Below are positions 1 to 64,000 of a stretch of 64,000 bases of DNA, piece by piece. Numbering within the stretch: position 1 is the first letter of the stretch; each line of letters opens with the position of its first letter. The notes below the pieces were generated by a model. That model ran no database searches. It was not told where the DNA came from and worked only from the letters and a program-made list of their open reading frames with translations. The DNA is from Alphaproteobacteria bacterium (GTDB lineage: Bacteria > Pseudomonadota > Alphaproteobacteria > UBA828). The position numbers and the translations under genes were made by a program. The DNA lies in assembly GCA_965237415.1 (NCBI GenBank), contig CBDEFM010000001.1, positions 128,001-192,000 of the forward strand, given 5' to 3'.

Positions 1-147
1 GAGCGCCTTGCCGCGACCGGCATCGGCCCCCCATGCGCCGGCGGCAGGGAGCACTAGCAGCCCTACGGCGAGCAGGCCGGAGGCGAGACATGCCGCAAGG
101 CCGGTCGTCCAGGACCAGTGTCGCCCGAAGGCTCTAGCCGACCTCAA
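1..147 (-). CDS. N-terminus of a probable periplasmic c-type cytochrome (runs off window edge)
   Basis: Manual translation from TTG at 147: signal-peptide-like stretch then AWGADAGRGKAL, typical of the lead-in to a class I cytochrome CxxCH; heme motif not in window; overlaps soxZ stop. Confidence 0.4.
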   Translation of the reverse strand, partial: MRSARAFGRHWSWTTGLAACLASGLLAVGLLVLPAAGAWGADAGRGKAL

Positions 148-460
148 TCCGTTTGCTAAGGCTGTACACGGAGCCGTCATCGTCGACCCATTGGAACTCC
201 AGAAGGCCCGACTTCGGGACGGCCATCTCGAACTGGATGTAGGGATCGGCCGAGACCGCCGGTTCCAGATCGACGGAAATCGCCACCTCGCCGTTGTAGC
301 TGACTACGAAGCGATTGATGATCTGGCGGGGCACGAGCTCGCCCTCGCTGTCGTGGCGCTCCCCCGTATGCATCGGATGGGTGATCCGGGTCTTGACCGT
401 GAACGGGACGCCCGCCGCCACCGACTTAGGCAGCTTCACGCGCGGCTTGGGTTCCGCCAT
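134..460 (-). CDS. soxZ: Thiosulfate oxidation carrier complex protein SoxZ
   Basis: ITHPMHTG.R.D..G..VPRQII, EPAVSADPY.QF and W.DDDG motifs; directly downstream of soxY. Confidence 0.9.
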   Translation of the reverse strand: MAEPKPRVKLPKSVAAGVPFTVKTRITHPMHTGERHDSEGELVPRQIINRFVVSYNGEVAISVDLEPAVSADPYIQFEMAVPKSGLLEFQWVDDDGSVYSLSKRIEVG

Positions 461-470
461 CGCCCGCTCC

Positions 471-893
471 TCAGCCGCAGCCGCCGACCGTCACCGCGAT
501 CTTCTGGGAGGCTTGGCGGAATGTGCCATCCGCCATCTCCGCCACCGCATACACGGTCTGGCTCCCGGCCAGCCGGATGCGGATCGTGGCTTCCGGCGGC
601 ACCAGCCTCCCGAACGTGAAGACCGCGACGCCGGGATTCGGGTTTCCGTCGTTGAAGAGCGCGATGCGCCTCGCGCCCTCGGCGACGACCCGGATCGGCA
701 CGGCGCCGCCGTTGTCGAAGATCTCCGGCGCATCGAGAAGCACACCGCCCTCCAGGCGGAAAGCGCCCCCAGTGAATTCATCGATGGCCTGGAAAATGCC
801 GTTCGAGGCCTCGGCAACACCGGCGGGAAGCAGCGCGGCCGCGGCGGCGGAGGCGCTGAGCAGAAATACATCCCTGCGCGTCGGAGCCATCAT
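471..893 (-). CDS. soxY: Sulfur carrier protein SoxY
   Basis: Tat-like TRRDVF signal, APEIFDNGGAVP, C-terminal VTVGGCG swinging-arm motif. Confidence 0.9.
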   Translation of the reverse strand: MMAPTRRDVFLLSASAAAAALLPAGVAEASNGIFQAIDEFTGGAFRLEGGVLLDAPEIFDNGGAVPIRVVAEGARRIALFNDGNPNPGVAVFTFGRLVPPEATIRIRLAGSQTVYAVAEMADGTFRQASQKIAVTVGGCG

Positions 894-1052
894 GCAGCCT
901 TCTTCCGCTCGCCGGGTCATAGGCGATATGGCGCCCCTTGGCGGCACCCGTCAAGCCCCTGGTGTGTGAGAGCCCCGCGCGCATTGACGCGCCGGCACCG
1001 ACGGGCGAGCATGACGGATTCTGCGACCACGGTTCTCAGGGAGGAACGGGAC

Positions 1053-2327
1053 ATGGCGCGCACCGTCTTCACCAATGTCAGCATCTATGACGGCAACGGC
1101 AAGAGGCCCTATCGGGGCGAGGTGTCGATCCAGGGCAACCGCATCGAGAAGGTCGCCAGAAACGGCCAGAAACTGTCGCGGCGGGGTGCTGCGGCGGTGG
1201 ACGGCAACGGCGCGACGCTGATGCCGGGGCTCGTGAACGCGCATTGCCACATGAGCTACACCGGGCCGCAGTCGATGTCCGAGATCCCGCCCGAGGAGCA
1301 CACGCTCATCACCATGTACAACGCGCGGACGATCATCGACCACGGCGTGACCGCGGCGGTCGGCGCGGGCGCGGCGAAGCCCCGCCTCGACATCGTGATC
1401 AGGAACGAGATCGACGCCGGCCGCATCCCCGGCCCGCGCTACCGGGCGTGTTCGCCGGAGATCACCGTCACCGGCGGCCTCGGCGACCAGCGCATGCTGC
1501 ACTACTACAGGAACGACCTCTCGCTCTTCGCGGACGGGCCGGAAGAAATCCGCCGCGCCTGCCGCGAAATGATCCGCGAGGGGGTGGACATCATCAAGCT
1601 CATGCCGTCGGGCGACCATCTGATCCCGGGCGCGTGCGATGCGACCCAGAGCGCGATGGACGAGGATGAGATCGCCGCCGGCGCACGGGTCGCGCACCAG
1701 CGCGGCCGCCGGCTCGCCGCCCACGCGCGCAACCCGGAATCGATCAGGCTCTGCATCAAGTACGGGATCGAGCTGATCTATCACGCGACCTACGCCGACG
1801 AGGAATCCCTCGATCTGCTCGAAGAGCACAAGGACAAGCACTGGGTGGTGCCCGCCATCGGCTTTACCCACGCGACCGCCTACGAGGCCGGCGACTTCGG
1901 CATCACGCCCGCCGAGGCAGAGGCCTGGGGCTTCCTCCGCGAGCTCGAGATCGGGGCCGAAACGCTGAAGAAGATGCACGCGCGTGGCATCAAGGTGCTG
2001 CCCTTCGGCGATTACGGCTTCCCCTGGACCCCCCACGGCCAGATGGCGCGGGACTTCGAGCATTTCACCAACTATCTCGGCATGAAGCCCTATGAGATCC
2101 TGCGCGCTGCGACCCAGTACGGTGCCGAGGCCTTCGATGCGCCGGGCGAGCTGGGGCGGATCAAGCCCGGCTACCTCGCCGACCTGCTGCTGATCGACGG
2201 CAATCCTCTCACGGACCTGACGCTCTTCCAGGACGAGGCGAACATCCTCATGGTCATGAAGGACGGCGCCTATCACAAGCCGCCGCATGCGCGGCAGAGG
2301 GTCGTGCAGCAGGCCGCGGCCGAATAG
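1053..2327 (+). CDS. Metal-dependent amidohydrolase (Xaa-Pro dipeptidase/prolidase-like)
   Basis: MPGLVNAHCH HxH motif, AAHA, IYHA, FGD, and G.I.PG..ADL tail; GAGG RBS before ATG 1053. Confidence 0.85.
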   Translation: MARTVFTNVSIYDGNGKRPYRGEVSIQGNRIEKVARNGQKLSRRGAAAVDGNGATLMPGLVNAHCHMSYTGPQSMSEIPPEEHTLITMYNARTIIDHGVTAAVGAGAAKPRLDIVIRNEIDAGRIPGPRYRACSPEITVTGGLGDQRMLHYYRNDLSLFADGPEEIRRACREMIREGVDIIKLMPSGDHLIPGACDATQSAMDEDEIAAGARVAHQRGRRLAAHARNPESIRLCIKYGIELIYHATYADEESLDLLEEHKDKHWVVPAIGFTHATAYEAGDFGITPAEAEAWGFLRELEIGAETLKKMHARGIKVLPFGDYGFPWTPHGQMARDFEHFTNYLGMKPYEILRAATQYGAEAFDAPGELGRIKPGYLADLLLIDGNPLTDLTLFQDEANILMVMKDGAYHKPPHARQRVVQQAAAE

Positions 2328-2342
2328 CTTCCCGCGCCAACG

Positions 2343-3515
2343 ATGGGGGCGCTCGATCGGGAGACGCTGCTCGCACGTGCGGAAGCGCTGATCCCGACGC
2401 TGCGCGAGCGGGCCGCCGCGGCCGAGGAGCTGCGGCGTATCCCCGACGAGTCGATCGCCGATCTCGTAGACAGCGGCCTGATCCGCGCGACGTTGCCGGC
2501 CCGCTTCGGCGGTTCCGAGGTCGGCTACCGCACGATGATGGAGATCGTGACGCTGATCTCCCGCGGCTGCGCGTCCACCGGCTGGGTCTATTGCAACCTC
2601 GCAAGCTGCACCTTCAAGCTCGCGCTCTGGCCCAAGGAGGCACAGGACGAAATCTGGGAGGCGGACAAGGACGCGCTTCTCACCGGCAACCTGATCTTCC
2701 CCTGCGGCAAGGCGACGCGGGTCGACGGTGGCTATCGTCTCAGCGGGCGATGGCCGTTCGGCAGCGGCATCGACCACGCCTGCGCCAATTTTTTCGCCGC
2801 CATGGTGGTCGATAAGGAACCGCAGGAGTTCCGCCTCTTCCTGGTGCCGAAGGGCGAGTACACGATCCTCGACACCTGGCGCGCCTCTGGCCTGCGTGGC
2901 ACCGGCAGTAACGACGCGGCCGTCGAGGACCTGTTCGTCCCCGCGTACCGCACCATCGACGCGGCGGATACGCGCAACGGCGCCGCGCCGGGCAACGCGG
3001 TGAACACCGGCACGGTCTATCGGCTCCCGCTCTTCGCCATGTTCTTCACCTGGGTCGGCGCGGCCGTGCTCGGCATGGCGGAAGCGGCGGTGGAGGGCTA
3101 TGTCGAGGCCACGCGCACCCGCGCCGCGCACTATTCGGGCCAGAGGCTCGCCGAGCTCGGCACCATCCACGTCAAGATCGCCGAGGCCCGCGCCGCCGTG
3201 GCGGCCGCGCGGCGCATCTATCTCGGCAACTGCGACGAGGCGACGGCGATTGCGGAGGGAGGCGCGCTGCCGGACGCTGAGGCCCGCGCCCGCTACCGCG
3301 CTGAGGGCGCCTATGCCGCCAGGCTCTGCTGCCAGGCGGTCGATCTGATCACGGCGGCAAGCGGCGGCGGCGGAGTCTATGACAGGAACCCGCTGTCCCG
3401 CGCCTTCCGCGACATTCACGCGGGCACTGCCCACATCACCCAGACCTGGGATCCCAACGCCGTCACCTACGGCCGCCTCGCGCTCGGCCTGGAAACGGAC
3501 AACCCTCTCCTCTGA
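2343..3515 (+). CDS. Flavin-dependent monooxygenase, acyl-CoA dehydrogenase fold (HsaA-like oxygenase component)
   Basis: LSGRWPFGSGIDHA, DTW..SGLRGTGS, RAFRDIHAGTAH motifs. Confidence 0.85.
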   Translation: MGALDRETLLARAEALIPTLRERAAAAEELRRIPDESIADLVDSGLIRATLPARFGGSEVGYRTMMEIVTLISRGCASTGWVYCNLASCTFKLALWPKEAQDEIWEADKDALLTGNLIFPCGKATRVDGGYRLSGRWPFGSGIDHACANFFAAMVVDKEPQEFRLFLVPKGEYTILDTWRASGLRGTGSNDAAVEDLFVPAYRTIDAADTRNGAAPGNAVNTGTVYRLPLFAMFFTWVGAAVLGMAEAAVEGYVEATRTRAAHYSGQRLAELGTIHVKIAEARAAVAAARRIYLGNCDEATAIAEGGALPDAEARARYRAEGAYAARLCCQAVDLITAASGGGGVYDRNPLSRAFRDIHAGTAHITQTWDPNAVTYGRLALGLETDNPLL

Positions 3516-3557
3516 TACCCGCAGGGCCGTCGCTATCGGTCGCGTCGGGACGCTTCG

Positions 3558-4187
3558 TCAGTGCCGCTTGAGCGCCGGGACGCCGGGGTATTCCGAGGAG
3601 TGGTCCCCCGCATGGTTCGCCATGCCCGGTTTGGTGAGGCATCCCTTGGGCGGGACGTAGCTGTCGATGCGGCGGACCGGCTTCTCATGCCAGCGCAGGT
3701 TGAAGGCGGCGTACTTGGGGAAGAACATCATGTCCGAATACGGCAGGTGGTCGTGCACCCACCAGGCCAGGGCCTGCCACGGCGTCCCCGCCTCATAGCG
3801 CGGGACGAACCACGGGATGACAATGCAGGCGGTCGCCCCCATGAAGCCGTCGGCGTCCCGCCGGTCCCACACGTGGCGGCTGTGGTTCCAGGTCGTTTCG
3901 GCGCAGTTGTAGCCGTGGTCCCGCCGCTCCTGGCCGAAGTCGTTCACCCTGACGGAGCGGAACGCCGAGCGGATCGACACATGGCCGAAGGTGGCGTGAA
4001 GCGGCTCGAGCAGCTCTTCGCAGAGCCGCCTTCCCGCCGCGATGGCGAGGTCGGGATCGTCCGGCATGTTCGTAATGCCGTGAAAGCTCGCGATCTCGCT
4101 GTAAAACATCTCGCGCATGAAGAAGTGCTCCGACAACCGGACCCGGCCGAGCGTTTCGAGGGCCTTCATGGAAGCGGGCTTTTGCAT
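3558..4187 (-). CDS. Conserved hypothetical protein, peptidase M15/hedgehog-like fold
   Basis: RLSEHFFMRE..YSE, LCEELLEPL...FG.VSIRSAFRS..VN resemble the M15A N-terminal pattern. Confidence 0.6.
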   Translation of the reverse strand: MQKPASMKALETLGRVRLSEHFFMREMFYSEIASFHGITNMPDDPDLAIAAGRRLCEELLEPLHATFGHVSIRSAFRSVRVNDFGQERRDHGYNCAETTWNHSRHVWDRRDADGFMGATACIVIPWFVPRYEAGTPWQALAWWVHDHLPYSDMMFFPKYAAFNLRWHEKPVRRIDSYVPPKGCLTKPGMANHAGDHSSEYPGVPALKRH

Positions 4188-4516
4188 GGCATGCTCCCTC
4201 CGAAATCGGTTTCCTTCAATCGTGCCCAGCCCGATCGGAGAATGGGACCGGGTGGATCGCAGGATACGAAAACAAGAAGCGGCGGCGACAGCCATCTGTC
4301 TTGGGGGGCGGCCGTCGGCGAGAGCCGCTTGGATGCCGTCGCGCGCGTGGCCGCTCGCCCGCTTGCCGTCGCTCCGCTAAGGCATCGGCCATGGCACCGG
4401 AGCGCCGCAACCGTGTATAGTATGGGGCGATGCGAGCGCCGAGGCCGTGCCACGGCAACGAGCGGCGGCCCGACGCGCTATGGCTCGACGTGATGGAAGG
4501 CAAGGGGAGGCTGAGC

Positions 4517-5710
4517 ATGAGCGAAAAGTGGGGTATTCCGGACATATCGCGCCGCGACGTGCTTAAGGGCACGGCGGCCACTGCGGCGGTGGCCGCCGCC
4601 GGTTCGTTAGGCGCGACCCGGGGAGTGCAGGCAGCGTCGACGACGGTCAAGGGCTACGGCGTCACCACGTCGCAGCTCAAGGACTGGTCCATCATGGAGA
4701 AAGCCATCGGCATCACGATGGAGTTCACCGGGACCAATGCCGACATCGGCACCTTCATGCGCGACGTCATCTCGAACGATCTCGGCGAGACGCACGATAT
4801 CTTCATCTTCGACGGCGGCACCGAGGACATTCTGGGGCCGCAGGGCTACTACTCCACGGTCATCGAGGACCATCCGAACCTCACGCTCTGGGAGCGGACC
4901 TCCGACGACTGGAAGCGCACCGACCTGCTGCAGGACTATGACGGCAACCAGTACGGCGTGCCCGTCATCGGTAATGCGGACAGCTTCGGCTACTTCCCCG
5001 AGGCGATCGGCGCCGATCCCAAGGGCCTCGACGAGATCCCCTGGAGCAAGATGTTAGAGGACGAAGACACCAAGGGCCGCGTCTCGCTCGACCGCAGCTG
5101 GCTGCTGTCGAGCCCCGAGGTCGCCCTCTACCTCAAGGCTAACGGCCGGGCGGAAATCGCCGATGTCGCCAACATGACCGGCGAGGAGGCCCGCGTGGTC
5201 GCGGACTTCGCGGCCGACCGCAAGCGCGCAGGCCAGTTCCGCTCGCTCCACGCGGCCTTCGAGGAGCAGGTGCAGCTTCTCAGCAACCGCGAGATCGACC
5301 TGATCAACTGCTGGGAGCCCGCGACCAAGGAGGCCAACAACATTCTCGGCCCCGGCACGGTGATCTACGCCTTCACGGTCGAGGGCTATTACAAATGGGG
5401 CCACGGCGCCTACATGCACACCAAGGCCGGCGAGCGCGACAACGTCGACAACATCTACAAGGTGCTCAACTACTACATGACCGGCGAGTATCGCGCCTAT
5501 CAGGGGATCCAGCGCGGCTACGCCGGCCCCAACATGGACCTCGGCGTCCAATTTGCGCAGGAGAGCGGCTGGCCAGAGGAGCAGGTCGAAGAGCTCAAGT
5601 GGACCGAGGTCAAGGTCAACAAGAAGTTCGAGAAGCCCTTCTTCGGCAAGCCCGCGGCGCCGAACTCCGACGTCATGGAAGAGGAGTGGCAGCGGTTCCT
5701 GAACGCCTGA
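4517..5710 (+). CDS. ABC transporter substrate-binding protein, PotD/PotF-like, Tat-exported
   Basis: SRRDVLK twin-arginine signal; first gene of an operon with two PotB/PotC-like permeases. Confidence 0.8.
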   Translation: MSEKWGIPDISRRDVLKGTAATAAVAAAGSLGATRGVQAASTTVKGYGVTTSQLKDWSIMEKAIGITMEFTGTNADIGTFMRDVISNDLGETHDIFIFDGGTEDILGPQGYYSTVIEDHPNLTLWERTSDDWKRTDLLQDYDGNQYGVPVIGNADSFGYFPEAIGADPKGLDEIPWSKMLEDEDTKGRVSLDRSWLLSSPEVALYLKANGRAEIADVANMTGEEARVVADFAADRKRAGQFRSLHAAFEEQVQLLSNREIDLINCWEPATKEANNILGPGTVIYAFTVEGYYKWGHGAYMHTKAGERDNVDNIYKVLNYYMTGEYRAYQGIQRGYAGPNMDLGVQFAQESGWPEEQVEELKWTEVKVNKKFEKPFFGKPAAPNSDVMEEEWQRFLNA

Positions 5711-5734
5711 CCGCGCCACCCGTAATGTGACCAA

Positions 5735-5780
5735 GGCCCCGGTGCGCCCCGCGAACACCTTCGCACGGCGCCCCGGGGCT
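5735..5780 (+). terminator. Intergenic stem-loop after the substrate-binding gene (attenuating or mRNA-stabilising)
   Basis: ggccccgg..gcgcc..gcgaa-cacc-ttcgc..ggcgc..ccggggct inverted repeat. Confidence 0.45.
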
Positions 5781-5799
5781 CTATCTTTGTTGGCGATCG

Positions 5800-6720
5800 A
5801 TGTCTGACACGGCGGGAAACGGCTTCGTCGGCGACCTCCGCGCCGGCTACACCCGGTTGTTCACGGGCGGCTGGGTGGTGCCGGTCTTCGTCGCGGCGTG
5901 GGTGGTCATCGTCATCCTGCCGCTGCTCGTCATGATCGCCCACTCGTTCTTCGAGATGAAGAACTACCAGGTGTCCTACGACGCCTCGTTCAAGACCTGG
6001 AATTCGCTGATCGATTCCGGGCGCTGGATCGCGGCGGTGCGCACGCTCCGCGTCGTGCTCATGATCACGGTCGTCGAGTTCCTGATCGCCTTCCCCTTCG
6101 CGCTGTGGCTCGCCAAGACCTGCAAGTCGAAGGTGACCAAGGCGGTCATCATCACCCTGCTCACCATCCCGTTCTTCGTCGACCCCTCGTCCCGCACCAT
6201 CATCTGGCGCGCCATCCTCGGCAAGAACGGCATCATCAACACCGTCCTCATGGAGCTCGGCATCATCGGCGAGCCGATGGAATGGATGCTGTTCTCGGAA
6301 TTCGCCGTCCATTTCGGGATGCTCGCGCCCTACTTCCCGACGATGGTGTTTCCCATCTTCCTGGTCGTGAGCCTCATCGACGACCACTATCTGGAGGCGA
6401 GCCGCGACCTCGGCGCGAGCAAGCTGCACACGCTCTTCTACATCATCCTGCCGCTTTCGCTGCCGGGCATCGTCGCCGGCGCTGTCTTCACCATGGTGCC
6501 GCTCATGGCGACCTGGGTGGAGCCGGAGATGCTGGGCGGCGGCTTCGTCAACCTGCTCGGACCATCGGTGGAAGCGGCGATCCGAAATCTGAAGTACCCG
6601 ACCGCGGCCGCGCTCTCGGTCTTCGTCGTCATTGTGCTCGCGCTGCTGCTGACGCTGCTGATCCTGGCGACGCGGCGGCTCGGCTCCATCGGCAACGTCT
6701 TCCAGACGCTGAGGCGGTGA
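5800..6720 (+). CDS. ABC transporter permease (PotB-like)
   Basis: Multiple TM segments; EAA loop LEASRDLGAS; LPLSLPG. Confidence 0.85.
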   Translation: MSDTAGNGFVGDLRAGYTRLFTGGWVVPVFVAAWVVIVILPLLVMIAHSFFEMKNYQVSYDASFKTWNSLIDSGRWIAAVRTLRVVLMITVVEFLIAFPFALWLAKTCKSKVTKAVIITLLTIPFFVDPSSRTIIWRAILGKNGIINTVLMELGIIGEPMEWMLFSEFAVHFGMLAPYFPTMVFPIFLVVSLIDDHYLEASRDLGASKLHTLFYIILPLSLPGIVAGAVFTMVPLMATWVEPEMLGGGFVNLLGPSVEAAIRNLKYPTAAALSVFVVIVLALLLTLLILATRRLGSIGNVFQTLRR

Positions 6721-6732
6721 GGCGCTAGGACG

Positions 6733-7608
6733 ATGAGCGATCGGGCTCAGCACAGGATGGCGGCCACCATCGACGACCAGATCGGCCACGGCGGTGCGCT
6801 GTTGGCGCGCCGGGTCTCGGCCTGGCGGCTCTGGACCGTGATCGCCAAGTGGCTCGGGCTGATCGTCATCTTGCTGATGTACATCCCGCTCGTCTGGCTC
6901 GCTGTGATGTCGTTCAGCGGCAAGCCGCTCTCGGGCATCCCCTACCCGCTCACCATGGAGCACTACGACGAGCTCATGGGCGCGTTCAACAAGTGGGGCG
7001 AGCCGCTCTACGAGAGCATCGCCATGGGCGTGGTCGTCGGCATCGTCTGCATGATCGTGGCCACCGCCGTCGGCCGCACCATGCCCAGAATGAAGAAACC
7101 GGGCGGGGTGATCCTGATCGCCCTCATCCCGCTCTTCGTTCCGGGCCTCACCATGGGGGCGGCGCTCTTCATCTCCATCCGCTCCCTCCTCGACCTCCGG
7201 CTCGGGCTCTGGTCGATCTTCCTCGGCCATCTGGTGTGGTCGCTGCCGTTCTCGTTGCTGCTCGTGCTGATTATCGCGACCCGCTTCGACCATCGGTTGC
7301 TGGAGGCGGCACAGGATCTCGGCGCCACCTCCTGGCGGCGCTTCTGGGACATCGAGTTCCCGATCCTGCGCCCCGGCATCATCGGCGCCGGCATCTTCGG
7401 CTTCCTGCTCTCCTTCAATGAGCTCCTGCGCTCGATCTTCCTGCGGGGCTCGGAGACGACGATGCCGATCTACAACTGGACCATGACGGCATCGCACCAG
7501 TCGCAGGTGCCAATCATCTTCTCGCTGTCGACGATCATTCTGGGCGTCACGCTGCCGATTCTCGGCGGCTTCTTCTGGCTGCTCTTCGCCAAGCTGGACC
7601 GCAGCTGA
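6733..7608 (+). CDS. ABC transporter permease (PotC-like)
   Basis: LLEAAQDLGA EAA loop; FLLSFNE; TTMP. Confidence 0.85.
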   Translation: MSDRAQHRMAATIDDQIGHGGALLARRVSAWRLWTVIAKWLGLIVILLMYIPLVWLAVMSFSGKPLSGIPYPLTMEHYDELMGAFNKWGEPLYESIAMGVVVGIVCMIVATAVGRTMPRMKKPGGVILIALIPLFVPGLTMGAALFISIRSLLDLRLGLWSIFLGHLVWSLPFSLLLVLIIATRFDHRLLEAAQDLGATSWRRFWDIEFPILRPGIIGAGIFGFLLSFNELLRSIFLRGSETTMPIYNWTMTASHQSQVPIIFSLSTIILGVTLPILGGFFWLLFAKLDRS

Positions 7609-7712
7609 TCCCCCGACGCACTACCAAGCGCCGCCCCTGCGGCACCCTTGCGACCCTGGGGCGATTTGGATAGGGTCCGCCGCGTGGCCGGCGCCGGGCG
7701 CCGCGCCCGTGC

Positions 7713-7789
7713 GCGCTCGTAGCTCAGCTGGATAGAGCACCAGACTACGAATCTGGGGGTCGGGGGTTCGAATCCCTCCGAGCGCGCCA
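7713..7789 (+). tRNA. tRNA-Arg(ACG)
   Basis: Acceptor stem GCGCTCG/CGAGCGC, D arm AGCTCAGCTGGATAGAGC, anticodon arm CCAGA-CTACGAA-TCTGG, GGTTCGAATCC T loop, encoded CCA. Confidence 0.97.
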
Positions 7790-7848
7790 TCTAAATCCCA
7801 TAGAGTCAATGGCTTGCCGGCCTGCGGCCGGTGCCTGCCGCGAGGGCG

Positions 7849-8481
7849 TCAGGCGAAGTGGCAGGCGCCGTGATGGCCGGGCGCCAGCTCCCGAAAGGCC
7901 GGCTTCTCCTGGCGGCAGATCGCCTCGGCGCGCGGGCAGCGCGGGTGGAAACGGCAGCCGGAGGGCGGGTCGATGGGGCTCGAGATCTCGCCCTCGATCG
8001 GCACCATCGTGCGCAGGCGCCGGGTCGTAGGCTCGGGGATCGCCGCCAGCAGCGCCTGCGTATAGGGATGGCGTGGCTCGCGGAAGAGGACCGCGGTCTC
8101 CGCCAGCTCCACCATCTCGCCCAGGTACATCACGCCCACCCGGTCGCAGACGAAGCGGACGACGGAGAGGTCGTGCGAAATGAAGAGGATGCTGAGCGCG
8201 TAGCGCCGCTGGATCGCGCGCAGCATGTTGAGGATCTGGGCCTGGACCGACACGTCGAGTGCGGACACCGGCTCGTCGGCGACCAGCAGCTTGGGGTCGA
8301 GCGCGAGCGCCCGCGCGAGACCGATGCGCTGGCGCTGCCCGCCACTGAACTGGTGGGGGTAGCGCTGCGCGTGGCTGGGATCGAGACCGACCGCGTCGAG
8401 CAGCTCGCTCACCCGCTGCCTGAGCGCCCGCCTCGGCACCACACGGTGCGTGACGAGCGGCTCGGCGACGATGTGGAACAT
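7849..8481 (-). pseudogene. Oligopeptide ABC ATPase (OppF/DppF-like), N-terminally truncated
   Basis: FSGGQRQR signature, [28 protein letters not shown] present; Walker A absent; abuts a substrate-binding-protein fragment. Confidence 0.8.
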
Positions 8482-9345
8482 AGTTGATCGCCTGGCGGAC
8501 GCGCACGTCGTCCATCGGCGCCATCTTCTGGTTCATCATCGCGAAGAAGACGCCGACGGCCGGGCGGCTGTAGGTCTTGTAGCCCGGCGTCGCCTCGATC
8601 TGGCGCAGCTTGTCGACCGGTACCGCGTCGGTACCCGAGATGCAGTCCACGTCACCGCTGAGCAGCGCGGCGAGGCGGGTCGCGTCCTCAGGTATTACCA
8701 CATACTCGACGCGCTCGAGGTAGGCGTTCCCCTCGTTGCTGTACCAGGGCGTGGCCCAGTTGTGCTCGTCGTTGCGCACGAGCTCGATGCCCTGGTCCGG
8801 GTCCCAGCGAACGAACTTGAACGGCCCGGTGCCGCTCGGGTTGCGGCCGAAGGCATCGCCCTGCGCCTCGACCGCGGCCTTACTGATGGGCGCGCAGTAG
8901 GAATAGCCGAGCCCCACCCAGAGCGGCACGAAGGGATCGCTGTAGTGATAGGCGATGGTCATGTCGTCGATCACCTCGGTGCCGGCGATCGGGCCCAGCA
9001 TCCACGAGGTGGGCGAGGCCGTGGTGTCGGCGAGGTGGCGTTCCACGGTCCAACGGACGACCTCGGCGTTGAACGGCGAGCCGTCGTGGAAGTTGACGCC
9101 CTCCCGCAGCGTGAAGGTGACCGTCTTGCCCTCGTTCGAGAACTCCCATCTGGTGGCGAGGCCCGGATAGACCGTGCCCTTCTCGTCGAGATAGACCAGC
9201 GAGTCGTAGACCTGCCACATGATCTCGTGGGCGACGAGCAGCGTGGTCTTCTGCGGGTCGAGGGTGTCGGACTCCTGCCCGCGGGCGATGCGCAGCGTGC
9301 CGCCCGGCTTGGCCGCGTGCGCGCGCGGCACTTGCGCGAGCCCGG
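8480..9345 (-). pseudogene. Family 5 peptide ABC substrate-binding protein, N-terminal half only
   Basis: [42 protein letters not shown] then homology breaks; in-frame stop upstream removes the signal peptide. Confidence 0.8.
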
Positions 9346-9374
9346 CAGATCACGACATTGATGAGATTTCGGAG

Positions 9375-10484
9375 CTAAACCTCCACCCGCACGGCACCCG
9401 CCGCGAGCGGCGCGAGCCGTGCCGGATCGAAGGGCTCGAGGTCCACGGTCTTGGCCGCTCCGTCGGCGATCAATTCTGCGACCGCCTCGCCCGTGGCCGG
9501 GCTGTTCAGCATTCCCCACACAGAATGACCCGTCGCCACATAGGCACCCTCTACGCCGGGGACGGCACCGATGAGCGGCAGCCCGTCTTCGGCGACGGGG
9601 CGATAGCAGGCCTGCTCGGCCAGCACCTCGGCACCGCCCAGAGCCGGCGCGAATTGCGCCGTCATGGCGCGGAGCCGGGCCGCGCCGCCCTCGTCCGGCA
9701 CCACGGCGGCGGGGTCCACCGGTAGCGGCGCCTCGCTGGAGAGGCCGCAGACGTAGGTCGTGCCGTCGGGCCGGGGAAACACTTCCGGCGAGGCGAGAGC
9801 GCCGCCCTCGGTCTCGAGCTCCACGAAGAGCGCGTGGGGCACCGGCGTCGGCGCATAGCGGAAGACCAGGCTGTGGCCCTTCAAGCCATAGACCGCCGGC
9901 AAGGGCAGCCATTGGCTGGCTAGAACCGACCATGGGCCCATGGCGATGACGACCGCATCGCCGGCGATCTCCTGCCCGTCCACCACGATGCCTTGCACGG
10001 CACCGTCGGCGCCTTGCACCAGGCCGGTGACGGTGCCGATCGTCAATCGCGCACCCGCGGCGAGCGCCGCCCGCATCATGGCACCGGTGAAGGCGGCGGG
10101 ATTTACCTGGGCCGTGGTCTCGGCGGTGCCAAGACGGGCATGCACCGCCGCGTCGCCCGCGAGCCAGTCGGGCGCCGCCAACTTGCGGTAGAAGCCCACG
10201 TCGCGGCGCGCGCTGGTCACGACGCCGAGCGTATCGAGCCGGCGGTATCCCCACTCGTCGTCGATCCTCTGAGCGAGCTCGGCGTGCAGGTCGAAGCTGC
10301 GCCGTGCCAACGCCTCGACGGGAGAGCCATCGCACCAGTCGAGCGCGAGGAACCCTCCCGACTTGCCCGAGGCCGCGTTGGCGATACCGGTGCGCTCGAT
10401 CACCACGGCCTCGATGCCGCGCTGGCTGAGGAAGTAGGCGATCGACGCGCCGATCACGCCGCCCCCGCAGATCAACACGCGCAT
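9375..10484 (-). CDS. FAD-dependent oxidoreductase, DAO family
   Basis: GGGVIG Rossmann motif, ASGKSGG, CYRP..DGLPLIG, ATGHSVWG. Confidence 0.88.
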   Translation of the reverse strand: MRVLICGGGVIGASIAYFLSQRGIEAVVIERTGIANAASGKSGGFLALDWCDGSPVEALARRSFDLHAELAQRIDDEWGYRRLDTLGVVTSARRDVGFYRKLAAPDWLAGDAAVHARLGTAETTAQVNPAAFTGAMMRAALAAGARLTIGTVTGLVQGADGAVQGIVVDGQEIAGDAVVIAMGPWSVLASQWLPLPAVYGLKGHSLVFRYAPTPVPHALFVELETEGGALASPEVFPRPDGTTYVCGLSSEAPLPVDPAAVVPDEGGAARLRAMTAQFAPALGGAEVLAEQACYRPVAEDGLPLIGAVPGVEGAYVATGHSVWGMLNSPATGEAVAELIADGAAKTVDLEPFDPARLAPLAAGAVRVEV

Positions 10485-10655
10485 GCGCGCCTCGCGACGG
10501 CCATTCTTGACCGCATAGTGATCGACATAGTGATCGACACGGCTTCTCCAATCGGGCCAGCGAAGCTCAGCCTAGCGCCGCCCCCGTCGCAGTTGCAAAG
10601 GCGGGGCCGTCCGCTACAGTCGGCGCCCTTTTGATCCACCGATGGACGGACGCTC

Positions 10656-11039
10656 ATGCTCAGCTGCGGGGAACTGATCGCACTCGTCGAGGACGCCTAC
10701 TTTTCCAATGTCGACAACAAGAACCTGGAGCCTGCGGTCGCTTGTTTCGCGGAGGATGCCGAACTCCGCATCCAATCTGCGCACGTGAGCCATGTCGGTC
10801 ACGATCAGATCAGGCGCATGTTCCGCGACTTCATGGGCACGACCAAGATCATCTATCACGGCGATTTCACCCACGTCGTCGACGTAGAGAACCAATGGAT
10901 CGCCTCGCAGTTCGTCGCCCGCAACGACTATGACGACGGCCGCCATGTGGAGATGCGCAACTGCAACTTCTTCCAGATCGTAGACGGCCGCTTCAAGCGC
11001 GTAACCATCTACATGACCGACGAGAACCCGCTGGTCTGA
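10656..11039 (+). CDS. SnoaL-like / NTF2-family protein
   Basis: 127 aa; YF..VD......CFAEDA, GHDQIRRMF, CNFF..VDGRF pattern. Confidence 0.75.
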   Translation: MLSCGELIALVEDAYFSNVDNKNLEPAVACFAEDAELRIQSAHVSHVGHDQIRRMFRDFMGTTKIIYHGDFTHVVDVENQWIASQFVARNDYDDGRHVEMRNCNFFQIVDGRFKRVTIYMTDENPLV

Positions 11040-11118
11040 CCGCGGTAATGCCGGGCGGCGCCTTGCGGCGTCCGGCGCTATTCGCCAGACTCGCGGCCGA
11101 AATCGCAAAGGGAAAGGC

Positions 11119-12129
11119 ATGAGCGCTCGCCCGCAGATCGACCCACCCTATCTGCTCTTCCTCGGCGATGCGCGGGACGACCTCGCCGCCAAGACCGCGC
11201 GCGGGGTGTTCGTCTTTCGGCCGGAGTGGTGCCTCGGCCAGCTCAGGCTGCCGGGGTGCAACGCCCGCCTCGACCTGCCCGAGATGACGTTGGAGGAGGC
11301 GGCGGCAAAGGGCGCAAAAAGCCTCATCGTCGGCGTCGCCAACGCTGGCGGGGTGGTTAGCGAAAGCTGGATCGCCACCCTGGTGGCGGCGCTGGAAACG
11401 GGCCTCGACGTGGCCAGCGGGCTTCATGTGCGCCTCAGCGACCTTCCGGCGGTGCGCGATGCTGCCGAGACGTACGGCAGGCATCTCTTCGACGTGCGCC
11501 ATCCGTCGCATGAATTCAAGGTGGGGACGGGCGTCCGCAGAGCCGGCAAGCGCCTGCTCACGGTGGGCACCGATGCCTCGGTCGGCAAGATGTACACTAC
11601 GCTCGCGCTGGAAGCCGAATGGCGCCGGCGGGGCGCCCCCTGCACCTTCCGCGCGACCGGGCAGACCGGCATCTTCGTCGCCGGCCGCGGGGTCTCGGTC
11701 GATGCGGTCGTAGCCGACTTCATCTCCGGTGCCACCGAGTGGCTCACGCCCGCGAACGACCCGAATCACTGGGACCTCGTCGAGGGGCAGGGCTCGCTCT
11801 TCCACCCCTCCTATGCCGGTGTGACGCTGGGTCTGATCCACGGCGCCCAGCCAGACGCGATCGTGGTCTGCCACGAGCCGACGCGGACCCATATGCGGGG
11901 CCTGCCGGGCTGGCCGCTGCCCGAGCTCGGCGCCTGTATCGAGGCCAACCTGCAGGCTGCGCGGCTCACCAATCCGGAAGTCGTCTGCGCCGGCATCTGC
12001 GTCAACACCGAGGCGCTCGGCGATGCCGAGGCGCAAGAGGTGCTAGCCGAGCTGGGCAAGGCGCACGGCCTCCCCTGCGTCGATCCCATCCGCACCGGCG
12101 CGGGCCCGATCGCCAACCGCGTGCTGTAA
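11119..12129 (+). CDS. dgcN: D-glutamate N-acetyltransferase DgcN (DUF1611)
   Basis: PYLLFLGDA...AAKTA.G..RPEW, VGTD.SVGKMYT, FRATGQTG, EGQGSLFHPSY; followed by dgcA. Confidence 0.88.
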   Translation: MSARPQIDPPYLLFLGDARDDLAAKTARGVFVFRPEWCLGQLRLPGCNARLDLPEMTLEEAAAKGAKSLIVGVANAGGVVSESWIATLVAALETGLDVASGLHVRLSDLPAVRDAAETYGRHLFDVRHPSHEFKVGTGVRRAGKRLLTVGTDASVGKMYTTLALEAEWRRRGAPCTFRATGQTGIFVAGRGVSVDAVVADFISGATEWLTPANDPNHWDLVEGQGSLFHPSYAGVTLGLIHGAQPDAIVVCHEPTRTHMRGLPGWPLPELGACIEANLQAARLTNPEVVCAGICVNTEALGDAEAQEVLAELGKAHGLPCVDPIRTGAGPIANRVL

Positions 12130-12141
12130 GGGGCCGGTTCC

Positions 12142-13125
12142 GTGAGGCGGCGTCTCACCGTGCGCCTCGAAACGTGGCCGCTCAAGGGCGCCTTCCGCAT
12201 CTCCCGCGGGTCGAAGACGGAGGCGCACGTCGTCGTCGCCGAGGTCGCCGACGGCCCCCACACGGGCCGTGGCGAGGCCGTCCCCTATCCCCGCTACGAC
12301 GAGACACCGGCGCGAACGCGCGCGGAGATCGAGGACGCGCGCGAGGCTGTGGAGGGCGGGCTTACCCGCGAAGGCCTGCTGGAGGCACTGCCGGCCGGCG
12401 CCGCTCGCAACGCGCTCGACTGCGCGCTCTGGGACCTGGAAGCGAAGCAGGCGGGCCGCCCGGCCTGGTCGCTGGCGGGGCTGAAGTCGCCAGAGCCCTG
12501 CGTCACCGCCGTCACACTCGGCCTCGATACACCCGAGAATATGGGTGAGGCTGCGGCCCGGCACGCGCACCTCCCTCTGCTCAAGCTCAAGGTCACCGGC
12601 GAGGGCGACCTCGCGCGCATCCAGGCGGTCCGCGCCAACGCGCCCGAGGCGAGGCTGATCGTGGATGCGAACGAGGGCTGGTCGCCGCCGATGCTGGATG
12701 AGCTGCTGCCGGCTCTCGCCGCGCTCGGAGTCGAGATGGTGGAACAGCCGCTGCCGGCGGCAGACGATGTGGCGCTCGAAGGCCGCAGCTTCGCGCTCCC
12801 GCTCTGTGCCGACGAGAGCTGCCACACACGCGCCGACCTGCCTGGGCTCGCCGGCCGCTACCCCATGGTCAACATCAAGCTGGACAAGACCGGGGGCCTC
12901 ACGGAGGCGCTCGCGCTCGCGGCCGAAGCGCAGGCCATGGGCTTTCGCATCATGGTGGGCAGCATGGTCGGCACCTCGCTCGCCATGGCGCCGGCTGCCC
13001 TGCTCGCCGGCTTCGCCGACTACGTCGACCTCGACGGCCCGCTGCTGCTGGCCCGCGACCGCTCGCCTGGGCTCAGCTACGACGGCGCGATGATGTCACC
13101 GCCGGAACCCGCGCTCTGGGGGTAG
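12142..13125 (+). CDS. dgcA: N-acetyl-D-glutamate racemase DgcA (enolase superfamily dipeptide epimerase)
   Basis: FRISRG.KT, LKLK, VDANEGW, VEQP, CADES, NIKLDKTGG, DLDGPLLL. Confidence 0.88.
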   Translation: MRRRLTVRLETWPLKGAFRISRGSKTEAHVVVAEVADGPHTGRGEAVPYPRYDETPARTRAEIEDAREAVEGGLTREGLLEALPAGAARNALDCALWDLEAKQAGRPAWSLAGLKSPEPCVTAVTLGLDTPENMGEAAARHAHLPLLKLKVTGEGDLARIQAVRANAPEARLIVDANEGWSPPMLDELLPALAALGVEMVEQPLPAADDVALEGRSFALPLCADESCHTRADLPGLAGRYPMVNIKLDKTGGLTEALALAAEAQAMGFRIMVGSMVGTSLAMAPAALLAGFADYVDLDGPLLLARDRSPGLSYDGAMMSPPEPALWG

Positions 13126-13137
13126 CCCGCTTTAGAT

Positions 13138-13176
13138 TCTTTACAAATTGAGTCTGGGTAAAGACTGAGATAGTGT
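13138..13176 (+). promoter_or_regulatory. Putative TA promoter with operator palindrome
   Basis: TCTTTAC-N13-GTAAAGA inverted repeat (13138-13164) overlapping TTGAGT-N17-TAGTGT. Confidence 0.45.
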
Positions 13177-13211
13177 TCGCCCGAATTGGACATGCCTGAA
13201 AGGACGTTGTC

Positions 13212-13439
13212 ATGCCGCGCGTGAGCGCCAAGCGCCAGATTACGCTGCCCATCGATCAGTGCAGAGAAGTCGGGATCGGGCCGGGGGACGAGTACCGCAG
13301 CTTCGTTGCCGATGGCCGTATCACCATCGTGCGAAAGACCGCTGGCGCGACCAAGGGATTCCTGCGTCATGTAGCCGGCGACCCCGCCGTTGGCGACGAA
13401 GAGTCCCTGCAGGACGCTCTGGACGAGTCGAAGCCTTGA
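13212..13439 (+). CDS. AbrB/MazE/SpoVT-family antitoxin
   Basis: VSAKRQITLP.......GIGPGD motif; stop overlaps toxin start. Confidence 0.85.
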   Translation: MPRVSAKRQITLPIDQCREVGIGPGDEYRSFVADGRITIVRKTAGATKGFLRHVAGDPAVGDEESLQDALDESKP

Positions 13440-13870
13440 TCGCCGTCGACACCAGTGTCTTGCTCCGGTATCTGCTGCACGACGATGAGGCCCAGGCAGC
13501 GCGGGCGGAGGCTGTTTTCGGTGCTGCCGAGACCGTTTTGATCACAGACGTTGTGCTTGCGGAAACCGTATGGACGCTCTCCGGCCGCAAGTACCGACTG
13601 GCCAAGGTCGAACTGGTGGCCGTCCTCGAACGGCTGTTCAGCGAGCCGAATGTCCGTTTCGAGGACGATCAGGCGGTTTGGCGCGCCCTGCAAGCGTACC
13701 GCAGCACCGCGCCGGCGGACGAGGCCGGGTCGGAGAAGGGTGCCGGCTTCGCCGATGCGCTGATCGTGTTCAAGGCGCAGCGTGCCGCATCGGACTCTGA
13801 CGAGACGCTGAACGGCGTCTACACCTTCGACGCGGCCATGGGGCGGCTGCCACACACCGTATCGCTCTGA
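13436..13870 (+). CDS. vapC: PIN-domain toxin, VapC family
   Basis: TTG start coupled to antitoxin stop; IAVDTSVLLRYL, VLAETVW, FADALI, TFD acidic PIN residues. Confidence 0.85.
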   Translation: MIAVDTSVLLRYLLHDDEAQAARAEAVFGAAETVLITDVVLAETVWTLSGRKYRLAKVELVAVLERLFSEPNVRFEDDQAVWRALQAYRSTAPADEAGSEKGAGFADALIVFKAQRAASDSDETLNGVYTFDAAMGRLPHTVSL

Positions 13871-14115
13871 AAGCAATCCGACGTAGGCTGCAGCCAGCCC
13901 GCCGCGCCAATCGGACGGTTCTCGACATCGGCATGGGGAGTCCACCACAAACTTTGCCGCCGGCCTCGCAACTGTGGCGGCGCGTATCGTAGGTGCGGGT
14001 CGCTACCATTTCCATTTGCCTGGGTCGCGGCCTTGTCTCCCTTCGTCCGATCTGAAATTCTGGCGGTGTGATAAGAAGGACCGGCTGGCACCGGACCGGC
14101 GCAGAGAGAGGGGCG

Positions 14116-14769
14116 ATGGGCCGTCTGCTGGAACTCGGGGAGCGGATGGAGCTCGTCTCCATGGACCCGCATTTCCACGACATCAGCATCTCCCTCTACC
14201 GCAGCAGCGGAGAGGGCGGCGCGTCGGGATTTCTCGCCCACAGCTACAGTGCGAAGGAGGGTGCTGAGGAGCGGCTTGGCTTCGTGATGCGGGCGATGGC
14301 GGTCATGGGCGGCATGGGGCCGGCGCCGGGTCAGCCCGATCGCCTGGCTTTCGCCTGCGGGGCCGCGCACAAGGCGGCGGTGAAGCGGCTCTTTCTCGAA
14401 GCCTGCAAGCGGGCGACGGGCGCCGAGGTTGCGGCGCAGCCCATGCGCGTCTACGACAAGAAGAACGATCTCACGATCGACGCGACAGCCGTCGGCGACG
14501 GGCGCTACCGGATCGCGGCCGCAGGCAGCGAGGGCAACGACAAGGCGGCGCAGCGCGTGGACGGCGTGACCAGGGGGTTGATCAAGCTCGCCGAGCTGGA
14601 GCCGGGTGCCGAGCCGGGCGAGGTTCGCTTCCCCTGCGGCCATGCCCATGACGCGCTGGTGGGCCTCCTGATCGGCCGGGCGCTCAACGTCCGTGCCGCC
14701 ATGCGCGAGGCGGAGGCGGCGGCGACGCGGGGCATTCTCGCCGCGCCGAGCGCGCAACAGCAGACCTGA
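14116..14769 (+). CDS. Hypothetical protein with two internal repeats each carrying FxCGxAH
   Basis: GAGGGG RBS; RLAFACGAAH and EVRFPCGHAH; first gene of the corrinoid operon. Confidence 0.75.
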   Translation: MGRLLELGERMELVSMDPHFHDISISLYRSSGEGGASGFLAHSYSAKEGAEERLGFVMRAMAVMGGMGPAPGQPDRLAFACGAAHKAAVKRLFLEACKRATGAEVAAQPMRVYDKKNDLTIDATAVGDGRYRIAAAGSEGNDKAAQRVDGVTRGLIKLAELEPGAEPGEVRFPCGHAHDALVGLLIGRALNVRAAMREAEAAATRGILAAPSAQQQT

Positions 14770-14787
14770 GGGTCGGGAGCGGAGACG

Positions 14788-15831
14788 ATGACGACAGTAC
14801 CCTCCATGACCAGCCGCGAGCGGGTGATGGCGGCGCTCCGGCGCGAGCCGGTGGACCGGACGCCCATATGCAACCCGACCTCGGTCGCGACCGTGGAGCT
14901 GATGGACCTGGTGGACGCCAACTTCCCGCTGGCGAACCGCGACCCCGAGCTGATGGCACGCCTCGCCGCGACCGGCCATACCGAATTGGGTTTCGACAGC
15001 ATCATGCCGGTCTTCTCGATCATCCAGGAATCGTCGGCGCTCGGCTGCAACATGCAGTGGGAGCAGAAGGACAATTGGCCGACGGTGCGCATGCGCGAGC
15101 CGATCTGGGAGGACGTGGACGACATCCGCATCCCCAACGACTTCCTCATGCACCCGGACATGCACTGCGTGATCGAGGCTATCCGCATCCTGCGGCGCGA
15201 GTTCGGCAACGAAGTGGCGATCATCGGCAAGACCATGGGGCCGTGGACGCTGGGCTATCACTGCTTCGGAGTGGAGCCCTTCCTGCTCATGTCGCTCGAC
15301 GATCCGGGCAAGACCAAGCTCGCGCTCGATCGCATGAAGGAGGCGACCATCCAGTTCGGCATGGCCCAGATCGAGGCCGGTGCCGATGCACTGACGGTCC
15401 CCGATCACGCCACCGGAGACCTGGTGAGCGCGGATTACTACAAGCGCTATCTCAAGGACCTGCACATCGAGTTCGTGGAGCGCCTGCCGGTGCCGCTCAT
15501 CCTCCATATCTGCGGACGCACGGTGGACCGCATGGGCTATATCGCCGAGACCGGGATCGCCGCGTTCCACTTCGATTCCAAGAACGATCCGGCCGAATCG
15601 ATGGCGGTGATGGACGACCGCGTGTCGCTGGTCGGCAACATCAACAATCCCGAGACGCTGTTCGCCAAGGGGCCGGAGGACGTGCGCAGGGAGGTCTATG
15701 CCAATCTCGACGCCGGCGTGCAGGCGGTGGGCCCGGAATGTGCCATCCCGCTCCAGACCTCGGTCGAGAACCTGCGCGAGATTCCGCTGGCGGTGCGCGA
15801 TTGGCACGCCGAGCGCGACCGCCCCCACTAA
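14788..15831 (+). CDS. MtaA/CmuA-family (UroD fold) Zn-dependent corrinoid methyltransferase
   Basis: MTSRERV start; VELMDLV..FP.AN.DPELMA.LA resembles archaeal MtaA; Zn ligands LHICG and GPEC. Confidence 0.85.
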   Translation: MTTVPSMTSRERVMAALRREPVDRTPICNPTSVATVELMDLVDANFPLANRDPELMARLAATGHTELGFDSIMPVFSIIQESSALGCNMQWEQKDNWPTVRMREPIWEDVDDIRIPNDFLMHPDMHCVIEAIRILRREFGNEVAIIGKTMGPWTLGYHCFGVEPFLLMSLDDPGKTKLALDRMKEATIQFGMAQIEAGADALTVPDHATGDLVSADYYKRYLKDLHIEFVERLPVPLILHICGRTVDRMGYIAETGIAAFHFDSKNDPAESMAVMDDRVSLVGNINNPETLFAKGPEDVRREVYANLDAGVQAVGPECAIPLQTSVENLREIPLAVRDWHAERDRPH

Positions 15832-15887
15832 GGCCCGCTAACGCCCGCCTCCCGTGACACCTCATCGCTCCCACCACTGAGTCCCCG

Positions 15888-16637
15888 ATGGCCGAGCTTT
15901 CCGACATCGCCAACGCGGTGATCCGCGACGAGATCGAGGAGTTCCTCGAGCGGCCCGACGAGATTGAGCGCAACGTCGCGCTATTCGCGCGGGTGCGGCC
16001 CGAGATGCAGGAGATCACCGCAGCCCTGATCGAGGGCGACAATCACACCGTGGACGCGCTGACCGTCAAGGCACTGGAGGAGGGCACGGAAGCGCTCGAG
16101 ATCATGGACGACGGGCTCATCGCCGGCATGGGCATCGTCGGCATCAAGTTCCGCGAGAACTTCATTTTCGTGCCCGAGGTGCTGGCCTGCGCGCGGGCGA
16201 TGAAGGCGGGCATGGCCCATATCGAGCCGATCCTGTCTGCCGCCGGCGTCGAGCCCATCGGCACCGTCATCATGGGCACGGTCAAGGGCGACCTGCACGA
16301 CATAGGCAAGAACCTCTGCATCATGATGCTGGGCGGCGCCGGCTTCGAGGTGGTGGACCTCGGCGTGGACACCTCCGAGGACGAGTTCATCGCAGCACTC
16401 GAGGAGCACAAGGCGCCGATCATGGGCATGTCGGCGTTGCTCACCACGACGATGCCGAACATGGGCAGGACCATCGAGGCGCTGATCGACGCCGACCTCC
16501 GCGACGACGTGATGGTGATGGTGGGCGGCGCCCCGGTGACCCAGGAGTTCGCCGACGACATGGGCGCCGACGGCTACGGCAAGGACGCGCTCTCCTGCGT
16601 GGCGCTCGCCAAGAAGCTCATGGAAGAGCGCGGATAG
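15888..16637 (+). CDS. Corrinoid (B12)-binding methyltransferase protein, MtaC/MttC-like
   Basis: Cap domain FVPEVL..ARAM; GTVKGDLHDIGKN (DxHxxG); MSALLTTTM; MVGGAPV. Confidence 0.92.
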   Translation: MAELSDIANAVIRDEIEEFLERPDEIERNVALFARVRPEMQEITAALIEGDNHTVDALTVKALEEGTEALEIMDDGLIAGMGIVGIKFRENFIFVPEVLACARAMKAGMAHIEPILSAAGVEPIGTVIMGTVKGDLHDIGKNLCIMMLGGAGFEVVDLGVDTSEDEFIAALEEHKAPIMGMSALLTTTMPNMGRTIEALIDADLRDDVMVMVGGAPVTQEFADDMGADGYGKDALSCVALAKKLMEERG

Positions 16638-16646
16638 GCCGGGCCG

Positions 16647-18641
16647 TTGCCGAAAATCAGCCAGCAGGACTATCAGCAGCGGCTCGACCGGCTCACCGAG
16701 ATTTTTTCGGACATCGTAAGCCACGCCGACGTGCAGGCGACGCAGCGCTGCCCCTACCGCGACGCGCGCGACCGCTGCACGGCCGCCTTCTCCTGCGGCA
16801 ACCAGATCGCCGCCGTGGAGAAGGGCGAGCCCGCGACCTGCGGCCATGACGGCACCTTCGACTACAGCCTCGCGTGGGAAACCGACCCCGCCACCCGCGA
16901 GCGCGCCCGTAAGCGCCTCGGTCTAATCAAGCAGAGCGCCGCGGCGCGCCGCGAAGGCGGAGCGCTGCCGGTCGGGCCGGGCACCGTCTCCCACGACGGC
17001 AAGATTCAGCCGCTCGCCATCGGTATGACGCTCTTCGACTGCGCCGACGAGCTTGCCGTCGAGGTGCCGACATCGTGCCTCCGCAACGGCCGCTGCCACG
17101 AGTGCGTGGTCGAGGTGACCGGTGGCAAGGATGCGCTCTGCGCACGCACCGAGGCGGAGAGCTTTCTGCGGCCTCCCTACCGCCTCGCCTGCCAGGCGGT
17201 GGTCGAGCGGGACGATATCGATGTCACCTTCGCGCCGCTTCGCCGCCGCCCGCGCATTCTGGTCCGCGCCCATGCCGATGCAGCCGGTGCGCCTGAGACC
17301 CTCGACCCTCTCGTTACGCGGCGGGGCGCCGACGTGCTCTACGACGGCCGCGTGGTAGACCGCTACCGGGGGCACATGCTCGGGCTCGCGGTCGATCTCG
17401 GCACCACGACGGTGGTCCTCGACTTCGTCGATCTGGAGACCGGGAAGAGCGTGCACAGCGCCGCCTTCGAGAACCCGCAGGCCTTCGGCGGCAGCGACGT
17501 GATGCACCGCATCTCCTTCGACCGCGACGACAAGGCGGGCGAGCTGCAGAAGGCCGCCGCGACCGCCATCAGCCGCGCCATTATGGACGGCTGCGCGCGG
17601 CTGGGGCTGGGCCGCGAGACAATCTACGAGATCGTGGTCGCGGCCAACCCGACCATGCGCGATATCCTGTTCAAGCTCGACGTGCAAGGGATCGGCCAGA
17701 AGCCTTACAAGTCTTCCATCGAGCACGCCTTCCTCGCGGGCGAGCGCGCCGACACGGCGCTCACGGCGCTGGCCCGGCGCCTGGGTCTCCGCGCCAACCG
17801 CGAGGCGCGGGTGTATGGGCTCCCGCTGATCGCGAGCCACGTGGGCGGCGATGCGGCGGCTGCACTGGTGGCGCTGGAACAGGGGTTCGCGGACGCAGAG
17901 ACGGCGATGCTCGTGGACATGGGCACCAATACCGAGGTCGTGCTCAAGCACCGGGGCCGCCTGCTCGCCGCCTCCTGCCCGGCGGGGCCTGCGTTCGAGG
18001 GGGGACTGGTGCGCTACGGCATGCCGGCCTGCGACGGCGCCATCGAGACGGTGCGCCTCGGCGCGGACGGCGAGGCAATCTACGAGACCATCGGCGGGGC
18101 AGCGCCAGTGGGCCTCTGCGGCTCCGGCCTGATCGACCTGCTGGCGGAGCTTCGGCGGGGTGAATGGCTCACGGCCAAGGGCGTCTTCGCCGCCGACCGC
18201 AAGCAGATGGAAATGACGGTGGTGCCGGCGCACGGGATCACCTTCTCGAAGGAAGACGCCAGCAATCTCGGCCAGGCCAAGGCCGCCAACTATTGCGGCC
18301 AGTACATCGTCATGCGCGCGCTCGGCGTCGATCCCGCCGGGATCGAGAGGCTCTATCTCGCCGGCGGCTTCGCCAACTATGTGAATGTGCGCAACGCCGT
18401 CTCCATCGGCCTGCTGGCGCCGGTGCCGGAAGAACGCATCGTCAAGGCCGGCAACGCGGCGGCGCAGGGCGCCCGGGCGATCCTGCTGTCCGCCACCCGG
18501 CGCCGGGCGCTGGAGCGCGAGGTCCAGGCCATCGAGCATATCGAGCTCGAGACCACGCCCGATTTCTTCGATCTCTTCGTCGATGGCTGCCAGTTCAAGC
18601 CGATGCCATCGCACCTCGGGCCAGCAGGGACCGCCGCATGA
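16647..18641 (+). CDS. ASKHA-domain reductive activator of corrinoid enzymes (RACE/RamA-like) with 2Fe-2S domain and an extra Cys-rich N-terminus
   Basis: SCLRNGRCHEC...RLACQ; AVDLGTTT; NPQ.FGG.DV; VDMGTNTE; AGPAFEG; CGSG; AGGF. Confidence 0.88.
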   Translation: MPKISQQDYQQRLDRLTEIFSDIVSHADVQATQRCPYRDARDRCTAAFSCGNQIAAVEKGEPATCGHDGTFDYSLAWETDPATRERARKRLGLIKQSAAARREGGALPVGPGTVSHDGKIQPLAIGMTLFDCADELAVEVPTSCLRNGRCHECVVEVTGGKDALCARTEAESFLRPPYRLACQAVVERDDIDVTFAPLRRRPRILVRAHADAAGAPETLDPLVTRRGADVLYDGRVVDRYRGHMLGLAVDLGTTTVVLDFVDLETGKSVHSAAFENPQAFGGSDVMHRISFDRDDKAGELQKAAATAISRAIMDGCARLGLGRETIYEIVVAANPTMRDILFKLDVQGIGQKPYKSSIEHAFLAGERADTALTALARRLGLRANREARVYGLPLIASHVGGDAAAALVALEQGFADAETAMLVDMGTNTEVVLKHRGRLLAASCPAGPAFEGGLVRYGMPACDGAIETVRLGADGEAIYETIGGAAPVGLCGSGLIDLLAELRRGEWLTAKGVFAADRKQMEMTVVPAHGITFSKEDASNLGQAKAANYCGQYIVMRALGVDPAGIERLYLAGGFANYVNVRNAVSIGLLAPVPEERIVKAGNAAAQGARAILLSATRRRALEREVQAIEHIELETTPDFFDLFVDGCQFKPMPSHLGPAGTAA

Positions 18642-19717
18642 CCGTCTCGCCGACCACCGGGCCGTCTCTCACCGTCATCGGCGAGAACATCCACTGCACG
18701 CGCGTCGCGCTGCGCAAGGGCAAGCGCATCGCCGAGCGCGATGGCGCCGAGACGATCCTCTACCGCACGGCCGAGGGGGAGGAGCGCGCGCTCCCGGTCA
18801 CTGAGGAGTCCAAGCGAACCAAGGACTACGAGGAGGGGCGGGTCAAGCACGTCCAGGTCGCGATCGAGACCGCGATGGAGACGGCGGCGAGCGATCCGCC
18901 GGGCGATCCGGCCGAGGGCCTGCGCTATATCGAGGCTCTGGTGCGCCATCAGGAGCTGGCGGGCGCCGCATTCCTCGACCTCAACGTGGACGAGATCTCG
19001 CCCAAGCTCGCGGTGCAGACCGGCGCCATGACCTGGCTCGCCGCGACTGTCCAGGGGATGACGGCGCTGCCGATCTCCGTCGATTCCTCCAGCGTCGACG
19101 TGATTCGCGCGGGGCTGGAGGCGATTGCGCCGGCGCAGGCGCGCCCGATGCTCAACTCCGCCTCGCTGGAGCGGCTGGAGGCCCTCGACCTCGCACGGGC
19201 GCACGACTGCCGCGTGGTGGTGACCGCCGCCGGCGAGCGGGGCATGCCGAATGGCGCCGAGGAGCGGGTGGCGAACGCCTCGCGGATGGTCGAGGCTGCG
19301 CTCTCCAAGGGCTTTGCCATCGGCGATCTCTACATCGACCCGCTGGTCTTCCCCATCTCGGTCGATTCCCGCTTCGGCCACCACTGCCTCGATGCGATCC
19401 GGAGCTTACGCGCCCGCTTCGGCGCGGGCATCCACATCACCGGCGGCATGAGCAACGTCTCCTTCGGCTTGCCGGCCCGCAAGCTGCTCAACGAGCTGTT
19501 CGTCCTGCTCGCGGTGGAAGCCGGCGCCGACGGCGGCATCCTGGACCCGGTGGCGAGCCCGCCGGAGGCGATCCTCGCCATCGACCGCGAAGACCCCCGC
19601 TACCAGCTCGCCGAGGACGTGATGCTGGGGCGCGACGAGCACTGCAGGGCCTATATCCGCGCCTGGCGGAAGGGCCGGCTCGCGGCCGGTCGCGCCGACA
19701 GGCGCGCGGCCGATTGA
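18638..19717 (+). CDS. Pterin-binding methyltetrahydrofolate:corrinoid methyltransferase (AcsE-like)
   Basis: VIGENIH, LDLNVD, ISVDSS, MLNSAS, YIDPLV, GGMSNVSFGLP; ATGA overlap with upstream gene. Confidence 0.85.
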   Translation: MTVSPTTGPSLTVIGENIHCTRVALRKGKRIAERDGAETILYRTAEGEERALPVTEESKRTKDYEEGRVKHVQVAIETAMETAASDPPGDPAEGLRYIEALVRHQELAGAAFLDLNVDEISPKLAVQTGAMTWLAATVQGMTALPISVDSSSVDVIRAGLEAIAPAQARPMLNSASLERLEALDLARAHDCRVVVTAAGERGMPNGAEERVANASRMVEAALSKGFAIGDLYIDPLVFPISVDSRFGHHCLDAIRSLRARFGAGIHITGGMSNVSFGLPARKLLNELFVLLAVEAGADGGILDPVASPPEAILAIDREDPRYQLAEDVMLGRDEHCRAYIRAWRKGRLAAGRADRRAAD

Positions 19718-19736
19718 GGGAGAGGAAACCCGCGCC

Positions 19737-20138
19737 ATGACCGAGACCGACCGGCCACCGCAAGACGAGCCTGCGCTCCGCACGCTGGCCATGCCCGCCG
19801 ACGCCAACCCCAACGGCGACATCTTCGGCGGCTGGGTGCTGGCGCAGATGGACCTCGCCGGCGGCGTTGTGGCGGCGCGGCGCGCCGGCGGGCGCATGGT
19901 TACGGTTGCGGTCGAGGCGATGCGCTTCCACGCGCCGATCGCCATCGGCGACCTTGTGACCTGCTACGCCCGGGTAACGAAGACCGGGCGGACCTCGATC
20001 ACCGTCGCCATCGAGACCTGGGCGCGCCGGCGGCGCGGTCCTAAGGAGGTGAGGGTGACCGAGGGCACCTTCATCTATGTCGCGATCGACGAAGAGGGCC
20101 GCCCCCGCCCCCTCCCCGACGAGACCGCGGAGGGCTGA
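19737..20138 (+). CDS. Acyl-CoA thioesterase (YciA-like hotdog fold)
   Basis: AMPADANPNGDIFGGWVLAQMD; TGRTSI. Confidence 0.9.
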   Translation: MTETDRPPQDEPALRTLAMPADANPNGDIFGGWVLAQMDLAGGVVAARRAGGRMVTVAVEAMRFHAPIAIGDLVTCYARVTKTGRTSITVAIETWARRRRGPKEVRVTEGTFIYVAIDEEGRPRPLPDETAEG

Positions 20139-20171
20139 CGGCGGAGCTTGCTGTCGCCGCAATCCTTCGCG

Positions 20172-21617
20172 TCAGGAGGGGATGCTGGCGGCGGGATCGT
20201 GGGCCGGGTCGAGGCCGCGAATGACGACGCAGGGCATGGGCGCAGCGCGAAGCACCTTGCACGCCCGCTTGGCGTCGCTCTTGTAGAGCCCCAGGAATCG
20301 CGCCCGATAGAGGGTGCCGGGGCCCACCGCACTGGATTCGAGCATCGCTGCTGCGCCGTTGAGGGAGGGCGCGCGTGCCGTCGCCCGGCGCATGGCGATT
20401 TGAGCTGCCGTGATCGACTCGTAGGCGCCCACCTGAATGCCCCAGGGGCGGGCGGTCACCGAGTCTGCCTCGAACGTGTTGGCCGGCGATTTGGTCCCGG
20501 ACGCAACCGTCGCCCTCGCGACCGTCGGCGCCACAACCCCGGGCTTGGAGGGCGGAGGCGGCGGGCCCGAAGCGACATCGGCCTGCACCGCCTCGGCACT
20601 CTCGATCGGCTCGGCCGGAGGCGCCGCGGCACCTTCGGCCAGTTCGGGCGGCTGGGCCGCCGCAACCAGGATTGCTGCAGGCTTGAAGCGCGCGGTCGGC
20701 GCGGCCAAGCCGGAGCCTGCCGGTGGCCGCGGAATGCCCGCATAACGGACGCGGCCACGCGCGGCGTCGCGCTCGGCGATCCGCGTGAAGCCGAGGTCGA
20801 GAAGATTGGCCATGTGACTGTTGCGCGAGCTCGCGGTCTTGCCGCCAAAGACCACCGCGATGACGCGCCGGCTGTCGCGCTCCGCCGACGCCACGAGGTT
20901 GAACCCCGAGGCGCGAATGTAGCCGGTCTTTATGCCGTCCATGCCGCGGTAACGACCCAGCAGCCTGTTCGGCGTGCGATGCTCCCTCCCCCTGTAGCCG
21001 AAGCGCTCGTCGTCGAAATAGTGGTAGCGGTGCGGGAAATCCCGCATCAGGGCGCGCGCGAGCTGCGCCATGTCCCGCGCCGTGCTGCGCTGCTTCCGGT
21101 TCGGCAAGCCGGACGCATTGCGGAAGGTGGTTCGAGTCATACCCAACGTCCGGGCCTTGCTGGTCATCTTCTGGGCAAACTTGACCTCCGTTCCGCCCAA
21201 CGCCTCGGCGACCACCACGGCGATATCGTTGGCCGACTTGACCACCAACGCCCTGATCGCGTCCTCGACGCGGATCGTCGAGCCGGCGCTAGGCCCGAGC
21301 TTCGACGGCGGCTGCCCCGCCGCCCGCTTGGAGACCTTCAGCTTGGAGTCGAGGCTGAGCCGCCCCTGGTCGATCGCCTCGAAGAACAAGTAGAGGGTCA
21401 TCATCTTGGTCAGCGACGCCGGATACCTGCGTATATCGGCGTTGCGGGAGCGCAAGACCTCGCCTGTTTCGGCGTCGATGACGATGGACGCGTAACGCGC
21501 CTGCGCCGTCTCGGCGGCGAAGACTTGAGACAATGCCAGGACGCAGAGTGAGAGCACGAGGGCGAGCACGATGGAGCCCGGCCGTGAGATTCTTCTTCTT
21601 TTTCGCCGCGCTTCCAC
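20172..21617 (-). CDS. D-alanyl-D-alanine carboxypeptidase (S11) with C-terminal SPOR domain
   Basis: ASLTK (SxxK), SAN, KTG motifs; WGIQVGAY SPOR. Confidence 0.9.
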   Translation of the reverse strand: MEARRKRRRISRPGSIVLALVLSLCVLALSQVFAAETAQARYASIVIDAETGEVLRSRNADIRRYPASLTKMMTLYLFFEAIDQGRLSLDSKLKVSKRAAGQPPSKLGPSAGSTIRVEDAIRALVVKSANDIAVVVAEALGGTEVKFAQKMTSKARTLGMTRTTFRNASGLPNRKQRSTARDMAQLARALMRDFPHRYHYFDDERFGYRGREHRTPNRLLGRYRGMDGIKTGYIRASGFNLVASAERDSRRVIAVVFGGKTASSRNSHMANLLDLGFTRIAERDAARGRVRYAGIPRPPAGSGLAAPTARFKPAAILVAAAQPPELAEGAAAPPAEPIESAEAVQADVASGPPPPPSKPGVVAPTVARATVASGTKSPANTFEADSVTARPWGIQVGAYESITAAQIAMRRATARAPSLNGAAAMLESSAVGPGTLYRARFLGLYKSDAKRACKVLRAAPMPCVVIRGLDPAHDPAASIPS

Positions 21618-21752
21618 GTCCGCCCCGCCCCGCCGCCGACTCGATACGGCGTTCCATATGGGTTCAAAGCGGGGCGCCCGTCAAGAAAAGCCTGTGGAAG
21701 ATGGTTTGGAAGTCGTTGATTCGGCGCCATCTCTGGCCAAGATCGGCCACTC

Positions 21753-23147
21753 TCAGAAGTCGGGCGGATCGACGCCACTCGACCGGAGTTGCACGACGAG
21801 ATCGTCCTTCAAGCGCCGCAAGGCGGCATCGTCCGCAGCCTCGCAACGAGCCACCAACATGGGCTGGGTGTTGGATGCGCGCAGCAGCCACCAGCCGTCC
21901 GCGCTTTCGGCCCTGACACCGTCGATGGCGGTGAACGCCGCACCGGCGGCGCTGAGCCGCGCGCGGACCTCGTCGGCGACCTGGAACTTACGCTCATCCG
22001 GGCAGGGGAAGCGGACCTCGGGCGTGCTCACCTGGCGCGGCAGGTCGGCCCTGAGCGCTGCGAGCGAGCGCCCCTCGCCGGCGATCAGCCGCAGCAGCCG
22101 GAGGGCGGCATAGAGCGCATCGTCGAATCCGTAGTAGCGATCGGCGAAGAAGATGTGGCCGCTCATCTCGCCTGCGAGCGGTGCGCCCACCTCCGCCATC
22201 TTCGCCTTGATCGGCGCGTGGCCCGATCGCCACATCAGGGGCGTGCCGCCGAGACGGGCGATTTCGTCGAACAGGACCCGGCTCGCCTTGACGTCGCCGA
22301 TGACGGTGGCACCCGGGCGTTCGCGCAGCACCTCGCGGGCGAGCAAGGCCACGAGCTGATCGCCCCAGAGAATGTCGCCGGCTCCGTCCACGACTCCGAT
22401 ACGGTCGCCATCGCCATCGAAGGCGATGCCGAGATCGCAGCGCTCGGCCCGCACGGTATCGATCAATTGAGACAGGTTCTCCGCCACCGTGGGATCCGGG
22501 TGGTGGGCGGGAAAAGTCCCGTCGACCGCAGCGTTCAGCAGGATATGACGACCCGGGAGACCGTCCGTGAGCGCGCCGAGCACCGCGCCAGCGGCGCCGT
22601 TGCCGGCATCCCACGCCACGGTGAACGATCCCTCGCCTGCCTCGACGAGAAGGCGCGCGACATACGGCCCGGCAAGATCGGCTCCCGTCGCCCTGCCCGT
22701 GCTGCCCGCCAAGGCGTCGCCGGCGGCGACGGTCTGCGCCAGTTCCTCGATGTCCGGACCGAAGAACGGACGGCCGCCCAGCACCATCTTGACGCCGTTG
22801 TAGGCCGGTGGGTTGTGCGAACCCGTGATCATCATGCCGCCGTCGCTCTGACGCTCGTGGACGGCGAAGTAGAGCATCGGGGTCGGGCCAACGCCGATAC
22901 GGAGCACGTCGGCGCCGGCGGCGGTGAGTCCCTCGATCAGATGGGCCTCCAAGTCCGGCGAGCTCAGCCTGCCGTCGCGACCCACACAGATGAGCGGCGG
23001 CCGACCGGTGGCTGACCGGCGCCGCGCGATGGTGGCGAAGCCCCGGCCGATGGCGGCCATGTCGGCCCCGGTCAGCGTCTCGCCGACGATCCCCCTGATG
23101 TCGTACGCGCCGAGGATCGCCGGGTTGAGCGCATGACCTGCGCTCAT
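21753..23147 (-). CDS. Phosphomannomutase/phosphoglucomutase
   Basis: YDIRG, ITGSHNP, AFDGDGDR, GEMSGH. Confidence 0.95.
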   Translation of the reverse strand: MSAGHALNPAILGAYDIRGIVGETLTGADMAAIGRGFATIARRRSATGRPPLICVGRDGRLSSPDLEAHLIEGLTAAGADVLRIGVGPTPMLYFAVHERQSDGGMMITGSHNPPAYNGVKMVLGGRPFFGPDIEELAQTVAAGDALAGSTGRATGADLAGPYVARLLVEAGEGSFTVAWDAGNGAAGAVLGALTDGLPGRHILLNAAVDGTFPAHHPDPTVAENLSQLIDTVRAERCDLGIAFDGDGDRIGVVDGAGDILWGDQLVALLAREVLRERPGATVIGDVKASRVLFDEIARLGGTPLMWRSGHAPIKAKMAEVGAPLAGEMSGHIFFADRYYGFDDALYAALRLLRLIAGEGRSLAALRADLPRQVSTPEVRFPCPDERKFQVADEVRARLSAAGAAFTAIDGVRAESADGWWLLRASNTQPMLVARCEAADDAALRRLKDDLVVQLRSSGVDPPDF

Positions 23148-24460
23148 GGAGAGGCCGCCGGCCGGCCGACGCTCACGTAGCGAATGCCGGCGTCGGCCAC
23201 CTCACTCGGCTCGTAGATGTTGCGGAGATCGATCATAAGCGGCGTCTTGAGCAGCCCCCGCACGCGGTCAAGGTCGAGCGCCCTGAACTCGTTCCACTCG
23301 GTGAGGATGACCAGCGCATCGGCGCCTGCCATCGCGTCGTAGGAGTCCCGGCACCAGACGACGCCGTCGAGAACCTGCCGGGCCTCCGCCATGCCGGCGG
23401 GATCGAAGGCCCGGATCGTTGCCCCTTGCGCCATGAGCCCCGGCACGATCACGAGGCTCGGGCTCTCCCTCACATCGTCGGTGTTGGGCTTGAACGTGAC
23501 GCCGAGCACGGCGATGGTCTTGCCAGCGACGGAGTCGCCGCAGGCCTGCACGATCTTGTCGACCATCGCTGCCTTACGCTCGCTATTCTTGCGCAGCACG
23601 GCCTCAACGATGCCGCTGGGCGCGCCCGCTTCCTCGGCGATACGCACGAAGGCCGCCGCATCCTTGGGGAAGCAGGAGCCGCCGAAGCCGGGGCCTGCGT
23701 GCAGGAAGTACCGCCCGATGCGGCCGTCGAGGCCGATGCCCTTGGCTACGTCCTGAACGTCGGCGCCCAGCCGCTCGCACAGGTCGGCAATCTCGTTGAT
23801 GAAGGTGATCTTGGTCGCCAGGAAGCAGTTGGCGGCGTACTTTATGAGTTCAGCCGTCTCGAGCGTGGTGAAGAGCACCGGCGTCTCGGCGAGGAACAGA
23901 GGCCTGTAGAGCGCCCGCATGACCGCCTGCGCCCGTTCGGACTCGACACCGACGACGACCCGGTCGGGGCGCATAAAGTCGCCGATCGCGGAGCCCTCGC
24001 GCAGGAACTCCGGATTCGAGACCGCATCGAACGAAGCGTCAGGCCGTCGCTCCCGAATGATGCGCGCGATCTCGCGCCCGGTGCCGACGGGCACCGTCGA
24101 TTTCGTCGCGACGACGGTGTAGCCGTCGAGGGCGTCCGCGACCTGGCGCGCCGCCTCATGGATATGGGTAAGGTCGGCGTGGCCATCGCCGCGCCGGCTC
24201 GGCGTGCCGACGGCCAGCATCACCACATCGGCCGCCGGTACGGCGGCGGCCAAGTCCTCGGTAAAGGAGAGGCGTCCGGCGGCAACATTTGCCGCGAGCA
24301 GCGGCTCCAGCCCCGGCTCGTAGATCGGCACCCGCCCGGCGCGGAGCGCCGCAATCCTCTCCGACTCGGAATCGACGCAGGACACGGTTAGCCCGAATTC
24401 CGAGAAACAGGCCGCCGACACCAGGCCGACATACCCGGCACCAATCATCGCAACGCGCAT
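23144..24460 (-). CDS. ugd: UDP-glucose 6-dehydrogenase
   Basis: GAGYVGL, KSTVP, NPEFLREG, GFGGSCFPKD. Confidence 0.95.
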   Translation of the reverse strand: MRVAMIGAGYVGLVSAACFSEFGLTVSCVDSESERIAALRAGRVPIYEPGLEPLLAANVAAGRLSFTEDLAAAVPAADVVMLAVGTPSRRGDGHADLTHIHEAARQVADALDGYTVVATKSTVPVGTGREIARIIRERRPDASFDAVSNPEFLREGSAIGDFMRPDRVVVGVESERAQAVMRALYRPLFLAETPVLFTTLETAELIKYAANCFLATKITFINEIADLCERLGADVQDVAKGIGLDGRIGRYFLHAGPGFGGSCFPKDAAAFVRIAEEAGAPSGIVEAVLRKNSERKAAMVDKIVQACGDSVAGKTIAVLGVTFKPNTDDVRESPSLVIVPGLMAQGATIRAFDPAGMAEARQVLDGVVWCRDSYDAMAGADALVILTEWNEFRALDLDRVRGLLKTPLMIDLRNIYEPSEVADAGIRYVSVGRPAASP

Positions 24461-24502
24461 GGCGGTGCTCCCCGATCAAGGTCCCGCGTGCTACGTGCCG
24501 CC

Positions 24503-25381
24503 CTACGAGGCCGGCACGATCTCACGCAGAAAAGGCAAAAGATCCTGCTTCAGCGCCGGCCTCTCCAGGGCGCACGCGATCGTCGCTTGCAGAAATCCAG
24601 CCGGGCTCCCGCAATCGAAACGTCGGCCGGTGAAGCGTACGCCGTGAAACGGCTCTTCCCGCACCATCGAGGCCATGGCGTCGGTCAGCTGAATCTCCCC
24701 GCCTGCGCCCGGCCCCTGCGCGGCAAGCCGCGTGAAGACGCCCGGTTGCAGAACATAGCGGCCGATGAGCGCGAGCCGCGACGGCGCGCGGTCGGGGTCC
24801 GGCTTCTCCACCATGCCCGAAAGGGTGACGGTGCGCCCATCCTCGGCTGCAACCTCGACGATCCCGTATCGGCAGGTCTCGGCCTGCGCCACCTCGGCTA
24901 GCGCCACCACGCTCCCCCCTGTCCGGCGGTGAACCTCGACGAGCTCCGCGAGACAGGGCGGGTCCGCCACGAGCAGTTCGTCCGGAAGCAGCACCGCAAA
25001 CGGTTCGTCGCCAACGAGATGCCGCGCACAAAGGACGGCATGGCCCAAGCCCAGCGGCTTCTCTTGCTGCGTGAACGCAGCGGTGCCGGGCGCGAGGACC
25101 GCGCTCGCTGCGAGCGCCAGGGCCGTGTCGTCTTTGCGTTCCGCAAGATACGCGTCGAGCTCCTCGTCGCGATCGAAATGATTCCTGATCGCCGCTTCTC
25201 CCCGGCCGGTGACGAAGATGATCTCCTCGATCCCCGCCGCCCGCGCCTCCTCCACCGCGTATTGGATGAGCGGCTTGTCGACCACCGGCAGCATTACCTT
25301 GGGCACCGCCTTGCTCGCAGGCAGGAACCGCGTGGCCATGCCGGCGACCGGGAGCACGGCCTTCCTCACCGATGTTGCCAT
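24503..25381 (-). CDS. galU: UTP--glucose-1-phosphate uridylyltransferase
   Basis: KAVLPVAG.ATRFLPASKAVPK, LGLGHAV, VEKP, EIQLTDA. Confidence 0.93.
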   Translation of the reverse strand: MATSVRKAVLPVAGMATRFLPASKAVPKVMLPVVDKPLIQYAVEEARAAGIEEIIFVTGRGEAAIRNHFDRDEELDAYLAERKDDTALALAASAVLAPGTAAFTQQEKPLGLGHAVLCARHLVGDEPFAVLLPDELLVADPPCLAELVEVHRRTGGSVVALAEVAQAETCRYGIVEVAAEDGRTVTLSGMVEKPDPDRAPSRLALIGRYVLQPGVFTRLAAQGPGAGGEIQLTDAMASMVREEPFHGVRFTGRRFDCGSPAGFLQATIACALERPALKQDLLPFLREIVPAS

Positions 25382-25462
25382 TCCGAGGGCCTCGCCCCGC
25401 TGACCGACAGCGAACAGGGCGGAGATGTGCCACGGCGTCCGCAGCGCGGCAAGCCGCGCAAC

Positions 25463-26209
25463 TCAGCTGCCGAGCAGCAGCTCCTTCGCCTGATTGATCT
25501 TCGCCGCGAGATAGTTGGAGCCGCCGTGATCCGGATGGAGCTTACGCATCAAGGTGCGGTGCGCCTCCTTGATCTCCTCCGTACCGGCGCCGGGCGAGAG
25601 GCCCAGGATCTCGTAAGCCTCCTCGCGAGTCATCGGCGTGCGCCCGGTACTCTTGCTCCTGCGGCCCCAGCCTTGGCCCGTGCCGCCGGCAGCGCCGCGC
25701 TCGCGTTCGGCCTCTGCCTCGGCGCGCTCGCGCCAATCAGGGCCGAGGCTGCGGTCGAGATAGGCCTCCAACAGTCGCCGGCCCTCGTCGTCCCTCGAGC
25801 TGCACTCGTCGAAGAGGTCCAGAAGCTCGTGCTCCGAAAGCTCGTCGAGCCGGCGCCCGGCATGGCGCCCCTGTAGTACCGTGCCTTCCATCTCGCCGCT
25901 GTCATGGTCCAGCGTCATGCGGAAATAGGGAGTCTCGACATCGGAGCGCTGGCCGGCCGTGGGATGCGGATTCATCCGCCCCGCAGCCATGCGGCTCATG
26001 AACCAGGGCAGCCCGGTGAGCGCGAGAGGAAGAAGGGCGAGATGCGCCTTGCCGGTCACGCCGAGGAAGATCGTGGCCGCCGCCCCTGCGGCGATAAAGA
26101 CCCGCTTGACCCACTTCGCGAGGTTCGACGGGTTGGCCGTGGCGAACCAGCGGCTGAGCAGCACGACCAGCACCAGGAGCGCGAGCCCGAGAAGGACGTA
26201 GGCGACCAT
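25463..26209 (-). CDS. Membrane-anchored J-domain (DnaJ-like) protein
   Basis: N-terminal TM helices; C-terminal J domain EAYEILGL...LHPDHGGS. Confidence 0.85.
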
Positions 26210-26259
26210 CGCAAGAGCAGTCTAGCGGATCGGGCGGCGTGTGCAGCGGCGGAGCGTGC

Positions 26260-26970
26260 TCATTTGATCTGATGGGCGATCTGCAACACCGCCTCGCCGC
26301 GCTGGCGGCTGTAATCCTTGAGCGCCTTGCGTCCGCCGGCGGCATAGACCGCAACCGCGCCCAGCAGCTCCTTGAGCTGGCGCGCGCTCGACGCATCGAA
26401 GCGCAGATAGGCGCCGTTGGTGAGCCGCGCAATCTGGCGAAAGGCCAATGCTGCTGCCGGATCCGGCCCTTCGTGGAACATGAAGGCGGGAACCCCGCGC
26501 AGGCCGAGCTCTCCGGCGATGGCGCAGAGCTCGTCCACGTCCTCTTCCATGCTGTCGCCGACGAAGACGAGCGCGTGGACCCGCTGTGCCTGGGTTTCAT
26601 CTAGGGCGTGGCGCAGCACCTTGCGAATCTGGGTGTGGCCGCCGAGGCAGTGCACGGCTGTCATGGCCCGCACCAGGGCGCGCGATTCCTCCACCCAGCG
26701 GCTCGCCCGGCACTCGCCGAAGCCGCGATAGTAAACGAGCTGCACCGAGAGCCCGCCGAGCGCGGCCGTCGCGTCGAACATCTCCCCCTGGATCTGGCAG
26801 GCGCGGTCCCACGTCGGCTCCCGACTCGCCGTCGCGTCCATGGCGAAGATGAGACGTCCGGTCTCGCCATGCTTCACCGGCGCAGGAGTCGCCGCGACAC
26901 GGCGCAGGAAGGCATCGACATCCGCGCTGTCGTTACTGCCCTCAGTCGGTAGTTTCTTGTCGCGACTCAT
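26260..26970 (-). CDS. VWA-domain protein
   Basis: MIDAS-like IFAMDATASR, GGHTQI, VFVGD. Confidence 0.8.
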   Translation of the reverse strand: MSRDKKLPTEGSNDSADVDAFLRRVAATPAPVKHGETGRLIFAMDATASREPTWDRACQIQGEMFDATAALGGLSVQLVYYRGFGECRASRWVEESRALVRAMTAVHCLGGHTQIRKVLRHALDETQAQRVHALVFVGDSMEEDVDELCAIAGELGLRGVPAFMFHEGPDPAAALAFRQIARLTNGAYLRFDASSARQLKELLGAVAVYAAGGRKALKDYSRQRGEAVLQIAHQIK

Positions 26971-26986
26971 GGCTTCCCCGTCCCCC

Positions 26987-27934
26987 CTATATGGGGACGA
27001 CCGGCAGCCGCGCCAGGCGCTCGGTCAGCATGGCGAAGAATCCTTCGGCATCGACCCGCTGCAGGACGCGGGCGTTGGCAGCGGCACCGGTGCGGCCGTG
27101 AACGTCGCAGACCGTCCGCCCGAAGCAGTGGCCGTCGTCGAGCTCGACATCGACCCGCATGGTGCGGCTCTCGAAGAGGTCGGGCGCCAGCAGGTAGGCG
27201 ATGACGCAGGGGTCGTGCATGGGCGCGCCGTGGTGGTAGGCCTCGACGTTGTTCGCGCCATAAAGGTCGAGCATCCCGCAGACGGCAGCCGACGGCGCTG
27301 TCCCGAGCGCGCGGATCGCCTCCAGCCTGGGCGGAGTCGCAATCGCCTGATGGGTGACGTCCAGCCCGATCATGGTGAGCGGCACGCCCGCCTCGAACAC
27401 CACATGCGCCGCGTGGGGATCGGCGTGGATGTTGAACTCGGCCGCCGGCGTGACGTTGCCGAGGCCGATCGCGCCCCCCATGGTCACGATCTCGCGCACG
27501 TTGGCGAGGATCGCCGGGTTCTTGACGATGGCCAGCGCGACATTGGTAAGGGGCCCAAGGGTCGCCAGCGTGATGGGTTCCGTCGCTGCCGTGAGCGTGT
27601 CCACCAGGAAATCCACCGCATGGGCCGCTTCCGCCGGTCGGCTCGGCTCGAGCAGGTCGGCGCCGTCGATCCCCGTCGGCCCGTGGATGTATTCGGCGGT
27701 CTCCGGCTCGCGCACCATGGGTCTCGGGCAGCCGGCATAGACCGGCACCTCGGGCCGGCCTGCCAGATCCCTGATCCGGCGGGCATTGTTCTCGGTCCGG
27801 GCCAGCGGCACGTTGCCCGCGACGGCGGTGATGCCGAGCAGATCGAATTCTTCGGCCGAGGCGAACGCGAGCAGGAGGGCGACGGCGTCGTCCTGGCCAG
27901 GGTCGCAGTCGATGATCAGCGGTCGTGCACTCAT
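26987..27934 (-). CDS. Nucleoside hydrolase (IUNH family)
   Basis: DCDPGQDD, GN, IHG, AEFN..ADP, MHDP. Confidence 0.92.
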   Translation of the reverse strand: MSARPLIIDCDPGQDDAVALLLAFASAEEFDLLGITAVAGNVPLARTENNARRIRDLAGRPEVPVYAGCPRPMVREPETAEYIHGPTGIDGADLLEPSRPAEAAHAVDFLVDTLTAATEPITLATLGPLTNVALAIVKNPAILANVREIVTMGGAIGLGNVTPAAEFNIHADPHAAHVVFEAGVPLTMIGLDVTHQAIATPPRLEAIRALGTAPSAAVCGMLDLYGANNVEAYHHGAPMHDPCVIAYLLAPDLFESRTMRVDVELDDGHCFGRTVCDVHGRTGAAANARVLQRVDAEGFFAMLTERLARLPVVPI

Positions 27935-28041
27935 GGCGATCCTGAATCATACCTAGCCGCGGGGGCGTCGGGTAGTGCCTCATAACGTAATAGCGGGCCT
28001 GGTTCCGTCAGCACGGAATACTCACCAATGTCACGGCCCGC

Positions 28042-28113
28042 GTCGCGCGGAACGCGCGCGGTGCCTTAGGTCGCGCGGAACGCGCGCGGTGAATTAGATC
28101 GCGCGGGACGCGC
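28042..28113. repeat. 28-bp tandem repeat (about 2.5 copies) with CGCGCG-GAA-CGCGCG hairpin
   Basis: gtcgcgcggaacgcgcgcggtgccttag (28042-69), gtcgcgcggaacgcgcgcggtgaattag (28070-97), atcgcgcgggacgcgc partial. Confidence 0.85.
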
Positions 28114-28134
28114 TCGCCGCACTCTGGCCGCCAC

Positions 28135-29112
28135 TCATCGATCGTGACCGTCTGCTATGGCTGTTACCGGCGGTTCGGGTACCGCCGTGCCTTGGTCGTC
28201 ACCCTTTGGACGGCTGTGCCGGTGTGTTTCATCCGGAGGAGCGTGCTGGAGGCGAGCGCCGGCCTCGTCGCCATCGGCCTTGCCGTCGACGCCTTGCAGA
28301 TCGACCGAGTCGGCCGGGCTAAGATCGAACTGATTGCCGTGGGTGTTGCGACTGCCGCAGTCACCGCCCCTCCCCCAGGCTTCAGACGCTTCACGCACGG
28401 CGCCCCAGTCCAGCTCGAAGCTCAGTCCTGGCCCGTCGAGGACGGGCAGCCCGCCGCGCCGCAACGTCAGGTCGGGCTGCTTGACGATGTCCCACGCCAG
28501 AAAATTGTTCATGTACTGGTTGCCATCTTCCAGGTTGGGGGTCACCGCCGCCGCATGGGTCGCCGCCACCGTGGTAATTCCCGTCTCGTGCAATCCGTGG
28601 ATGCAAACGTCGATGTTGGCCGCCTCTGCGATATGCGCCACCTTGCAGAAGCGTAGCAGTCCGCCGGTCTCGTGCAGGCCGACAACCAACAGGTCGGCGG
28701 CGTGCAAGCGACAAACGTCGAAGGCGCCGCCCAGCAGAGCATGAACGGGGCGGCCCGCCGCCTTGCCCATGGCGTCCCACAGCGCCATCTCGAGCCCCGC
28801 GAGCGTCTTGCCTGCGAATGTGGGGGCTCTGCAAGCCTCCTCACGCCCGAACAGCGCCTGGTAGGCCTCGCCAATCAAGCGGGCATTCTCGAAAGGACTG
28901 CGCCCGATGCAAAAATCCGCCGCGAGCGAGAGATGGGCGCGGACGGCCTCGGCCGATGGCGGCGCAATCGACTCGCCATAGCCGACCACGCCCTCGTCGG
29001 TGTGGACCTCGACCAAGATCACCTCGGCGCCGTGGGTGACGCCCTGGGACCAGTGAAAGGGCTGCTCGTAGGGGATCCAGAGCGGCGTCGTGACGATCTC
29101 GCTAATCTTCAT
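28135..29112 (-). pseudogene. Mandelate racemase/muconate lactonizing enzyme family gene with in-frame internal deletion
   Basis: N-terminal domain to LEMALWDAMGKAAGRPVHALLGGA joins directly to the late barrel (FDVCRLHAAD..GG); KxK and DxN/EQP segments missing; unrelated tail after the GPGL.FELD region. Confidence 0.75.
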
Positions 29113-29250
29113 GTCCTCTCCTCCGGCGCTCGGCGCCTTCGGTCGCCTCAACGCAGCCTAAGGAGCCAAGCGCCCCACCCTGCCCTCTAAATTGGGAGAT
29201 TATATACGAAGGTCACAACGACTTGGACGCAGTCAGTGACGTGCACGGCG

Positions 29251-29280
29251 TTGACCGAGGACCACCCGGGGCGATACACT
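29251..29280 (+). promoter_or_regulatory. Sigma70-like promoter, probably leaderless
   Basis: TTGACC-N18-TACACT-N7-ATG(29288). Confidence 0.6.
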
Positions 29281-29287
29281 ATCCTCT

Positions 29288-29521
29288 ATGACCGAGGAAG
29301 AGCGGAAGATATTCAACGGCCTCGTCGCCGAAGTTTTGGTCCTGAAACTCGCTTTACTCGATCTGTACCGACACGTTCACCGAGACGGAGCCCGGGACCG
29401 ACTGGCCGCACTTTTTGCAGATGCCTTCCCCGATGCGTCGGGGGATCCAGAAGAGATCGAAAAACTCACTGCGTATTCGGGAGCAGCCAAAAGACTCTTG
29501 GATGACATCCGGGACTACTGA
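29288..29521 (+). CDS. Small helical hypothetical protein (IS cargo)
   Basis: 77-aa ORF directly behind the promoter module; no SD. Confidence 0.6.
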   Translation: MTEEERKIFNGLVAEVLVLKLALLDLYRHVHRDGARDRLAALFADAFPDASGDPEEIEKLTAYSGAAKRLLDDIRDY

Positions 29522-29577
29522 TTCTCGTTCCATGTCTGGTACTTAGGAAGAACGCCGCAGAATATAATTGGCCGGGG

Positions 29578-29808
29578 TCACGTCTCCGGGTTCTCTGGTA
29601 TGGGCAATCTTTCTCGTAGAATGTCGGCTATTGAGTCGATTCCGAGGTAAAGAAGATCGAGACGTTGATTCACTCCGTCGAAATGGTCATCAAGATCCTT
29701 TCTCAGGGATTCTATCTGTTTGACGACCGCGTCCATTCTGACCTCAAGGCGTCCCATTCGCTCTTCGAGTTTACTTAGACGTTCAGCGGGGGGTTTCTCG
29801 TCGCTCAT
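29578..29808 (-). CDS. Small coiled-coil hypothetical protein (IS cargo)
   Basis: Heptad pattern LSKLEERMGRLEVRMDAV; own promoter module. Confidence 0.65.
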   Translation of the reverse strand: MSDEKPPAERLSKLEERMGRLEVRMDAVVKQIESLRKDLDDHFDGVNQRLDLLYLGIDSIADILRERLPIPENPET

Positions 29809-29815
29809 GCGGGAG

Positions 29816-29845
29816 AGTGTATCTCCCGGAGTGAATCGGGGTCAA
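29816..29845 (-). promoter_or_regulatory. Sigma70-like promoter, probably leaderless
   Basis: TTGACC-N18-TACACT-N7-ATG(29808) on minus strand. Confidence 0.6.
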
Positions 29846-30027
29846 GCCTCCGGATCCCTAACCACCTTTACCGGTCGCAGCACCGCCCGCGCCAACTCTT
29901 CCGGAGTGGCGTCGATACTTACATCCTCCCGTAATTCGGCTCGGGTCGGCTGGTAGGTATGGGGTTTGACGCGGATCGTGGGCCGCGTCGACTTCCGCTT
30001 CGGCTGGGGCTTCGGTCGACTCGTCAC
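29842..30027 (-). CDS. Small hypothetical protein (IS1595-associated)
   Basis: 61 aa; basic N-terminus, YQPTRAELREDVSIDATPEELARAVL; same strand as transposase. Confidence 0.55.
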   Translation of the reverse strand: MTSRPKPQPKRKSTRPTIRVKPHTYQPTRAELREDVSIDATPEELARAVLRPVKVVRDPEA

Positions 30028-30115
30028 CCCGGCACGGTGCCATCGGTTCGTTTCTCAGTCCACTCCTTTCGTGACCCCTTGACCCCCGATCCCCGATCCG
30101 CCTACGCTCGTCCCC

Positions 30116-30367
30116 GTCAACGTCATGGGTACCCGCAGGTCGGGTCGCCCGCCGAATACAATAGCCTCTAGTCACCTGACACTGAAGTTGAGATCATTTT
30201 CAATTGGCAGTGTCGTCACACTAAGTCGCTCTATTGTCGAAGAATGTGGTCGTGCAATATAGTTAGCTTTATGTGGCGAACTTCAGATTCAGGTGACTAG
30301 CCCGGCGCCGGGTAGCTCCCGACGCTTAGGCGAATAGGCGGGGCATCACGCAACCCGTGACGTTGAC
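30116..30367 (+). ncRNA. Putative structured ncRNA (about 123 nt after removing the MITE), interrupted
   Basis: Promoter TTGACC-N18-TACGCT-N7 places +1 at G30116; 15-bp terminal stem 30116-30130/30353-30367 with one G.U; nested stems; no convincing ORF. Confidence 0.45.
30168..30300 (+). mobile_element. 133-bp MITE, family A, copy 1 (CTAG-bounded)
   Basis: Ends CTAGTCACCTGACACTGAAGTT / AACTTCAGATTCAGGTGACTAG; AT-rich core; about 89% identical to 31107-31239. Confidence 0.85.
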
Positions 30368-30416
30368 AACGGCCCGGCACCAGCGCCGGGACCGGGACGG
30401 CTCAGCGGGGTGTGAG

Positions 30417-30929
30417 ATGAGATGGACGATGATAATGGTCACGGCATTCTTGGTGACGACCGGGGCCGTTGCGCAAGATAATGATGCGTTCCAGCAGTTG
30501 TCCAACTACCTGACGACGGGGGACCCCCTCCAGGAGGCCAACGGAATCGCCACCGCTCGCATCTATGACCGAACGGGGTGCGTCTCTGGGATGGACGACA
30601 GTCAAGGCGGTTACGTGCGGATCTTCTGGAATAACGTCGACCCCGCCGCCATTGAGGTCAAGTACCACTATATTCCAGGGGATGAATATCTTGGGACCAC
30701 GGGCGATAGAATCCTGGTGCTGATTCTTGCGGGAGATGAGACCGTCGTGGACGCCCAAGCGAAAAACGGGCTGCTCTACCTCAGTCTCGTCATGACCGGG
30801 GTTACACCGGGCCGTCACTCTCGGGTTATGCTACCGGTGTACAACTTGGACCCAGATCGACTGCGGCGGGCACTGGACATTCTGTACGCTCGGCATTGTA
30901 CCGGGACGAAGAGTGCCGCCGCGTTCTAG
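30417..30929 (+). CDS. Secreted hypothetical protein (IS cargo)
   Basis: MRWTMIMVTAFLVTTGAVA signal-peptide-like start; two Cys; ends CTGTKSAAAF. Confidence 0.6.
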   Translation: MRWTMIMVTAFLVTTGAVAQDNDAFQQLSNYLTTGDPLQEANGIATARIYDRTGCVSGMDDSQGGYVRIFWNNVDPAAIEVKYHYIPGDEYLGTTGDRILVLILAGDETVVDAQAKNGLLYLSLVMTGVTPGRHSRVMLPVYNLDPDRLRRALDILYARHCTGTKSAAAF

Positions 30930-30958
30930 ACCAAACCATCAAAACGGGAGGGTGTGTG

Positions 30959-31378
30959 GTGAGTGAACACGATTCGTATGACCCCAAAACCGTCGATTTT
31001 TTATTGAGGGCGTTGGTGAATTACGTGAGAAGTCTCCATGGACTTGACCTCACCGAGGAGGATTACCTGTTCAAGGCACTCGATGGTACCATCAAAGGCA
31101 TGATGCCTAGTCACCTGAATCTGAAGTTCACCACATAAAGCTAACTATGTTGAACGACTAAATTCTTCGACAATAGAGCGACTTAGTGTGGCAGCACTGC
31201 TAATCTATAACGATCTCAACTTCAGTGCCAGATGACTAGCTTGAACAATCCGAAGGGTCTTGACGTCAAAAAGGCCGAAGAAATCCGGGTTGATCTTGAA
31301 ACCATCTGTACCATTCTGCAAAGGCTTCAACATGAGACTCACGATCAAGATAGTCTTCCGATTTCGGTGGATCTCTAA
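30959..31378 (+). pseudogene. Hypothetical cargo ORF split by MITE A copy 2
   Basis: GGGAGG RBS; removing the MITE plus one CTAG restores ...KGMMPSLNNPKGLDVKKAEE...ISVDL* in frame to TAA 31376-78. Confidence 0.7.
31107..31239 (-). mobile_element. 133-bp MITE, family A, copy 2
   Basis: Reverse complement aligns without gaps to 30168-30300 (about 15 mismatches by eye); CTAG at both ends. Confidence 0.85.
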
Positions 31379-31411
31379 CTTCGGGGTAAACGGCGTTCTC
31401 TTCCATAACAA

Positions 31412-32389
31412 CTATTTAGTCGGCTTCGCCCCCGACTCAAGTCCGTTATCCGCGATCAGGTCTGCGTAACGCAGCCGTTCCCCCATCAGCCCCGTCACAA
31501 TGCTAGCCATCTGGTCGATGGTATCCGCGTTCCGGGCGTTGTGACGGCCTGCAAACTCGGTCACGTAACGGTCGAGGTGCTTCGGGCTCATCTTGTGGTA
31601 AGTGACCACGTATCCCCGCTTCATCAATGACCAGAAGCTCTCCAGGCCGTTGGTGTGCGCTTGGTCCCTAACATACTCCCCGACCGAATGCCGGACGGTC
31701 TCGTGCGTATAGGGGATGCCTTTGTAGGCTGAAGCCTCGTCGGTATAAACGGTGCCCCCAACGGCGACGTGGTCGCTCACAAACGCCTGTATCGTCCGCC
31801 TTGTCGTATCCTCCACCACCCGCGCATGAATACGATTGGTGTCCCGGTCCTTGAGGCCAGCGACGATGGACTTACCGGCGCCTCCGGTACCAACATGCTT
31901 CCGGTTTTTGACGTGCTTATTTTTCTCCAAACCGCCGATGAAGGTCTCGTCCGCCTCTACGGGACCGGTAAAACCTGTGCGGTCCTGCACGAACGATTGC
32001 CGGAGCCGATGGGCCAAGTGCCACGCCGACTTCTGCGTGATCTCGAGATCGCGATGCAGCTTCATGCTGCTAATTCCTTTGAGGCTCGTGGTCACCAGAT
32101 AAATGGCGATGGCCCAGGTCTGGTAACCGAGGTTCGAGCCCTGCATGACGATCCCGGTCCGCAGACTGAACATGGGGCGGTTAGGGCAGTCGCGGCACCG
32201 GTGCGTCATGGTCCGATGCCGGATGCCGCTCTGGACGTTGAGGCTGCCGCAATGGGGGCAATAGGGACCGTCCGGCCATACCTGCGCTTCGAACCACGCG
32301 CGGGAGGTCTCGTCGTCGGGGAACATACGCAGCAGGGATACGAGGCCGATTCCCTCGCGGTCCCCCTTGCCTGGTGCGCTCTTGCCCAT
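31412..32389 (-). CDS. IS1595-family (ISXO2-like) DDE transposase
   Basis: CPHC..C..C Zn ribbon, KGISSMKLHRDL HTH, VEADETFIGG, VYTDE, HTNGLESFW; upstream TTGACG-N17-TACACT and AGGAGG. Confidence 0.95.
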   Translation of the reverse strand: MGKSAPGKGDREGIGLVSLLRMFPDDETSRAWFEAQVWPDGPYCPHCGSLNVQSGIRHRTMTHRCRDCPNRPMFSLRTGIVMQGSNLGYQTWAIAIYLVTTSLKGISSMKLHRDLEITQKSAWHLAHRLRQSFVQDRTGFTGPVEADETFIGGLEKNKHVKNRKHVGTGGAGKSIVAGLKDRDTNRIHARVVEDTTRRTIQAFVSDHVAVGGTVYTDEASAYKGIPYTHETVRHSVGEYVRDQAHTNGLESFWSLMKRGYVVTYHKMSPKHLDRYVTEFAGRHNARNADTIDQMASIVTGLMGERLRYADLIADNGLESGAKPTK

Positions 32390-32519
32390 CTCCGATCCTC
32401 CTGAATTGTGATCGGAGTGTAACACATCAGGAGTTGACCGTCAAGAGGAACTTTCTTCTAAAACAAATACTTAGGGACGGAAATCGGTGGCGATAAATAG
32501 GTGATTGCTAAATACTCAC

Positions 32520-32642
32520 ATGACTGACAAGATTTGGAACCAAATCAAGGAAGCCGGAGATGGAATCTTCGGCTTCCTGTACTCTACGGCCCCTGGCTGG
32601 ATGCTCGCTCTCGGGATCACGCTCGCCGTGATCCTCACTTAG
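32520..32642 (+). CDS. Putative 40-aa single-TM peptide (IS cargo)
   Basis: Manual translation MTDKIWNQIKEAGDGIFGFLYSTAPGWMLALGITLAVILT*; converges on 32645 ORF with 2-bp gap. Confidence 0.4.
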   Translation: MTDKIWNQIKEAGDGIFGFLYSTAPGWMLALGITLAVILT

Positions 32643-32644
32643 CA

Positions 32645-32998
32645 TCAGTCCTTCTTGGCGGCGTTCATGATCTTGGCGATGTCGTCACCGGTGAGCGCGC
32701 CACCCTTTCTCGTAGCAAACCAATAGGTCACGACGGCGGCAGCGATTGGTAGAATGGCGAAGAACAAATCCTTCGCCATAGCGTGCTCGCCTATCGCTAT
32801 GAAGTAGCCGGAGAATCCCGCCCCCGCCCCGAACAGGAAGAAGGCAGCACTGTACGTCACGCGCACACGGACCGCACTTCTCATCTTCTCGGTCTTGGGA
32901 TTCTGGTCTTGAGTCGAAGGCTCGCCACCCTCGCCGCCCGCTTGAACATCGGCCATCGAACTATACCTCTTCTTCGTGACGGCCCGCGAATCGGTCAC
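32645..32998 (-). CDS. Small two-TM membrane protein (IS cargo)
   Basis: Two hydrophobic helices, VTYWFATR; start may be the internal ATG (MADVQ). Confidence 0.6.
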   Translation of the reverse strand: MTDSRAVTKKRYSSMADVQAGGEGGEPSTQDQNPKTEKMRSAVRVRVTYSAAFFLFGAGAGFSGYFIAIGEHAMAKDLFFAILPIAAAVVTYWFATRKGGALTGDDIAKIMNAAKKD

Positions 32999-33260
32999 GG
33001 ACCGAGCCTTCTCGGTAGCACGATCAAGAGATGGGGCACAACCCCCTATGTGGAAGGTTGAGACGAAATCGTCGATTCGAGGACTAGGGACGGGGCGAAG
33101 GGCTAGATGTGGGGCATGGAACCAAAGGGTTGAGATGGATGATTCCGGGCAAATGTGACCTTCGTATATAATCTCCCTAAATTGCGGGGGGAGAGGGCAT
33201 GAGCAAAACGATACCTCGGGTGATTACGAGAAAACCGTGGGCACCGGCCACACACAGCCG

Positions 33261-34613
33261 TCACCGGCCTGAACGCAGAGACAGTGGAGCGCCGGCGAGC
33301 GGCGACACCAGCCGCACCAACTCAACCTGCCGAGATATGTCGTGCTTGACGAATATTTTCTGCACGTGCCACCGGATTGTGCTTTCCCTGCGGCCCGTTG
33401 CCGCTGCGATATCTCGGGGGGTCCTGCCTTCGGCCAACATCACAGCAACTTGGCTCTCCGCAGGCGTGAGATCCAGGGCCGCCATCACGAGTTCAGGATC
33501 GATACGCACCCGGCTTGCAGGATCGACGATCAGCACGAGCGCGGCGACATGTCGGGGGCGGAAGTCCATGCGTCCGCCGCCCACGGGGCTGACGTGCAAG
33601 ACGAGCCGCGGCAAGACGGATCGACGCGTTACCGACATCGAAGCGCTCGTACCCTGGCCGCCGCCGCGCGGCAGGGCGCGTGCCAACAGCTTTCCTGCTT
33701 ATCCATGAAGCTCAGCAAGGCTGCCGAGACGCAACGTATGAGCCATCGCGGTTTCCAGTCGCTGTGCCATATCCGAGTCCGCACCGTGCAACTCCCGCCT
33801 ACGTCGTTGTGACCTCGTCGGACTTAGACACGAGCAGGAACAAGGCATCGGTGAGCGGACTTTCATGGATAAGCAGGACAGCTTTTGCAGGTCGTCGTCG
33901 TCGGCCGGCGAGCGGGCATGGAGGAAGCCGCCCCGGTCGCACAACCCGTCGCCTTTGCGCAGGAGGTCACGGGCAGGATCGTTGACGGCCTCGATGTGCC
34001 CGCTCCGGGCCAGTTGGATTATCCCGAACCTGGAGTTGTCGAGTAGCCTGGCGAGGGACGTGCCTGCGGCCCCGGCATCGGCCAGCGCCTGGCGGACACG
34101 CACGAATTGGCGAATGTGGGGCAAGAGACGCCTGATCATGTCGAGCTGATCGGACGACCAGTCGTCGGTGCCGACAGGATCGCAAATCGCCCAGACGATG
34201 CGCGAGCCACTCGGCCCTTCCATACGCACATTGAGACCGTTCTGAGTGCCGCCGACGGGCAGCACCTCGTTGTATGCCGGGGAGGCTTTCAGCTCCTGCT
34301 CGGTGTAGAGGTCGGGAACGTGAAACAGCTGGCTGTCGGGCAGTTGCCTGAGGCGTGGGATACGTTCGTCCCAGGGGAAATAGTGTTTGAAGTACTCGCG
34401 CTCCAATTCCTTATGGTGTTCACCGCGGAAGCAGAACCTTATGTAGAAGATCTCGACATCATCGTGAGTTTGTCCCTCGGCGAAAGTCAGCATGTTGCCC
34501 TTCGTCCGGCAGGCGTCGTCGATCAGGGCGGAGGTTGGCAACCAGTGAGCGTCGTCGAGCATGGCCTCGTGCAACGATGCCAGGATGCGATCGAACGCGT
34601 CTCGTTCGCTCAT
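33261..34613 (-). pseudogene. LuxR-type HTH transcriptional regulator disrupted by MITE B
   Basis: C-terminal LTPAESQVA..LAEG....IA......TIRWHV..IF.K; removing 33694-33877 plus one TSD restores DDDLQKLLARALP. Confidence 0.88.
33694..33877 (+). mobile_element. 184-bp MITE, family B, copy 1 (IS1595 ISSod11-like ends)
   Basis: TIR CCTGCTTATCCATGAA; 8-bp TSD ACAGCTTT (33686-93, 33878-85). Confidence 0.92.
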
Positions 34614-34955
34614 GATGAGCTTTCGACCTTCGTTGTCCGGGTTTCTCCCTGGGCGAAGATCTTCACTCCTTAGGCTCCGGCAAGGACCGGACCCTGGAAG
34701 GACTCCAGAGCCGGTTCTGGCCAGACTCGCCGGACCTCCTTGGCAACGGGGGCCGCTAGGCGGGCGATATTCGCCGCAAAGACGAGCCCCACCGGGTGAT
34801 CCGCTTCAAAATAGTAATCAATCGGTGTACGTAATGCCATATCTGAGATGACTGTTTGTTAGATGTGGCAGTTTGAGCGTCTCCCTGCGCGGGCGCGGGC
34901 AGCCTAAGCGGCGGTGCGTTAAGCCGCGCGCCGGCGCGATGTGCTACCGTCGGGC

Positions 34956-36146
34956 ATGGTCCACTCCAGCGCCCGCGACGTGGCGCTCCTCGCTCTCTGC
35001 CAAGCACTGTTCCTCACCGCGACCTCCGCGGTGATCGTCGCCGCGCCGCTGATCGGCTATGGGCTCGCCGAGGAGAAGGTGCTGGCGACGCTGCCCATCG
35101 GCGTCCAGATGGTGATGATGATGGCGGCGACGGTGCCTGCGTCGCTGCTGATGAAGCGCATCGGCCGGCGCGAGGGCTTCACCGTGGGTGCCGTCATCGG
35201 GCTTGCCGGCGCGCTCGTCGGCTTCTGGGGTATCATGGCCGCCGATTTCGCGCTCTTCTGCGTCGGCACGGGCCTCATCGGCACGTTCAACGGCTTTGCC
35301 CAGTACTACCGCTACGCCGCGGCGGACGCGGCGAGCGAGGCCTTCAAGAGCCGGGCGATTTCGCTGGTGCTGGCGGGCGGCGTGATCGCTTCGGTGGGCC
35401 CTCTGCTCGCCGACTGGTCGCAGGACATGTTCGCGCCCATCGCCTTCGCCGGAATCTTCGTCGCGGTGGCCGCGATCTACGTGATGACGCTCGTGGTGCT
35501 CCGCTTCATCACCATACCGCCGCCGGACCAGGAGGAGCGCAGCAGCACAGGCCGGCCCCTGCTGCAGATCATGCGGCAGCCCACCTTCATCATCGCCGTG
35601 CTCGGCTCCTTGGTCGGATTTGCGATGATGTCGCTGCTGATGACCGCGATCCCGCTCGCCATGCACTTCTGCGGCTTCGGCTTCTCGCAGTCGGCGCAGA
35701 CGATCCAGTGGCACGTGCTCGGCATGTTCGCGCCCTCGTTCGTCACCGGCCACCTGATCAAGCGCTTCGGCACGATGACCGTCATGGCCGCCGGCGCACT
35801 CTTGATCGCGCTCTGCGCGGTCGCAAACCTTGATGGCATCGCGCTGGTCAATTTCCAGGTTGCGGCGATCCTGCTGGGAGTCGGTTGGAACTTCCTGTTC
35901 ACCGGCGGCACGACGCTGGTGACCGAAGTCCACACCCCGGCGGAAAAGGCCAAGACCCAGGCCGCCCACGATTTCATCGTCTTCGGCGGCGTGGCGGCGG
36001 CGGCGCTGCTCTCCGGCGCGCTACACGAGGCCGTGGGCTGGCAGACGATGAACTACGCCGTGCTGCCCTTCCTCGCCGCGGTCCTGGTGGGGCTCGCCTG
36101 GCTCGGGCTGAGCGGCCGCGCCGCCGCCGCCAAAGCGGCCCCGTGA
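34956..36146 (+). CDS. MFS transporter
   Basis: About 12 TM; LMKRIGRR motif A-like; YRYAAAD; IQWHVLGMFAPSF. Confidence 0.9.
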   Translation: MVHSSARDVALLALCQALFLTATSAVIVAAPLIGYGLAEEKVLATLPIGVQMVMMMAATVPASLLMKRIGRREGFTVGAVIGLAGALVGFWGIMAADFALFCVGTGLIGTFNGFAQYYRYAAADAASEAFKSRAISLVLAGGVIASVGPLLADWSQDMFAPIAFAGIFVAVAAIYVMTLVVLRFITIPPPDQEERSSTGRPLLQIMRQPTFIIAVLGSLVGFAMMSLLMTAIPLAMHFCGFGFSQSAQTIQWHVLGMFAPSFVTGHLIKRFGTMTVMAAGALLIALCAVANLDGIALVNFQVAAILLGVGWNFLFTGGTTLVTEVHTPAEKAKTQAAHDFIVFGGVAAAALLSGALHEAVGWQTMNYAVLPFLAAVLVGLAWLGLSGRAAAAKAAP

Positions 36147-36199
36147 CCGCCCGGCGGTGGTGGGCTGTTCGTCGCCGCCGCTCCCTCAGCGAGCCAGCG

Positions 36200-36270
36200 T
36201 TAGAGCGTGATTCTTGTTCCCTATCAAATAGTTATTTGAAATTGCCTTCGTTTTGCAAAAAACCGTTTCC
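36200..36270. mobile_element. AT-rich degenerate MITE-like remnant
   Basis: Starts TAGAGCG, ends AAAACCGTTTC; abrupt AT-rich patch occupying the position of the MoaD-like gene stop. Confidence 0.35.
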
Positions 36271-36510
36271 GCCGCCGATCCTGGGCAGGAAGCAGACCTC
36301 GCTCTCAGGCCGGACCGCGGCGAACAGGTCGTCCTGATGGATTTGGGCATCGACCGCGACGGCCATGCCCTCCTCCAGCTCGCGCCCGATACCCGCATAG
36401 CGGGCCTCGAGCGCGCGGATCACGCCGCGAATGTCGCTCGCCTCGACCTCAAGCTCCGTCACCCCGCCGGTATAGCGGGCGAGGCTTGAGGGCAGGACGA
36501 CCCGCGCCAA
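36232..36510 (-). CDS. MoaD/ThiS-family sulfur carrier with aberrant C-terminal extension
   Basis: LARVVLPSSL..YTGG...LEVEA...AVAVD...V.FLPRIGGG then NGFLQNEGNFK. Confidence 0.7.
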   Translation of the reverse strand: MARVVLPSSLARYTGGVTELEVEASDIRGVIRALEARYAGIGRELEEGMAVAVDAQIHQDDLFAAVRPESEVCFLPRIGGGNGFLQNEGNFK

Positions 36511-36517
36511 GACTGCG

Positions 36518-38814
36518 TCAGGCGCTGCCGCCGCCGTTGTCGAGTGCCGCGAGCAACCGCGGCGGGACATCGGGAGGTCGGTCATGCGCACGCCGGTCGC
36601 ACTCTCGATCGCGTTGGCGACCGCCGCCATCGGCGGCACGATCGGCGTCTCGCCGACGCCCCGCACACCATAGGGGTGGTTCGGGTTCGGCACCTCGACG
36701 ATGACCGCGTCGATCATCGGCAGGTCCGAGGCCACCGGCATGCGGTAGTCGAGGAAGCCCGGATTCTCCATCCGGCCATCCTTGTCGTAGATGTACTCCT
36801 CGTTGAGCGCCCAGCCGATTCCCTGTGCGGCGCCGCCCTGGATCTGGCCCTCGACGTAGCTCGGATGCACCGCCTTGCCGGCATCTTGCACGGCCGTGTA
36901 GCGCAGGACGGTGACGCGCCCGGTCTCGCGGTCGACCTCGACGTCGCACACATGGGTGCCGAAGCCGGGGCCTGCCCCTTGCGCGTTGATGGCCGCAGTC
37001 GCCGCGATCGGGCCGCCCGTCTTGCCGGCCTGGGCCGCGATCTCGGCGAGGCTCAGCGGCTCGAAGTCGCCGGCGTTGCTGCCTGATGGCTTGGCGTAGC
37101 CGTCCTCCCACTCCACCGCGTCGACCGGGATATCCCAGATCTTGGCGGCGCGCTCGCGCACCTGCTCGACGACCTTCCCGGCCGCCTCGATGGCCGCCAT
37201 GCCGGTGGCGAAGGTGACCCGGCTGCCGCCGGTGAGGAAGGTGTAGCCGATGGAGTCGGTGTCGGCGACCAGCGGGCGCACCCTCTCCGGCGGGATGCCG
37301 AGGGCTTCCGCCGCCTGCAGCTGGATCGAGGCGCGCGAGCCGCCGATGTCGGGGTTGCCCTCGATCACGGTCGCCGTGCCGTCCTCGTTGATGTTGATGG
37401 TGGCGCAGGACTCGCCGCCGATGTTGAACCAGAAGCCGGTGGCGATTCCCCGCCCCTGGTTGGGGCCGAGCGGCGTATTGTAGTGCTCGCTCTGGCGCGC
37501 GGCCTCCAGCGTCTCGATGCAACCGATCGGCCCGAACTTAGGCCCGTAGAGCGCGCGGGTGCCCTCCGTCGCCGCGTTCATGATGCGGAACTCGGCGGGA
37601 TCGATGTCGAGCTTCTTCGCGATCTCGTCGACCACGGCCTCGGAGGCGAACTCGGAGATCGGCGCCCCCGGCGCGCGGTAGGCGGCCACCTTGGGCCGGT
37701 TCACCACCACGTCGTAGCCCTCGACCTCGGCGTTCTCGATGTCGTAGGGAGCGAAGACGCACATGCAGCCCGGCCCGATCGGCGAGCCGGGGAAGGCGCC
37801 GGCCTGATAGGCGATCCACGCCTTGGCCGCAGTGAGCTTGCCGTCCTTGGTGGCTCCCATCTTGATCGTCATGGCGCCGCCAGAGGTCGGTCCGCTGGCG
37901 CGGAAGACCTCCTCGCGGGACATCACCATCTTGACCGGCCGGCCGGCGATCTGCGAGAGCCGGAGTGCGATCGGCTCCAGATAGACCACGGTCTTGCCGC
38001 CGAAGCCGCCGCCGATCTCGGACGGCGTCACACAGATTTTGCCGATGTCGATGCCGAGCAGGTTGGCGCAGTAGGCGCGCACGGTGAACTGCCCCTGGGT
38101 GCAGCACCAGACCTCGCACTGTCCGTCCTCGCCAGCGCTGGCGACCACCGCGTGCGGCTCGATATAGCCCTGATGCACCGGCTTGGTGGTGAAGGTGCGC
38201 TCCACAATCAGGTCGGCCTGGGCGAACCCCGCCTCAAGATCGCCGCTCGAGAAGTAAATCTTCTTGAAGATGTTCGACGGCGTCTCGGGTGTGGGCTCCA
38301 CGCCCTCGGTGAACATATTGTCATGCAGCACCGGCGCGTCCGGCTTCATCGCCTCGCGCACGTCGATCACGTGCGGCAACACCTCGTAGTCAACCTCGAT
38401 CAGGTCGAGCGCCTGCTTGGCGATGGCCGCCGAGGTCGCCGCCACCGCGGCGACAGCGTGGCCGTCGTAGAGCGCCTTCTCGCGCGCCATCACGTTCTGC
38501 GACATATCGCGGTAGTTGACCGCCACCTCGCCCGCCGGCACCCACTGGTCGGGAATTTCCGGCATCTCGTCGCGGGTGACGATGGCCTTCACGCCGGGGA
38601 GCGCGCGGGCCTTGGAGGTATCGATGGAGAGGATGCGCGCATGCGCGTGGGGGCTCCTGAGAACCCGGCCCACCAGCATGCCTGGCAGCGAGATGTCCGC
38701 GCCGAACTTGGCCCTGCCGGTCACCTTGTCGACGCCGTCGGGGCGCCACGGCCGCGTGCCGACATACTTGAGCGCGCCGTTGCCGTTACCGGTTTTCTTC
38801 GTGGCGGTCGCCAT
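36518..38814 (-). CDS. Xanthine dehydrogenase-family molybdopterin-binding subunit (frameshift near C-terminus)
   Basis: KVTGRA.F, RSPHAHA, GYIEPH, IGGGFGGK, AYRAPG, GVGE; expected end MSPPRLLAALDNGGGSA* lies in a shifted frame near 36565. Confidence 0.88.
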
Positions 38815-38817
38815 GGG

Positions 38818-39294
38818 TTATTCTCCTCTCAGCTCGGCCGCTGTCGTCATCACGGCGCGGATGATCTTGTCATAGCCGGTGCAGCGGCAGAGATTGCCGG
38901 CCAGCCAGTAGCGTGCCTCGGTCTCGGTGGGATTCGGGTTCTCGGCCAGCAGCGCCTTGGCGGCGACGAGGAAGCCCGGCGTGCAGATGCCGCATTGCAG
39001 CGCCGCATCCTCGAGGAACTGGCGCTGCAACGGATGCAGCGTATCGCCCTCGGCCATGCCTTCGATGGTGCCGATCTCGCACCCCTCGGCCTCGGTGCCG
39101 AGCATCAGGCAGGAGCAGATGAGGGTGCCATCCACGGTCACGCTGCAGGCCCCGCAGTCGCCGGTGGCGCAGCCTTCCTTGGTGCCGGTGAGCTCCAGCT
39201 CGTCGCGGAGCACGTCGAGGAGCGTTTGCTCGCCTGAGCAGAGGAACTCCGTCGGCTCGCCGTTGACGCTCATGGTTACATGATACTTGGCCAT
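38818..39294 (-). CDS. XDH-family 2Fe-2S subunit (CoxS-like)
   Basis: GTKEGCATGDCGAC, QCGICTPG, GNLCRCTGY. Confidence 0.93.
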   Translation of the reverse strand: MAKYHVTMSVNGEPTEFLCSGEQTLLDVLRDELELTGTKEGCATGDCGACSVTVDGTLICSCLMLGTEAEGCEIGTIEGMAEGDTLHPLQRQFLEDAALQCGICTPGFLVAAKALLAENPNPTETEARYWLAGNLCRCTGYDKIIRAVMTTAAELRGE

Positions 39295-40166
39295 CAGCCG
39301 TTGCTCCTCGCTCGCTCGAGGGCGATGAGCGCGGCCCGCCTGGCCAGCACTCCCGCCACCTTGACCCGGTATTCGATGGTTCCGCGCTTGTCGTCGATGG
39401 GATTGCAGGCGGCGCTCGCCGCGGCGCTGAGCGCGGCCAGCGCGTCGTCGTCCACCTTGGTGCCGATCAGCGCCTTGGCCCCCTCCTCGACCAGGAGCGG
39501 CCGGGGCGCGACCGCGCCGAGGCTGAGCCTCGCGTGCGTGCAGATGCCCGCCTCGTCCAGGGTGAGCGCGACGCCGACGCCGACTACGGCGATATCCATC
39601 TCGGTGCGCGGGATGAAGCGCAGGTAGGCGTCGCCTGAGCGGGGCGGCGGCTTCGGCATGACGAACGTCACCACGATCTCGCCTGGGCCGAGGGAGAGTT
39701 GGCCGGGGCCGGTCACAACGTCCTCCACCGGCACCGAGCGGGTGCCGCCGGGGCCTGCGATCTCGCACACCGCGCCGGCCGCGATCAGCGCGGGCACGCT
39801 GTCGGCGGCGGGCGAGCCGTTGCAGAGGTTGCCACCGAGCGAGGCACGGCCCTGAATCTGGGTCGAGCCGATCAGCTCCAGCGCTTCCACCACCCCTGGC
39901 CATGCCGCTTTCACGGCCTCGTTCTTGCCGAGCGTCGCACCGGAGACCGCCGCGCCGACGCGGATTTCCGCGCCGTTCACCGTTACATCCATCAGTGCCG
40001 GGATGCGCTTCAGATCGACGATCAGACCGGGCCGCACGAAGTCCGTGCGCAGCTGAACCAGGAGGTCAGTGCCGCCGGCGAGCGCTTTGGCCTCGCCGTC
40101 GGCGTTGGCGAGAAGCCGGACGGCGTCCTCCACCGTCTCAGGCGCCTCGAATCGTAGACTGGTCAT
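39294..40166 (-). CDS. XDH-family FAD-binding subunit (CoxM-like)
   Basis: AGGTDL, ASLGGNLCNGSPAAD, DDKRGT..YR. Confidence 0.92.
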   Translation of the reverse strand: MTSLRFEAPETVEDAVRLLANADGEAKALAGGTDLLVQLRTDFVRPGLIVDLKRIPALMDVTVNGAEIRVGAAVSGATLGKNEAVKAAWPGVVEALELIGSTQIQGRASLGGNLCNGSPAADSVPALIAAGAVCEIAGPGGTRSVPVEDVVTGPGQLSLGPGEIVVTFVMPKPPPRSGDAYLRFIPRTEMDIAVVGVGVALTLDEAGICTHARLSLGAVAPRPLLVEEGAKALIGTKVDDDALAALSAAASAACNPIDDKRGTIEYRVKVAGVLARRAALIALERARSNG

Positions 40167-40344
40167 GTGCGAGGGGTTCCTCCTGTTGGCGCAGCAGCGT
40201 GTTGGCGCCCTCTTTTACCCGAAAAGGCGGGCCGGTTCACAGGGGCAAAATGGCGAGCCATATCGCGGTTACACATGGCGCACGCGGCGTGGCACAATCC
40301 GGGAGCCTGACGCCGAGAGCGCGGGAGAGTGAGAGCCCGGCCCC

Positions 40345-42489
<2,145 letters not shown>

Positions 42490-42645
42490 CCCGGACCATT
42501 CACCACGGTCACGGCCTGCGTCGCGCCGGAAGTCCCCAAGACCACAATCGATACGTTACCAGGGCGGAGCAGGCGTCTTGACCTCCCGCGGGATCGCGAC
42601 ACAAGGTCGGCGCCGGTCCGGCAAGTGCGAGCTGGGAGACTCCCG

Positions 42646-43041
42646 ATGGCACCACCGATCTTTCATATGGCCGCCGGCGCACCGACGCCTGTCGCGCCCT
42701 TCAGCCACGCGGTCGAAGCGGACGGCTGGGTGTTCGTCACCGGTCAAATGCCCAACGACCCCAACGACGAGGCCGCTCCGCTACCTGACGGCATCGAGGG
42801 CCAGACCCGCAACGTCATGGCCAATCTGAAGACCGTGCTCGCCTCCCTCGGCCTCGGGCTTGAGCACGTGATCGTCGCACGGGTCTATCTCACGCACTTC
42901 AAGGAGGATTATGCGGCGATGAACGCGGTCTACGAGACCTATTTCGATCCTGAGCGGCGGCCGGCGCGCACGTGCGTCGGTGTCACCGGGCTCGCCCTCG
43001 ATGCCCGTGTCGAGATCGATCTACTGGCACGACGGCCGTGA
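42646..43041 (+). CDS. RidA/YjgF-family protein
   Basis: APFSHAV, FVTGQ, MNAVY..YF....PARTCVGV, VEID. Confidence 0.9.
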   Translation: MAPPIFHMAAGAPTPVAPFSHAVEADGWVFVTGQMPNDPNDEAAPLPDGIEGQTRNVMANLKTVLASLGLGLEHVIVARVYLTHFKEDYAAMNAVYETYFDPERRPARTCVGVTGLALDARVEIDLLARRP

Positions 43042-43146
43042 CCGTGGTGACAATTCCGGGCTAATGCCGGGAGCCCGCGCCAGCGCGGACTAAACTCTCC
43101 GAAACACCCGCAACCCTCGGAAATGAGCATGTGAGTCAAAACAATA

Positions 43147-43330
43147 CCTGCTTATCCATGAAAGTCCGCTCACCGATGCCTTGTTCCTGCTCGTGTCTAA
43201 GTCCGACGAGGTCACAACGACGTAGGCGGGAGTTGCACGGTGCGGACTCGGATATGGCACAGCGACTGGAAACCGCGATGGCTCATACGTTGCGTCTCGG
43301 CAGCCTTGCTGAGCTTCAGGGATAAGCAGA
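43147..43330 (-). mobile_element. 184-bp MITE, family B, copy 2
   Basis: Near-identical reverse complement of 33694-33877; own 8-bp TSD AAACAATA (43139-46, 43331-38); two substitutions in one TIR. Confidence 0.9.
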
Positions 43331-43431
43331 AAACAATATATGACACACCCGAAGACACGCCCTCGGAGCCCGCGGTGACGACGCGACTGAGTGTTTCGAT
43401 TTTCGAACGAATGGACCCAGTGTAACCGGGT

Positions 43432-45110
43432 TCAATCAGGAATGCCTTTTCGAATACCATTCATGACCCAGTTCGTGATCTCCCCGACAAAATCCCAGAC
43501 ATCGCCAGCACTCCGCTGACAATACCCTTGAGCATTCGGGTCGTCGCCCATTTCCTCGAAGACACTCAAAAGCCATCGTGACTTAGTTCTATCCACATTA
43601 AGTTCAGAAAGCCACGATTCTAGCTCACCCTTTTTGACGATAAAGATCCCGTACTCAGATAGTTGACGAAAGAGATTACGACATGCTTCTTGATCACTAG
43701 GGCAAAGAAGGTCAATACCACCTTCCCTCTTCATATCCCTTCCGGTCGCGTTAAAGGTCTGGAGCAAAGATTTTCGCTCTGCTTGCAAAGCGGTGTGGCT
43801 TAACGGAGGAATAAAAGCACCATCTAGAGGCTTTTTCCAAACGGCTCCACCTTCCTTCAGTATGTCAATGTCGACAACACCAGCCGCTGGAATACCGAGC
43901 TCGCGAAGTGGCTTTACTATGTCCCACACAGTCTGCTTGTTTTGCGCGTTCAGGAATAGACAGCCACCTATTCCTCTTCGGTCATTCACGGCGAGCAATC
44001 GTTCATTTATCTCCTGATAAAACGCCCGATCAGCGTCAGACTCAGTCACCACTACAGCGTTATAGAATAGTGCGTTCAGCACTCCCACAGAGCGCAATAA
44101 TGGGTTCCGCATCAGTGGCACAATGTTTTCTCTCTTTAGCAATCTGGCCGTGGCTATCTCGTCGTCATAAGTCAGACGCACGATGTTTACGCCAACACCA
44201 GACTGCACACAACCCATGAGAAAACTTGCACTATGTGTGGATACAAAGACGCGCTTTCTTGCTCCCAATGCCGCGGCGACCTCTCTGCCGAGACGGTCAC
44301 TCAGAGAAGGGTGCAAAAAGGCCTCTGGCTCGTCGATTATCGTTATCTTTGGATCGCCTGAGATAATGGTAGACAACATGCCTACGAATGCCTTGACTCC
44401 GTCACTAGCATCAGTAATCGGCATAGCTGCTTGGTGAAACATCTGGGCTCTCGAATCCCAACCTTTCTCTTCGCGTTCATCAGCTGGGGCTCGAGATGAC
44501 AAGCGAAAACGAAGTTCTCCAATATTAGTTGGATCCACGACGAGATGTTTACCAAATGCATCGCGCACAATCTTTCTGAGTTTTGAGCGTGCGGCGTTGT
44601 TAACAAATAGATGTGCAAGGTGATTCGGAGCGGTGTCGAGGAGATCTCCCGATTTCTGAAGGTTAGCTAGTGCCAGCCTATTCGTACCATCAAGTTTAAG
44701 GGTGAATAATGAAAGGAATGGCGCATAGCGGTGTCGTAACGAATCGGGTTCTTCGCTTCTTGTAGCAAACTGGGCTTGTGTATCTGCATTCTAACTGGCG
44801 AATTATTTTGTGGATGAAGTGTGCCAATCAATACGTGATCTGGATTCAAGACTTCGTTTAGTTTGGGCTCTATCTCCAGTTCGTTAATAGCTTCCTCGAT
44901 GCCTGCATTTGTCCAAGCCTCAAACTTGATCGATTTGATCACCAATCCATTTAGTGGCTTCGGGCTTTTAATCCAGTTCTCGATCTCCTGTAGTGCGCGA
45001 GACTTGCCGCTGTTGTTAGGACCAACGAACACAGTAACCGAAGTTAACTCCACCTCAAGTGGTGGCTGTGTGGGCGTTGATCCGGCCTCCATCGTAATAC
45101 GGTTGAGCAC
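43432..45110 (-). pseudogene. ABC-type ATPase + TOPRIM (OLD-like) nuclease, frameshifted, low-GC islet
   Basis: Walker A GPNNSGKS, SDG, IIDEPEAFLHP, STHS, VVTESDAD, DID; frames join near 44745 (NP to LRHRYAPFL...KLDG). Confidence 0.75.
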
Positions 45111-45445
45111 TGGTGTATCCCTTCCAAAACTTCCGAACCCAGGTTCACTTGATGACCAATCGCGGCCACCCATTAGCATACCAAGTATTACAGTCCAAGG
45201 CGATCCGGCCGGAATTGAGCAATCTACTTGGCGATGTGTTCTCTTTGTCAAGCCGGTTCGGCGATTGGGGCTGTTGTTCGGCCCGAGGAATTGACGCGGA
45301 TTAGAATGCGAACTCAATGAGATAGTTAGATTGTGAGAGGTCAAAGTTGTACGCCGAATGGCATCCGAGCGCGCAACGTGGCCTAATAGCGCCTGCAACG
45401 CGACTTCGGAGTGGCTGCACGCCGGTCAGAGGCCGCGTAGCACCG

Positions 45446-45558
45446 CCTCCTTACACCGGCCCTCTCCTCTCAGAGGTGGAGGAGAGGGTGAGAACGCCGG
45501 CGCCGCCTGCATTCGCTTTCCGTCCCTCAGAGGGGAGACGGGCAGGGAGAGGTGAGGG
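45446..45558. repeat. REP-like double palindrome (CCCTCTCC...GGAGAGGG type)
   Basis: Hairpin ccctctcct-N11-aggagaggg (45460-88) and a second degenerate hairpin near 45520-45542. Confidence 0.5.
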
Positions 45559-45670
45559 CGGCGCGAACGGCGGCATTTGAACCGGCGTCGCTTCGTGCTT
45601 ATGTGACACGCGCACGTAACGCGCTCCGAGCCTCGCCGCCGGCGGGGCCAACGATCAGAACCACGGCTCC

Positions 45671-47563
45671 ATGGTAGCTCTCGATCGCGAGCCCCGCGTG
45701 CAGGCTGCGGGGGAACGCTCGCACCTGCACACGATTCGCACGCTGCTGCCCTATCTCTGGCCGCGCGGCTCGCTCGAGATGCGGAGCCGCGTGGTGCTCG
45801 CCATCATCCTGCTCATCAGCGCCAAGATCGCCAACGTCTACGTGCCGATCCTATACAAGGATGCGGTCGACATCCTCTCGGACCACACGGCGGCGGTCAT
45901 CGTCGTACCGGTGGCGATCCTGCTTGCCTATGGCGCGCTCAGGGTGCTCACGGTCGCCTTCGGGGAGCTCAGGGATGCGGTCTTCGCCAAGGTCGGCGAG
46001 CGGGCGATCCGCACCGTTGCGCTGCGGATCTTCAATCACCTGCACGAGCTCTCGCTCCGCTTCCATATCGAGCGGCGCACCGGGGGCCTCAGCCGAGCCA
46101 TCGAACGCGGCATCAAGGGGATCGAGTTCCTGCTCACCTTCATGTTGTTCAACGTGCTGCCGACCCTGGTGGAGGTCACCATGGTCTGCGGCATCCTCTG
46201 GTTCCTCTACGGCATCGCCTACGCGGCGGTGACCTTCGTCACCATCGGCTTCTATATCGCCTTCACCCTCACGGTCACCGAATGGCGGCTGAAATACCGG
46301 CGGCGCATGAACGAGCGGGATAGCGAGGCCAACACCAAGGCGATCGACAGCCTGCTCAACTACGAGACGGTCAAGTACTTCGGCAACGAGGGGCACGAGG
46401 CGCGGCGCTTCGATGTCTCGCGCCGGCTCTACGAGCAGGCGGCGGTAAAGAGCAAGACCAGCCTTTCGCTGCTGAACATCGGCCAGGGGCTCATCATCGC
46501 GATCGGGCTCACCGGCATCACGATCATGGCGGGCAACGAGGTCGCCGCCGGCACCATGACCATCGGGGACTTCGTTCTGGTCAACACCTATCTGCTTCAG
46601 CTCTACATCCCGCTCAACTTCCTGGGCTTCGTCTATCGCGAGATCAAGCAATCCCTCACCGACATGGAGTCGATGTTCGGCATTCTCTCGGTGGAGCGCG
46701 AGGTCGAGGACGCACCCGACGCGCCGCCGCTCCGTGTCACGGCCGGCGCCATCGAGTTCGAGGATGTGCGCTTCCGCTACGAGGAGCGCCGGGGCATCCT
46801 CGACGGCATCTCGTTCAGCGTCCCGCCCGGCACCACCACGGCCATCGTGGGCGCGAGCGGCGCGGGCAAGTCAACCATCTCGCGCATCCTCTTCCGCTTC
46901 TACGACATCGAGTCCGGCAGCGTCAGGATCGACGGCCAGGACGTGCGCGCGGTGAGTCAGAAGAGCCTGCGCGCGGCCATCGGCATCGTTCCGCAGGACA
47001 CGGTGCTCTTCAACGACACGATCTATTACAACATCGCCTATGGCCGGCCCGAGGCGAGCCGGGAGGAGGTGGAGGAGGCGGCCCGCCTCGCCCGCATCCA
47101 CGACTTCATCGAGAGCCTGCCGGATGGCTACGAAAGCATGGTCGGCGAACGCGGCCTCAAGCTCTCGGGCGGCGAGAAGCAGCGGGTGGCCATCGCGCGC
47201 ACGATCCTCAAGAATCCCCGTATTCTCCTGTTCGACGAGGCCACCTCGGCCCTCGATTCACAAACCGAGAAGGAGATTCAGGCGAGCCTGCGGGAGGTCA
47301 GCCGCGACCGCTCCACCCTGATGATCGCGCACCGCCTGTCCACGGTCATAGACGCCGACCAGATCCTCGTGCTGGACGCAGGCCGCATCGTCGAGCACGG
47401 GCGCCATGCCGAGCTGCTCGTGCGCGACGGCCGCTACGCCGACATGTGGTGGCGCCAGCAGGAGACCGCCGAGCTTAGGGAAGAGCTTGCCCAAAGGCTT
47501 GCCGTCGAAGAGAGCGAGGGCGCAGAGACGACGCTTGCGCCCGACGAGGCCCTCACGCCATGA
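45671..47563 (+). CDS. ABCB-family exporter, Atm1/HMT1-like
   Basis: LSLRFH..R.TGG, DSLLNYETVKYF, GASGAGKS, LSGGEKQR, DEATSALD. Confidence 0.93.
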   Translation: MVALDREPRVQAAGERSHLHTIRTLLPYLWPRGSLEMRSRVVLAIILLISAKIANVYVPILYKDAVDILSDHTAAVIVVPVAILLAYGALRVLTVAFGELRDAVFAKVGERAIRTVALRIFNHLHELSLRFHIERRTGGLSRAIERGIKGIEFLLTFMLFNVLPTLVEVTMVCGILWFLYGIAYAAVTFVTIGFYIAFTLTVTEWRLKYRRRMNERDSEANTKAIDSLLNYETVKYFGNEGHEARRFDVSRRLYEQAAVKSKTSLSLLNIGQGLIIAIGLTGITIMAGNEVAAGTMTIGDFVLVNTYLLQLYIPLNFLGFVYREIKQSLTDMESMFGILSVEREVEDAPDAPPLRVTAGAIEFEDVRFRYEERRGILDGISFSVPPGTTTAIVGASGAGKSTISRILFRFYDIESGSVRIDGQDVRAVSQKSLRAAIGIVPQDTVLFNDTIYYNIAYGRPEASREEVEEAARLARIHDFIESLPDGYESMVGERGLKLSGGEKQRVAIARTILKNPRILLFDEATSALDSQTEKEIQASLREVSRDRSTLMIAHRLSTVIDADQILVLDAGRIVEHGRHAELLVRDGRYADMWWRQQETAELREELAQRLAVEESEGAETTLAPDEALTP

Positions 47564-48558
47564 CGAGCGGCGGGCACACGGCTGGTCGGGTTCCGACAGT
47601 CGCCGACATCCTCGCAGGCGACCGCCGCGCGCTGGCCGCCGCGATCACCCTCATCGAATCGACGCGGGAGGAAGACCGCGAACCGGCCGAGGCATTGCTC
47701 CAGGCGTTGCTGCCGCACGCGGGCAAGGCCGTCAGGCTCGGCATCTCGGGCGCGCCGGGGGTCGGCAAGTCGACCTTCATCGAGGCGCTCGGCACGCGCG
47801 CCATCGCGGCCGGCCGGCGGCTCGCGGTGCTCGCGATCGACCCCTCCAGCGAGCGATCCGGCGGCTCGATCCTGGGCGACAAGACCCGGATGCCGGAGCT
47901 CGCGCGGAGCGAGAGGAGCTTCATCCGCGCCTCGCCGACGGGCGGCACCCTCGGCGGCGTCGCCCGGCGCACGCGCGATGCGATGATCGCCTGCGAGGCG
48001 GCAGGCTTCGACCTCGTGGTGGTGGAGACCGTCGGCGTCGGCCAGTCCGAGGCCGCCGTCGCCGACATGGTGGATCTGTTCATGCTCCTGGTGCAGCCCG
48101 GCGCCGGCGACGAATTGCAAGGCATCAAGCGGGGCGTGGTGGAGCGCGCCGATATCGTCGTCGTCACCAAGGCCGACGGCGCGCTCGAAGGGCCGGCCGC
48201 CCACGCCAAGGCCGACTTCGAGGCTGCGCTCTCGCTCCACTCAAGCGAAGGGCCGTGGACACCTTGCGTCATCGCCTGCTCGTCGGTCGAAGGCCACGGC
48301 CTCGATGAGATCGCGGATGCGGTGGAACGGCATCGGGCAGCGATGGCCGAGGCTGGCGCGCTGGAGGCCAAACGGGTCGCCCAGGCGAGCGCATGGCTCT
48401 GGCGCGAGGTCGAGGCCTCGCTGATCGCAGCACTCCGCGCCGACGAGAGGCTTGCACCCGCGGTCGCAGCGCTTGAGGCCGAAGTTACAGCGCAAGCGTT
48501 GACCCCCACCGCCGCCGCCCGCCGCATCGTCCTGCGCATCCTGGCACGCGGCGACTGA
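47560..48558 (+). CDS. meaB: Methylmalonyl-CoA mutase-associated GTPase MeaB
   Basis: GAPGVGKST, DPSS..SGGSILGDKTRM, ETVGVGQSE, GDELQGIK. Confidence 0.95.
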   Translation: MTSGGHTAGRVPTVADILAGDRRALAAAITLIESTREEDREPAEALLQALLPHAGKAVRLGISGAPGVGKSTFIEALGTRAIAAGRRLAVLAIDPSSERSGGSILGDKTRMPELARSERSFIRASPTGGTLGGVARRTRDAMIACEAAGFDLVVVETVGVGQSEAAVADMVDLFMLLVQPGAGDELQGIKRGVVERADIVVVTKADGALEGPAAHAKADFEAALSLHSSEGPWTPCVIACSSVEGHGLDEIADAVERHRAAMAEAGALEAKRVAQASAWLWREVEASLIAALRADERLAPAVAALEAEVTAQALTPTAAARRIVLRILARGD

Positions 48559-48616
48559 AATGCGCGAAGGCGGAACCCCGAGACAAATTGACCCCAAGAG
48601 AACAAAGTTGGGTGCG

Positions 48617-50065
48617 ATGAACCAGGATTTGTGGAGCCGGAGCGCGGTCGAGCTCGCCGCGATGATTCGGGCGCGCGAGGTGTCGTGCGTCGAGGTGACG
48701 GAATCGGTGCTGGGGCGCATCGCCCAGCACAACGGGCGCATAAACGCGATCGTCGTCGACTGCGGCGAGGACGCGTTGCGCGCCGCCGAACAGAAGGACC
48801 GGGAGGCCGATGGTGGCGGTGCAGCCCTCGGGCCGTTGCACGGGGTCCCCGTCACCATCAAGGAAAATATCGACGTCGCCGGGCAGGCAACCCCGAACGG
48901 TCTGCCCGCCTACGCGGATCTCATCGCGCCGGACCACTCCCCGGTGACGCGCAACCTGCTCGACGCCGGTGCGATCATCGTGGGGCGCACCAATACTCCG
49001 GAGCTTTCGATGCGCGGGACCACGGACAACCCGCTGCGCGGCCGAACCCTCAATCCCTGGAACGACGAGGCCTCGCCAGGCGGATCGTCCGGCGGAGCGT
49101 CGGCAGCCGCGGCAATGGGGTTCGGGCCGATTCACCACGGCAACGACATCGGCGGGTCGCTGCGCTTTCCCTCCTTCGCGTGCGGACTGGCGACGGTGAA
49201 GCCCACGCTCGGGCGAGTGCCCGCTTACAACCCGAGTGCGTCGGCCGAGCGCGGCCTTCTCGCCCAGCTCAGTTCCGTCCAGGGCGCGATTTGCCGCGAG
49301 GTGCGGGACGTGCGGCTCGCGACGCGGGTGCTCGCAGGCGGCGATCCGCGCGATCCGTGGTGGGTGCCGGTCCCCTTTGACGGACCCGCGCTAGATCCTC
49401 CCATAGAGGTGGCGGTCACGAGCGAGGCGCACGGCTATCCAATCAATCCGCAGATCCTCGCCGGCATCGAGCGGGCGGCGGACGTGCTGAGCGATGCGGG
49501 CTACGCGGTGGAGCGCGTGGCGACCCCGTCGATCATGAAGCCCGCGCAGGCGTGGTTCGACGTGCTCGCAAGCGAGATCGCCTACTTCCTGGGCCCGGTC
49601 GCGCGCGAGCACGGCAGCGAAACCGTCCAAACCATCTTCGAGCACTACCAGCGCATCGGAAAGCCGGTCGATCCGGCCGGATACCGCCAGGCCATCGCCG
49701 ATCGCACCGCGCTGACCCGCGAGTGGAACGTCTTCCTCGACCGCTATCCGCTGGTGCTCTGCCCCTTCCTGATGCGCTCGATGTACGCGTGGGACTACGA
49801 CGCGCAGGGGTTCGAGCAGGTGAAGGACCTCTTCATATCCGCGATCTACAGCACCGGCGTCAACTACCTCAGCCTGCCGGCGGGTGTTGTGCCTATCGGC
49901 TTCGCGGACGATTTGCCGGCGGGGGTGCAGATCGTCGGACGCCGGTACCGCGAAGACCTGATACTCGACGCGATGGAGGCGATCGAAGCCTCCGTCGGTA
50001 TCCTCGCCCACACGCTGTGGGAGCGCGAGGGGGGCGCGCCACCGGACCCTGCGTCCCACGCCTAA
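48617..50065 (+). CDS. Amidase signature family protein
   Basis: GPLHGVPVTIKE, GGSSGG, NDIGGSLR. Confidence 0.9.
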   Translation: MNQDLWSRSAVELAAMIRAREVSCVEVTESVLGRIAQHNGRINAIVVDCGEDALRAAEQKDREADGGGAALGPLHGVPVTIKENIDVAGQATPNGLPAYADLIAPDHSPVTRNLLDAGAIIVGRTNTPELSMRGTTDNPLRGRTLNPWNDEASPGGSSGGASAAAAMGFGPIHHGNDIGGSLRFPSFACGLATVKPTLGRVPAYNPSASAERGLLAQLSSVQGAICREVRDVRLATRVLAGGDPRDPWWVPVPFDGPALDPPIEVAVTSEAHGYPINPQILAGIERAADVLSDAGYAVERVATPSIMKPAQAWFDVLASEIAYFLGPVAREHGSETVQTIFEHYQRIGKPVDPAGYRQAIADRTALTREWNVFLDRYPLVLCPFLMRSMYAWDYDAQGFEQVKDLFISAIYSTGVNYLSLPAGVVPIGFADDLPAGVQIVGRRYREDLILDAMEAIEASVGILAHTLWEREGGAPPDPASHA

Positions 50066-50094
50066 CGCGCATTTCTCACCTGAGTCCGGGTCGT

Positions 50095-51327
50095 CTAAGC
50101 CAGGGTCGTCGGCGCCCTGCCTTCTTCCAGAGCGTCGAGGAACCCCTCGATCGACGCCTGCGGAATGTCGCGGGTTATGAACACGATCCGCGTGCGCCGG
50201 TCGTCGTCCGGCCAAGACTCGAGCCATTGGACCGGGTGGAAGAGATGTTGGACGCCATGGATGACGGCAGGCGTTTCGGGCCGTTCCGCGACGTTGACGA
50301 TGCCTTTGACCCGCAGCAGGTCGGCGCCGTTGCCGGCGATCAAGGACTCGAGAAAGAACCCGAAGGCCGCCCCGCTCACCGGTGCGTCGCGGACCACGCA
50401 ATAGGCGCGGATGCTGTCGTCGTGACGGTTCACGTCGCGGTGGTGATGATCATGGTCCGAGGCGGCACCCTGCGCAGCGAAACTCTCGTCCCGCAGCCAG
50501 CGCCCGACGTCGGCACTCTTGCTTTCTGCGTCGTATAACCCGATGCCGAACAGCATCGACGGATTCACCCGGCCGTTCTCCACGATACACATGGGGGCGC
50601 TCGGGTTGAGTGCTCGCAGGCGCGTGCAAAGCGCGTCGACGGAGGCCGGCGCGGCGAGGTCGGTCTTCGTCAGCAGCAGCCGGTCGGCCACGGCCGCCTG
50701 CTTCACCGACTCGCCGTGTGCGACGAGCGTCTCGGCTCCATTCACGCAGTCCACCGTGGTGACGACGCCGTCGAGGCGATAGACGGCGACGATCAAGCGA
50801 TCCCGCATCAGCGTGTGCAGGATGGGCGCCGGGTCGGCCAGCCCGGTGGTCTCGACGACGACGCGCGCGAAGGGTGGAACCGTGCCGTGCTTCCGGCGCC
50901 GGTAGAGATCTTGCAACGCGCCCAGCAGGTCGCCGCGTGCCGTGCAACAGAGGCAGCCGCCCTGCAGCTCGATGATGTCCTCGCTGGTTTTTCGGACCAG
51001 GGCGTGGTCGAGGCTGATCTCGCCGAACTCATTGATCACGACGGCGGTGTTGGCGAACGAAGGCTGGCCGAGCAGATGGGACAGCACGGTCCAGACTGTG
51101 TCAAAACGTCGGAGAATCGCTCGAAATGTGATTTCAGCCCATTGGTTGAATTTTCAGTGTTAATGAAATCAATGACTTAGCAGGCTGCACTTTTCAGAAA
51201 TCAAGCAGACTTACTCGAAAATCTGAATTCAATGACGTTTTCACACGGTCTGGGTCGTCTTGCCGCTGCCCAGGAAGCCGGTGATGACCGTCACCGGGAT
51301 CAGGTCCTCGGGTGCACGTTGCGGCAT
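50095..51327 (-). pseudogene. CobW/COG0523 metallochaperone GTPase disrupted by MITE C
   Basis: Removing 51092-51252 plus one GGTC restores ITGFLGSGKTTVL; GCLCC, ETTGLADP, His-rich linker, RVKG. Confidence 0.9.
51092..51252. mobile_element. 161-bp MITE, family C (IS1182-like ends)
   Basis: TIR CAGACTGTGTCAAAACGTC / CAGACCGTGTGAAAACGTC; 4-bp TSD GGTC; AT-rich core. Confidence 0.88.
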
Positions 51328-51374
51328 GGTTTGGGCCCGCTACCCGGCGCCTGGGCCTGCCAAACGCAAGACAC

Positions 51375-51884
51375 TCACCGCTCGTCCCCGTCATGCTGGA
51401 TGCCGCCCCAGACCTCGCCGGTCGCCTCCAGCGTGTTGATGACGATCGCGAGGAACATGTAGCCGATCAGCATCACATACTGGGTCGTCGCCGTCGGGCC
51501 GAACCAGATCAGCAGCATCGGCGCGATCGCGAGCGGCGGGATCGCCCGCATCACCTCGATCGGCGGCTGAATGAAGTCGCGGAACTGACGAATCCACCCC
51601 ATCACGAGGCCAACCCCGACGCCCATCGCGATGCCGATCACGCCGCCGATGCAGACGCGAACGATGGATGTCGTGATATGGGGCGTGATGCCCCCGGACC
51701 CGCCGCCCTGGGCAGCAATCTCGGGCGATTCGAAGAGAACATCGATCAGCCGCACGGCCACGGCATCGGGCGAAGGCAGGCGCGCCGGGCCGAGCCACTC
51801 GGCGAACCCCCACCAGGCGCCCAGGATGATCAGAAAGCCGTAGGTCTGGCGGACGTGAAAGCCTATGCGTCCCAGACGGATCAA
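51375..51884 (-). pseudogene. SsuC/TauC-type ABC permease, C-terminally truncated
   Basis: LPSP..V, RAIPPLAIAP.LLIWFG; ends before the EAA loop. Confidence 0.7.
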
Positions 51885-51948
51885 GGAGCGGCCGGACGGT
51901 CGGGCCGGGGCACCGCACGGCGCCCCGGCCCGTCCTCATACGCGGGGT

Positions 51949-52980
51949 CTAGGACCCGGACTCGTGTGCGGCCCACTCGACGGCCGCGCGGGCGAAGCGC
52001 CCGGCATCGTAGAAGTTGTAAATCGAGTCATGGAACTCGGCCTGCGCGAGCAGCTCGGCCGCCTTGGGCGTCGCGTCGGAAACCGCGGCCCGGGCCTCGC
52101 GGATCGCCGCCGCCGCGTCGACCTTGAGCGCCTGCATCTCGTGCCAGAACTCGATGGCGTAGGAGGCGTTGTCGGGCGTCCACTTGCCTGCTTCGAGGAC
52201 CTCCTGCTCCTCCCACAACTTGATGTGGGCGCCGGTGATGTTGGCGTAGTGCTCGGGGTTGGTCGAGCGATAGCGGTCCTCATACCACATCGCCTGATCC
52301 TCGAAGGGCACGAAGGGGTTGAGCTCGTCGTAGATGACCTCGACGTCCACCGGCGTGAGCGTAGACCCCATGATCGAGTTGAGGAAGTCCGTGTGCGTCG
52401 GGATCGTCTCCTGCGGCCTGTCGACCATCAGCCTGAGCGTCCGGTAGATCATGCTGGCGAAGCGATAGAGCGTCTCCTTGTTGTTCGCGTAGTAATCCCG
52501 CGTGGTCGCCCAGCCGTCGTGGAACACGGCCCGGAGCTCCTTGGAGTCCGGCGTGGCCGCCGCGAACTGCGAAATATGGAGCGACGTCATCACTGGCACG
52601 AAGCCTTCCAAGGTCATCGAGACGGGGCCAGGTGCCGAGCCGACGGCGAAGTCGGCACGACCGGAGATCATCTCGGCAACGATCTTCGAATCCGTGTCGA
52701 AGCTGTTGACCGTGATGTCATCCATGCTCATGCCGGCGCTTTCCAGCGCGATGGTGATGAAGCCGCGAATGCCGCCCTCGTTCAGAGTCGCCAGCGCCTT
52801 GCCGCGGAACTGCTCGGCGGTCGCCTTAATCGAGGCGGTGGGCTCCATGCCCTCGTCGATGAAATCGGTCACCGACTTGTAGCCCGCCTCGGGATCGACC
52901 ATGAAGCCGAAGCCCTGAAAGATGTCGCCGTGCATGAAATCGACGTAGTTCGAACTGCTCTGCGGCCCGGCCCCGCTCAT
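51949..52980 (-). pseudogene. SsuA/THI5-like ABC substrate-binding protein, probably N-terminally truncated
   Basis: ALESAGMS.DD......AEMISGRADF pattern; no signal peptide; upstream of permease. Confidence 0.55.
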
Positions 52981-53093
52981 TTCCCGTCTCTCGACGTCCC
53001 CTGCGCCCCGCAGGCTGGATATTCGCCAGGGCAGGGACTATGTAGTGTGCTGCAGCGCAGCATTGGCGCGCTTGAGGCGGGAGAACACAGAAC

Positions 53094-54281
53094 ATGATGG
53101 ATGATCCGATCGTCATCGTCGGCATGGCGCGCACGCCGATGGGCGGGTTTCAGGGCGCATTGAAGGACGCGCGGGCGCCGGAGCTCGGCTCGGCCGCGAT
53201 CGAAGCCGCGCTCAGCCGCGCCGGTGTCGCGGCGCACGATGTCGACGAAGTCATCATGGGCAACATCCTCTCGGCCGGCCAGGGGCAGGCACCGGCGCGC
53301 CAGGCCGCCATCGGCGCCGGCGTGCCCGAGCATGTGGGCTGCACCACCATCAACAAGATGTGCGGCTCCGGCATGAAGGCCACGATGTTCGCCCACGACC
53401 TGATCGCGGCGGGCTCCGGCGCGATCGTCGTCGCCGGCGGCATGGAGAGCATGACCAACGCGCCCTACCTGCTGGATCGCGCGCGGAGCGGCTACCGCAT
53501 GGGCCACGGCAAGGTGCAGGACCACATGTTCCTCGACGGGCTGGAGGATGCCTACGACAAGGGCACGCTGATGGGTCATTTCGCCGAGGAGACGGCGCGC
53601 ACCTACCAGTTCACCCGCGAGCAGCAGGACGAGTTCGCCATCACCTCGCTCACCCGCGCGAAGACGGCGATCGAGGACGGCTCCTTCGACGGCGAGGTCA
53701 CGCCGGTCACCGTCAAGCACCGCAAGGGCGAGACGGTCGTCGCCCAGGACGAGCAGCCCCTGACCGCCGATTTCGACAAGATCCCGACGTTGCGCCCGGC
53801 CTTCGCCAAGGACGGCTCGGTGACCGCCGCGAATTCCAGCTCGATCTCCGACGGCGGCGCGGCGCTGGTGCTCATGCGGCGCTCGGAGGCCGAGGCGCGC
53901 GGGCTCGCGCCCATCGCCCTCATCCACGGCCACGCGACCCATGCGCAGGCGCCCGCCTGGTTCACCACCGCGCCCGCACCGGCGCTCCGCAAGCTCTTCG
54001 AGAAGGTGGGCTGGGATGCCGACGACGTGGACCTCTTCGAGATCAACGAGGCCTTCGCGGTCGTCACCATGGCGGCGATGCGCGACCTGGACCTCCCCCA
54101 CGAGAAGGTGAACGTCCACGGCGGCGCCTGTGCGCTCGGCCATCCGGTCGGCGCCTCCGGCGCGCGTATCGTCATCACGCTCCTGGCAGCGCTGGAGAAG
54201 TACGACCTCGACAAGGGCGCAGCCGCGCTCTGCATCGGCGGCGGCGAAGCCACGGCACTCGCCGTCGAGCGCCTCCACTAG
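53094..54281 (+). CDS. Acetyl-CoA C-acyltransferase (thiolase)
   Basis: NKMCGSG, NEAF, GHPVGASG, LCIGGG. Confidence 0.95.
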   Translation: MMDDPIVIVGMARTPMGGFQGALKDARAPELGSAAIEAALSRAGVAAHDVDEVIMGNILSAGQGQAPARQAAIGAGVPEHVGCTTINKMCGSGMKATMFAHDLIAAGSGAIVVAGGMESMTNAPYLLDRARSGYRMGHGKVQDHMFLDGLEDAYDKGTLMGHFAEETARTYQFTREQQDEFAITSLTRAKTAIEDGSFDGEVTPVTVKHRKGETVVAQDEQPLTADFDKIPTLRPAFAKDGSVTAANSSSISDGGAALVLMRRSEAEARGLAPIALIHGHATHAQAPAWFTTAPAPALRKLFEKVGWDADDVDLFEINEAFAVVTMAAMRDLDLPHEKVNVHGGACALGHPVGASGARIVITLLAALEKYDLDKGAAALCIGGGEATALAVERLH

Positions 54282-54291
54282 GGCGGCTCCC

Positions 54292-54891
54292 ATGACGGGC
54301 GAGCGCGAGACCATTCCGGCCCGGCGCGGCCGGGCGCTTCGGCTTGGCGCGGGCGAGGCTCTGCGGCTCATCAACATCCATGGCACCCAGGTGGTGGACA
54401 CTTGGGCCTTCAACGTGAACGACATGGCCGAATGCATGTCGATGGAGCATTCCCGCGTCGCCATCGGCCATATCTTCCCCCGGCCCGGCGATACCATGGT
54501 CACCAACAAGCGCCGCCCCATCCTCACTCTGGTTGAGGACACCTCGCCCGGCGTTCACGACACGCTGATCGCCGCCTGCGACCGCTGGCGCTACATGCTG
54601 CTGGGCGCCGGCGACGACCACGACAACTGCGAGGACAATCTCCACGATGCGCTCGATGCGCTGGGCCTCAAGGCGCCGAAGACGCCGTCGCCCTGGAACA
54701 TGTGGATGAACATCCCCGTGGGCGCGGACGGCTCGGTCTCTTTCGAGCCGGGCGTGGCAAGCCCCGGCGATCACGTGGTGCTGCGGGCGGAGATGGACAT
54801 TGTGCTCGCCTTCTCCTGCTGCCCGCAGGACATCCTCCCCATCAACGGCGTCGCCTGCACGCCGGTCGATGCCGCCTTCGAGCGGCTCTGA
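54292..54891 (+). CDS. Urea carboxylase-associated family protein (DUF1989)
   Basis: GTQVVDTWAF, HDTL.AAC, NCEDN, SCCPQD. Confidence 0.85.
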   Translation: MTGERETIPARRGRALRLGAGEALRLINIHGTQVVDTWAFNVNDMAECMSMEHSRVAIGHIFPRPGDTMVTNKRRPILTLVEDTSPGVHDTLIAACDRWRYMLLGAGDDHDNCEDNLHDALDALGLKAPKTPSPWNMWMNIPVGADGSVSFEPGVASPGDHVVLRAEMDIVLAFSCCPQDILPINGVACTPVDAAFERL

Positions 54892-54902
54892 GGGCGAAGA
54901 CC

Positions 54903-56054
54903 ATGGCAGGGAACGGCATCTTCCTCACCGACGAGCAGCGCATGATCCGCGACATGGCGCGCGACTTCGCCGCCAACGAGCTCGCCCCCCATGCCGGCAA
55001 GTGGGACCTGAACGGCGGCTACCCCGACGACATTCTCCCCAGGATGGGCAAGCTCGGCCTGATGGGGATGCTGGTGCCGCCGGAATGGGACGGTGCGGGC
55101 ACGGACCACGTGGCCTACGCGCTCGCCATGGAGGAGATCGCGGCCGGCGATGTCGGCACGTCCACGGCGATGAGCGTTAACAACTCGCTGGTCTGCGCGG
55201 GCCTGATGGGCGCCGGCTCCGAGGAGCAGAAGGAGCGCTTCCTCCGCCCGCTGGCCCGCGGCGACATGCTCGGCTGCTTCTGCCTGACCGAGCCGCAGGC
55301 GGGCTCGGATGCGTCGGCGCTCAGGAGCCGCGCGGTGCCGGACGGCAACGGCTATCGGCTGAGCGGCACCAAGCAGTTCGTCTCCAGCGGCTCCAAGGCG
55401 GACCTCGCTCTGGTCTTCGCCGTGACCGACCCCGACGCCGGCAAGAAGGGGATCAGCTGCTTCCTGGTGCCGACCGAGTCCGAGGGCTACCGGGTCGCGA
55501 GCCACGAGACAAAGATGGGCCAGCGCGCCCACGACACCTGCCAGATCGTCTTCGAGGATGTGCGCCTCACGCCCGATCTCGTGCTGGGCGAGCCGGGACA
55601 AGGCTACGCCATCGCGCTCGGCAACCTCGAAGGCGGCCGCATCGGCGTCGCCGCCCAGGCCACCGGCGCCATGCGCGCGGCCTACGAGACTGCGCTCGCC
55701 TACGCCAAGGAACGCACGAGCTTCGGCAAGCCGCTGATCGAGCATCAGGCGGTGGGCTTCCGGCTCGCCGACATGGCGACGGAGATCGAGGCGGCGCGGC
55801 TGCTCACGCTGCAAGCTGCACGGCTGCGCGATGCCGGCGCGCCCTGCCTGAAGGAGGCCTCGATGGCCAAGCTCTTCGCGTCGGAGGCCGCCGAGCGGGT
55901 CTGCTCCAAGGCGATCCAGACCCTCGGCGGTTATGGATACCTGAGCGACTTCCCGGTCGAGCGCATCTACCGGGACCAGCGCGTCTGCACGATCTACGAA
56001 GGCACGAGCGACGTCCAGCGGCTGGTGATCAGCCGGGCGCTCGCGCGGGAGTAA
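54903..56054 (+). CDS. Acyl-CoA dehydrogenase (short/branched-chain type)
   Basis: FCLTEPQAGSD, GRIG, QTLGGYGY, IYEGTS. Confidence 0.93.
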   Translation: MAGNGIFLTDEQRMIRDMARDFAANELAPHAGKWDLNGGYPDDILPRMGKLGLMGMLVPPEWDGAGTDHVAYALAMEEIAAGDVGTSTAMSVNNSLVCAGLMGAGSEEQKERFLRPLARGDMLGCFCLTEPQAGSDASALRSRAVPDGNGYRLSGTKQFVSSGSKADLALVFAVTDPDAGKKGISCFLVPTESEGYRVASHETKMGQRAHDTCQIVFEDVRLTPDLVLGEPGQGYAIALGNLEGGRIGVAAQATGAMRAAYETALAYAKERTSFGKPLIEHQAVGFRLADMATEIEAARLLTLQAARLRDAGAPCLKEASMAKLFASEAAERVCSKAIQTLGGYGYLSDFPVERIYRDQRVCTIYEGTSDVQRLVISRALARE

Positions 56055-56060
56055 CGGGCG

Positions 56061-56663
56061 ATGAGCGACAGCATCGACTTCTACTTCGACTTCTCCTCGC
56101 CATACGGCTATCTCGCGACCGAGCGCATCGACGCCATCGCGTCGAAGCACGGGCGCACGGCGACGTGGCGGCCGATGCTGCTCGGTGCCGTATTCCAGAA
56201 GATCGGCGGGAGCCCCTTGGTCGACCAGCCGCTGAAGGGCCCCTACTCACGTCACGACATGCTACGCTCGGCGCGCCTTCACGGCATCGTCTTCAACGTC
56301 CCCGACAATTTCCCGGTCAACAGCATCGCCGCGTGTCGTGCCTTCTACTGGCTGGCCGAGAGTGACGCGGGCACTGCGCACGACCTCGCGCTCGCGCTCT
56401 ATCGCGGCTACTTCGTCGACAACCGCGACCTGAGCCGGCCGGAAACAGTGGTCGAAGCCGCACAGGCGCTGGGCGTCGACGGCGACGCGCTGGTGGCGGC
56501 GTTGCAGGATCAGGCGGTCAAGGACCGCCTACGCACCGAGAACGATGCGGCGCTCGAGCGCGGCGTCTTCGGCTCGCCCACCGTCTTCGTCGGCGACGAG
56601 ATGTTCTGGGGTCACGACCGACTGGAACAGATCGACCGCTGGCTCGAAACCGGCGGCTGGTAG
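56061..56663 (+). CDS. 2-hydroxychromene-2-carboxylate isomerase / kappa-GST family
   Basis: FYFDFSSPYGY; GVFGSPT...EMFWGHDRL. Confidence 0.88.
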   Translation: MSDSIDFYFDFSSPYGYLATERIDAIASKHGRTATWRPMLLGAVFQKIGGSPLVDQPLKGPYSRHDMLRSARLHGIVFNVPDNFPVNSIAACRAFYWLAESDAGTAHDLALALYRGYFVDNRDLSRPETVVEAAQALGVDGDALVAALQDQAVKDRLRTENDAALERGVFGSPTVFVGDEMFWGHDRLEQIDRWLETGGW

Positions 56664-56691
56664 CCGGGCAGCGGGAGCGCTTGCGCGCGGA

Positions 56692-57474
56692 TCAGTCGCC
56701 GGCGTTGGCCCCGAGCTTCACCTCGTCGTCGTAGACCCCTTCGGGAAGCGGCAGGCCGTCGAGTTCGGCGGCGCCCAGCGCACCATCAGGCGAAATCCCG
56801 CGCTGCTCCAGGAGCGCCATGAGCTGGCGGGCATGCTGGGCGGCGTGCCACGCCGTCCGCTCCAGCACGCGCTCCGTCGGGTGGATGCCGTAATAGGTGT
56901 CGAGCGTCCCGAGGCGCCCGGCATCGGCCGCGCGCCACCAGGCCTGGAGCGCGTCGCGCACGCTCTGGCCGTAGGCCGCGACCTGGGCAGCGCTCCGCAT
57001 GTCGGGGCCCGGCGTGCGCTCGAAATAGTCGAAGGTGAGCCGCGCGCCGTGGGCCGCATCGAGGAAGGCCGCCGGGATGACGAAGATGTGGTAGCCGAGA
57101 TCGAGGATAGTCCGCTCCCGGCCCGGCAGCCCCTCTTCCAGGTCGGCGGCGGGGAACTGGCCGAGATAGCGCTGCGCAGCGGCGAGGATCAGGTCGAGCT
57201 TTCGCACCAGCTCCGCCGGCGGCAGTTGCGCCCGGTCGAATTCGACGCCGATGAAGCGCGCGAGATCGCCCAGGTCCTGGGCGAAGACGAAGCGCTTCCC
57301 CTGCACCACAACCGGCACCGACTGGGCACCGAGGCCGGCGAGATCCTCCATCGCCTCCGGCCTGGCGCGGACGTTGATCGATTCGTAAGCGATTCCGCGC
57401 GTCGCCAGGAACTCCTTGGCCCGGAGACAGCTCGAACACCCCGGCTGCCAATACACCTTGAAATCATCTGCCAT
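56692..57474 (-). CDS. Glutaredoxin-domain + DinB-like domain protein
   Basis: WQPGCSSC...SVPVV Grx domain; C-terminal GYHIF and WHAAQHARQ. Confidence 0.7.
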   Translation of the reverse strand: MADDFKVYWQPGCSSCLRAKEFLATRGIAYESINVRARPEAMEDLAGLGAQSVPVVVQGKRFVFAQDLGDLARFIGVEFDRAQLPPAELVRKLDLILAAAQRYLGQFPAADLEEGLPGRERTILDLGYHIFVIPAAFLDAAHGARLTFDYFERTPGPDMRSAAQVAAYGQSVRDALQAWWRAADAGRLGTLDTYYGIHPTERVLERTAWHAAQHARQLMALLEQRGISPDGALGAAELDGLPLPEGVYDDEVKLGANAGD

Positions 57475-57509
57475 GACAGATCTCCCCGGCGGGCGGCGCG
57501 CCTGTGCGC

Positions 57510-58283
57510 CTATTCCGCCGTGTAGCCGCCATCGATCACCAGCTCGGTGCCGGTAATGAATTTCGCCTCGTCGGAGGCCAGATAGACCACCCCGTTGGCG
57601 ACATCGTTGGGCTCGCCGACGTGGCCCACCGGATGCAGCTTGCCGAACTCTCGCGGCCCTGCGGCGGCATCGCCGAACATGCGGATCGCCGTCTCGTCCA
57701 TCATAGGGGTCGCGATGAAGGCGGGGTGGATAGAGTTGACGCGGATGCCGCTGCCGTCACGGGCGCATTCAAGCGCCACGCACTTGGTGAAGTAGCGGAC
57801 CGCACCCTTCGACGCCGTGTAGGCCGCGAGATGCGCCGTGCCGACCATGCCGAGCACCGACGACATGTTGACGATGGAGCCGCCGCCGGAGCGGCGCATG
57901 GCGGAAATCGCGGTCCTGGTGCCGAGAAAGACCCCGTCTGCGTTGACCGCCATGATCCGCCGCCAAGTCTCGAGAGTGACTTCGGCGATCGGCTCGGCCC
58001 GGGTCGTTCCGGCATTGTTGAAGAGGATATCGAGGCGGCCGTGTTCCGACACCACGCTCTCGACCGTCGTCTGCCAGGCGGCCTCGTCGGTGACGTCGAG
58101 GGGGCGGAACCGGGCCGTGCCGCCTGCCGCGGTGATGGTCTCGGCCACCGCCTGGCCGCGGCCTTCGTCCCGCCCCGTCACCAGCACCGCCGCGCCTTCC
58201 TCGGCCATGCGCACCGCCGACGCGGCGCCGAGCCCGCTGGTCGCCCCGGTTACGATCGCCACCTTGCCTGCCAGTCTCGCCAT
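57510..58283 (-). CDS. SDR-family oxidoreductase
   Basis: TGATSGLG, NNAG, YTASK, IDGG. Confidence 0.93.
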   Translation of the reverse strand: MARLAGKVAIVTGATSGLGAASAVRMAEEGAAVLVTGRDEGRGQAVAETITAAGGTARFRPLDVTDEAAWQTTVESVVSEHGRLDILFNNAGTTRAEPIAEVTLETWRRIMAVNADGVFLGTRTAISAMRRSGGGSIVNMSSVLGMVGTAHLAAYTASKGAVRYFTKCVALECARDGSGIRVNSIHPAFIATPMMDETAIRMFGDAAAGPREFGKLHPVGHVGEPNDVANGVVYLASDEAKFITGTELVIDGGYTAE

Positions 58284-58401
58284 GGCTCGCCTCATACCCC
58301 ACGAGGGCATCGCATATGTCGCCCCCTGCATAACAAATGGGAGTAACATTGCGGACTATACTCCCGCAGGCGCCGCCTGCGTCTCAAAAGGTCGCACACC
58401 C

Positions 58402-60099
58402 ATGGCGGACGGGATGGGCGGTGTTGACGGCAACGCCTACCGGGCCGACCGGAATCTTCGGGCCCTCCTGCGCCGCAGCGCGCCCTGGCTCACCGAAGAG
58501 GACGCCGAACGGCTGAGCAGTTTCGGCGGCTGGGTGGCGACCGCCGTCGACGAACAGGCGGACTACACCAACCGCTTCGCGCCGCCGGTTCTCGAAACCC
58601 TGGATGAGGGCGGCCGCCCGCGCTCGGCGGTGCGCCACAATCCACTCTATGCGGCGGTTCACCGCGAGGTCTACGAGCGGGGCATCGTGGGGCTCAACTA
58701 CGGCCCAGAGCGGCGCCCCTACATGCTGACCTTCGCGATGGGCTATCTGCTCGCACAATCCGACATCTCGATTCACTGTCCTGTGACGCTCACCGGCGCC
58801 GTCGCCCACGTGCTCGACCGGTTTGCGCCGGAGGCGGTGCGCGACGCCCACCTGCCCGCGCTCGTGCGCATGGACGGCACGGCGGCGACCGGCGGCACCT
58901 GGGTCACCGAGAAGCAGGGTGGCAGCGACGTCGGCGCCACTGCGACCGTGGCGCGACGCACGAACGACGGTATCGTCCTCCGCGGGCTCAAGTGGTTCGC
59001 CAGCAATGTCGATGGCGGTCTCGCGCTCACCCTCGCCAGGCCGGAGGGTGCGGCGGGCGGCAGCGGCGGGCTGGGCCTCTATCTCGTGCCTGCGCGCGGG
59101 CCCGACGGGGCGCCCAACCGCTACCGGATCAGGCGACTGAAGGACAAGCTCGGCACCCGCGGGCTGGCGACCGGAGAGATCGAGCTGGAGGACGCCCACG
59201 CGGTGGAGGTGGCACCGCCGCCGGACGGACTCAGGACGATGATGGCGGCACTCGGCTACAGCCGCATCCACAACGCGATGGCTTCGGCCGGCATACAGCG
59301 GCGTGCCTTCGCCGAAGCGCTCGCACACGCCGAGACGCGCAGTGCCTTCGGTCAGCGCCTCATCGCCTACCCGATGGTGCAGGATCAGCTCGTCGAGATG
59401 CAGGTGCGGCTGGAGGCGAGCGTGGCGCTGGCCTTCGCCGCGGCGCGCGCGTTCGATGCGGCGCTGAGCAAGACGGATGAGCAGCCCTGGATGCGGCTCG
59501 TCACCGCGCTCGCCAAGTATCTCACGGCAGAGTGGGTGATTACCGCGACCAGCCGGGCGATCGAGATACTCGGCGGCAACGGCTACACCGAGGAATATCC
59601 GACGGCGCGCCTTTACCGCGATGCCCAGGTGCTTACCGTGTGGGAAGGGCCGCCCAACATCCAGGCGCTGGAGGTGCTGCGCCTCGCGGGCGCGGGATCG
59701 CCGGGCCTCGCGGCCTTCCACGCCCGGCTCGACACCATCCTCAACATGCCCTTCGCCGCCAACCATTCGGCCTTCGTGCGGGCACGCGCGCTCGTCTTTC
59801 AGGCCCGGCGGGAGGTGGCAGCGCTGGTGGCGCTCGTCCGAGACGACGAAGCCGAGGCGCAGCGCCAGGCGCACAGGCTGATGGACCGCATGGCCAAGGG
59901 TTTTGCTGCTGCCCTCCTGGTCGAGGAGGCGGCCACCGACTGGGGCGCGGGCGATGCACGAAAGGCCGTGGTCGCGCGCCACTTTGCCGCACAGGAGCTG
60001 GCGGCGCCGGAGCCGCCGAGACCGGGCGAAAGCGAGAGCCAGAGGTTTTTCCGCCCGCTCGCCGGATACGAGAGGATCGAAACCTCGCACCTGGACTGA
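58402..60099 (+). CDS. Acyl-CoA dehydrogenase, AidB-like
   Basis: CPVTLT, TEKQGGSDV, KWFASN, RLKDKLG, VWEG. Confidence 0.85.
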   Translation: MADGMGGVDGNAYRADRNLRALLRRSAPWLTEEDAERLSSFGGWVATAVDEQADYTNRFAPPVLETLDEGGRPRSAVRHNPLYAAVHREVYERGIVGLNYGPERRPYMLTFAMGYLLAQSDISIHCPVTLTGAVAHVLDRFAPEAVRDAHLPALVRMDGTAATGGTWVTEKQGGSDVGATATVARRTNDGIVLRGLKWFASNVDGGLALTLARPEGAAGGSGGLGLYLVPARGPDGAPNRYRIRRLKDKLGTRGLATGEIELEDAHAVEVAPPPDGLRTMMAALGYSRIHNAMASAGIQRRAFAEALAHAETRSAFGQRLIAYPMVQDQLVEMQVRLEASVALAFAAARAFDAALSKTDEQPWMRLVTALAKYLTAEWVITATSRAIEILGGNGYTEEYPTARLYRDAQVLTVWEGPPNIQALEVLRLAGAGSPGLAAFHARLDTILNMPFAANHSAFVRARALVFQARREVAALVALVRDDEAEAQRQAHRLMDRMAKGFAAALLVEEAATDWGAGDARKAVVARHFAAQELAAPEPPRPGESESQRFFRPLAGYERIETSHLD

Positions 60100-60203
60100 C
60101 CGCGACGCAGGGCCAGCGGCGGAATACGCCTATCCGGCCGCCGCCGCCGCATGCTATGTGCTGGGCCTGCCGCGGCGGGGCGCACACCACGGGAGCGAGG
60201 GCG

Positions 60204-60977
60204 ATGGAGGTCAACGGCAAGGAAATCGCGGTCGAGGAACACGGCGACGGTGACGCGGTTGTCATGGTCCACGGCCTCGGCGGTACCGGCAACAGTTGGT
60301 ACCCGCAGGTCGGCCCGCTCGCCCGGTTCTTCCGCGTCGTTCGCCTCGACCTCGAAGGTTCGGGCCGCTCGCCCGCCACGGGCGCCCTCTCCATTGCCTC
60401 CTTCGCCGCCGACGTGACCGCGGTGATGGATGCGCTCGATATATCCACCGCCCATCTCTGCGGCCACTCGATGGGCACGATCGTCTGCCAGCACATTGCC
60501 GCCGAGCACCCTGAGCGGGTGAAGAGCCTCGCGCTCTTGGGCCCGCTGGCCGAGCCGCCCGAACCCGCCCGCCAGGCGATCCGCGATCGCGCGGCCGTTG
60601 CGCGCAAGAACGGCATGGTGCCGATCGCCGATACCCTGGTGGAGGTCGCGATCTCGGCCGAGACCAGATCGCACCAGCCGGCGGCGGCGGCATTCGTGCG
60701 CGAGATCCTCATGCGCCAGGACGCCGAGGGCTACGCGCGGACCTGCGAGGCCCTTGCCGACGCGAGGAGCGCGGACCTCGCCAGCATCCGCTGCCCGACC
60801 CTGCTGGTGACGGGCGATGAGGACGGCGTCTCACCGCCGCCGGCGGTGAAGGCCCTGAGCAGCCGGATCTCCGGCTCCCGCGTCGCCGTGCTCCCCGGCT
60901 GCGGTCACTGGACCCCGATCGAGAAGCCGACCCAGGTCAACAGCGTGCTTCTCAACTTCTATTTCAGTTTCGGTTAG
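60204..60977 (+). CDS. Alpha/beta hydrolase (PcaD-like)
   Basis: HGLGG, GHSMG, GDED, CGHW. Confidence 0.88.
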   Translation: MEVNGKEIAVEEHGDGDAVVMVHGLGGTGNSWYPQVGPLARFFRVVRLDLEGSGRSPATGALSIASFAADVTAVMDALDISTAHLCGHSMGTIVCQHIAAEHPERVKSLALLGPLAEPPEPARQAIRDRAAVARKNGMVPIADTLVEVAISAETRSHQPAAAAFVREILMRQDAEGYARTCEALADARSADLASIRCPTLLVTGDEDGVSPPPAVKALSSRISGSRVAVLPGCGHWTPIEKPTQVNSVLLNFYFSFG

Positions 60978-60985
60978 GCCGACCT

Positions 60986-61477
60986 GTGGCACAGCGGAAA
61001 CCAGGGAAGCGCGGCGCCGCAAGGCCGCGCTCAGGCGGCGTCAAGGCCAGGCCGGCCTCTGCCAAGCGAGCCACGCGCGGGGGGCGGACCGCGAGGTCGT
61101 CGGGGGATGCGCCGGCGACGTTCTACATCTGCCGGTCCTGCGTCTGGTCCGAGTCGGCGCGGGAGCGCGATGGCAAGCGCCAGGGTACCTTCTTGCTTGA
61201 AGCGGTGCACGACCTGATCGAGGCCGACCCCCTGGCTGTGGCGCTCAACCTTCGTGCGGTCTATTGCCTCAACGGCTGCAAGAGTCCGTGCAACGTGGGC
61301 TTTCGCTCGGCCGGTAAACACCACGTGCGCTTCAGCCACTTGACGCCGGATAACGCGGCGGACGTCATCGCCTACGCGCGCGCCTACCAAGCGAACGCGA
61401 CGGGCGAGGTCTCCGAGGACGAGACGCCAGCGGCGATGCGCGGCAAGATGACGGTGCGCACCCCGCCAATCGGGTAG
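60986..61477 (+). CDS. DUF1636-family metal-binding protein
   Basis: ICRSC and VYCLNGCKSPC motifs; start uncertain. Confidence 0.7.
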   Translation: MAQRKPGKRGAARPRSGGVKARPASAKRATRGGRTARSSGDAPATFYICRSCVWSESARERDGKRQGTFLLEAVHDLIEADPLAVALNLRAVYCLNGCKSPCNVGFRSAGKHHVRFSHLTPDNAADVIAYARAYQANATGEVSEDETPAAMRGKMTVRTPPIG

Positions 61478-61485
61478 TACGCGCG

Positions 61486-62067
61486 TCAGCTGCGCCAGGT
61501 GGCCGCTTCGCCCGCCTCGATCTCCTGCTCCGCCGCCGGGGCACCGGCATAGCGCCGGTTGGCCTCGCCGAGAGCGGCGCGCAGCGCCTTCACCAGGCTC
61601 GCGCGCTCCTCCGGCGCGAGGAACGAGCCGACGACAAGCGAGCGCCCGTGCGAGGTGAGCGTGATCTGGCTGTGGTGCTCGACCGGATCGTCGAGGGCGA
61701 CGCGCAGCCAGTAGGGGTTGCAGCGCCATTCCGTCGCACGCCCGTTGGGCAGAATGCGCCGGACCACGACCTCGTCTGCGGTGACGCGTATGGTCTCCCG
61801 CAAACGGCCCGAGCGGTAACTCAGCCGGAACGCGAGATAGAGCAGCGCGATGTCCAGGCCAAAGAACCCGAACACCGGCCATGCGCCCTGGAGCAGGAAA
61901 TAGGTGCCGAGGCCTACACTCACCACGATGACACCGGCCATGACGGCGACGAAACCGGCGCGCCCGAGCGAACGGTTGGGTGCCAGCACCGCATCGAAGA
62001 TGACCGGCGACTCGGGTCCGTCACCGTCAACGGGCTGCCTCGCAGGACGCGGGGAGGACGGGTCCAT
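61486..62067 (-). CDS. DUF2244-family membrane protein
   Basis: L.PNRSL, GAWPVFGFFGLD, NPYW, GSFL.PEER. Confidence 0.85.
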   Translation of the reverse strand: MDPSSPRPARQPVDGDGPESPVIFDAVLAPNRSLGRAGFVAVMAGVIVVSVGLGTYFLLQGAWPVFGFFGLDIALLYLAFRLSYRSGRLRETIRVTADEVVVRRILPNGRATEWRCNPYWLRVALDDPVEHHSQITLTSHGRSLVVGSFLAPEERASLVKALRAALGEANRRYAGAPAAEQEIEAGEAATWRS

Positions 62068-62237
62068 GGGGCGAGAGTAATGGCTTCGGGACGCGCCGGT
62101 AAAGTGCAGGCCTCCGTTCCGGTGAACAATAGGCACAATTCGTGGACCAAACAGCCGATTTGGGGGTGAGGCCGCTTGACACAATTGGGCGAATCGCCGT
62201 CAACTCCGCAGCGACCTACCGGAATCAGGAGGAGTCT

Positions 62238-62546
62238 ATGCTCAAGAGATCGTGGGCGCTGCGGATTGCGATTGTCGCTCTCCCGTTGGCCGTCGCTGCA
62301 GGATGCCAGTCCGCTGCCGAGCAGGAGCAGGCGGCCGTCGCCATAGCCGGTGCGGAGGCGATGGCAACGGAAGCGATGCAAACCGCCAACCGCGCCATGG
62401 TCGCCGTGGACGAGCTGAGAGCGGCGGTGGAGGAGGCCAGCCAGAGTGCTTCGGCGGCGGCGGCAGCGGCTCAGGAAGCAGCCGAGGCAGCGCAGGCGGC
62501 CGCCGACAAGGCGGACCGCATTTTCCAGAAGGGGATGCGCAAGTAG
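62238..62546 (+). CDS. Lpp/OprI-like alanine-zipper lipoprotein
   Basis: AGGAG RBS; lipobox AAGC; Ala-rich coil; C-terminus ADRIFQKGMRK ending in Lys. Confidence 0.75.
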   Translation: MLKRSWALRIAIVALPLAVAAGCQSAAEQEQAAVAIAGAEAMATEAMQTANRAMVAVDELRAAVEEASQSASAAAAAAQEAAEAAQAAADKADRIFQKGMRK

Positions 62547-62585
62547 TCTCAGCGCGGGCGGCCATCGCGCGCCGCCCGGCTGCCG

Positions 62586-63554
62586 TTAAGCTGAGGGCCC
62601 GGTTCGGTCTACGGTCACTTGGACAGGGATACCCGACCGTTCATCAAAAGCCCTGCGGATGATGTGCCAGTCCAGACGATCGCGGGCGGCACCCGCTAGA
62701 GTTGTGATCCGGTAGAGAGCGTCGTTGCGGGAGCGCGCGTCGACGCTCTTAATCTGCCCGGTGCTCTCCAGCTCATCGGCCTGATCGGCTTCGGGGTGCG
62801 CCTCCACGAAGAGCCCGCCGTCGTGCCAGCCGATCTTGATCGCCTGATTGATGACCTGGACCGGGGCCCCAATCGGCACGAACTCGTATAGCTGCGCGAT
62901 ATCCTCCGGGTAGAGGCGGATGCAGCCGTGGCTTACCCGCCGCCCGATTCCCCACGGCCGGTTGGTGCCGTGGATGAGATAGCGCGGCCAGCCGAAATAG
63001 AGCGCGTGGCTGCCGAGGGGATTGTGGGGGCCCGGTGGCACGACCTTGGGCAGGTCCGGATTCTTGGCGCGGATCGATTCAGGCGGAAACCAGGTCGGCC
63101 GTTCCTTCTTGCGGACGATCTCGGTCGTGCCGAGCGGCGTCGACCATCCCTCTCTGCCGACGCCTAAGGGGAAGGTCGCGGGCTCCGTGCCCGGCGGGCC
63201 GAAATAGTAGAGGCGATGCTCGGCGAGGTTCACCACCAGGCCTTCCCGCTCGGCGTCCGGGAGAATGTGCGCGGTGGGCAGAACGATCGGCGTGCTCTCG
63301 CCGGGGACCCAGGGGTCGATACCGCGGTTGGCCGCGATCATCTCGACATAGCCAAGGCTGTTGGCGCGCGCGAGGTCCAGCAGCGTGTCCTCGTGGGAGG
63401 CAACGACGTGGCGCAGCGCGCCGATCATGTCGCCGGATCGGGCCTCGCCCTCAGGCTCGGACGCCGCGGCGCCACCTGTCGCCGCCAACGTGAGCGCCAC
63501 CGCCATGAGGGCTGCGATGGTGAATGCCGTCCGCCGCCGCATCGTCCGCATCAC
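62586..63554 (-). CDS. L,D-transpeptidase (ErfK/YbiS/YcfS type, LysM-like N-terminus)
   Basis: NLAEHRLYY, PGP.NPLG, IHGTN.PWGIG..VSHGCIRL. Confidence 0.92.
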   Translation of the reverse strand: MMRTMRRRTAFTIAALMAVALTLAATGGAAASEPEGEARSGDMIGALRHVVASHEDTLLDLARANSLGYVEMIAANRGIDPWVPGESTPIVLPTAHILPDAEREGLVVNLAEHRLYYFGPPGTEPATFPLGVGREGWSTPLGTTEIVRKKERPTWFPPESIRAKNPDLPKVVPPGPHNPLGSHALYFGWPRYLIHGTNRPWGIGRRVSHGCIRLYPEDIAQLYEFVPIGAPVQVINQAIKIGWHDGGLFVEAHPEADQADELESTGQIKSVDARSRNDALYRITTLAGAARDRLDWHIIRRAFDERSGIPVQVTVDRTGPSA

Positions 63555-64000
63555 CTAGGCGGCGCCGCTTTCGACCGGCGCGTCCGCGCGGCTGCCCCAA
63601 TCGGTCCAGGAGCCGTCGTAGACGGCGACCTGTTCGGCCCCGATCGCGGCAAGCGCGAGCGCCAGCGTGCATGCGGTAATGCCCGACCCACAGGTGGCGA
63701 TGACCGGCCGGGCGGGGTCCACGCCGGCATCCTCGAAAGCGCGGCGAATCGCCGCGGCGTCGCTTAGTGCGGCCTCGTCATCGTCGAGGACGGCGCTGAA
63801 AGGCACGTTGCGGCTGCCGGGAATGTGGCCGCGCGGGAGATCGGGCCTGGGCCCCGGATCTTCGCCCGAGAAGCGCGCGGCGGCGCGCGCATCCACGATC
63901 TGTTCGCTGCCTGCGGCGAGGGTGGCCCGGACCTGCTCGAACGAGCGGACCAGCGTGTCGTCAGGGGCCCGCGCCCTGAACGATCCCGGCGCGATCGTGG
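63555..64000 (-). CDS. sseA: 3-mercaptopyruvate sulfurtransferase, C-terminal part (runs off window)
   Basis: VDAR...RF.G..P, GHIPG, CGSGITA, YDGSW.DW. Confidence 0.88.
   Translation of the reverse strand, partial: TIAPGSFRARAPDDTLVRSFEQVRATLAAGSEQIVDARAAARFSGEDPGPRPDLPRGHIPGSRNVPFSAVLDDDEAALSDAAAIRRAFEDAGVDPARPVIATCGSGITACTLALALAAIGAEQVAVYDGSWTDWGSRADAPVESGAA

Follow-up and report, generated by a model that had tools for sequence, protein, structure and literature searches.

Layout of the cluster and its gene products

A cluster of five genes had been predicted at positions 14116-19717 on the forward strand of the window, i.e. the whole stretch of 64,000 nucleotides analysed, and our study has confirmed it. 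The features are as follows:

14116..14769, +: unk, a protein of 217 aa with no annotated family
14788..15831, +: MtaA-like protein (MtaA/CmuA-family zinc methyltransferase, URO-D fold), 347 aa; URO-D, TIGR01463
15888..16637, +: carrier protein for corrinoid (B12), made up of a cap and a Rossmann B12-binding domain; DLHDIG
16647..18641, +: RACo/RamA-type activase for the ATP-dependent reductive activation of corrinoid proteins; 2Fe-2S ferredoxin domain at the N-terminus; the TTG start is uncertain
18638..19717, +: predicted pterin-binding methyl-THF:corrinoid methyltransferase (MeTr/AcsE/MetH-module-like); Pterin_bind
19737..20138, +: YciA-type acyl-CoA thioesterase, 19 nt downstream of the pterin methyltransferase

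All five genes are on the same strand with gaps of 18, 56, 9 and -4 nt, which agrees with the operon-like spacing of the original prediction, and the domain set it claimed holds by profile matches. It is also true for the window that the cluster contains neither an MttB/MtaB-type gene nor a homocysteine domain. The ORF of the pterin methyltransferase is listed as 18164-19717, and a comparison of orthologue starts indicates that the true start is most likely the ATG at 18638, overlapping the RACo stop. The thioesterase (4HBT 74.5 bits; YciA 149.9 bits, cut-off 162) is probably a lineage-specific neighbour outside the core set, being found downstream in only 7 of the 52 public loci that carry the cluster (L001-L005, L007 and L009, all among the nine closest alphaproteobacterial loci L001-L009). 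Contigs from four metatranscriptome libraries (three studies) cover parts of all five genes with at least 90% likeness, which is a weak hint of expression as DNA carry-over is possible.

The MtaA-like protein matches URO-D with 222 bits and belongs to the TIGR01463 mtaA_cmuA subfamily (252.5 bits, cut-off 235.4), and it also passes PRK06252 (251.1 bits, cut-off 244). It is neither MtaA proper (equivalog NF040654, 230.9 bits, cut-off 400) nor MtbA proper (NF041608, 200.7 bits, cut-off 600). An end-to-end alignment with M. mazei MtaA (4AY7, E 1e-53) has placed its LHICG and PECA segments opposite LHICG and PGCG, and the HxC...C residues H240, C242 and C318, which we take from the MtaA literature to be the zinc ligands, are invariant in 24 orthologues. 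The mean column identity is 80% for 24 sequences from eight or more phylum-level groups. The phmmer search (E<=0.001) of a PDB copy that may lack CdmB returned MtaA and true uroporphyrinogen decarboxylases only and no protein of the O-demethylase/Cdm side. The only other URO-D match in the window genome (371 bits) is read as HemE. The description of the enzyme as archaeal was misleading, since a quick tree has given largely phylum-coherent bacterial clades, and the search for coenzyme M biosynthesis found no match to a ComA-type gene in the window genome. The protein is presumably a methyl-corrinoid:thiol or methyl-sulfur:corrinoid methyltransferase. In the work of Kountz and Balskus (PMC10418091), SCMT-like proteins are placed as S/Se-methyltransferases, apart from the O-demethylases.

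The unk product is the FxCGxAH protein of the original prediction, and both its motifs, FACGAAH and FPCGHAH, are present. Profile searches gave no Pfam or NCBIfam match at E<=0.01, none recurred among 24 members even at E<=10, and there was no PDB sequence match, so that its function has no homology support in any of these searches. The protein is a tandem duplication of a module of about 100 aa with one FxCGxxH motif per copy, as the N- and C-halves were aligned by hhalign over 59 columns (probability 97.3%, E 2.5e-11), and the members share an invariant N-terminal MDPHFHD and a conserved C-terminal RGxLxAPSxQ tail. The 90%-cluster database contains 651 relatives, and the family comprises 326 representatives at 50% identity; among the 120 relatives listed of the 651, none has a precomputed Pfam domain and the few names given are 'hypothetical protein'.

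The corrinoid protein matches PF02607 (B12-binding_2, 75.7 bits) and PF02310 (B12-binding, 94.3 bits), carries DLHDIG as its His-on motif (DxHxxG) and lies below the cut-offs of MtgC_2 (202.5 bits against 370) and pyl_corrinoid (181.8 against 215). The activase matches RACo_C_ter (221.5 bits), Raco_middle (127.6 bits) and Fer2 (25.7 bits), scores 267.8 bits with the AcsV model (below the cut-off of 800) and has its ferredoxin part as a separate small ORF in five loci. The pterin methyltransferase matches Pterin_bind (69.4 bits), PRK07535 (187.4 bits, cut-off 259) and positions 373-613 of metH.

Conservation and neighbourhood of the cluster

The set recurs in 52 public loci of Alphaproteobacteria, Poribacteria, Latescibacterota, Spirochaetia, Acidobacteriota and others, and this recurrence in several phyla answers the proposed check of operon conservation and puts the cluster far beyond chance. 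The pairing of unk with the MtaA-like gene is strict and invariant: unk is followed immediately by mtaA in 50 of the 52 loci, the remaining two being cut by contig ends, and among 401 sampled genomes of the class Alphaproteobacteria both genes occur in exactly the same eight, adjacent each time. The unk protein may be physically associated with the MtaA-like protein. The corrinoid protein is present in 45 loci; five of the seven misses are cut by contig ends, and the other two (L031 and L032) truly lack it, keeping the unk-mtaA pair with neither corrinoid protein nor RACo in the 8-kb flanks. RACo is found in 43 loci. The fetched flank includes the pterin methyltransferase in 31 loci, and in all six Poribacteria chromosomes the gene follows shortly after the end of the flank. 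Between the window and other phyla, identity is 74-86% for the MtaA-like protein, 72-83% for the corrinoid protein and 45-57% for unk; for the first two, this conservation is of housekeeping level, which is unusual for a peripheral catabolic enzyme.

Methylene-THF reductase is part of the cluster in 16/52 loci. Five loci have a homocysteine S-methyltransferase domain within their flanks, and six Poribacteria clusters have it just outside. The Poribacteria and Latescibacterota clusters hold both genes, which does not support the earlier treatment of the cluster as apart from methionine synthase. Eight Poribacteria loci also have a gene of the PhyH family, an Fe/2-oxoglutarate dioxygenase family, inside the cluster. 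A GntR/FCD regulator was found in the fetched flanks of 24 of the 52 loci, and in the 17 loci of the main ORF cluster it lies directly upstream on the opposite strand, while no riboswitch was found in the window stretch or in nine diverse loci; this combination fits regulation by a small-molecule substrate better than feedback by SAM or B12.

The window genome has a haem-copper oxidase (COX1), which makes its description as aerobic reasonable. It also contains a second, separate cluster of MttB, RACo, pterin methyltransferase and corrinoid protein, with the single full MttB gene (PF06253) at C2:1.73 Mb, and three stand-alone homocysteine-domain (PF02574) genes outside the cluster under study, all of which the original prediction had missed. 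The two corrinoid proteins are 52% identical.

Possible direction and substrate of methyl transfer

We tentatively prefer, at somewhat less than an even chance, the reading that the cluster is a self-contained and modular corrinoid methyl-transfer system whose substrate module strips the methyl group from a methylated sulfur compound and feeds folate and methionine, the sulfur substrate and the direction of transfer being inferred by us. In this scheme, the small corrinoid protein would alternate between the Co(I) and methyl-Co(III) states, coupled to tetrahydrofolate (CH3-THF/THF) by the pterin-binding enzyme and to the sulfur-centred substrate by the MtaA-type zinc enzyme with its obligate partner unk, and RACo would use ATP and an electron to rescue the Co(II) arising by oxidation in the aerobic cell. 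The donor may be a sulfonium compound or a methyl-thioether, with DMSP, MMPA, methanethiol and DMS as examples. From there the methyl would pass to THF for oxidation via methylene-THF reductase, and also to homocysteine via the homocysteine-domain proteins, whose genes belong to the cluster in other phyla but lie outside it in the window genome. Against this reading, there is no regulator, methylene-THF reductase or homocysteine-domain gene next to the window copy, and no conserved substrate transporter or sulfur-compound gene was found beside the cluster among the loci.

A more specific version gives unk the role of a new metal-binding subunit which provides the MtaA-type enzyme with its substrate, or of the first methyltransferase itself, so that the two proteins would form the missing corrinoid-dependent demethylase of aerobes for a methylated sulfur compound; this is speculative and we give it a small chance. 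If true, it could account, e.g., for the second DMSP demethylation (MMPA to 3-mercaptopropionate) or for the transfer of the methanethiol or DMS methyl group to folate, and would supply both methionine and the C1 pool of folate in several phyla, among them groups like the Poribacteria, known sponge associates.

The methyl group may also move the other way, from CH3-THF to the corrinoid protein by the pterin enzyme and then to a thiol by the MtaA-like protein and unk. In the sharpest form of this explanation the thiol is homocysteine and the cluster a non-canonical, RACo-reactivated methionine synthase, and otherwise sulfide, methanethiol or another cellular thiol is the acceptor. We regard it as rather unlikely, but as the strongest of the rivals. 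This is how MtaA proper operates, and its zinc ligands are preserved here; the transfer from methyl-H4MPT to CoM amounts to about -30 kJ/mol, so that thioether formation is favoured and the passage of methyl from a plain thioether to THF would be uphill, which speaks for a sulfonium donor or for this reverse direction and against the preferred reading. The housekeeping-level conservation in mostly phylum-coherent clades and the in-cluster methylene-THF reductase point the same way. The proposed check of metH and metE had a divided outcome: full-length MetH is present in only 10 of 31 host genomes and absent from 21, the metH of the window genome is a remnant with no pterin domain, and in one host (G026) the only two metH-model matches genome-wide are the corrinoid protein and the pterin methyltransferase of the cluster, but core-MetE-like genes are present in 27 of the 31, G026 included, and no genome was found among them where the cluster must be the methionine synthase. 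Moreover, the most complete clusters already hold a classical homocysteine-binding domain gene, which would make a second homocysteine methyltransferase redundant; the window genome has its three homocysteine-domain genes and the second corrinoid/pterin/RACo set, and a GntR/FCD regulator with no SAM or B12 riboswitch is atypical for methionine biosynthesis.

The cluster might also be a split cmu- or cdm-like methyl-halide dehalogenase, or an O-demethylase. In this case, CH3Cl, CH3Br or a methoxy-aromatic would be the methyl donor for the corrinoid protein, with the MtaA-like protein and unk carrying out the transfer, and THF would receive the methyl through the pterin enzyme. TIGR01463 is named for MtaA and CmuA jointly, CmuA being a fusion of an MtaA-like with a corrinoid domain and CmuB a pterin-binding protein. 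CmuA is described as acting as MTI and corrinoid protein and CmuB as MTII, and the O-demethylase and Cdm systems have an identical arrangement, with a first and a second methyltransferase, a corrinoid protein and an activating enzyme (PMC13222342). However, the zinc thiolate-type ligands are intact and invariant here whereas CdmB is described as needing no zinc (PMC13222342), SCMT-like proteins have about 17% identity to OdmB/VdmB (Kountz and Balskus, PMC10418091), the PDB search described above gave no O-demethylase or Cdm protein, and a tblastn search of 72,556 plasmid records found neither a match above 30% identity nor one annotated as cmuA. These observations make this explanation improbable. 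Less probable still is the salvage of methyl-selenium, a role that has been suggested for the sdm genes of Methanococcus voltae and for type 1 mlp clusters, in which dimethylselenide or methylselenol would be demethylated to free selenide. The SCMT-like ClMlp2 methylates selenide from methylcobalamin (PMC10418091), but the single MtaA-like gene and the THF methyltransferase differ from type 1 mlp clusters. Of 32 host genomes, 18 have SelD, but it was not found in the other 14, including the window genome (96% complete) and all ten alphaproteobacterial hosts tested.

Implications and relation to known corrinoid systems

Corrinoid methyl-transfer hubs had long been regarded as typical of anaerobes. 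Only recently were they demonstrated to handle major glycine betaine and methionine fluxes in aerobic marine bacteria (PMC12478193). The present cluster extends this scheme by a second substrate module, so far unstudied, in which a zinc S-methyltransferase of methanogen type is tied to an unannotated family. Conservation of the unk-mtaA pair is near housekeeping level in seven or more phylum-level groups, and full-length MetH was not detected in many of the genomes concerned. The identity of the substrate would give a function to the unk family and could reveal a new route of methyl-sulfur or methyl-group salvage, and if the cluster is a methionine synthase variant, the amino-acid pathway predictions for these uncultured groups need correcting.

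The literature search has found no paper describing this gene combination, in line with the original view that it is not recognised as a characterised pathway. MtaA, MtbA and MtsA of methanogens have the same fold, family and HxC...C zinc ligands, but the present system differs from them in its bacterial host with an oxidase, in which no ComA-type gene was found, in its scores below the MtaA and MtbA equivalog cut-offs and in its THF chemistry, and no partner such as unk is known from the methanogen CoM methyltransferase systems. Type 1 mlp clusters, as described in PMC10418091, share the SCMT-like methyltransferase, corrinoid protein and Ram/RACE activase in non-methanogens and a proposed S/Se-methyl chemistry; they are described there with at least two Mlp paralogues (Mlp2, Mlp3), no THF methyltransferase and an occurrence in obligate anaerobes only, mostly Firmicutes. 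Our cluster is not of this type, having one MtaA-like gene, a THF methyltransferase and unk in hosts with oxidase or dioxygenase genes. The mec (dichloromethane) cassette combines MecE and MecC, both URO-D-family methyltransferases, with MecB and other mec genes. With its single URO-D-family gene, the present cluster differs from it in composition; on this basis for mec, the five genes do not represent a set of cmu, mec or type 1 mlp orthologues. CmuA/CmuB, CdmBCA and the O-demethylases (MtvABC, OdmABCD) use the same chain of first methyltransferase, corrinoid protein and THF methyltransferase and also have an activating enzyme. CmuA is a fusion, whereas distinct genes encode the methyltransferase and the corrinoid protein here, in the window as well as in 45/45 loci with both; the first methyltransferases of Cdm and Odm form a distant URO-D branch, and none of these systems is described with an unk-like partner (PMC13222342).

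The split MetH of Phaeobacter inhibens (Price et al. 2018, as cited in PMC12478193) is among the closest known systems, and the MtgB/MtgC/MtgD/MtgE and RamA hub of the roseobacter Ruegeria pomeroyi (PMC12478193) offers a precedent in an aerobic Alphaproteobacterium. As in the window, that hub has a separate corrinoid protein (here cap and B12 domains with DxHxxG), a pterin methyltransferase and RamA/RACo. A paralogous methylene-THF reductase and a homocysteine-domain protein are associated with that hub, which has one corrinoid protein at its centre; such genes accompany our cluster in other phyla, and the three homocysteine-domain genes of the window genome may draw on its corrinoid protein. 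The methylene-THF reductase and homocysteine genes in the clusters of other phyla, together with the gaps in MetH, thus make the corrinoid/pterin/RACo core resemble the split-MetH and Mtg hubs. In contrast to the roseobacter hub, the genes are gathered in one operon, the corrinoid protein is below the MtgC cut-offs, DUF1638 was not seen in the cluster, and the window genome holds an additional, separate MttB-type set. No MttB-family (PF06253) MtgB is present in the window cluster, and its substrate module is formed by the URO-D-fold zinc enzyme and unk. The cluster may be a functional counterpart of the roseobacter hub, in which the MtaA-like protein and unk would replace the MttB-family protein.

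The five genes of the cluster and its surroundings

The original prediction had placed five closely spaced plus-strand genes in this stretch, and its coordinates are in agreement with both the ORF list and the GC3-based gene picture.

Genes of the cluster and its downstream neighbour
14116-14769 (+): unk, 217 aa, no Pfam or NCBIfam match
14788-15831 (+): MtaA-like methyltransferase of the URO-D fold, above the MtaA/CmuA subfamily cut-off
15888-16637 (+): corrinoid protein of two domains, His-on motif DLHDIG
16647-18641 (+): RACo/RamA-type activase, 2Fe-2S ferredoxin domain at the N-terminus
from 18638 (+): pterin-binding methyltransferase; the most likely start is this ATG, overlapping the stop codon of RACo
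19 nt past the cluster: YciA-type thioesterase, a neighbour in close relatives only

The MtaA-like protein scored 252.5 bits against the MtaA/CmuA subfamily model (curated cut-off 235.4) and was far under the MtaA and MtbA equivalog cut-offs. Its full length was aligned with the solved Methanosarcina mazei MtaA (4AY7, E 1e-53), and the H-x-C and downstream C, which we take to be the zinc ligands in MtaA, were found to be aligned with those of 4AY7 and invariant in 24 orthologues. Its placement rests on the NCBIfam scores, this PDB match and a published tree description.

No riboswitch was found in window 9000-22000 (E<=1) or in nine diverse loci, and the promoter and terminator scan gave nothing exceeding shuffle expectation. 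The whole window has one tRNA. Directly 5' of the cluster lies a PIN-domain ORF (13259-13870, +) which is kept in close alphaproteobacterial relatives; taken from its first start codon, it failed the GC3 filter. Two low-GC islands are also present. One (29200-34900, GC 0.56-0.62 against about 0.68 elsewhere) holds an IS1595-family transposase (31412-32425, -) and ORFs without Pfam matches. The other (42500-45650, GC 0.55-0.60), beside methylmalonyl-CoA mutase, carries an AAA_21/OLD-like TOPRIM nuclease-type gene (43432-44568, -), which may be a defence gene, and a related fragment (44667-45398, -).

The unk family has 651 members in a 90%-cluster database, and its representatives at 50% identity number 326. 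Complete members are mostly about 210 aa long, and no convincing additional domain was seen in those that were checked. Searches with the unk profile gave chance-level matches only among PDB sequences (E>1) and nothing outside its own family among 1.84 billion representatives, and Pfam over 24 members (E<=10) gave no recurring family. One member, P0210 (345 aa), joins the N-part of unk to the N-part of a URO-D protein; it was rejected as a true fusion and taken as read-through of neighbouring genes. Homology between the two halves of unk was shown by hhalign (probability 97.3%, E 2.5e-11). Each half is closed by F-x-C-G-x-x-H, and the four Cys/His residues of these motifs are lost jointly in the acidobacterial loci L029 and L045, a pattern that would be expected of a single, dispensable metal site. 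D17, F20, H21 and D22 (inside the MDPHFHD motif near the N-terminus) as well as R53, D114, Y131, R147 and N191 are invariant in all 24 aligned sequences and, from the alignment, look like a ligand- or metal-binding site. The C-terminal tail RGxLxAPSxQ is also conserved.

Spread and conservation of the cluster

A search with unk through prokaryote genomes, one for each species, gave at least 52 loci. No cultured host was identified among them, and those listed relatives that carry a record title are metagenome-assembled genomes. The hosts among the listed loci are Alphaproteobacteria, Rhodospirillales, one betaproteobacterium, Poribacteria, Latescibacterota, Spirochaetia, Acidobacteriota/Bryobacterales/Terriglobia, Gemmatimonadaceae and Dehalococcoidia. 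Conservation of the operon across genomes, which had been proposed as a check, is thus borne out, as the gene set recurs among the 52 loci listed.

Occurrence of the cluster genes among the 52 loci listed, and identity to the window protein in loci L010-L046 and L052 (mostly other phyla)
unk: search query; 45-57% identity
MtaA-like: directly 3' of unk in 50/52, the remaining 2 ending at contig ends; 74-86% identity
Corrinoid protein: 45/52, five misses at contig ends, L031 and L032 without it; 72-83% identity
RACo: 43/52; 52-71% identity
Pterin methyltransferase: 31/52, and in 6/6 Poribacteria chromosomes just past the 8-kb flank; 49-66% identity

The unk-mtaA order is constant in the listed loci while the remaining genes are shuffled, for example to unk-mtaA-pterin methyltransferase-corrinoid protein-RACo in three acidobacterial loci (L049-L051), and in two Poribacteria loci the pair stands alone amid unrelated genes. 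When 401 genomes of the window's class were sampled evenly, exactly the same eight were found to carry unk and the MtaA-like orthologue, each time adjacent, and both were present in all three other genomes sampled from the window's own family. From this fixed order and identical occurrence we conclude that unk and the MtaA-like enzyme are an obligate pair, which is the strongest new result of the analysis.

Among the accessory genes, a YitJ-like methylene-THF reductase occurs in 16 of the 52 listed loci, and a GntR/FCD regulator lies inside the fetched flanks of 24; in the 17 loci that make up the main ORF cluster it stands immediately upstream, on the opposite strand. PhyH-family genes (Poribacteria) and APH-type kinases were each found in eight listed loci. 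The kinase was considered as a sign of methionine salvage and rejected, its similarity to MTR kinase reaching only 46-51 bits where the cut-off is 275. A homocysteine S-methyltransferase-domain gene is present in 5/52 listed loci, and in six Poribacteria clusters just past the flank. In one Poribacteria cluster, a TnpB/IS605 OrfB-type gene (L025:12567-13703, -) lies between RACo and the PhyH gene. In L049 (6463-7950, +), L050 and L051 a 495-aa protein with C-terminal PF13769 'Virulence_fact' overlaps the unk start, and methylene-THF reductase is the last gene of the cluster; no mention of PF13769 was found in the literature searched.

A quick maximum-likelihood tree of the MtaA-like and corrinoid proteins (45 rows) omits eight loci that are truncated or lack the corrinoid protein (L006, L017, L020, L031, L032, L039, L046 and L047). 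Alphaproteobacteria, Poribacteria and Spirochaetia formed supported clades, with very short internal branches between them, and Latescibacterota and Acidobacteriota were split. Judged from this tree and the unequal identities, the system has long been established in several lineages and has undergone some transfer among them, the MtaA-like and corrinoid proteins being under very strong constraint.

Metatranscriptome contigs from four libraries (3 studies) cover each of the five genes in part, with a likeness of at least 90%, and words of the stretch turn up in 20 listed runs of 10 studies. Such RNA-library contigs indicate the presence of the cluster, rather than its expression level or co-transcription, and hint at its transcription, short of proof; gaps in their cover carry no weight.

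Methionine and one-carbon genes of the host genomes

Among the matches listed, full-length MetH was found in only 10 of the 31 host genomes, 21 being without it, and in the Poribacteria genomes MetH is a stand-alone reactivation domain only. One to eleven core-MetE-like genes (Meth_synt_2, about 350 aa) are present in 27/31; counts of homocysteine-domain genes per genome are lower bounds among the matches listed. The cluster was also considered as sole methionine synthase, and this was rejected, no host genome having been found that lacked core-MetE-like (Meth_synt_2), MetH and homocysteine-domain genes alike. In a Poribacteria genome, selD with an in-frame TGA adjoins a core-MetE-like gene (G015:C1:684131-685789), and likewise in genomes G020, G021, G022, G024 and G025.

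The metH/metE check suggested with the original prediction returned, for the window genome, a metH remnant and three core-MetE-like genes. The apparent remnant lies outside the window (G000:C2:~3799262-3800616; L063:7260-9149), where the homocysteine domain is truncated (profile positions 1-196 of 283) and leads directly on to the B12 cap and B12 domains; a pterin domain was not found in it, and the reactivation domain covers residues 2-54 only. Three stand-alone homocysteine-domain genes, one MTHFR and a haem-copper oxidase are also present. The same genome has a second corrinoid system (L062, G000:C2:1729595-1735785) whose MttB-family gene is full (773 bits) and whose RACo has a linker domain, together with pterin-binding and corrinoid genes. 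Its corrinoid protein, RACo and pterin methyltransferase are 52%, 28% and 31% identical to the window counterparts, and the set resembles the glycine-betaine-type MtgBCD/RamA set.

Proposed direction of methyl transfer and relation to known systems

In the proposed mechanism the corrinoid protein would act as methyl shuttle, the pterin enzyme would equilibrate it with CH3-THF and RACo would repair Co(II), while the MtaA-like enzyme and unk would connect the corrinoid protein to a sulfur-centred substrate. We tentatively favour, at somewhat short of an even chance, a demethylation that acts on a methylated sulfur compound and feeds folate and methionine. This direction is suggested by the place of the MtaA-like enzyme in the thiol/thioether-handling SCMT branch (PMC10418091). 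It is also suggested by the GntR/FCD regulator often found at the clusters, with never a riboswitch in the tested loci, and by the methylene-THF reductase in the cluster, comparable to metF2 beside mtgD in Ruegeria. Against it, methyl transfer from a thioether to folate is thermodynamically uphill, so that a sulfonium donor, or transfer in the reverse direction, would be more comfortable. The near-housekeeping conservation likewise counts against demethylation, as it also fits a biosynthetic role. On these two grounds the methylation of a thiol, with a non-canonical methionine synthase as one form of it, is kept as a strong rival, though in itself rather unlikely.

A methyl-halide or O-demethylase role is less likely and we hold it improbable; tblastn against plasmids gave only matches of at most 30% identity, none annotated cmuA, most of the annotated ones being named hemE and two 'uroporphyrinogen decarboxylase family protein'. 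Selenium salvage is very improbable, since SelD was not found in 14 of 32 hosts, the window's own genome included. ComA, looked for in the window genome after CoM synthesis had been raised with the original prediction, was not found there; it marks one route only, and CoM is on this ground an unlikely methyl acceptor.

Among the systems nearest to demethylation, a modular cobalamin system has been shown genetically in Ruegeria pomeroyi (PMC12478193), where the one corrinoid protein MtgC and the one bidirectional pterin enzyme MtgD, helped by RamA, work with MtgE in methionine synthesis and with MtgB in the demethylation of glycine betaine. Its layout is the same as in the window genome, and the substrate module of the cluster is different. 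The cluster is distinct from the MttB-type Mtg system, yet by analogy would work alike. The cmu system is ruled out because the methyltransferase and corrinoid protein are unfused, the type 1 mlp cluster because of the single Mlp-like gene, the THF methyltransferase and the aerobic hosts; nor does the cluster represent a mec cassette. No description of this gene combination was found in the full-text literature, supplements and subscription journals lying outside the scope. The original observation is confirmed, with strong conservation, and its interpretation is partly right. Among known systems the aerobic split-MetH/Mtg hub comes closest, and the module of MtaA-like enzyme and unk, with its putative substrate, is new.

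Follow-up and report, generated by a model that had tools for sequence, protein, structure and literature searches.

Positions 30116-30393 of the window (the whole 64,000-nt stretch of DNA analysed here) would form the 5' leader of the mRNA of a gene for a 170-aa exported protein, a cis-acting gate that belongs to a two-state RNA family related to sRNA-Xcc1; we give this reading a probability of roughly 0.6. The 15-bp stem flagged in an earlier note on this DNA is part of a real, strongly conserved folded RNA on the plus strand, in which it is the outer helix (P0). Judged by its placement and its relatives, this RNA is the 5' start of the cargo-gene message and one copy of a multi-copy family of structured 5' leaders ~155 nt in length, the core of which is probably a distant, enlarged relative of the small RNA sRNA-Xcc1 (Rfam RF02221).

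Homologues of the leader occur in 20 of the 21 genomes of the genus (covariance model R1; 82 matches, 1-13 per genome), and a second covariance model (R2) gave matches in 7 of 150 genomes, each from another family of the class; blastn of an intact leader against plasmids returned no match. The genome to which the window belongs holds two copies, namely the MITE-split copy in the window and one intact copy. Family fit of the window copy was assessed by blastn and MAFFT of the MITE-free sequence, which aligned end to end with a copy in another genome (G003) at 82% identity over 193 nt. The earlier note held that the RNA becomes visible only after excision of the MITE, and this proved right: an Rfam scan of the window gave no RF02221 match at the site (E ≤ 10), because the MITE splits the motif.

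Table 1. Positions in the window of the leader, its gene and the mobile elements around them.
Feature	Position	Strand	Basis or remark
IS1595-family element with passenger genes, 3,982 bp (29195-33176)	29187-33184 (with flanking repeats)	.	
Promoter-like module: -35 TTGACC (30080-30085), 18-nt spacer, -10 TACGCT (30104-30109)	30080-30109	+	
P0 5' arm (outer helix, 15-bp stem in the window)	30116-30130	+	Inverted repeat and covariation
ACCCGC box, Pa 5' strand	30131-30136	+	MFE fold; conserved in relatives
P1 5' arm GUCGGGUCG	30139-30147	+	RF02221 alignment in a relative
P2 5' strand (CCCGCC), internal loop GAAUACAAUA, P2a 5' strand (GCC)	30148-30166	+	
IS5-type MITE, 129 bp plus duplicated CTAG (133-bp insert)	30168-30300	.	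Between P2a and P2b
P2b hairpin (loop UAGC), P2a 3' strand (GGC), loop GAAUA, P2 3' strand (GGCGGG)	30301-30342	+	
P3 alternative hairpin (CACG ... CGUG)	30347-30359	+	3' strand overlaps inner P0 3' arm
P0 3' arm	30353-30367	+	Inverted repeat and covariation
P1 3' arm CGGCCCGGC (30370-30378), also P4 5' arm; P4 hairpin region	30370-30393	+	
Purine-rich ribosome-binding region and 170-codon cargo ORF (ATG 30417)	30407-30929	+	
Second copy of the same MITE, inverted	31107-31239	.	Cuts 3' end of an 80-codon ORF
IS1595-family transposase, 337 aa	31412-32425	-	Pfam

Taken singly, the window sequence makes a weak case for structure. For the 123-nt unit without the MITE the fold reaches -60.6 kcal/mol (z -3.9), the 93 nt inside it do no better than shuffles (z +0.27), the reverse complement of the unit folds equally well (-61.5), and 15-nt inverted repeats with at most one mismatch within 300 nt occur at 7 places in the 64-kb window. 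Comparison with relatives is what establishes the predicted structure, and the comparative data, though not the single sequence alone, reject a chance origin of the stem. The two P0 arms in the window are complementary at 14 of 15 positions, the sole exception being a G.U pair on the plus strand, as had been noticed before. Across the family, duplexes of cognate P0 arms averaged -25.3 kcal/mol versus -11.3 kcal/mol for non-cognate arms, and the best partner of an arm was its cognate in 53 of 69 distinct copies. All 16 P0 pairs were changed on both sides, with 91-97% of cells paired, although pair counts here and below come from a structure-fitted alignment (A3) of related sequences and overstate independence.

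The inner helices were likewise well kept. Compensatory changes were included among the pairs of P2 (99.1% paired), P2a (98.6%) and P2b (94.4%; two-sided changes at 7 of 8 pairs), and the internal loop of P2 (GAAUAnAACA / GAAUA) is invariant in the family. Over 72 copies, P1 was 97.5% paired, its frequent variants all keeping a standard pair (U.G, U-A or C-G), and Pa, in which the ACCCGC box can base-pair with the CGGGU found in the 5' arm of P1, was 91.7% paired; there is little covariation in these two helices, which hardly vary. P4 was paired in 84.6% of cases across aligned copies, and changes in the arm that it shares with P1 keep both partners paired. For P3, the column-wise count (58% paired) was made in columns aligned for P0, and a per-sequence test of cognate against non-cognate strands was used in its place; cognate strands averaged -2.99 kcal/mol versus -1.64 kcal/mol, a mean reached by none of 2,000 permutations. 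Much of the architecture sketched in the earlier note can be recognized in these helices: the sequence does contain the 15-bp stem, the inner MITE and the 3' GC hairpin, GCCCGCC/GGCGGGGC is the conserved helix P2, GCCU/AGGC is P2a, the A-rich bubble is the GAAUACAAUA / GAAUA internal loop and the hairpin at 30372-30390 is P4. Two of its pairings gave way to conserved ones, with CCCGG/CCGGG competing with the P2b hairpin, and GUCGGG, for which CCCGAC had been proposed as partner, pairing instead with CGGCCCGGC to form P1.

The strand of the RNA can be read from the non-Watson-Crick pairs of P0, where G.U far outnumbers A.C (73 versus 5 in 63 stems) and thereby identifies the plus strand; together with the family covariation, this bears out the proposal of a structured non-coding RNA on that strand. 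No conserved ORF was found inside the leader, with stops in all three frames in 43 of 72 copies, in agreement with the earlier view that no convincing ORF covers it, and a leader-peptide reading was rejected on the same grounds.

Upstream of P0, a promoter-like module is conserved in position among the relatives: 60 of 72 copies have TTG[AC] at 34-40 nt ahead of P0, an A stands at -12 in 49 of 72 and a T at -8 in 53 of 72, and a strict promoter pattern was matched in 27 of 72 copies versus 17 of 5,000 random positions. A simple consensus promoter scan did not list the site at 30080-30109. From this conserved spacing, the transcription start is probably at about 30116, the base of P0, where the earlier note had put it. 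Downstream, an ORF of at least 45 codons begins within ~110 nt in 71 of 75 copies, a Shine-Dalgarno (SD)-like motif is present in 68 of the 75, and the start codon lies 13-31 nt after the leader motif in 60 of them. The 170-aa cargo protein of the window begins with a signal-peptide-like stretch and matches no Pfam family; a search of genome contigs confirmed no relatives of it, and one genome (G020) carries a gene homologous to this cargo behind a homologous leader. Genes behind the leader are diverse and mostly encode exported proteins or lipoproteins. No Pfam family was found for 46 of the 61 scanned, and the remainder included TbpB-like lipoproteins, T5orf172, GIY-YIG, rhodanese, subtilase, an outer-membrane beta-barrel protein and a family 25 glycosyltransferase.

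The earlier note knew of no described RNA component for IS1595 elements; the leader has a described relative in sRNA-Xcc1. Matches to RF02221 scored 21-33.7 bits in the genus, with none of the 21 genomes above the gathering cut-off of 53 bits, and the best relative from the class, a shorter one, reached 48.0 bits; the matches cover the full length of the model, and 12 of 13 sub-threshold matches in genomes of the genus fall on leader copies. Both RNAs share a 9-bp closing helix P1 of nearly the same sequence, P2 with its asymmetric AAUACAA / GAAUA loop and a small second hairpin P3 (for the leader, P3 by the cognate/non-cognate test only), and both occur on mobile DNA directly upstream of a gene. 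The leader differs in adding a 16-bp covarying P0 and a duplicated CCCGC box, in its much longer P2b hairpin and in carrying the 3' hairpin P4 where sRNA-Xcc1 has an ACCC-UUUU tail. Unlike sRNA-Xcc1, a free-standing RNA of ~88 nt with a U-rich tail, it is built into an mRNA, preceded by the promoter-like module and followed by a ribosome-binding site and a start codon. A 2011 title by Chen et al. reportedly calls sRNA-Xcc1 integron-encoded and transposon- and plasmid-transferred. sRNA-Xcc1 is an 88-nt RNA of Xanthomonas campestris, confirmed in Xanthomonas by Northern blot and end mapping (PMC2996969), where it lies upstream of symE (bioRxiv 10.1101/2025.06.18.660453); it is also found in integron cassettes and in genomic islands of Xylella, and the Xylella homologues are expressed (PMC12189769).

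We propose that transcription would start at 30116 from the leader's own promoter and that the resulting RNA would take up one of two folds. In state A, the outer helix P0 would form together with the Pa hairpin, which would sequester the 5' arm of P1, and with P4, the hairpin at the 3' end; in state B, the RNA would adopt the Xcc1-like fold, with P1 closing P2 and P3. P1 would use nucleotides of Pa and P4, and P3 those of the inner P0 3' arm. Since the 3' arm of P1 also belongs to P4 and its 5' arm to Pa, and P3 overlaps P0, the two sets exclude each other, and this exclusiveness of P0/Pa/P4 and P1/P3 suggests a switch; instead of alternating, P0 and P1 might also be present together, in a pseudoknot. 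In constrained folds, state A was the more stable by ~12 kcal/mol, a point against the two-state reading. The invariant P2 internal loop would be a putative recognition site for a factor or ligand, and the leader would act in cis as a gate on expression of the gene behind it. Predicted accessibility of the ribosome-binding site differed little between the states (0.49 versus 0.43 over 59 copies, with 16 copies favouring A and 4 favouring B by more than 0.2), and occlusion of that site was set aside as the switch read-out given so weak a predicted difference.

Known regulatory leaders resemble this arrangement in part. Like riboswitches and attenuators, the family combines a conserved core, covarying variable stems and a mutual exclusion of helices formed by the core and by the stretch that precedes the start codon; unlike them, it has neither a terminator nor downstream genes of coherent function, and the diversity of those genes sets it apart from classical metabolite riboswitches. 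The C4 antisense RNA of phages P1 and P7 works as a leader-encoded regulatory RNA. IsrK of the Salmonella Gifsy-1 prophage controls how genes carried on the read-through transcript of IsrK itself are translated (PMC4825925), and matches to C4, isrK and Xcc1 stand side by side in a Xylella genome table within PMC12189769. The leader shares with IsrK and C4 its encoding in a leader, its horizontally acquired DNA and its alternative structures, but differs in having no terminator and no target site complementary to its loops that could be found, and the C4 and IsrK models (RF01695, RF01394) had no match at E ≤ 1 in 31 loci with leader copies (18 + 13).

A bolder form of the two-state reading, which we regard as possible but doubtful, would take the Xcc1-type core as an aptamer or protein-docking site for a cellular signal and the helix alternatives as a true switch, making the family an uncatalogued class-wide riboregulator. 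Mobile elements, here IS1595 'transporter' elements, would carry it as a transferable on/off control of cargo genes for surface proteins and nucleases, and its variable linker would accommodate insertions, the MITE being one. The strongest rival, in our judgement unlikely, is a constitutive cassette in which the leader does not switch, P0 serves as a 5'-terminal hairpin stabilizing the mRNA and the core insulates the ribosome-binding site. Hairpins at the 5' end do protect mRNA from decay, P0 begins at the predicted start site and dominates the thermodynamics (hence the ~12 kcal/mol in favour of state A), the cargo varies widely and IS elements carry the leader along with their passenger genes, all as such a cassette would have it. 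A stabilizer alone, however, would leave unexplained the near-invariant loops of the core, the duplicated CCCGC box, the tracking of the P0 3' arm by P3 and the changes in the shared P1/P4 arm that keep both partners paired.

Less probable still is that the leader is the source of a trans-acting sRNA, being terminated or processed to an Xcc1-like RNA that acts elsewhere or on its own read-through mRNA. The Xcc1 core fold is common to the leader, Xcc1 is itself a confirmed RNA with expressed homologues in Xylella, and IsrK offers a precedent for action on a read-through transcript (PMC2996969, PMC12189769 and PMC4825925, respectively). Against this, no U-tract was found after P1 or P4 in the tails of the copies, so that P4 is not a classical terminator, the start codon follows at a fixed short distance, and the exposed stems are variable, with no shared seed evident as a result.

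In the window, the leader-plus-gene cassette rides as a passenger of the 3,982-bp IS1595-family element. That element has a transposase (Pfam DDE_Tnp_IS1595, 1.1e-36; Zn_ribbon_IS1595, 6.1e-08), 23-bp perfect terminal inverted repeats (TIRs), a flanking 8-bp direct repeat (CTAAATTG; 29187-29194 and 33177-33184) and extra ORFs, the features of an IS1595 element with passenger genes. Eight base pairs is the usual target duplication of the family. Metagenome contigs join 29186 to 33177 with 8 shared letters (runs X1 and X2) or 29188 to 33179 (X3), consistent with an empty carrier site, with short sides of 22-30 nt, and the ends of the carrier have homologues in three further genomes (G003, G004 and G020). 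Insertion sequences with passenger genes have been described as 'transporter IS' (PMC3129680, citing Siguier et al. 2009); the carrier resembles them in its DDE transposase, TIRs, 8-bp repeat and several unrelated passenger ORFs, and goes beyond them in that the passenger genes of such elements in the genus repeatedly carry the same structured leader, a pattern absent from the portion of the literature covered.

The earlier note had gone further and proposed a transposon-borne RNA of regulatory, antitoxin, decoy or guide-like kind, which would make it an RNA component of IS1595 elements, for instance a guide, an antitoxin or an antisense regulator of the transposase. Its view of the RNA as transposon-borne stands to the extent that the window copy does ride in such an element, where a transcript continuing past the leader would enter the transposase gene in antisense direction, and that 20 of 74 copies lie within ~1.5 kb of an IS1595 transposase gene versus roughly 1-2% expected by chance (an estimate from 17 transposase homologues in the 4.75-Mb genome to which the window belongs). 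The other 54 copies have no such transposase nearby, however, and the orientation of the 20 is not fixed (13 co-directional, 6 convergent, 1 divergent); at one locus (L048), a simple 1,260-bp IS1595 copy without a leader has inserted into a leader instead of carrying one. Copies are placed as leaders of other genes, and their position directly before a gene with SD and start codon makes each the leader of that gene rather than a transposon RNA. The idea of an IS1595 component is thus largely refuted and very improbable: the leader is not IS1595-specific but is enriched there as a leader of passenger genes.

The MITE in the window copy, which we take to be of IS5 type from its CTAG target rather than from a transposase comparison, has 22-nt TIRs and a 4-bp duplication, many copies in the genome and no transposase. 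Its 37 full-length genomic copies are bounded by CTAG...CTAG, and one further copy is bounded by CTAT...CTAT, which points to a 4-bp target duplication; an intact relative of the leader (G019, L016/L054) reads through the insertion site with a single CTAG. Elsewhere in the genome, pairs of matches to the MITE ends lie ~1.19 kb apart and may be a full-length partner IS. The insertion sits in the variable linker and leaves every conserved helix intact, and the MFE fold with the MITE in place retains P0 and P2. The MITE may nevertheless have inactivated the window copy. The exact MITE-free window leader was not found in metagenome contigs, where 30166-30329 was bridged only by other MITE-free family members.

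A role of the leader at the DNA level, whether as an old MITE nested in the element or as a single-stranded recombination site of attC-like kind through which cargo is shuffled, is scarcely credible: P0 does preserve its structure as its sequence varies, the near-identical leaders of the window and G003 are followed by different cargo, with homology stopping just after P4, and sRNA-Xcc1 occurs in integron cassettes, but the P0 arms covary instead of conserving sequence and so are not TIRs (the refutation that the earlier note had itself named), the sequences on either side of the window copy occur once in the genome, the fixed spacing of promoter and start codon is in keeping with an RNA, and the P0 ends presumably do not fit the attC R''/R' consensus.

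With up to 13 copies per genome and extensive covariation, yet scores below the Rfam cut-off, this leader family is one that annotation misses. Its copy in the window is a natural experiment, a 129-bp insertion in an RNA that spares all of the conserved helices. If the leader is a switch, the genes moved by IS1595-family transposons would come not bare but already fitted with a promoter and a structured RNA that controls them, and sRNA-Xcc1, known since 2010 without a mechanism, would gain a testable role as a cis-acting gate.

From the window alone, the earlier note had proposed a structured RNA at 30079..30393, and comparison with relatives confirms that this RNA is real. It is best read as a leader, split by a MITE, ahead of a gene for a 170-aa cargo protein in an IS1595-family element with passenger genes (the carrier; see the table). 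The note's 15-bp outer stem (P0) was present as described, with 14 of 15 positions complementary and the exception a G.U pair on the + strand. Removing the MITE and one CTAG and joining the remainder (in script only) gave a 123-nt unit that folded at -60.6 kcal/mol (z = -3.9), a signal wholly due to the outer stem. Shuffled sequences folded as well as the inner 93 nt (z = +0.27), the reverse complement folded equally well and comparable 15-nt inverted repeats within 300 nt occurred at seven places in the 64-kb window. On the window sequence alone, the case therefore did not go beyond chance.

Coordinates of the features discussed (window positions unless a genome contig or locus is named)
Feature	Location	Strand	Details
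Carrier	29195-33176		3,982 bp; 23-bp perfect terminal inverted repeats
Carrier with direct repeats	29187-33184		8-bp repeat CTAAATTG on both sides
Carrier transposase gene			IS1595-type; Pfam 1.1e-36
Leader	30116-30393	+	MITE-split
P0 arms	30116-30130 / 30353-30367	+	outer inverted repeat
MITE	30168-30300		133 bp, between stem arms; CTAG at both ends
P4	30372-30390	+	3' GC hairpin
Second MITE copy	31107-31239		inverted
Promoter-like site of MITE	30234-30263	+	TTGTCG, 18 nt, TATAGT
Further promoter-like sites	29251-29280	+	TTGAC[CG], 17-18 nt, TACACT (all three)
	29845-29816	-	
	32444-32416	-	
80-codon ORF	30896-31138	+	just past cargo gene
Paired MITE-end matches	C1:409235-410423; C2:1590559-1591749, 3661899-3663087, 3623726-3624914, 3755565-3756753		~1.19 kb apart; own genome
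L048, leader with internal IS	G013:C3:31765-34920, 1527-2923		P0 5' arm at 2905-2923
L031, other leader of own genome	G000:C2:3935070-3935218	-	
tRNA-Sec-like genes	L013 4468-4555; L019 2633-2723		56 and 53 bits, cut-off 47

The whole 4-kb element served as query in a search for relatives across 61 related genomes. The two halves of the unit were found adjacent, without the MITE, many times in same-genus genomes; 18 MITE-free copies aligned from an upstream TTGAC box to the downstream ATG, with outer stems that varied in sequence and kept their complementarity. A covariance model built from these 18 copies (R1) gave 82 matches in 20 of 21 genus genomes (1-13 per genome), including, in the window's own genome, the MITE-split copy (51.6 bits, 30260-30397) and a single intact copy at another locus (66 bits).

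For P0, every copy's 5' arm was paired with every copy's 3' arm. Cognate duplexes averaged -25.3 kcal/mol versus -11.3 for non-cognate ones, and 53 of the 69 distinct copies had their cognate arm as best partner. All 16 P0 pairs had changed on both sides, with 91-97% of cells paired in a 72-copy alignment, which was refitted with a second model that includes P0 (R2) and so leans towards the structure. Non-Watson-Crick positions in 63 stems comprised 73 G.U on the + strand versus 5 A.C. P0 is therefore an RNA helix, formed on the same strand as the downstream gene. The alternative raised in the earlier note, that the outer stem is the terminal inverted repeat pair of an old MITE, is ruled out, as for any pair of transposon ends, by the covarying arms and the G.U excess.

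RNAalifold and pair counts supported a core of P2 (CCCGCU/GGCGGG, 99% paired), P2a (GCC/GGC), P2b (a hairpin with a closing UAGC loop) and P1, a 9-bp helix of GUCGGGUCG with CGGCCCGGC (97.5% paired), with a nearly invariant internal loop between P2 and P2a (GAAUAnAACA opposite GAAUA). Two inner pairings suggested from the single sequence gave way to this core: CCCGG/CCGGG is not the conserved pairing and competes with P2b, and GUCGGG pairs in the conserved fold with the P1 3' arm rather than with CCCGAC. The P1/P2/P2a/P2b architecture is that of sRNA-Xcc1 (RF02221), the sole Rfam signal at leader loci, where it aligned over its full length at 28-34 bits (cut-off 53). A genus-wide whole-genome search placed 12 of 13 sub-threshold RF02221 matches on leader copies and returned none over the cut-off; the score rose to 48.0 bits for a shorter relative that belongs to a different family of the class. 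Given full-length alignment at scores under the cut-off, we count the leaders not as members of sRNA-Xcc1 but as a divergent relative of enlarged size. sRNA-Xcc1 is an 88-nt RNA confirmed by Northern blotting and end mapping (PMC2996969). The most widespread integron cassette of Xanthomonas carries it upstream of symE (bioRxiv 10.1101/2025.06.18.660453), and seven expressed homologues occur in Xylella, five of them within a genomic island (PMC12189769). Among the titles listed for sRNA-Xcc1, none dealt with an alphaproteobacterial leader, which is not proof of absence.

Several helices share nucleotides. The P1 3' arm doubles as the P4 5' arm, and by eye, G to A changes in this arm convert a U.G pair of P1 to U-A, with the P4 partner changing from C to U alongside in several copies (L065, L087, L088 and L095). 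Pa, formed by the P1 5' arm and a conserved CCCGC box just upstream, is 92% paired but invariant. P3 is a short hairpin that overlaps the P0 3' arm on its inner side, and its 5' strand tracks that arm (cognate -2.99 versus -1.64 kcal/mol; 0 of 2,000 permutations as low). Because of this sharing (P1/P4, P1/Pa and P3/P0), the RNA could adopt either state A (P0+Pa+P2+P4) or state B (P1+P2+P3, the Xcc1-like fold), and the gap of only two nucleotides between the P0 and P1 3' arms would favour alternation over a P0/P1 pseudoknot. In constrained folds, state A was ~12 kcal/mol more stable than state B, with a slight difference in predicted ribosome-binding-site access (0.49 versus 0.43). The 3' tails of the leader copies carried no U-tract after P4.

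Upstream, TTG[AC] stood 34-40 nt ahead of P0 in 60 of 72 copies, with A at -12 in 49 and T at -8 in 53; this conserved spacing predicts transcription from the base of P0, in agreement with the putative +1 at G30116 noted earlier. Downstream, an ORF of 45 codons or more followed in 71 of 75 copies and an SD-like motif was present in 68, with the start 13-31 nt past the motif in 60; no conserved ORF was found inside the leader. Simple regular expressions picked out a lipobox-like motif in 41 of the 71 downstream ORFs and an N-terminal hydrophobic run in 56. Pfam gave no match for 46 of 61 ORFs scanned (the scan omitted ten of the 71, for the most part close paralogues, along with two doubtful short ORFs and the T5orf172-type gene of G004), and the matches included TbpB-like lipoproteins, T5orf172, GIY-YIG, rhodanese, subtilase, an outer-membrane barrel and a glycosyltransferase. 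The window shares its leader with genome G003 (82% identity, 193 nt) ahead of a different gene, and both leader and gene with G020.

The carrier also holds several small passenger ORFs. Metagenome contigs from three runs of two studies bridged 29186 and 33177, sharing eight letters as at an empty site, at depths above the element's own. These joints suggest a polymorphic and recent insertion, tentatively so because their sides span only 22-30 nt (likeness threshold lowered to 85). A scan found six promoter-like sites (shuffle mean 1.8); three TACACT sites inside the carrier precede, in turn, a 77-aa ORF, a coiled-coil ORF of 76 aa and the transposase gene. The MITE has a promoter-like site of its own, which faces the leader 3' half and the cargo gene and could permit transcription of a 5'-truncated leader. 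The MITE has 37 copies in the 4.75-Mb genome, all with CTAG...CTAG ends; one MITE copy ends CTAT...CTAT instead, which identifies the terminal 4 bp as a duplicated target. The paired MITE-end matches are probably a full-length IS that mobilizes it. The 80-codon ORF runs into the second MITE copy, which probably replaced its 3' end.

The earlier note's IS1595-specific RNA was not supported. An IS1595-family transposase gene lay within the ~1.5-kb flanks of 20 of 74 leader copies from other loci (estimated chance rate 1-2%), in 13 upstream and co-directional, in 6 convergent as in the window and in 1 divergent. At two of the loci examined, L076 and L093, inverted repeats enclosed the transposase, the leader and the cargo together; at L048, a 1,260-bp simple IS1595-family IS with 24-bp perfect terminal inverted repeats sits inside the leader, splitting the P0 5' arm from the remainder, and is an insertion independent of the window MITE. 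From these counts, orientations and loci, the leader is enriched in IS1595 elements, where it heads passenger genes; it is not confined to them, 54 of the 74 copies having no such transposase gene in these flanks, and its placement is unlike that of a component of the transposition machinery.

Beyond the genus, R2 found no match among 23 genomes from nine other genera of the family; elsewhere in the class, 7 of the 150 genomes searched from different families had a match, a patchy distribution as expected for cargo of mobile DNA. In the window's own genome, the only other copy (L031) may be decaying, as its outer helix is degenerate, with an arm duplex of -6.5 kcal/mol; the gene behind it encodes a family 25 glycosyltransferase. 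Near leader copies of G003 and G020, at distances within 1-2.5 kb, are tRNA-Sec-like and other tRNA genes, which may mark integration hot spots. A prophage leader RNA, IsrK, can govern its own read-through transcript (PMC4825925), and IS1595-family elements with passenger genes are on record (PMC3129680). Together, the comparisons are best read as pointing to an Xcc1-type leader that acts in cis on a passenger gene and is probably bistable; in the window, a MITE has split it.
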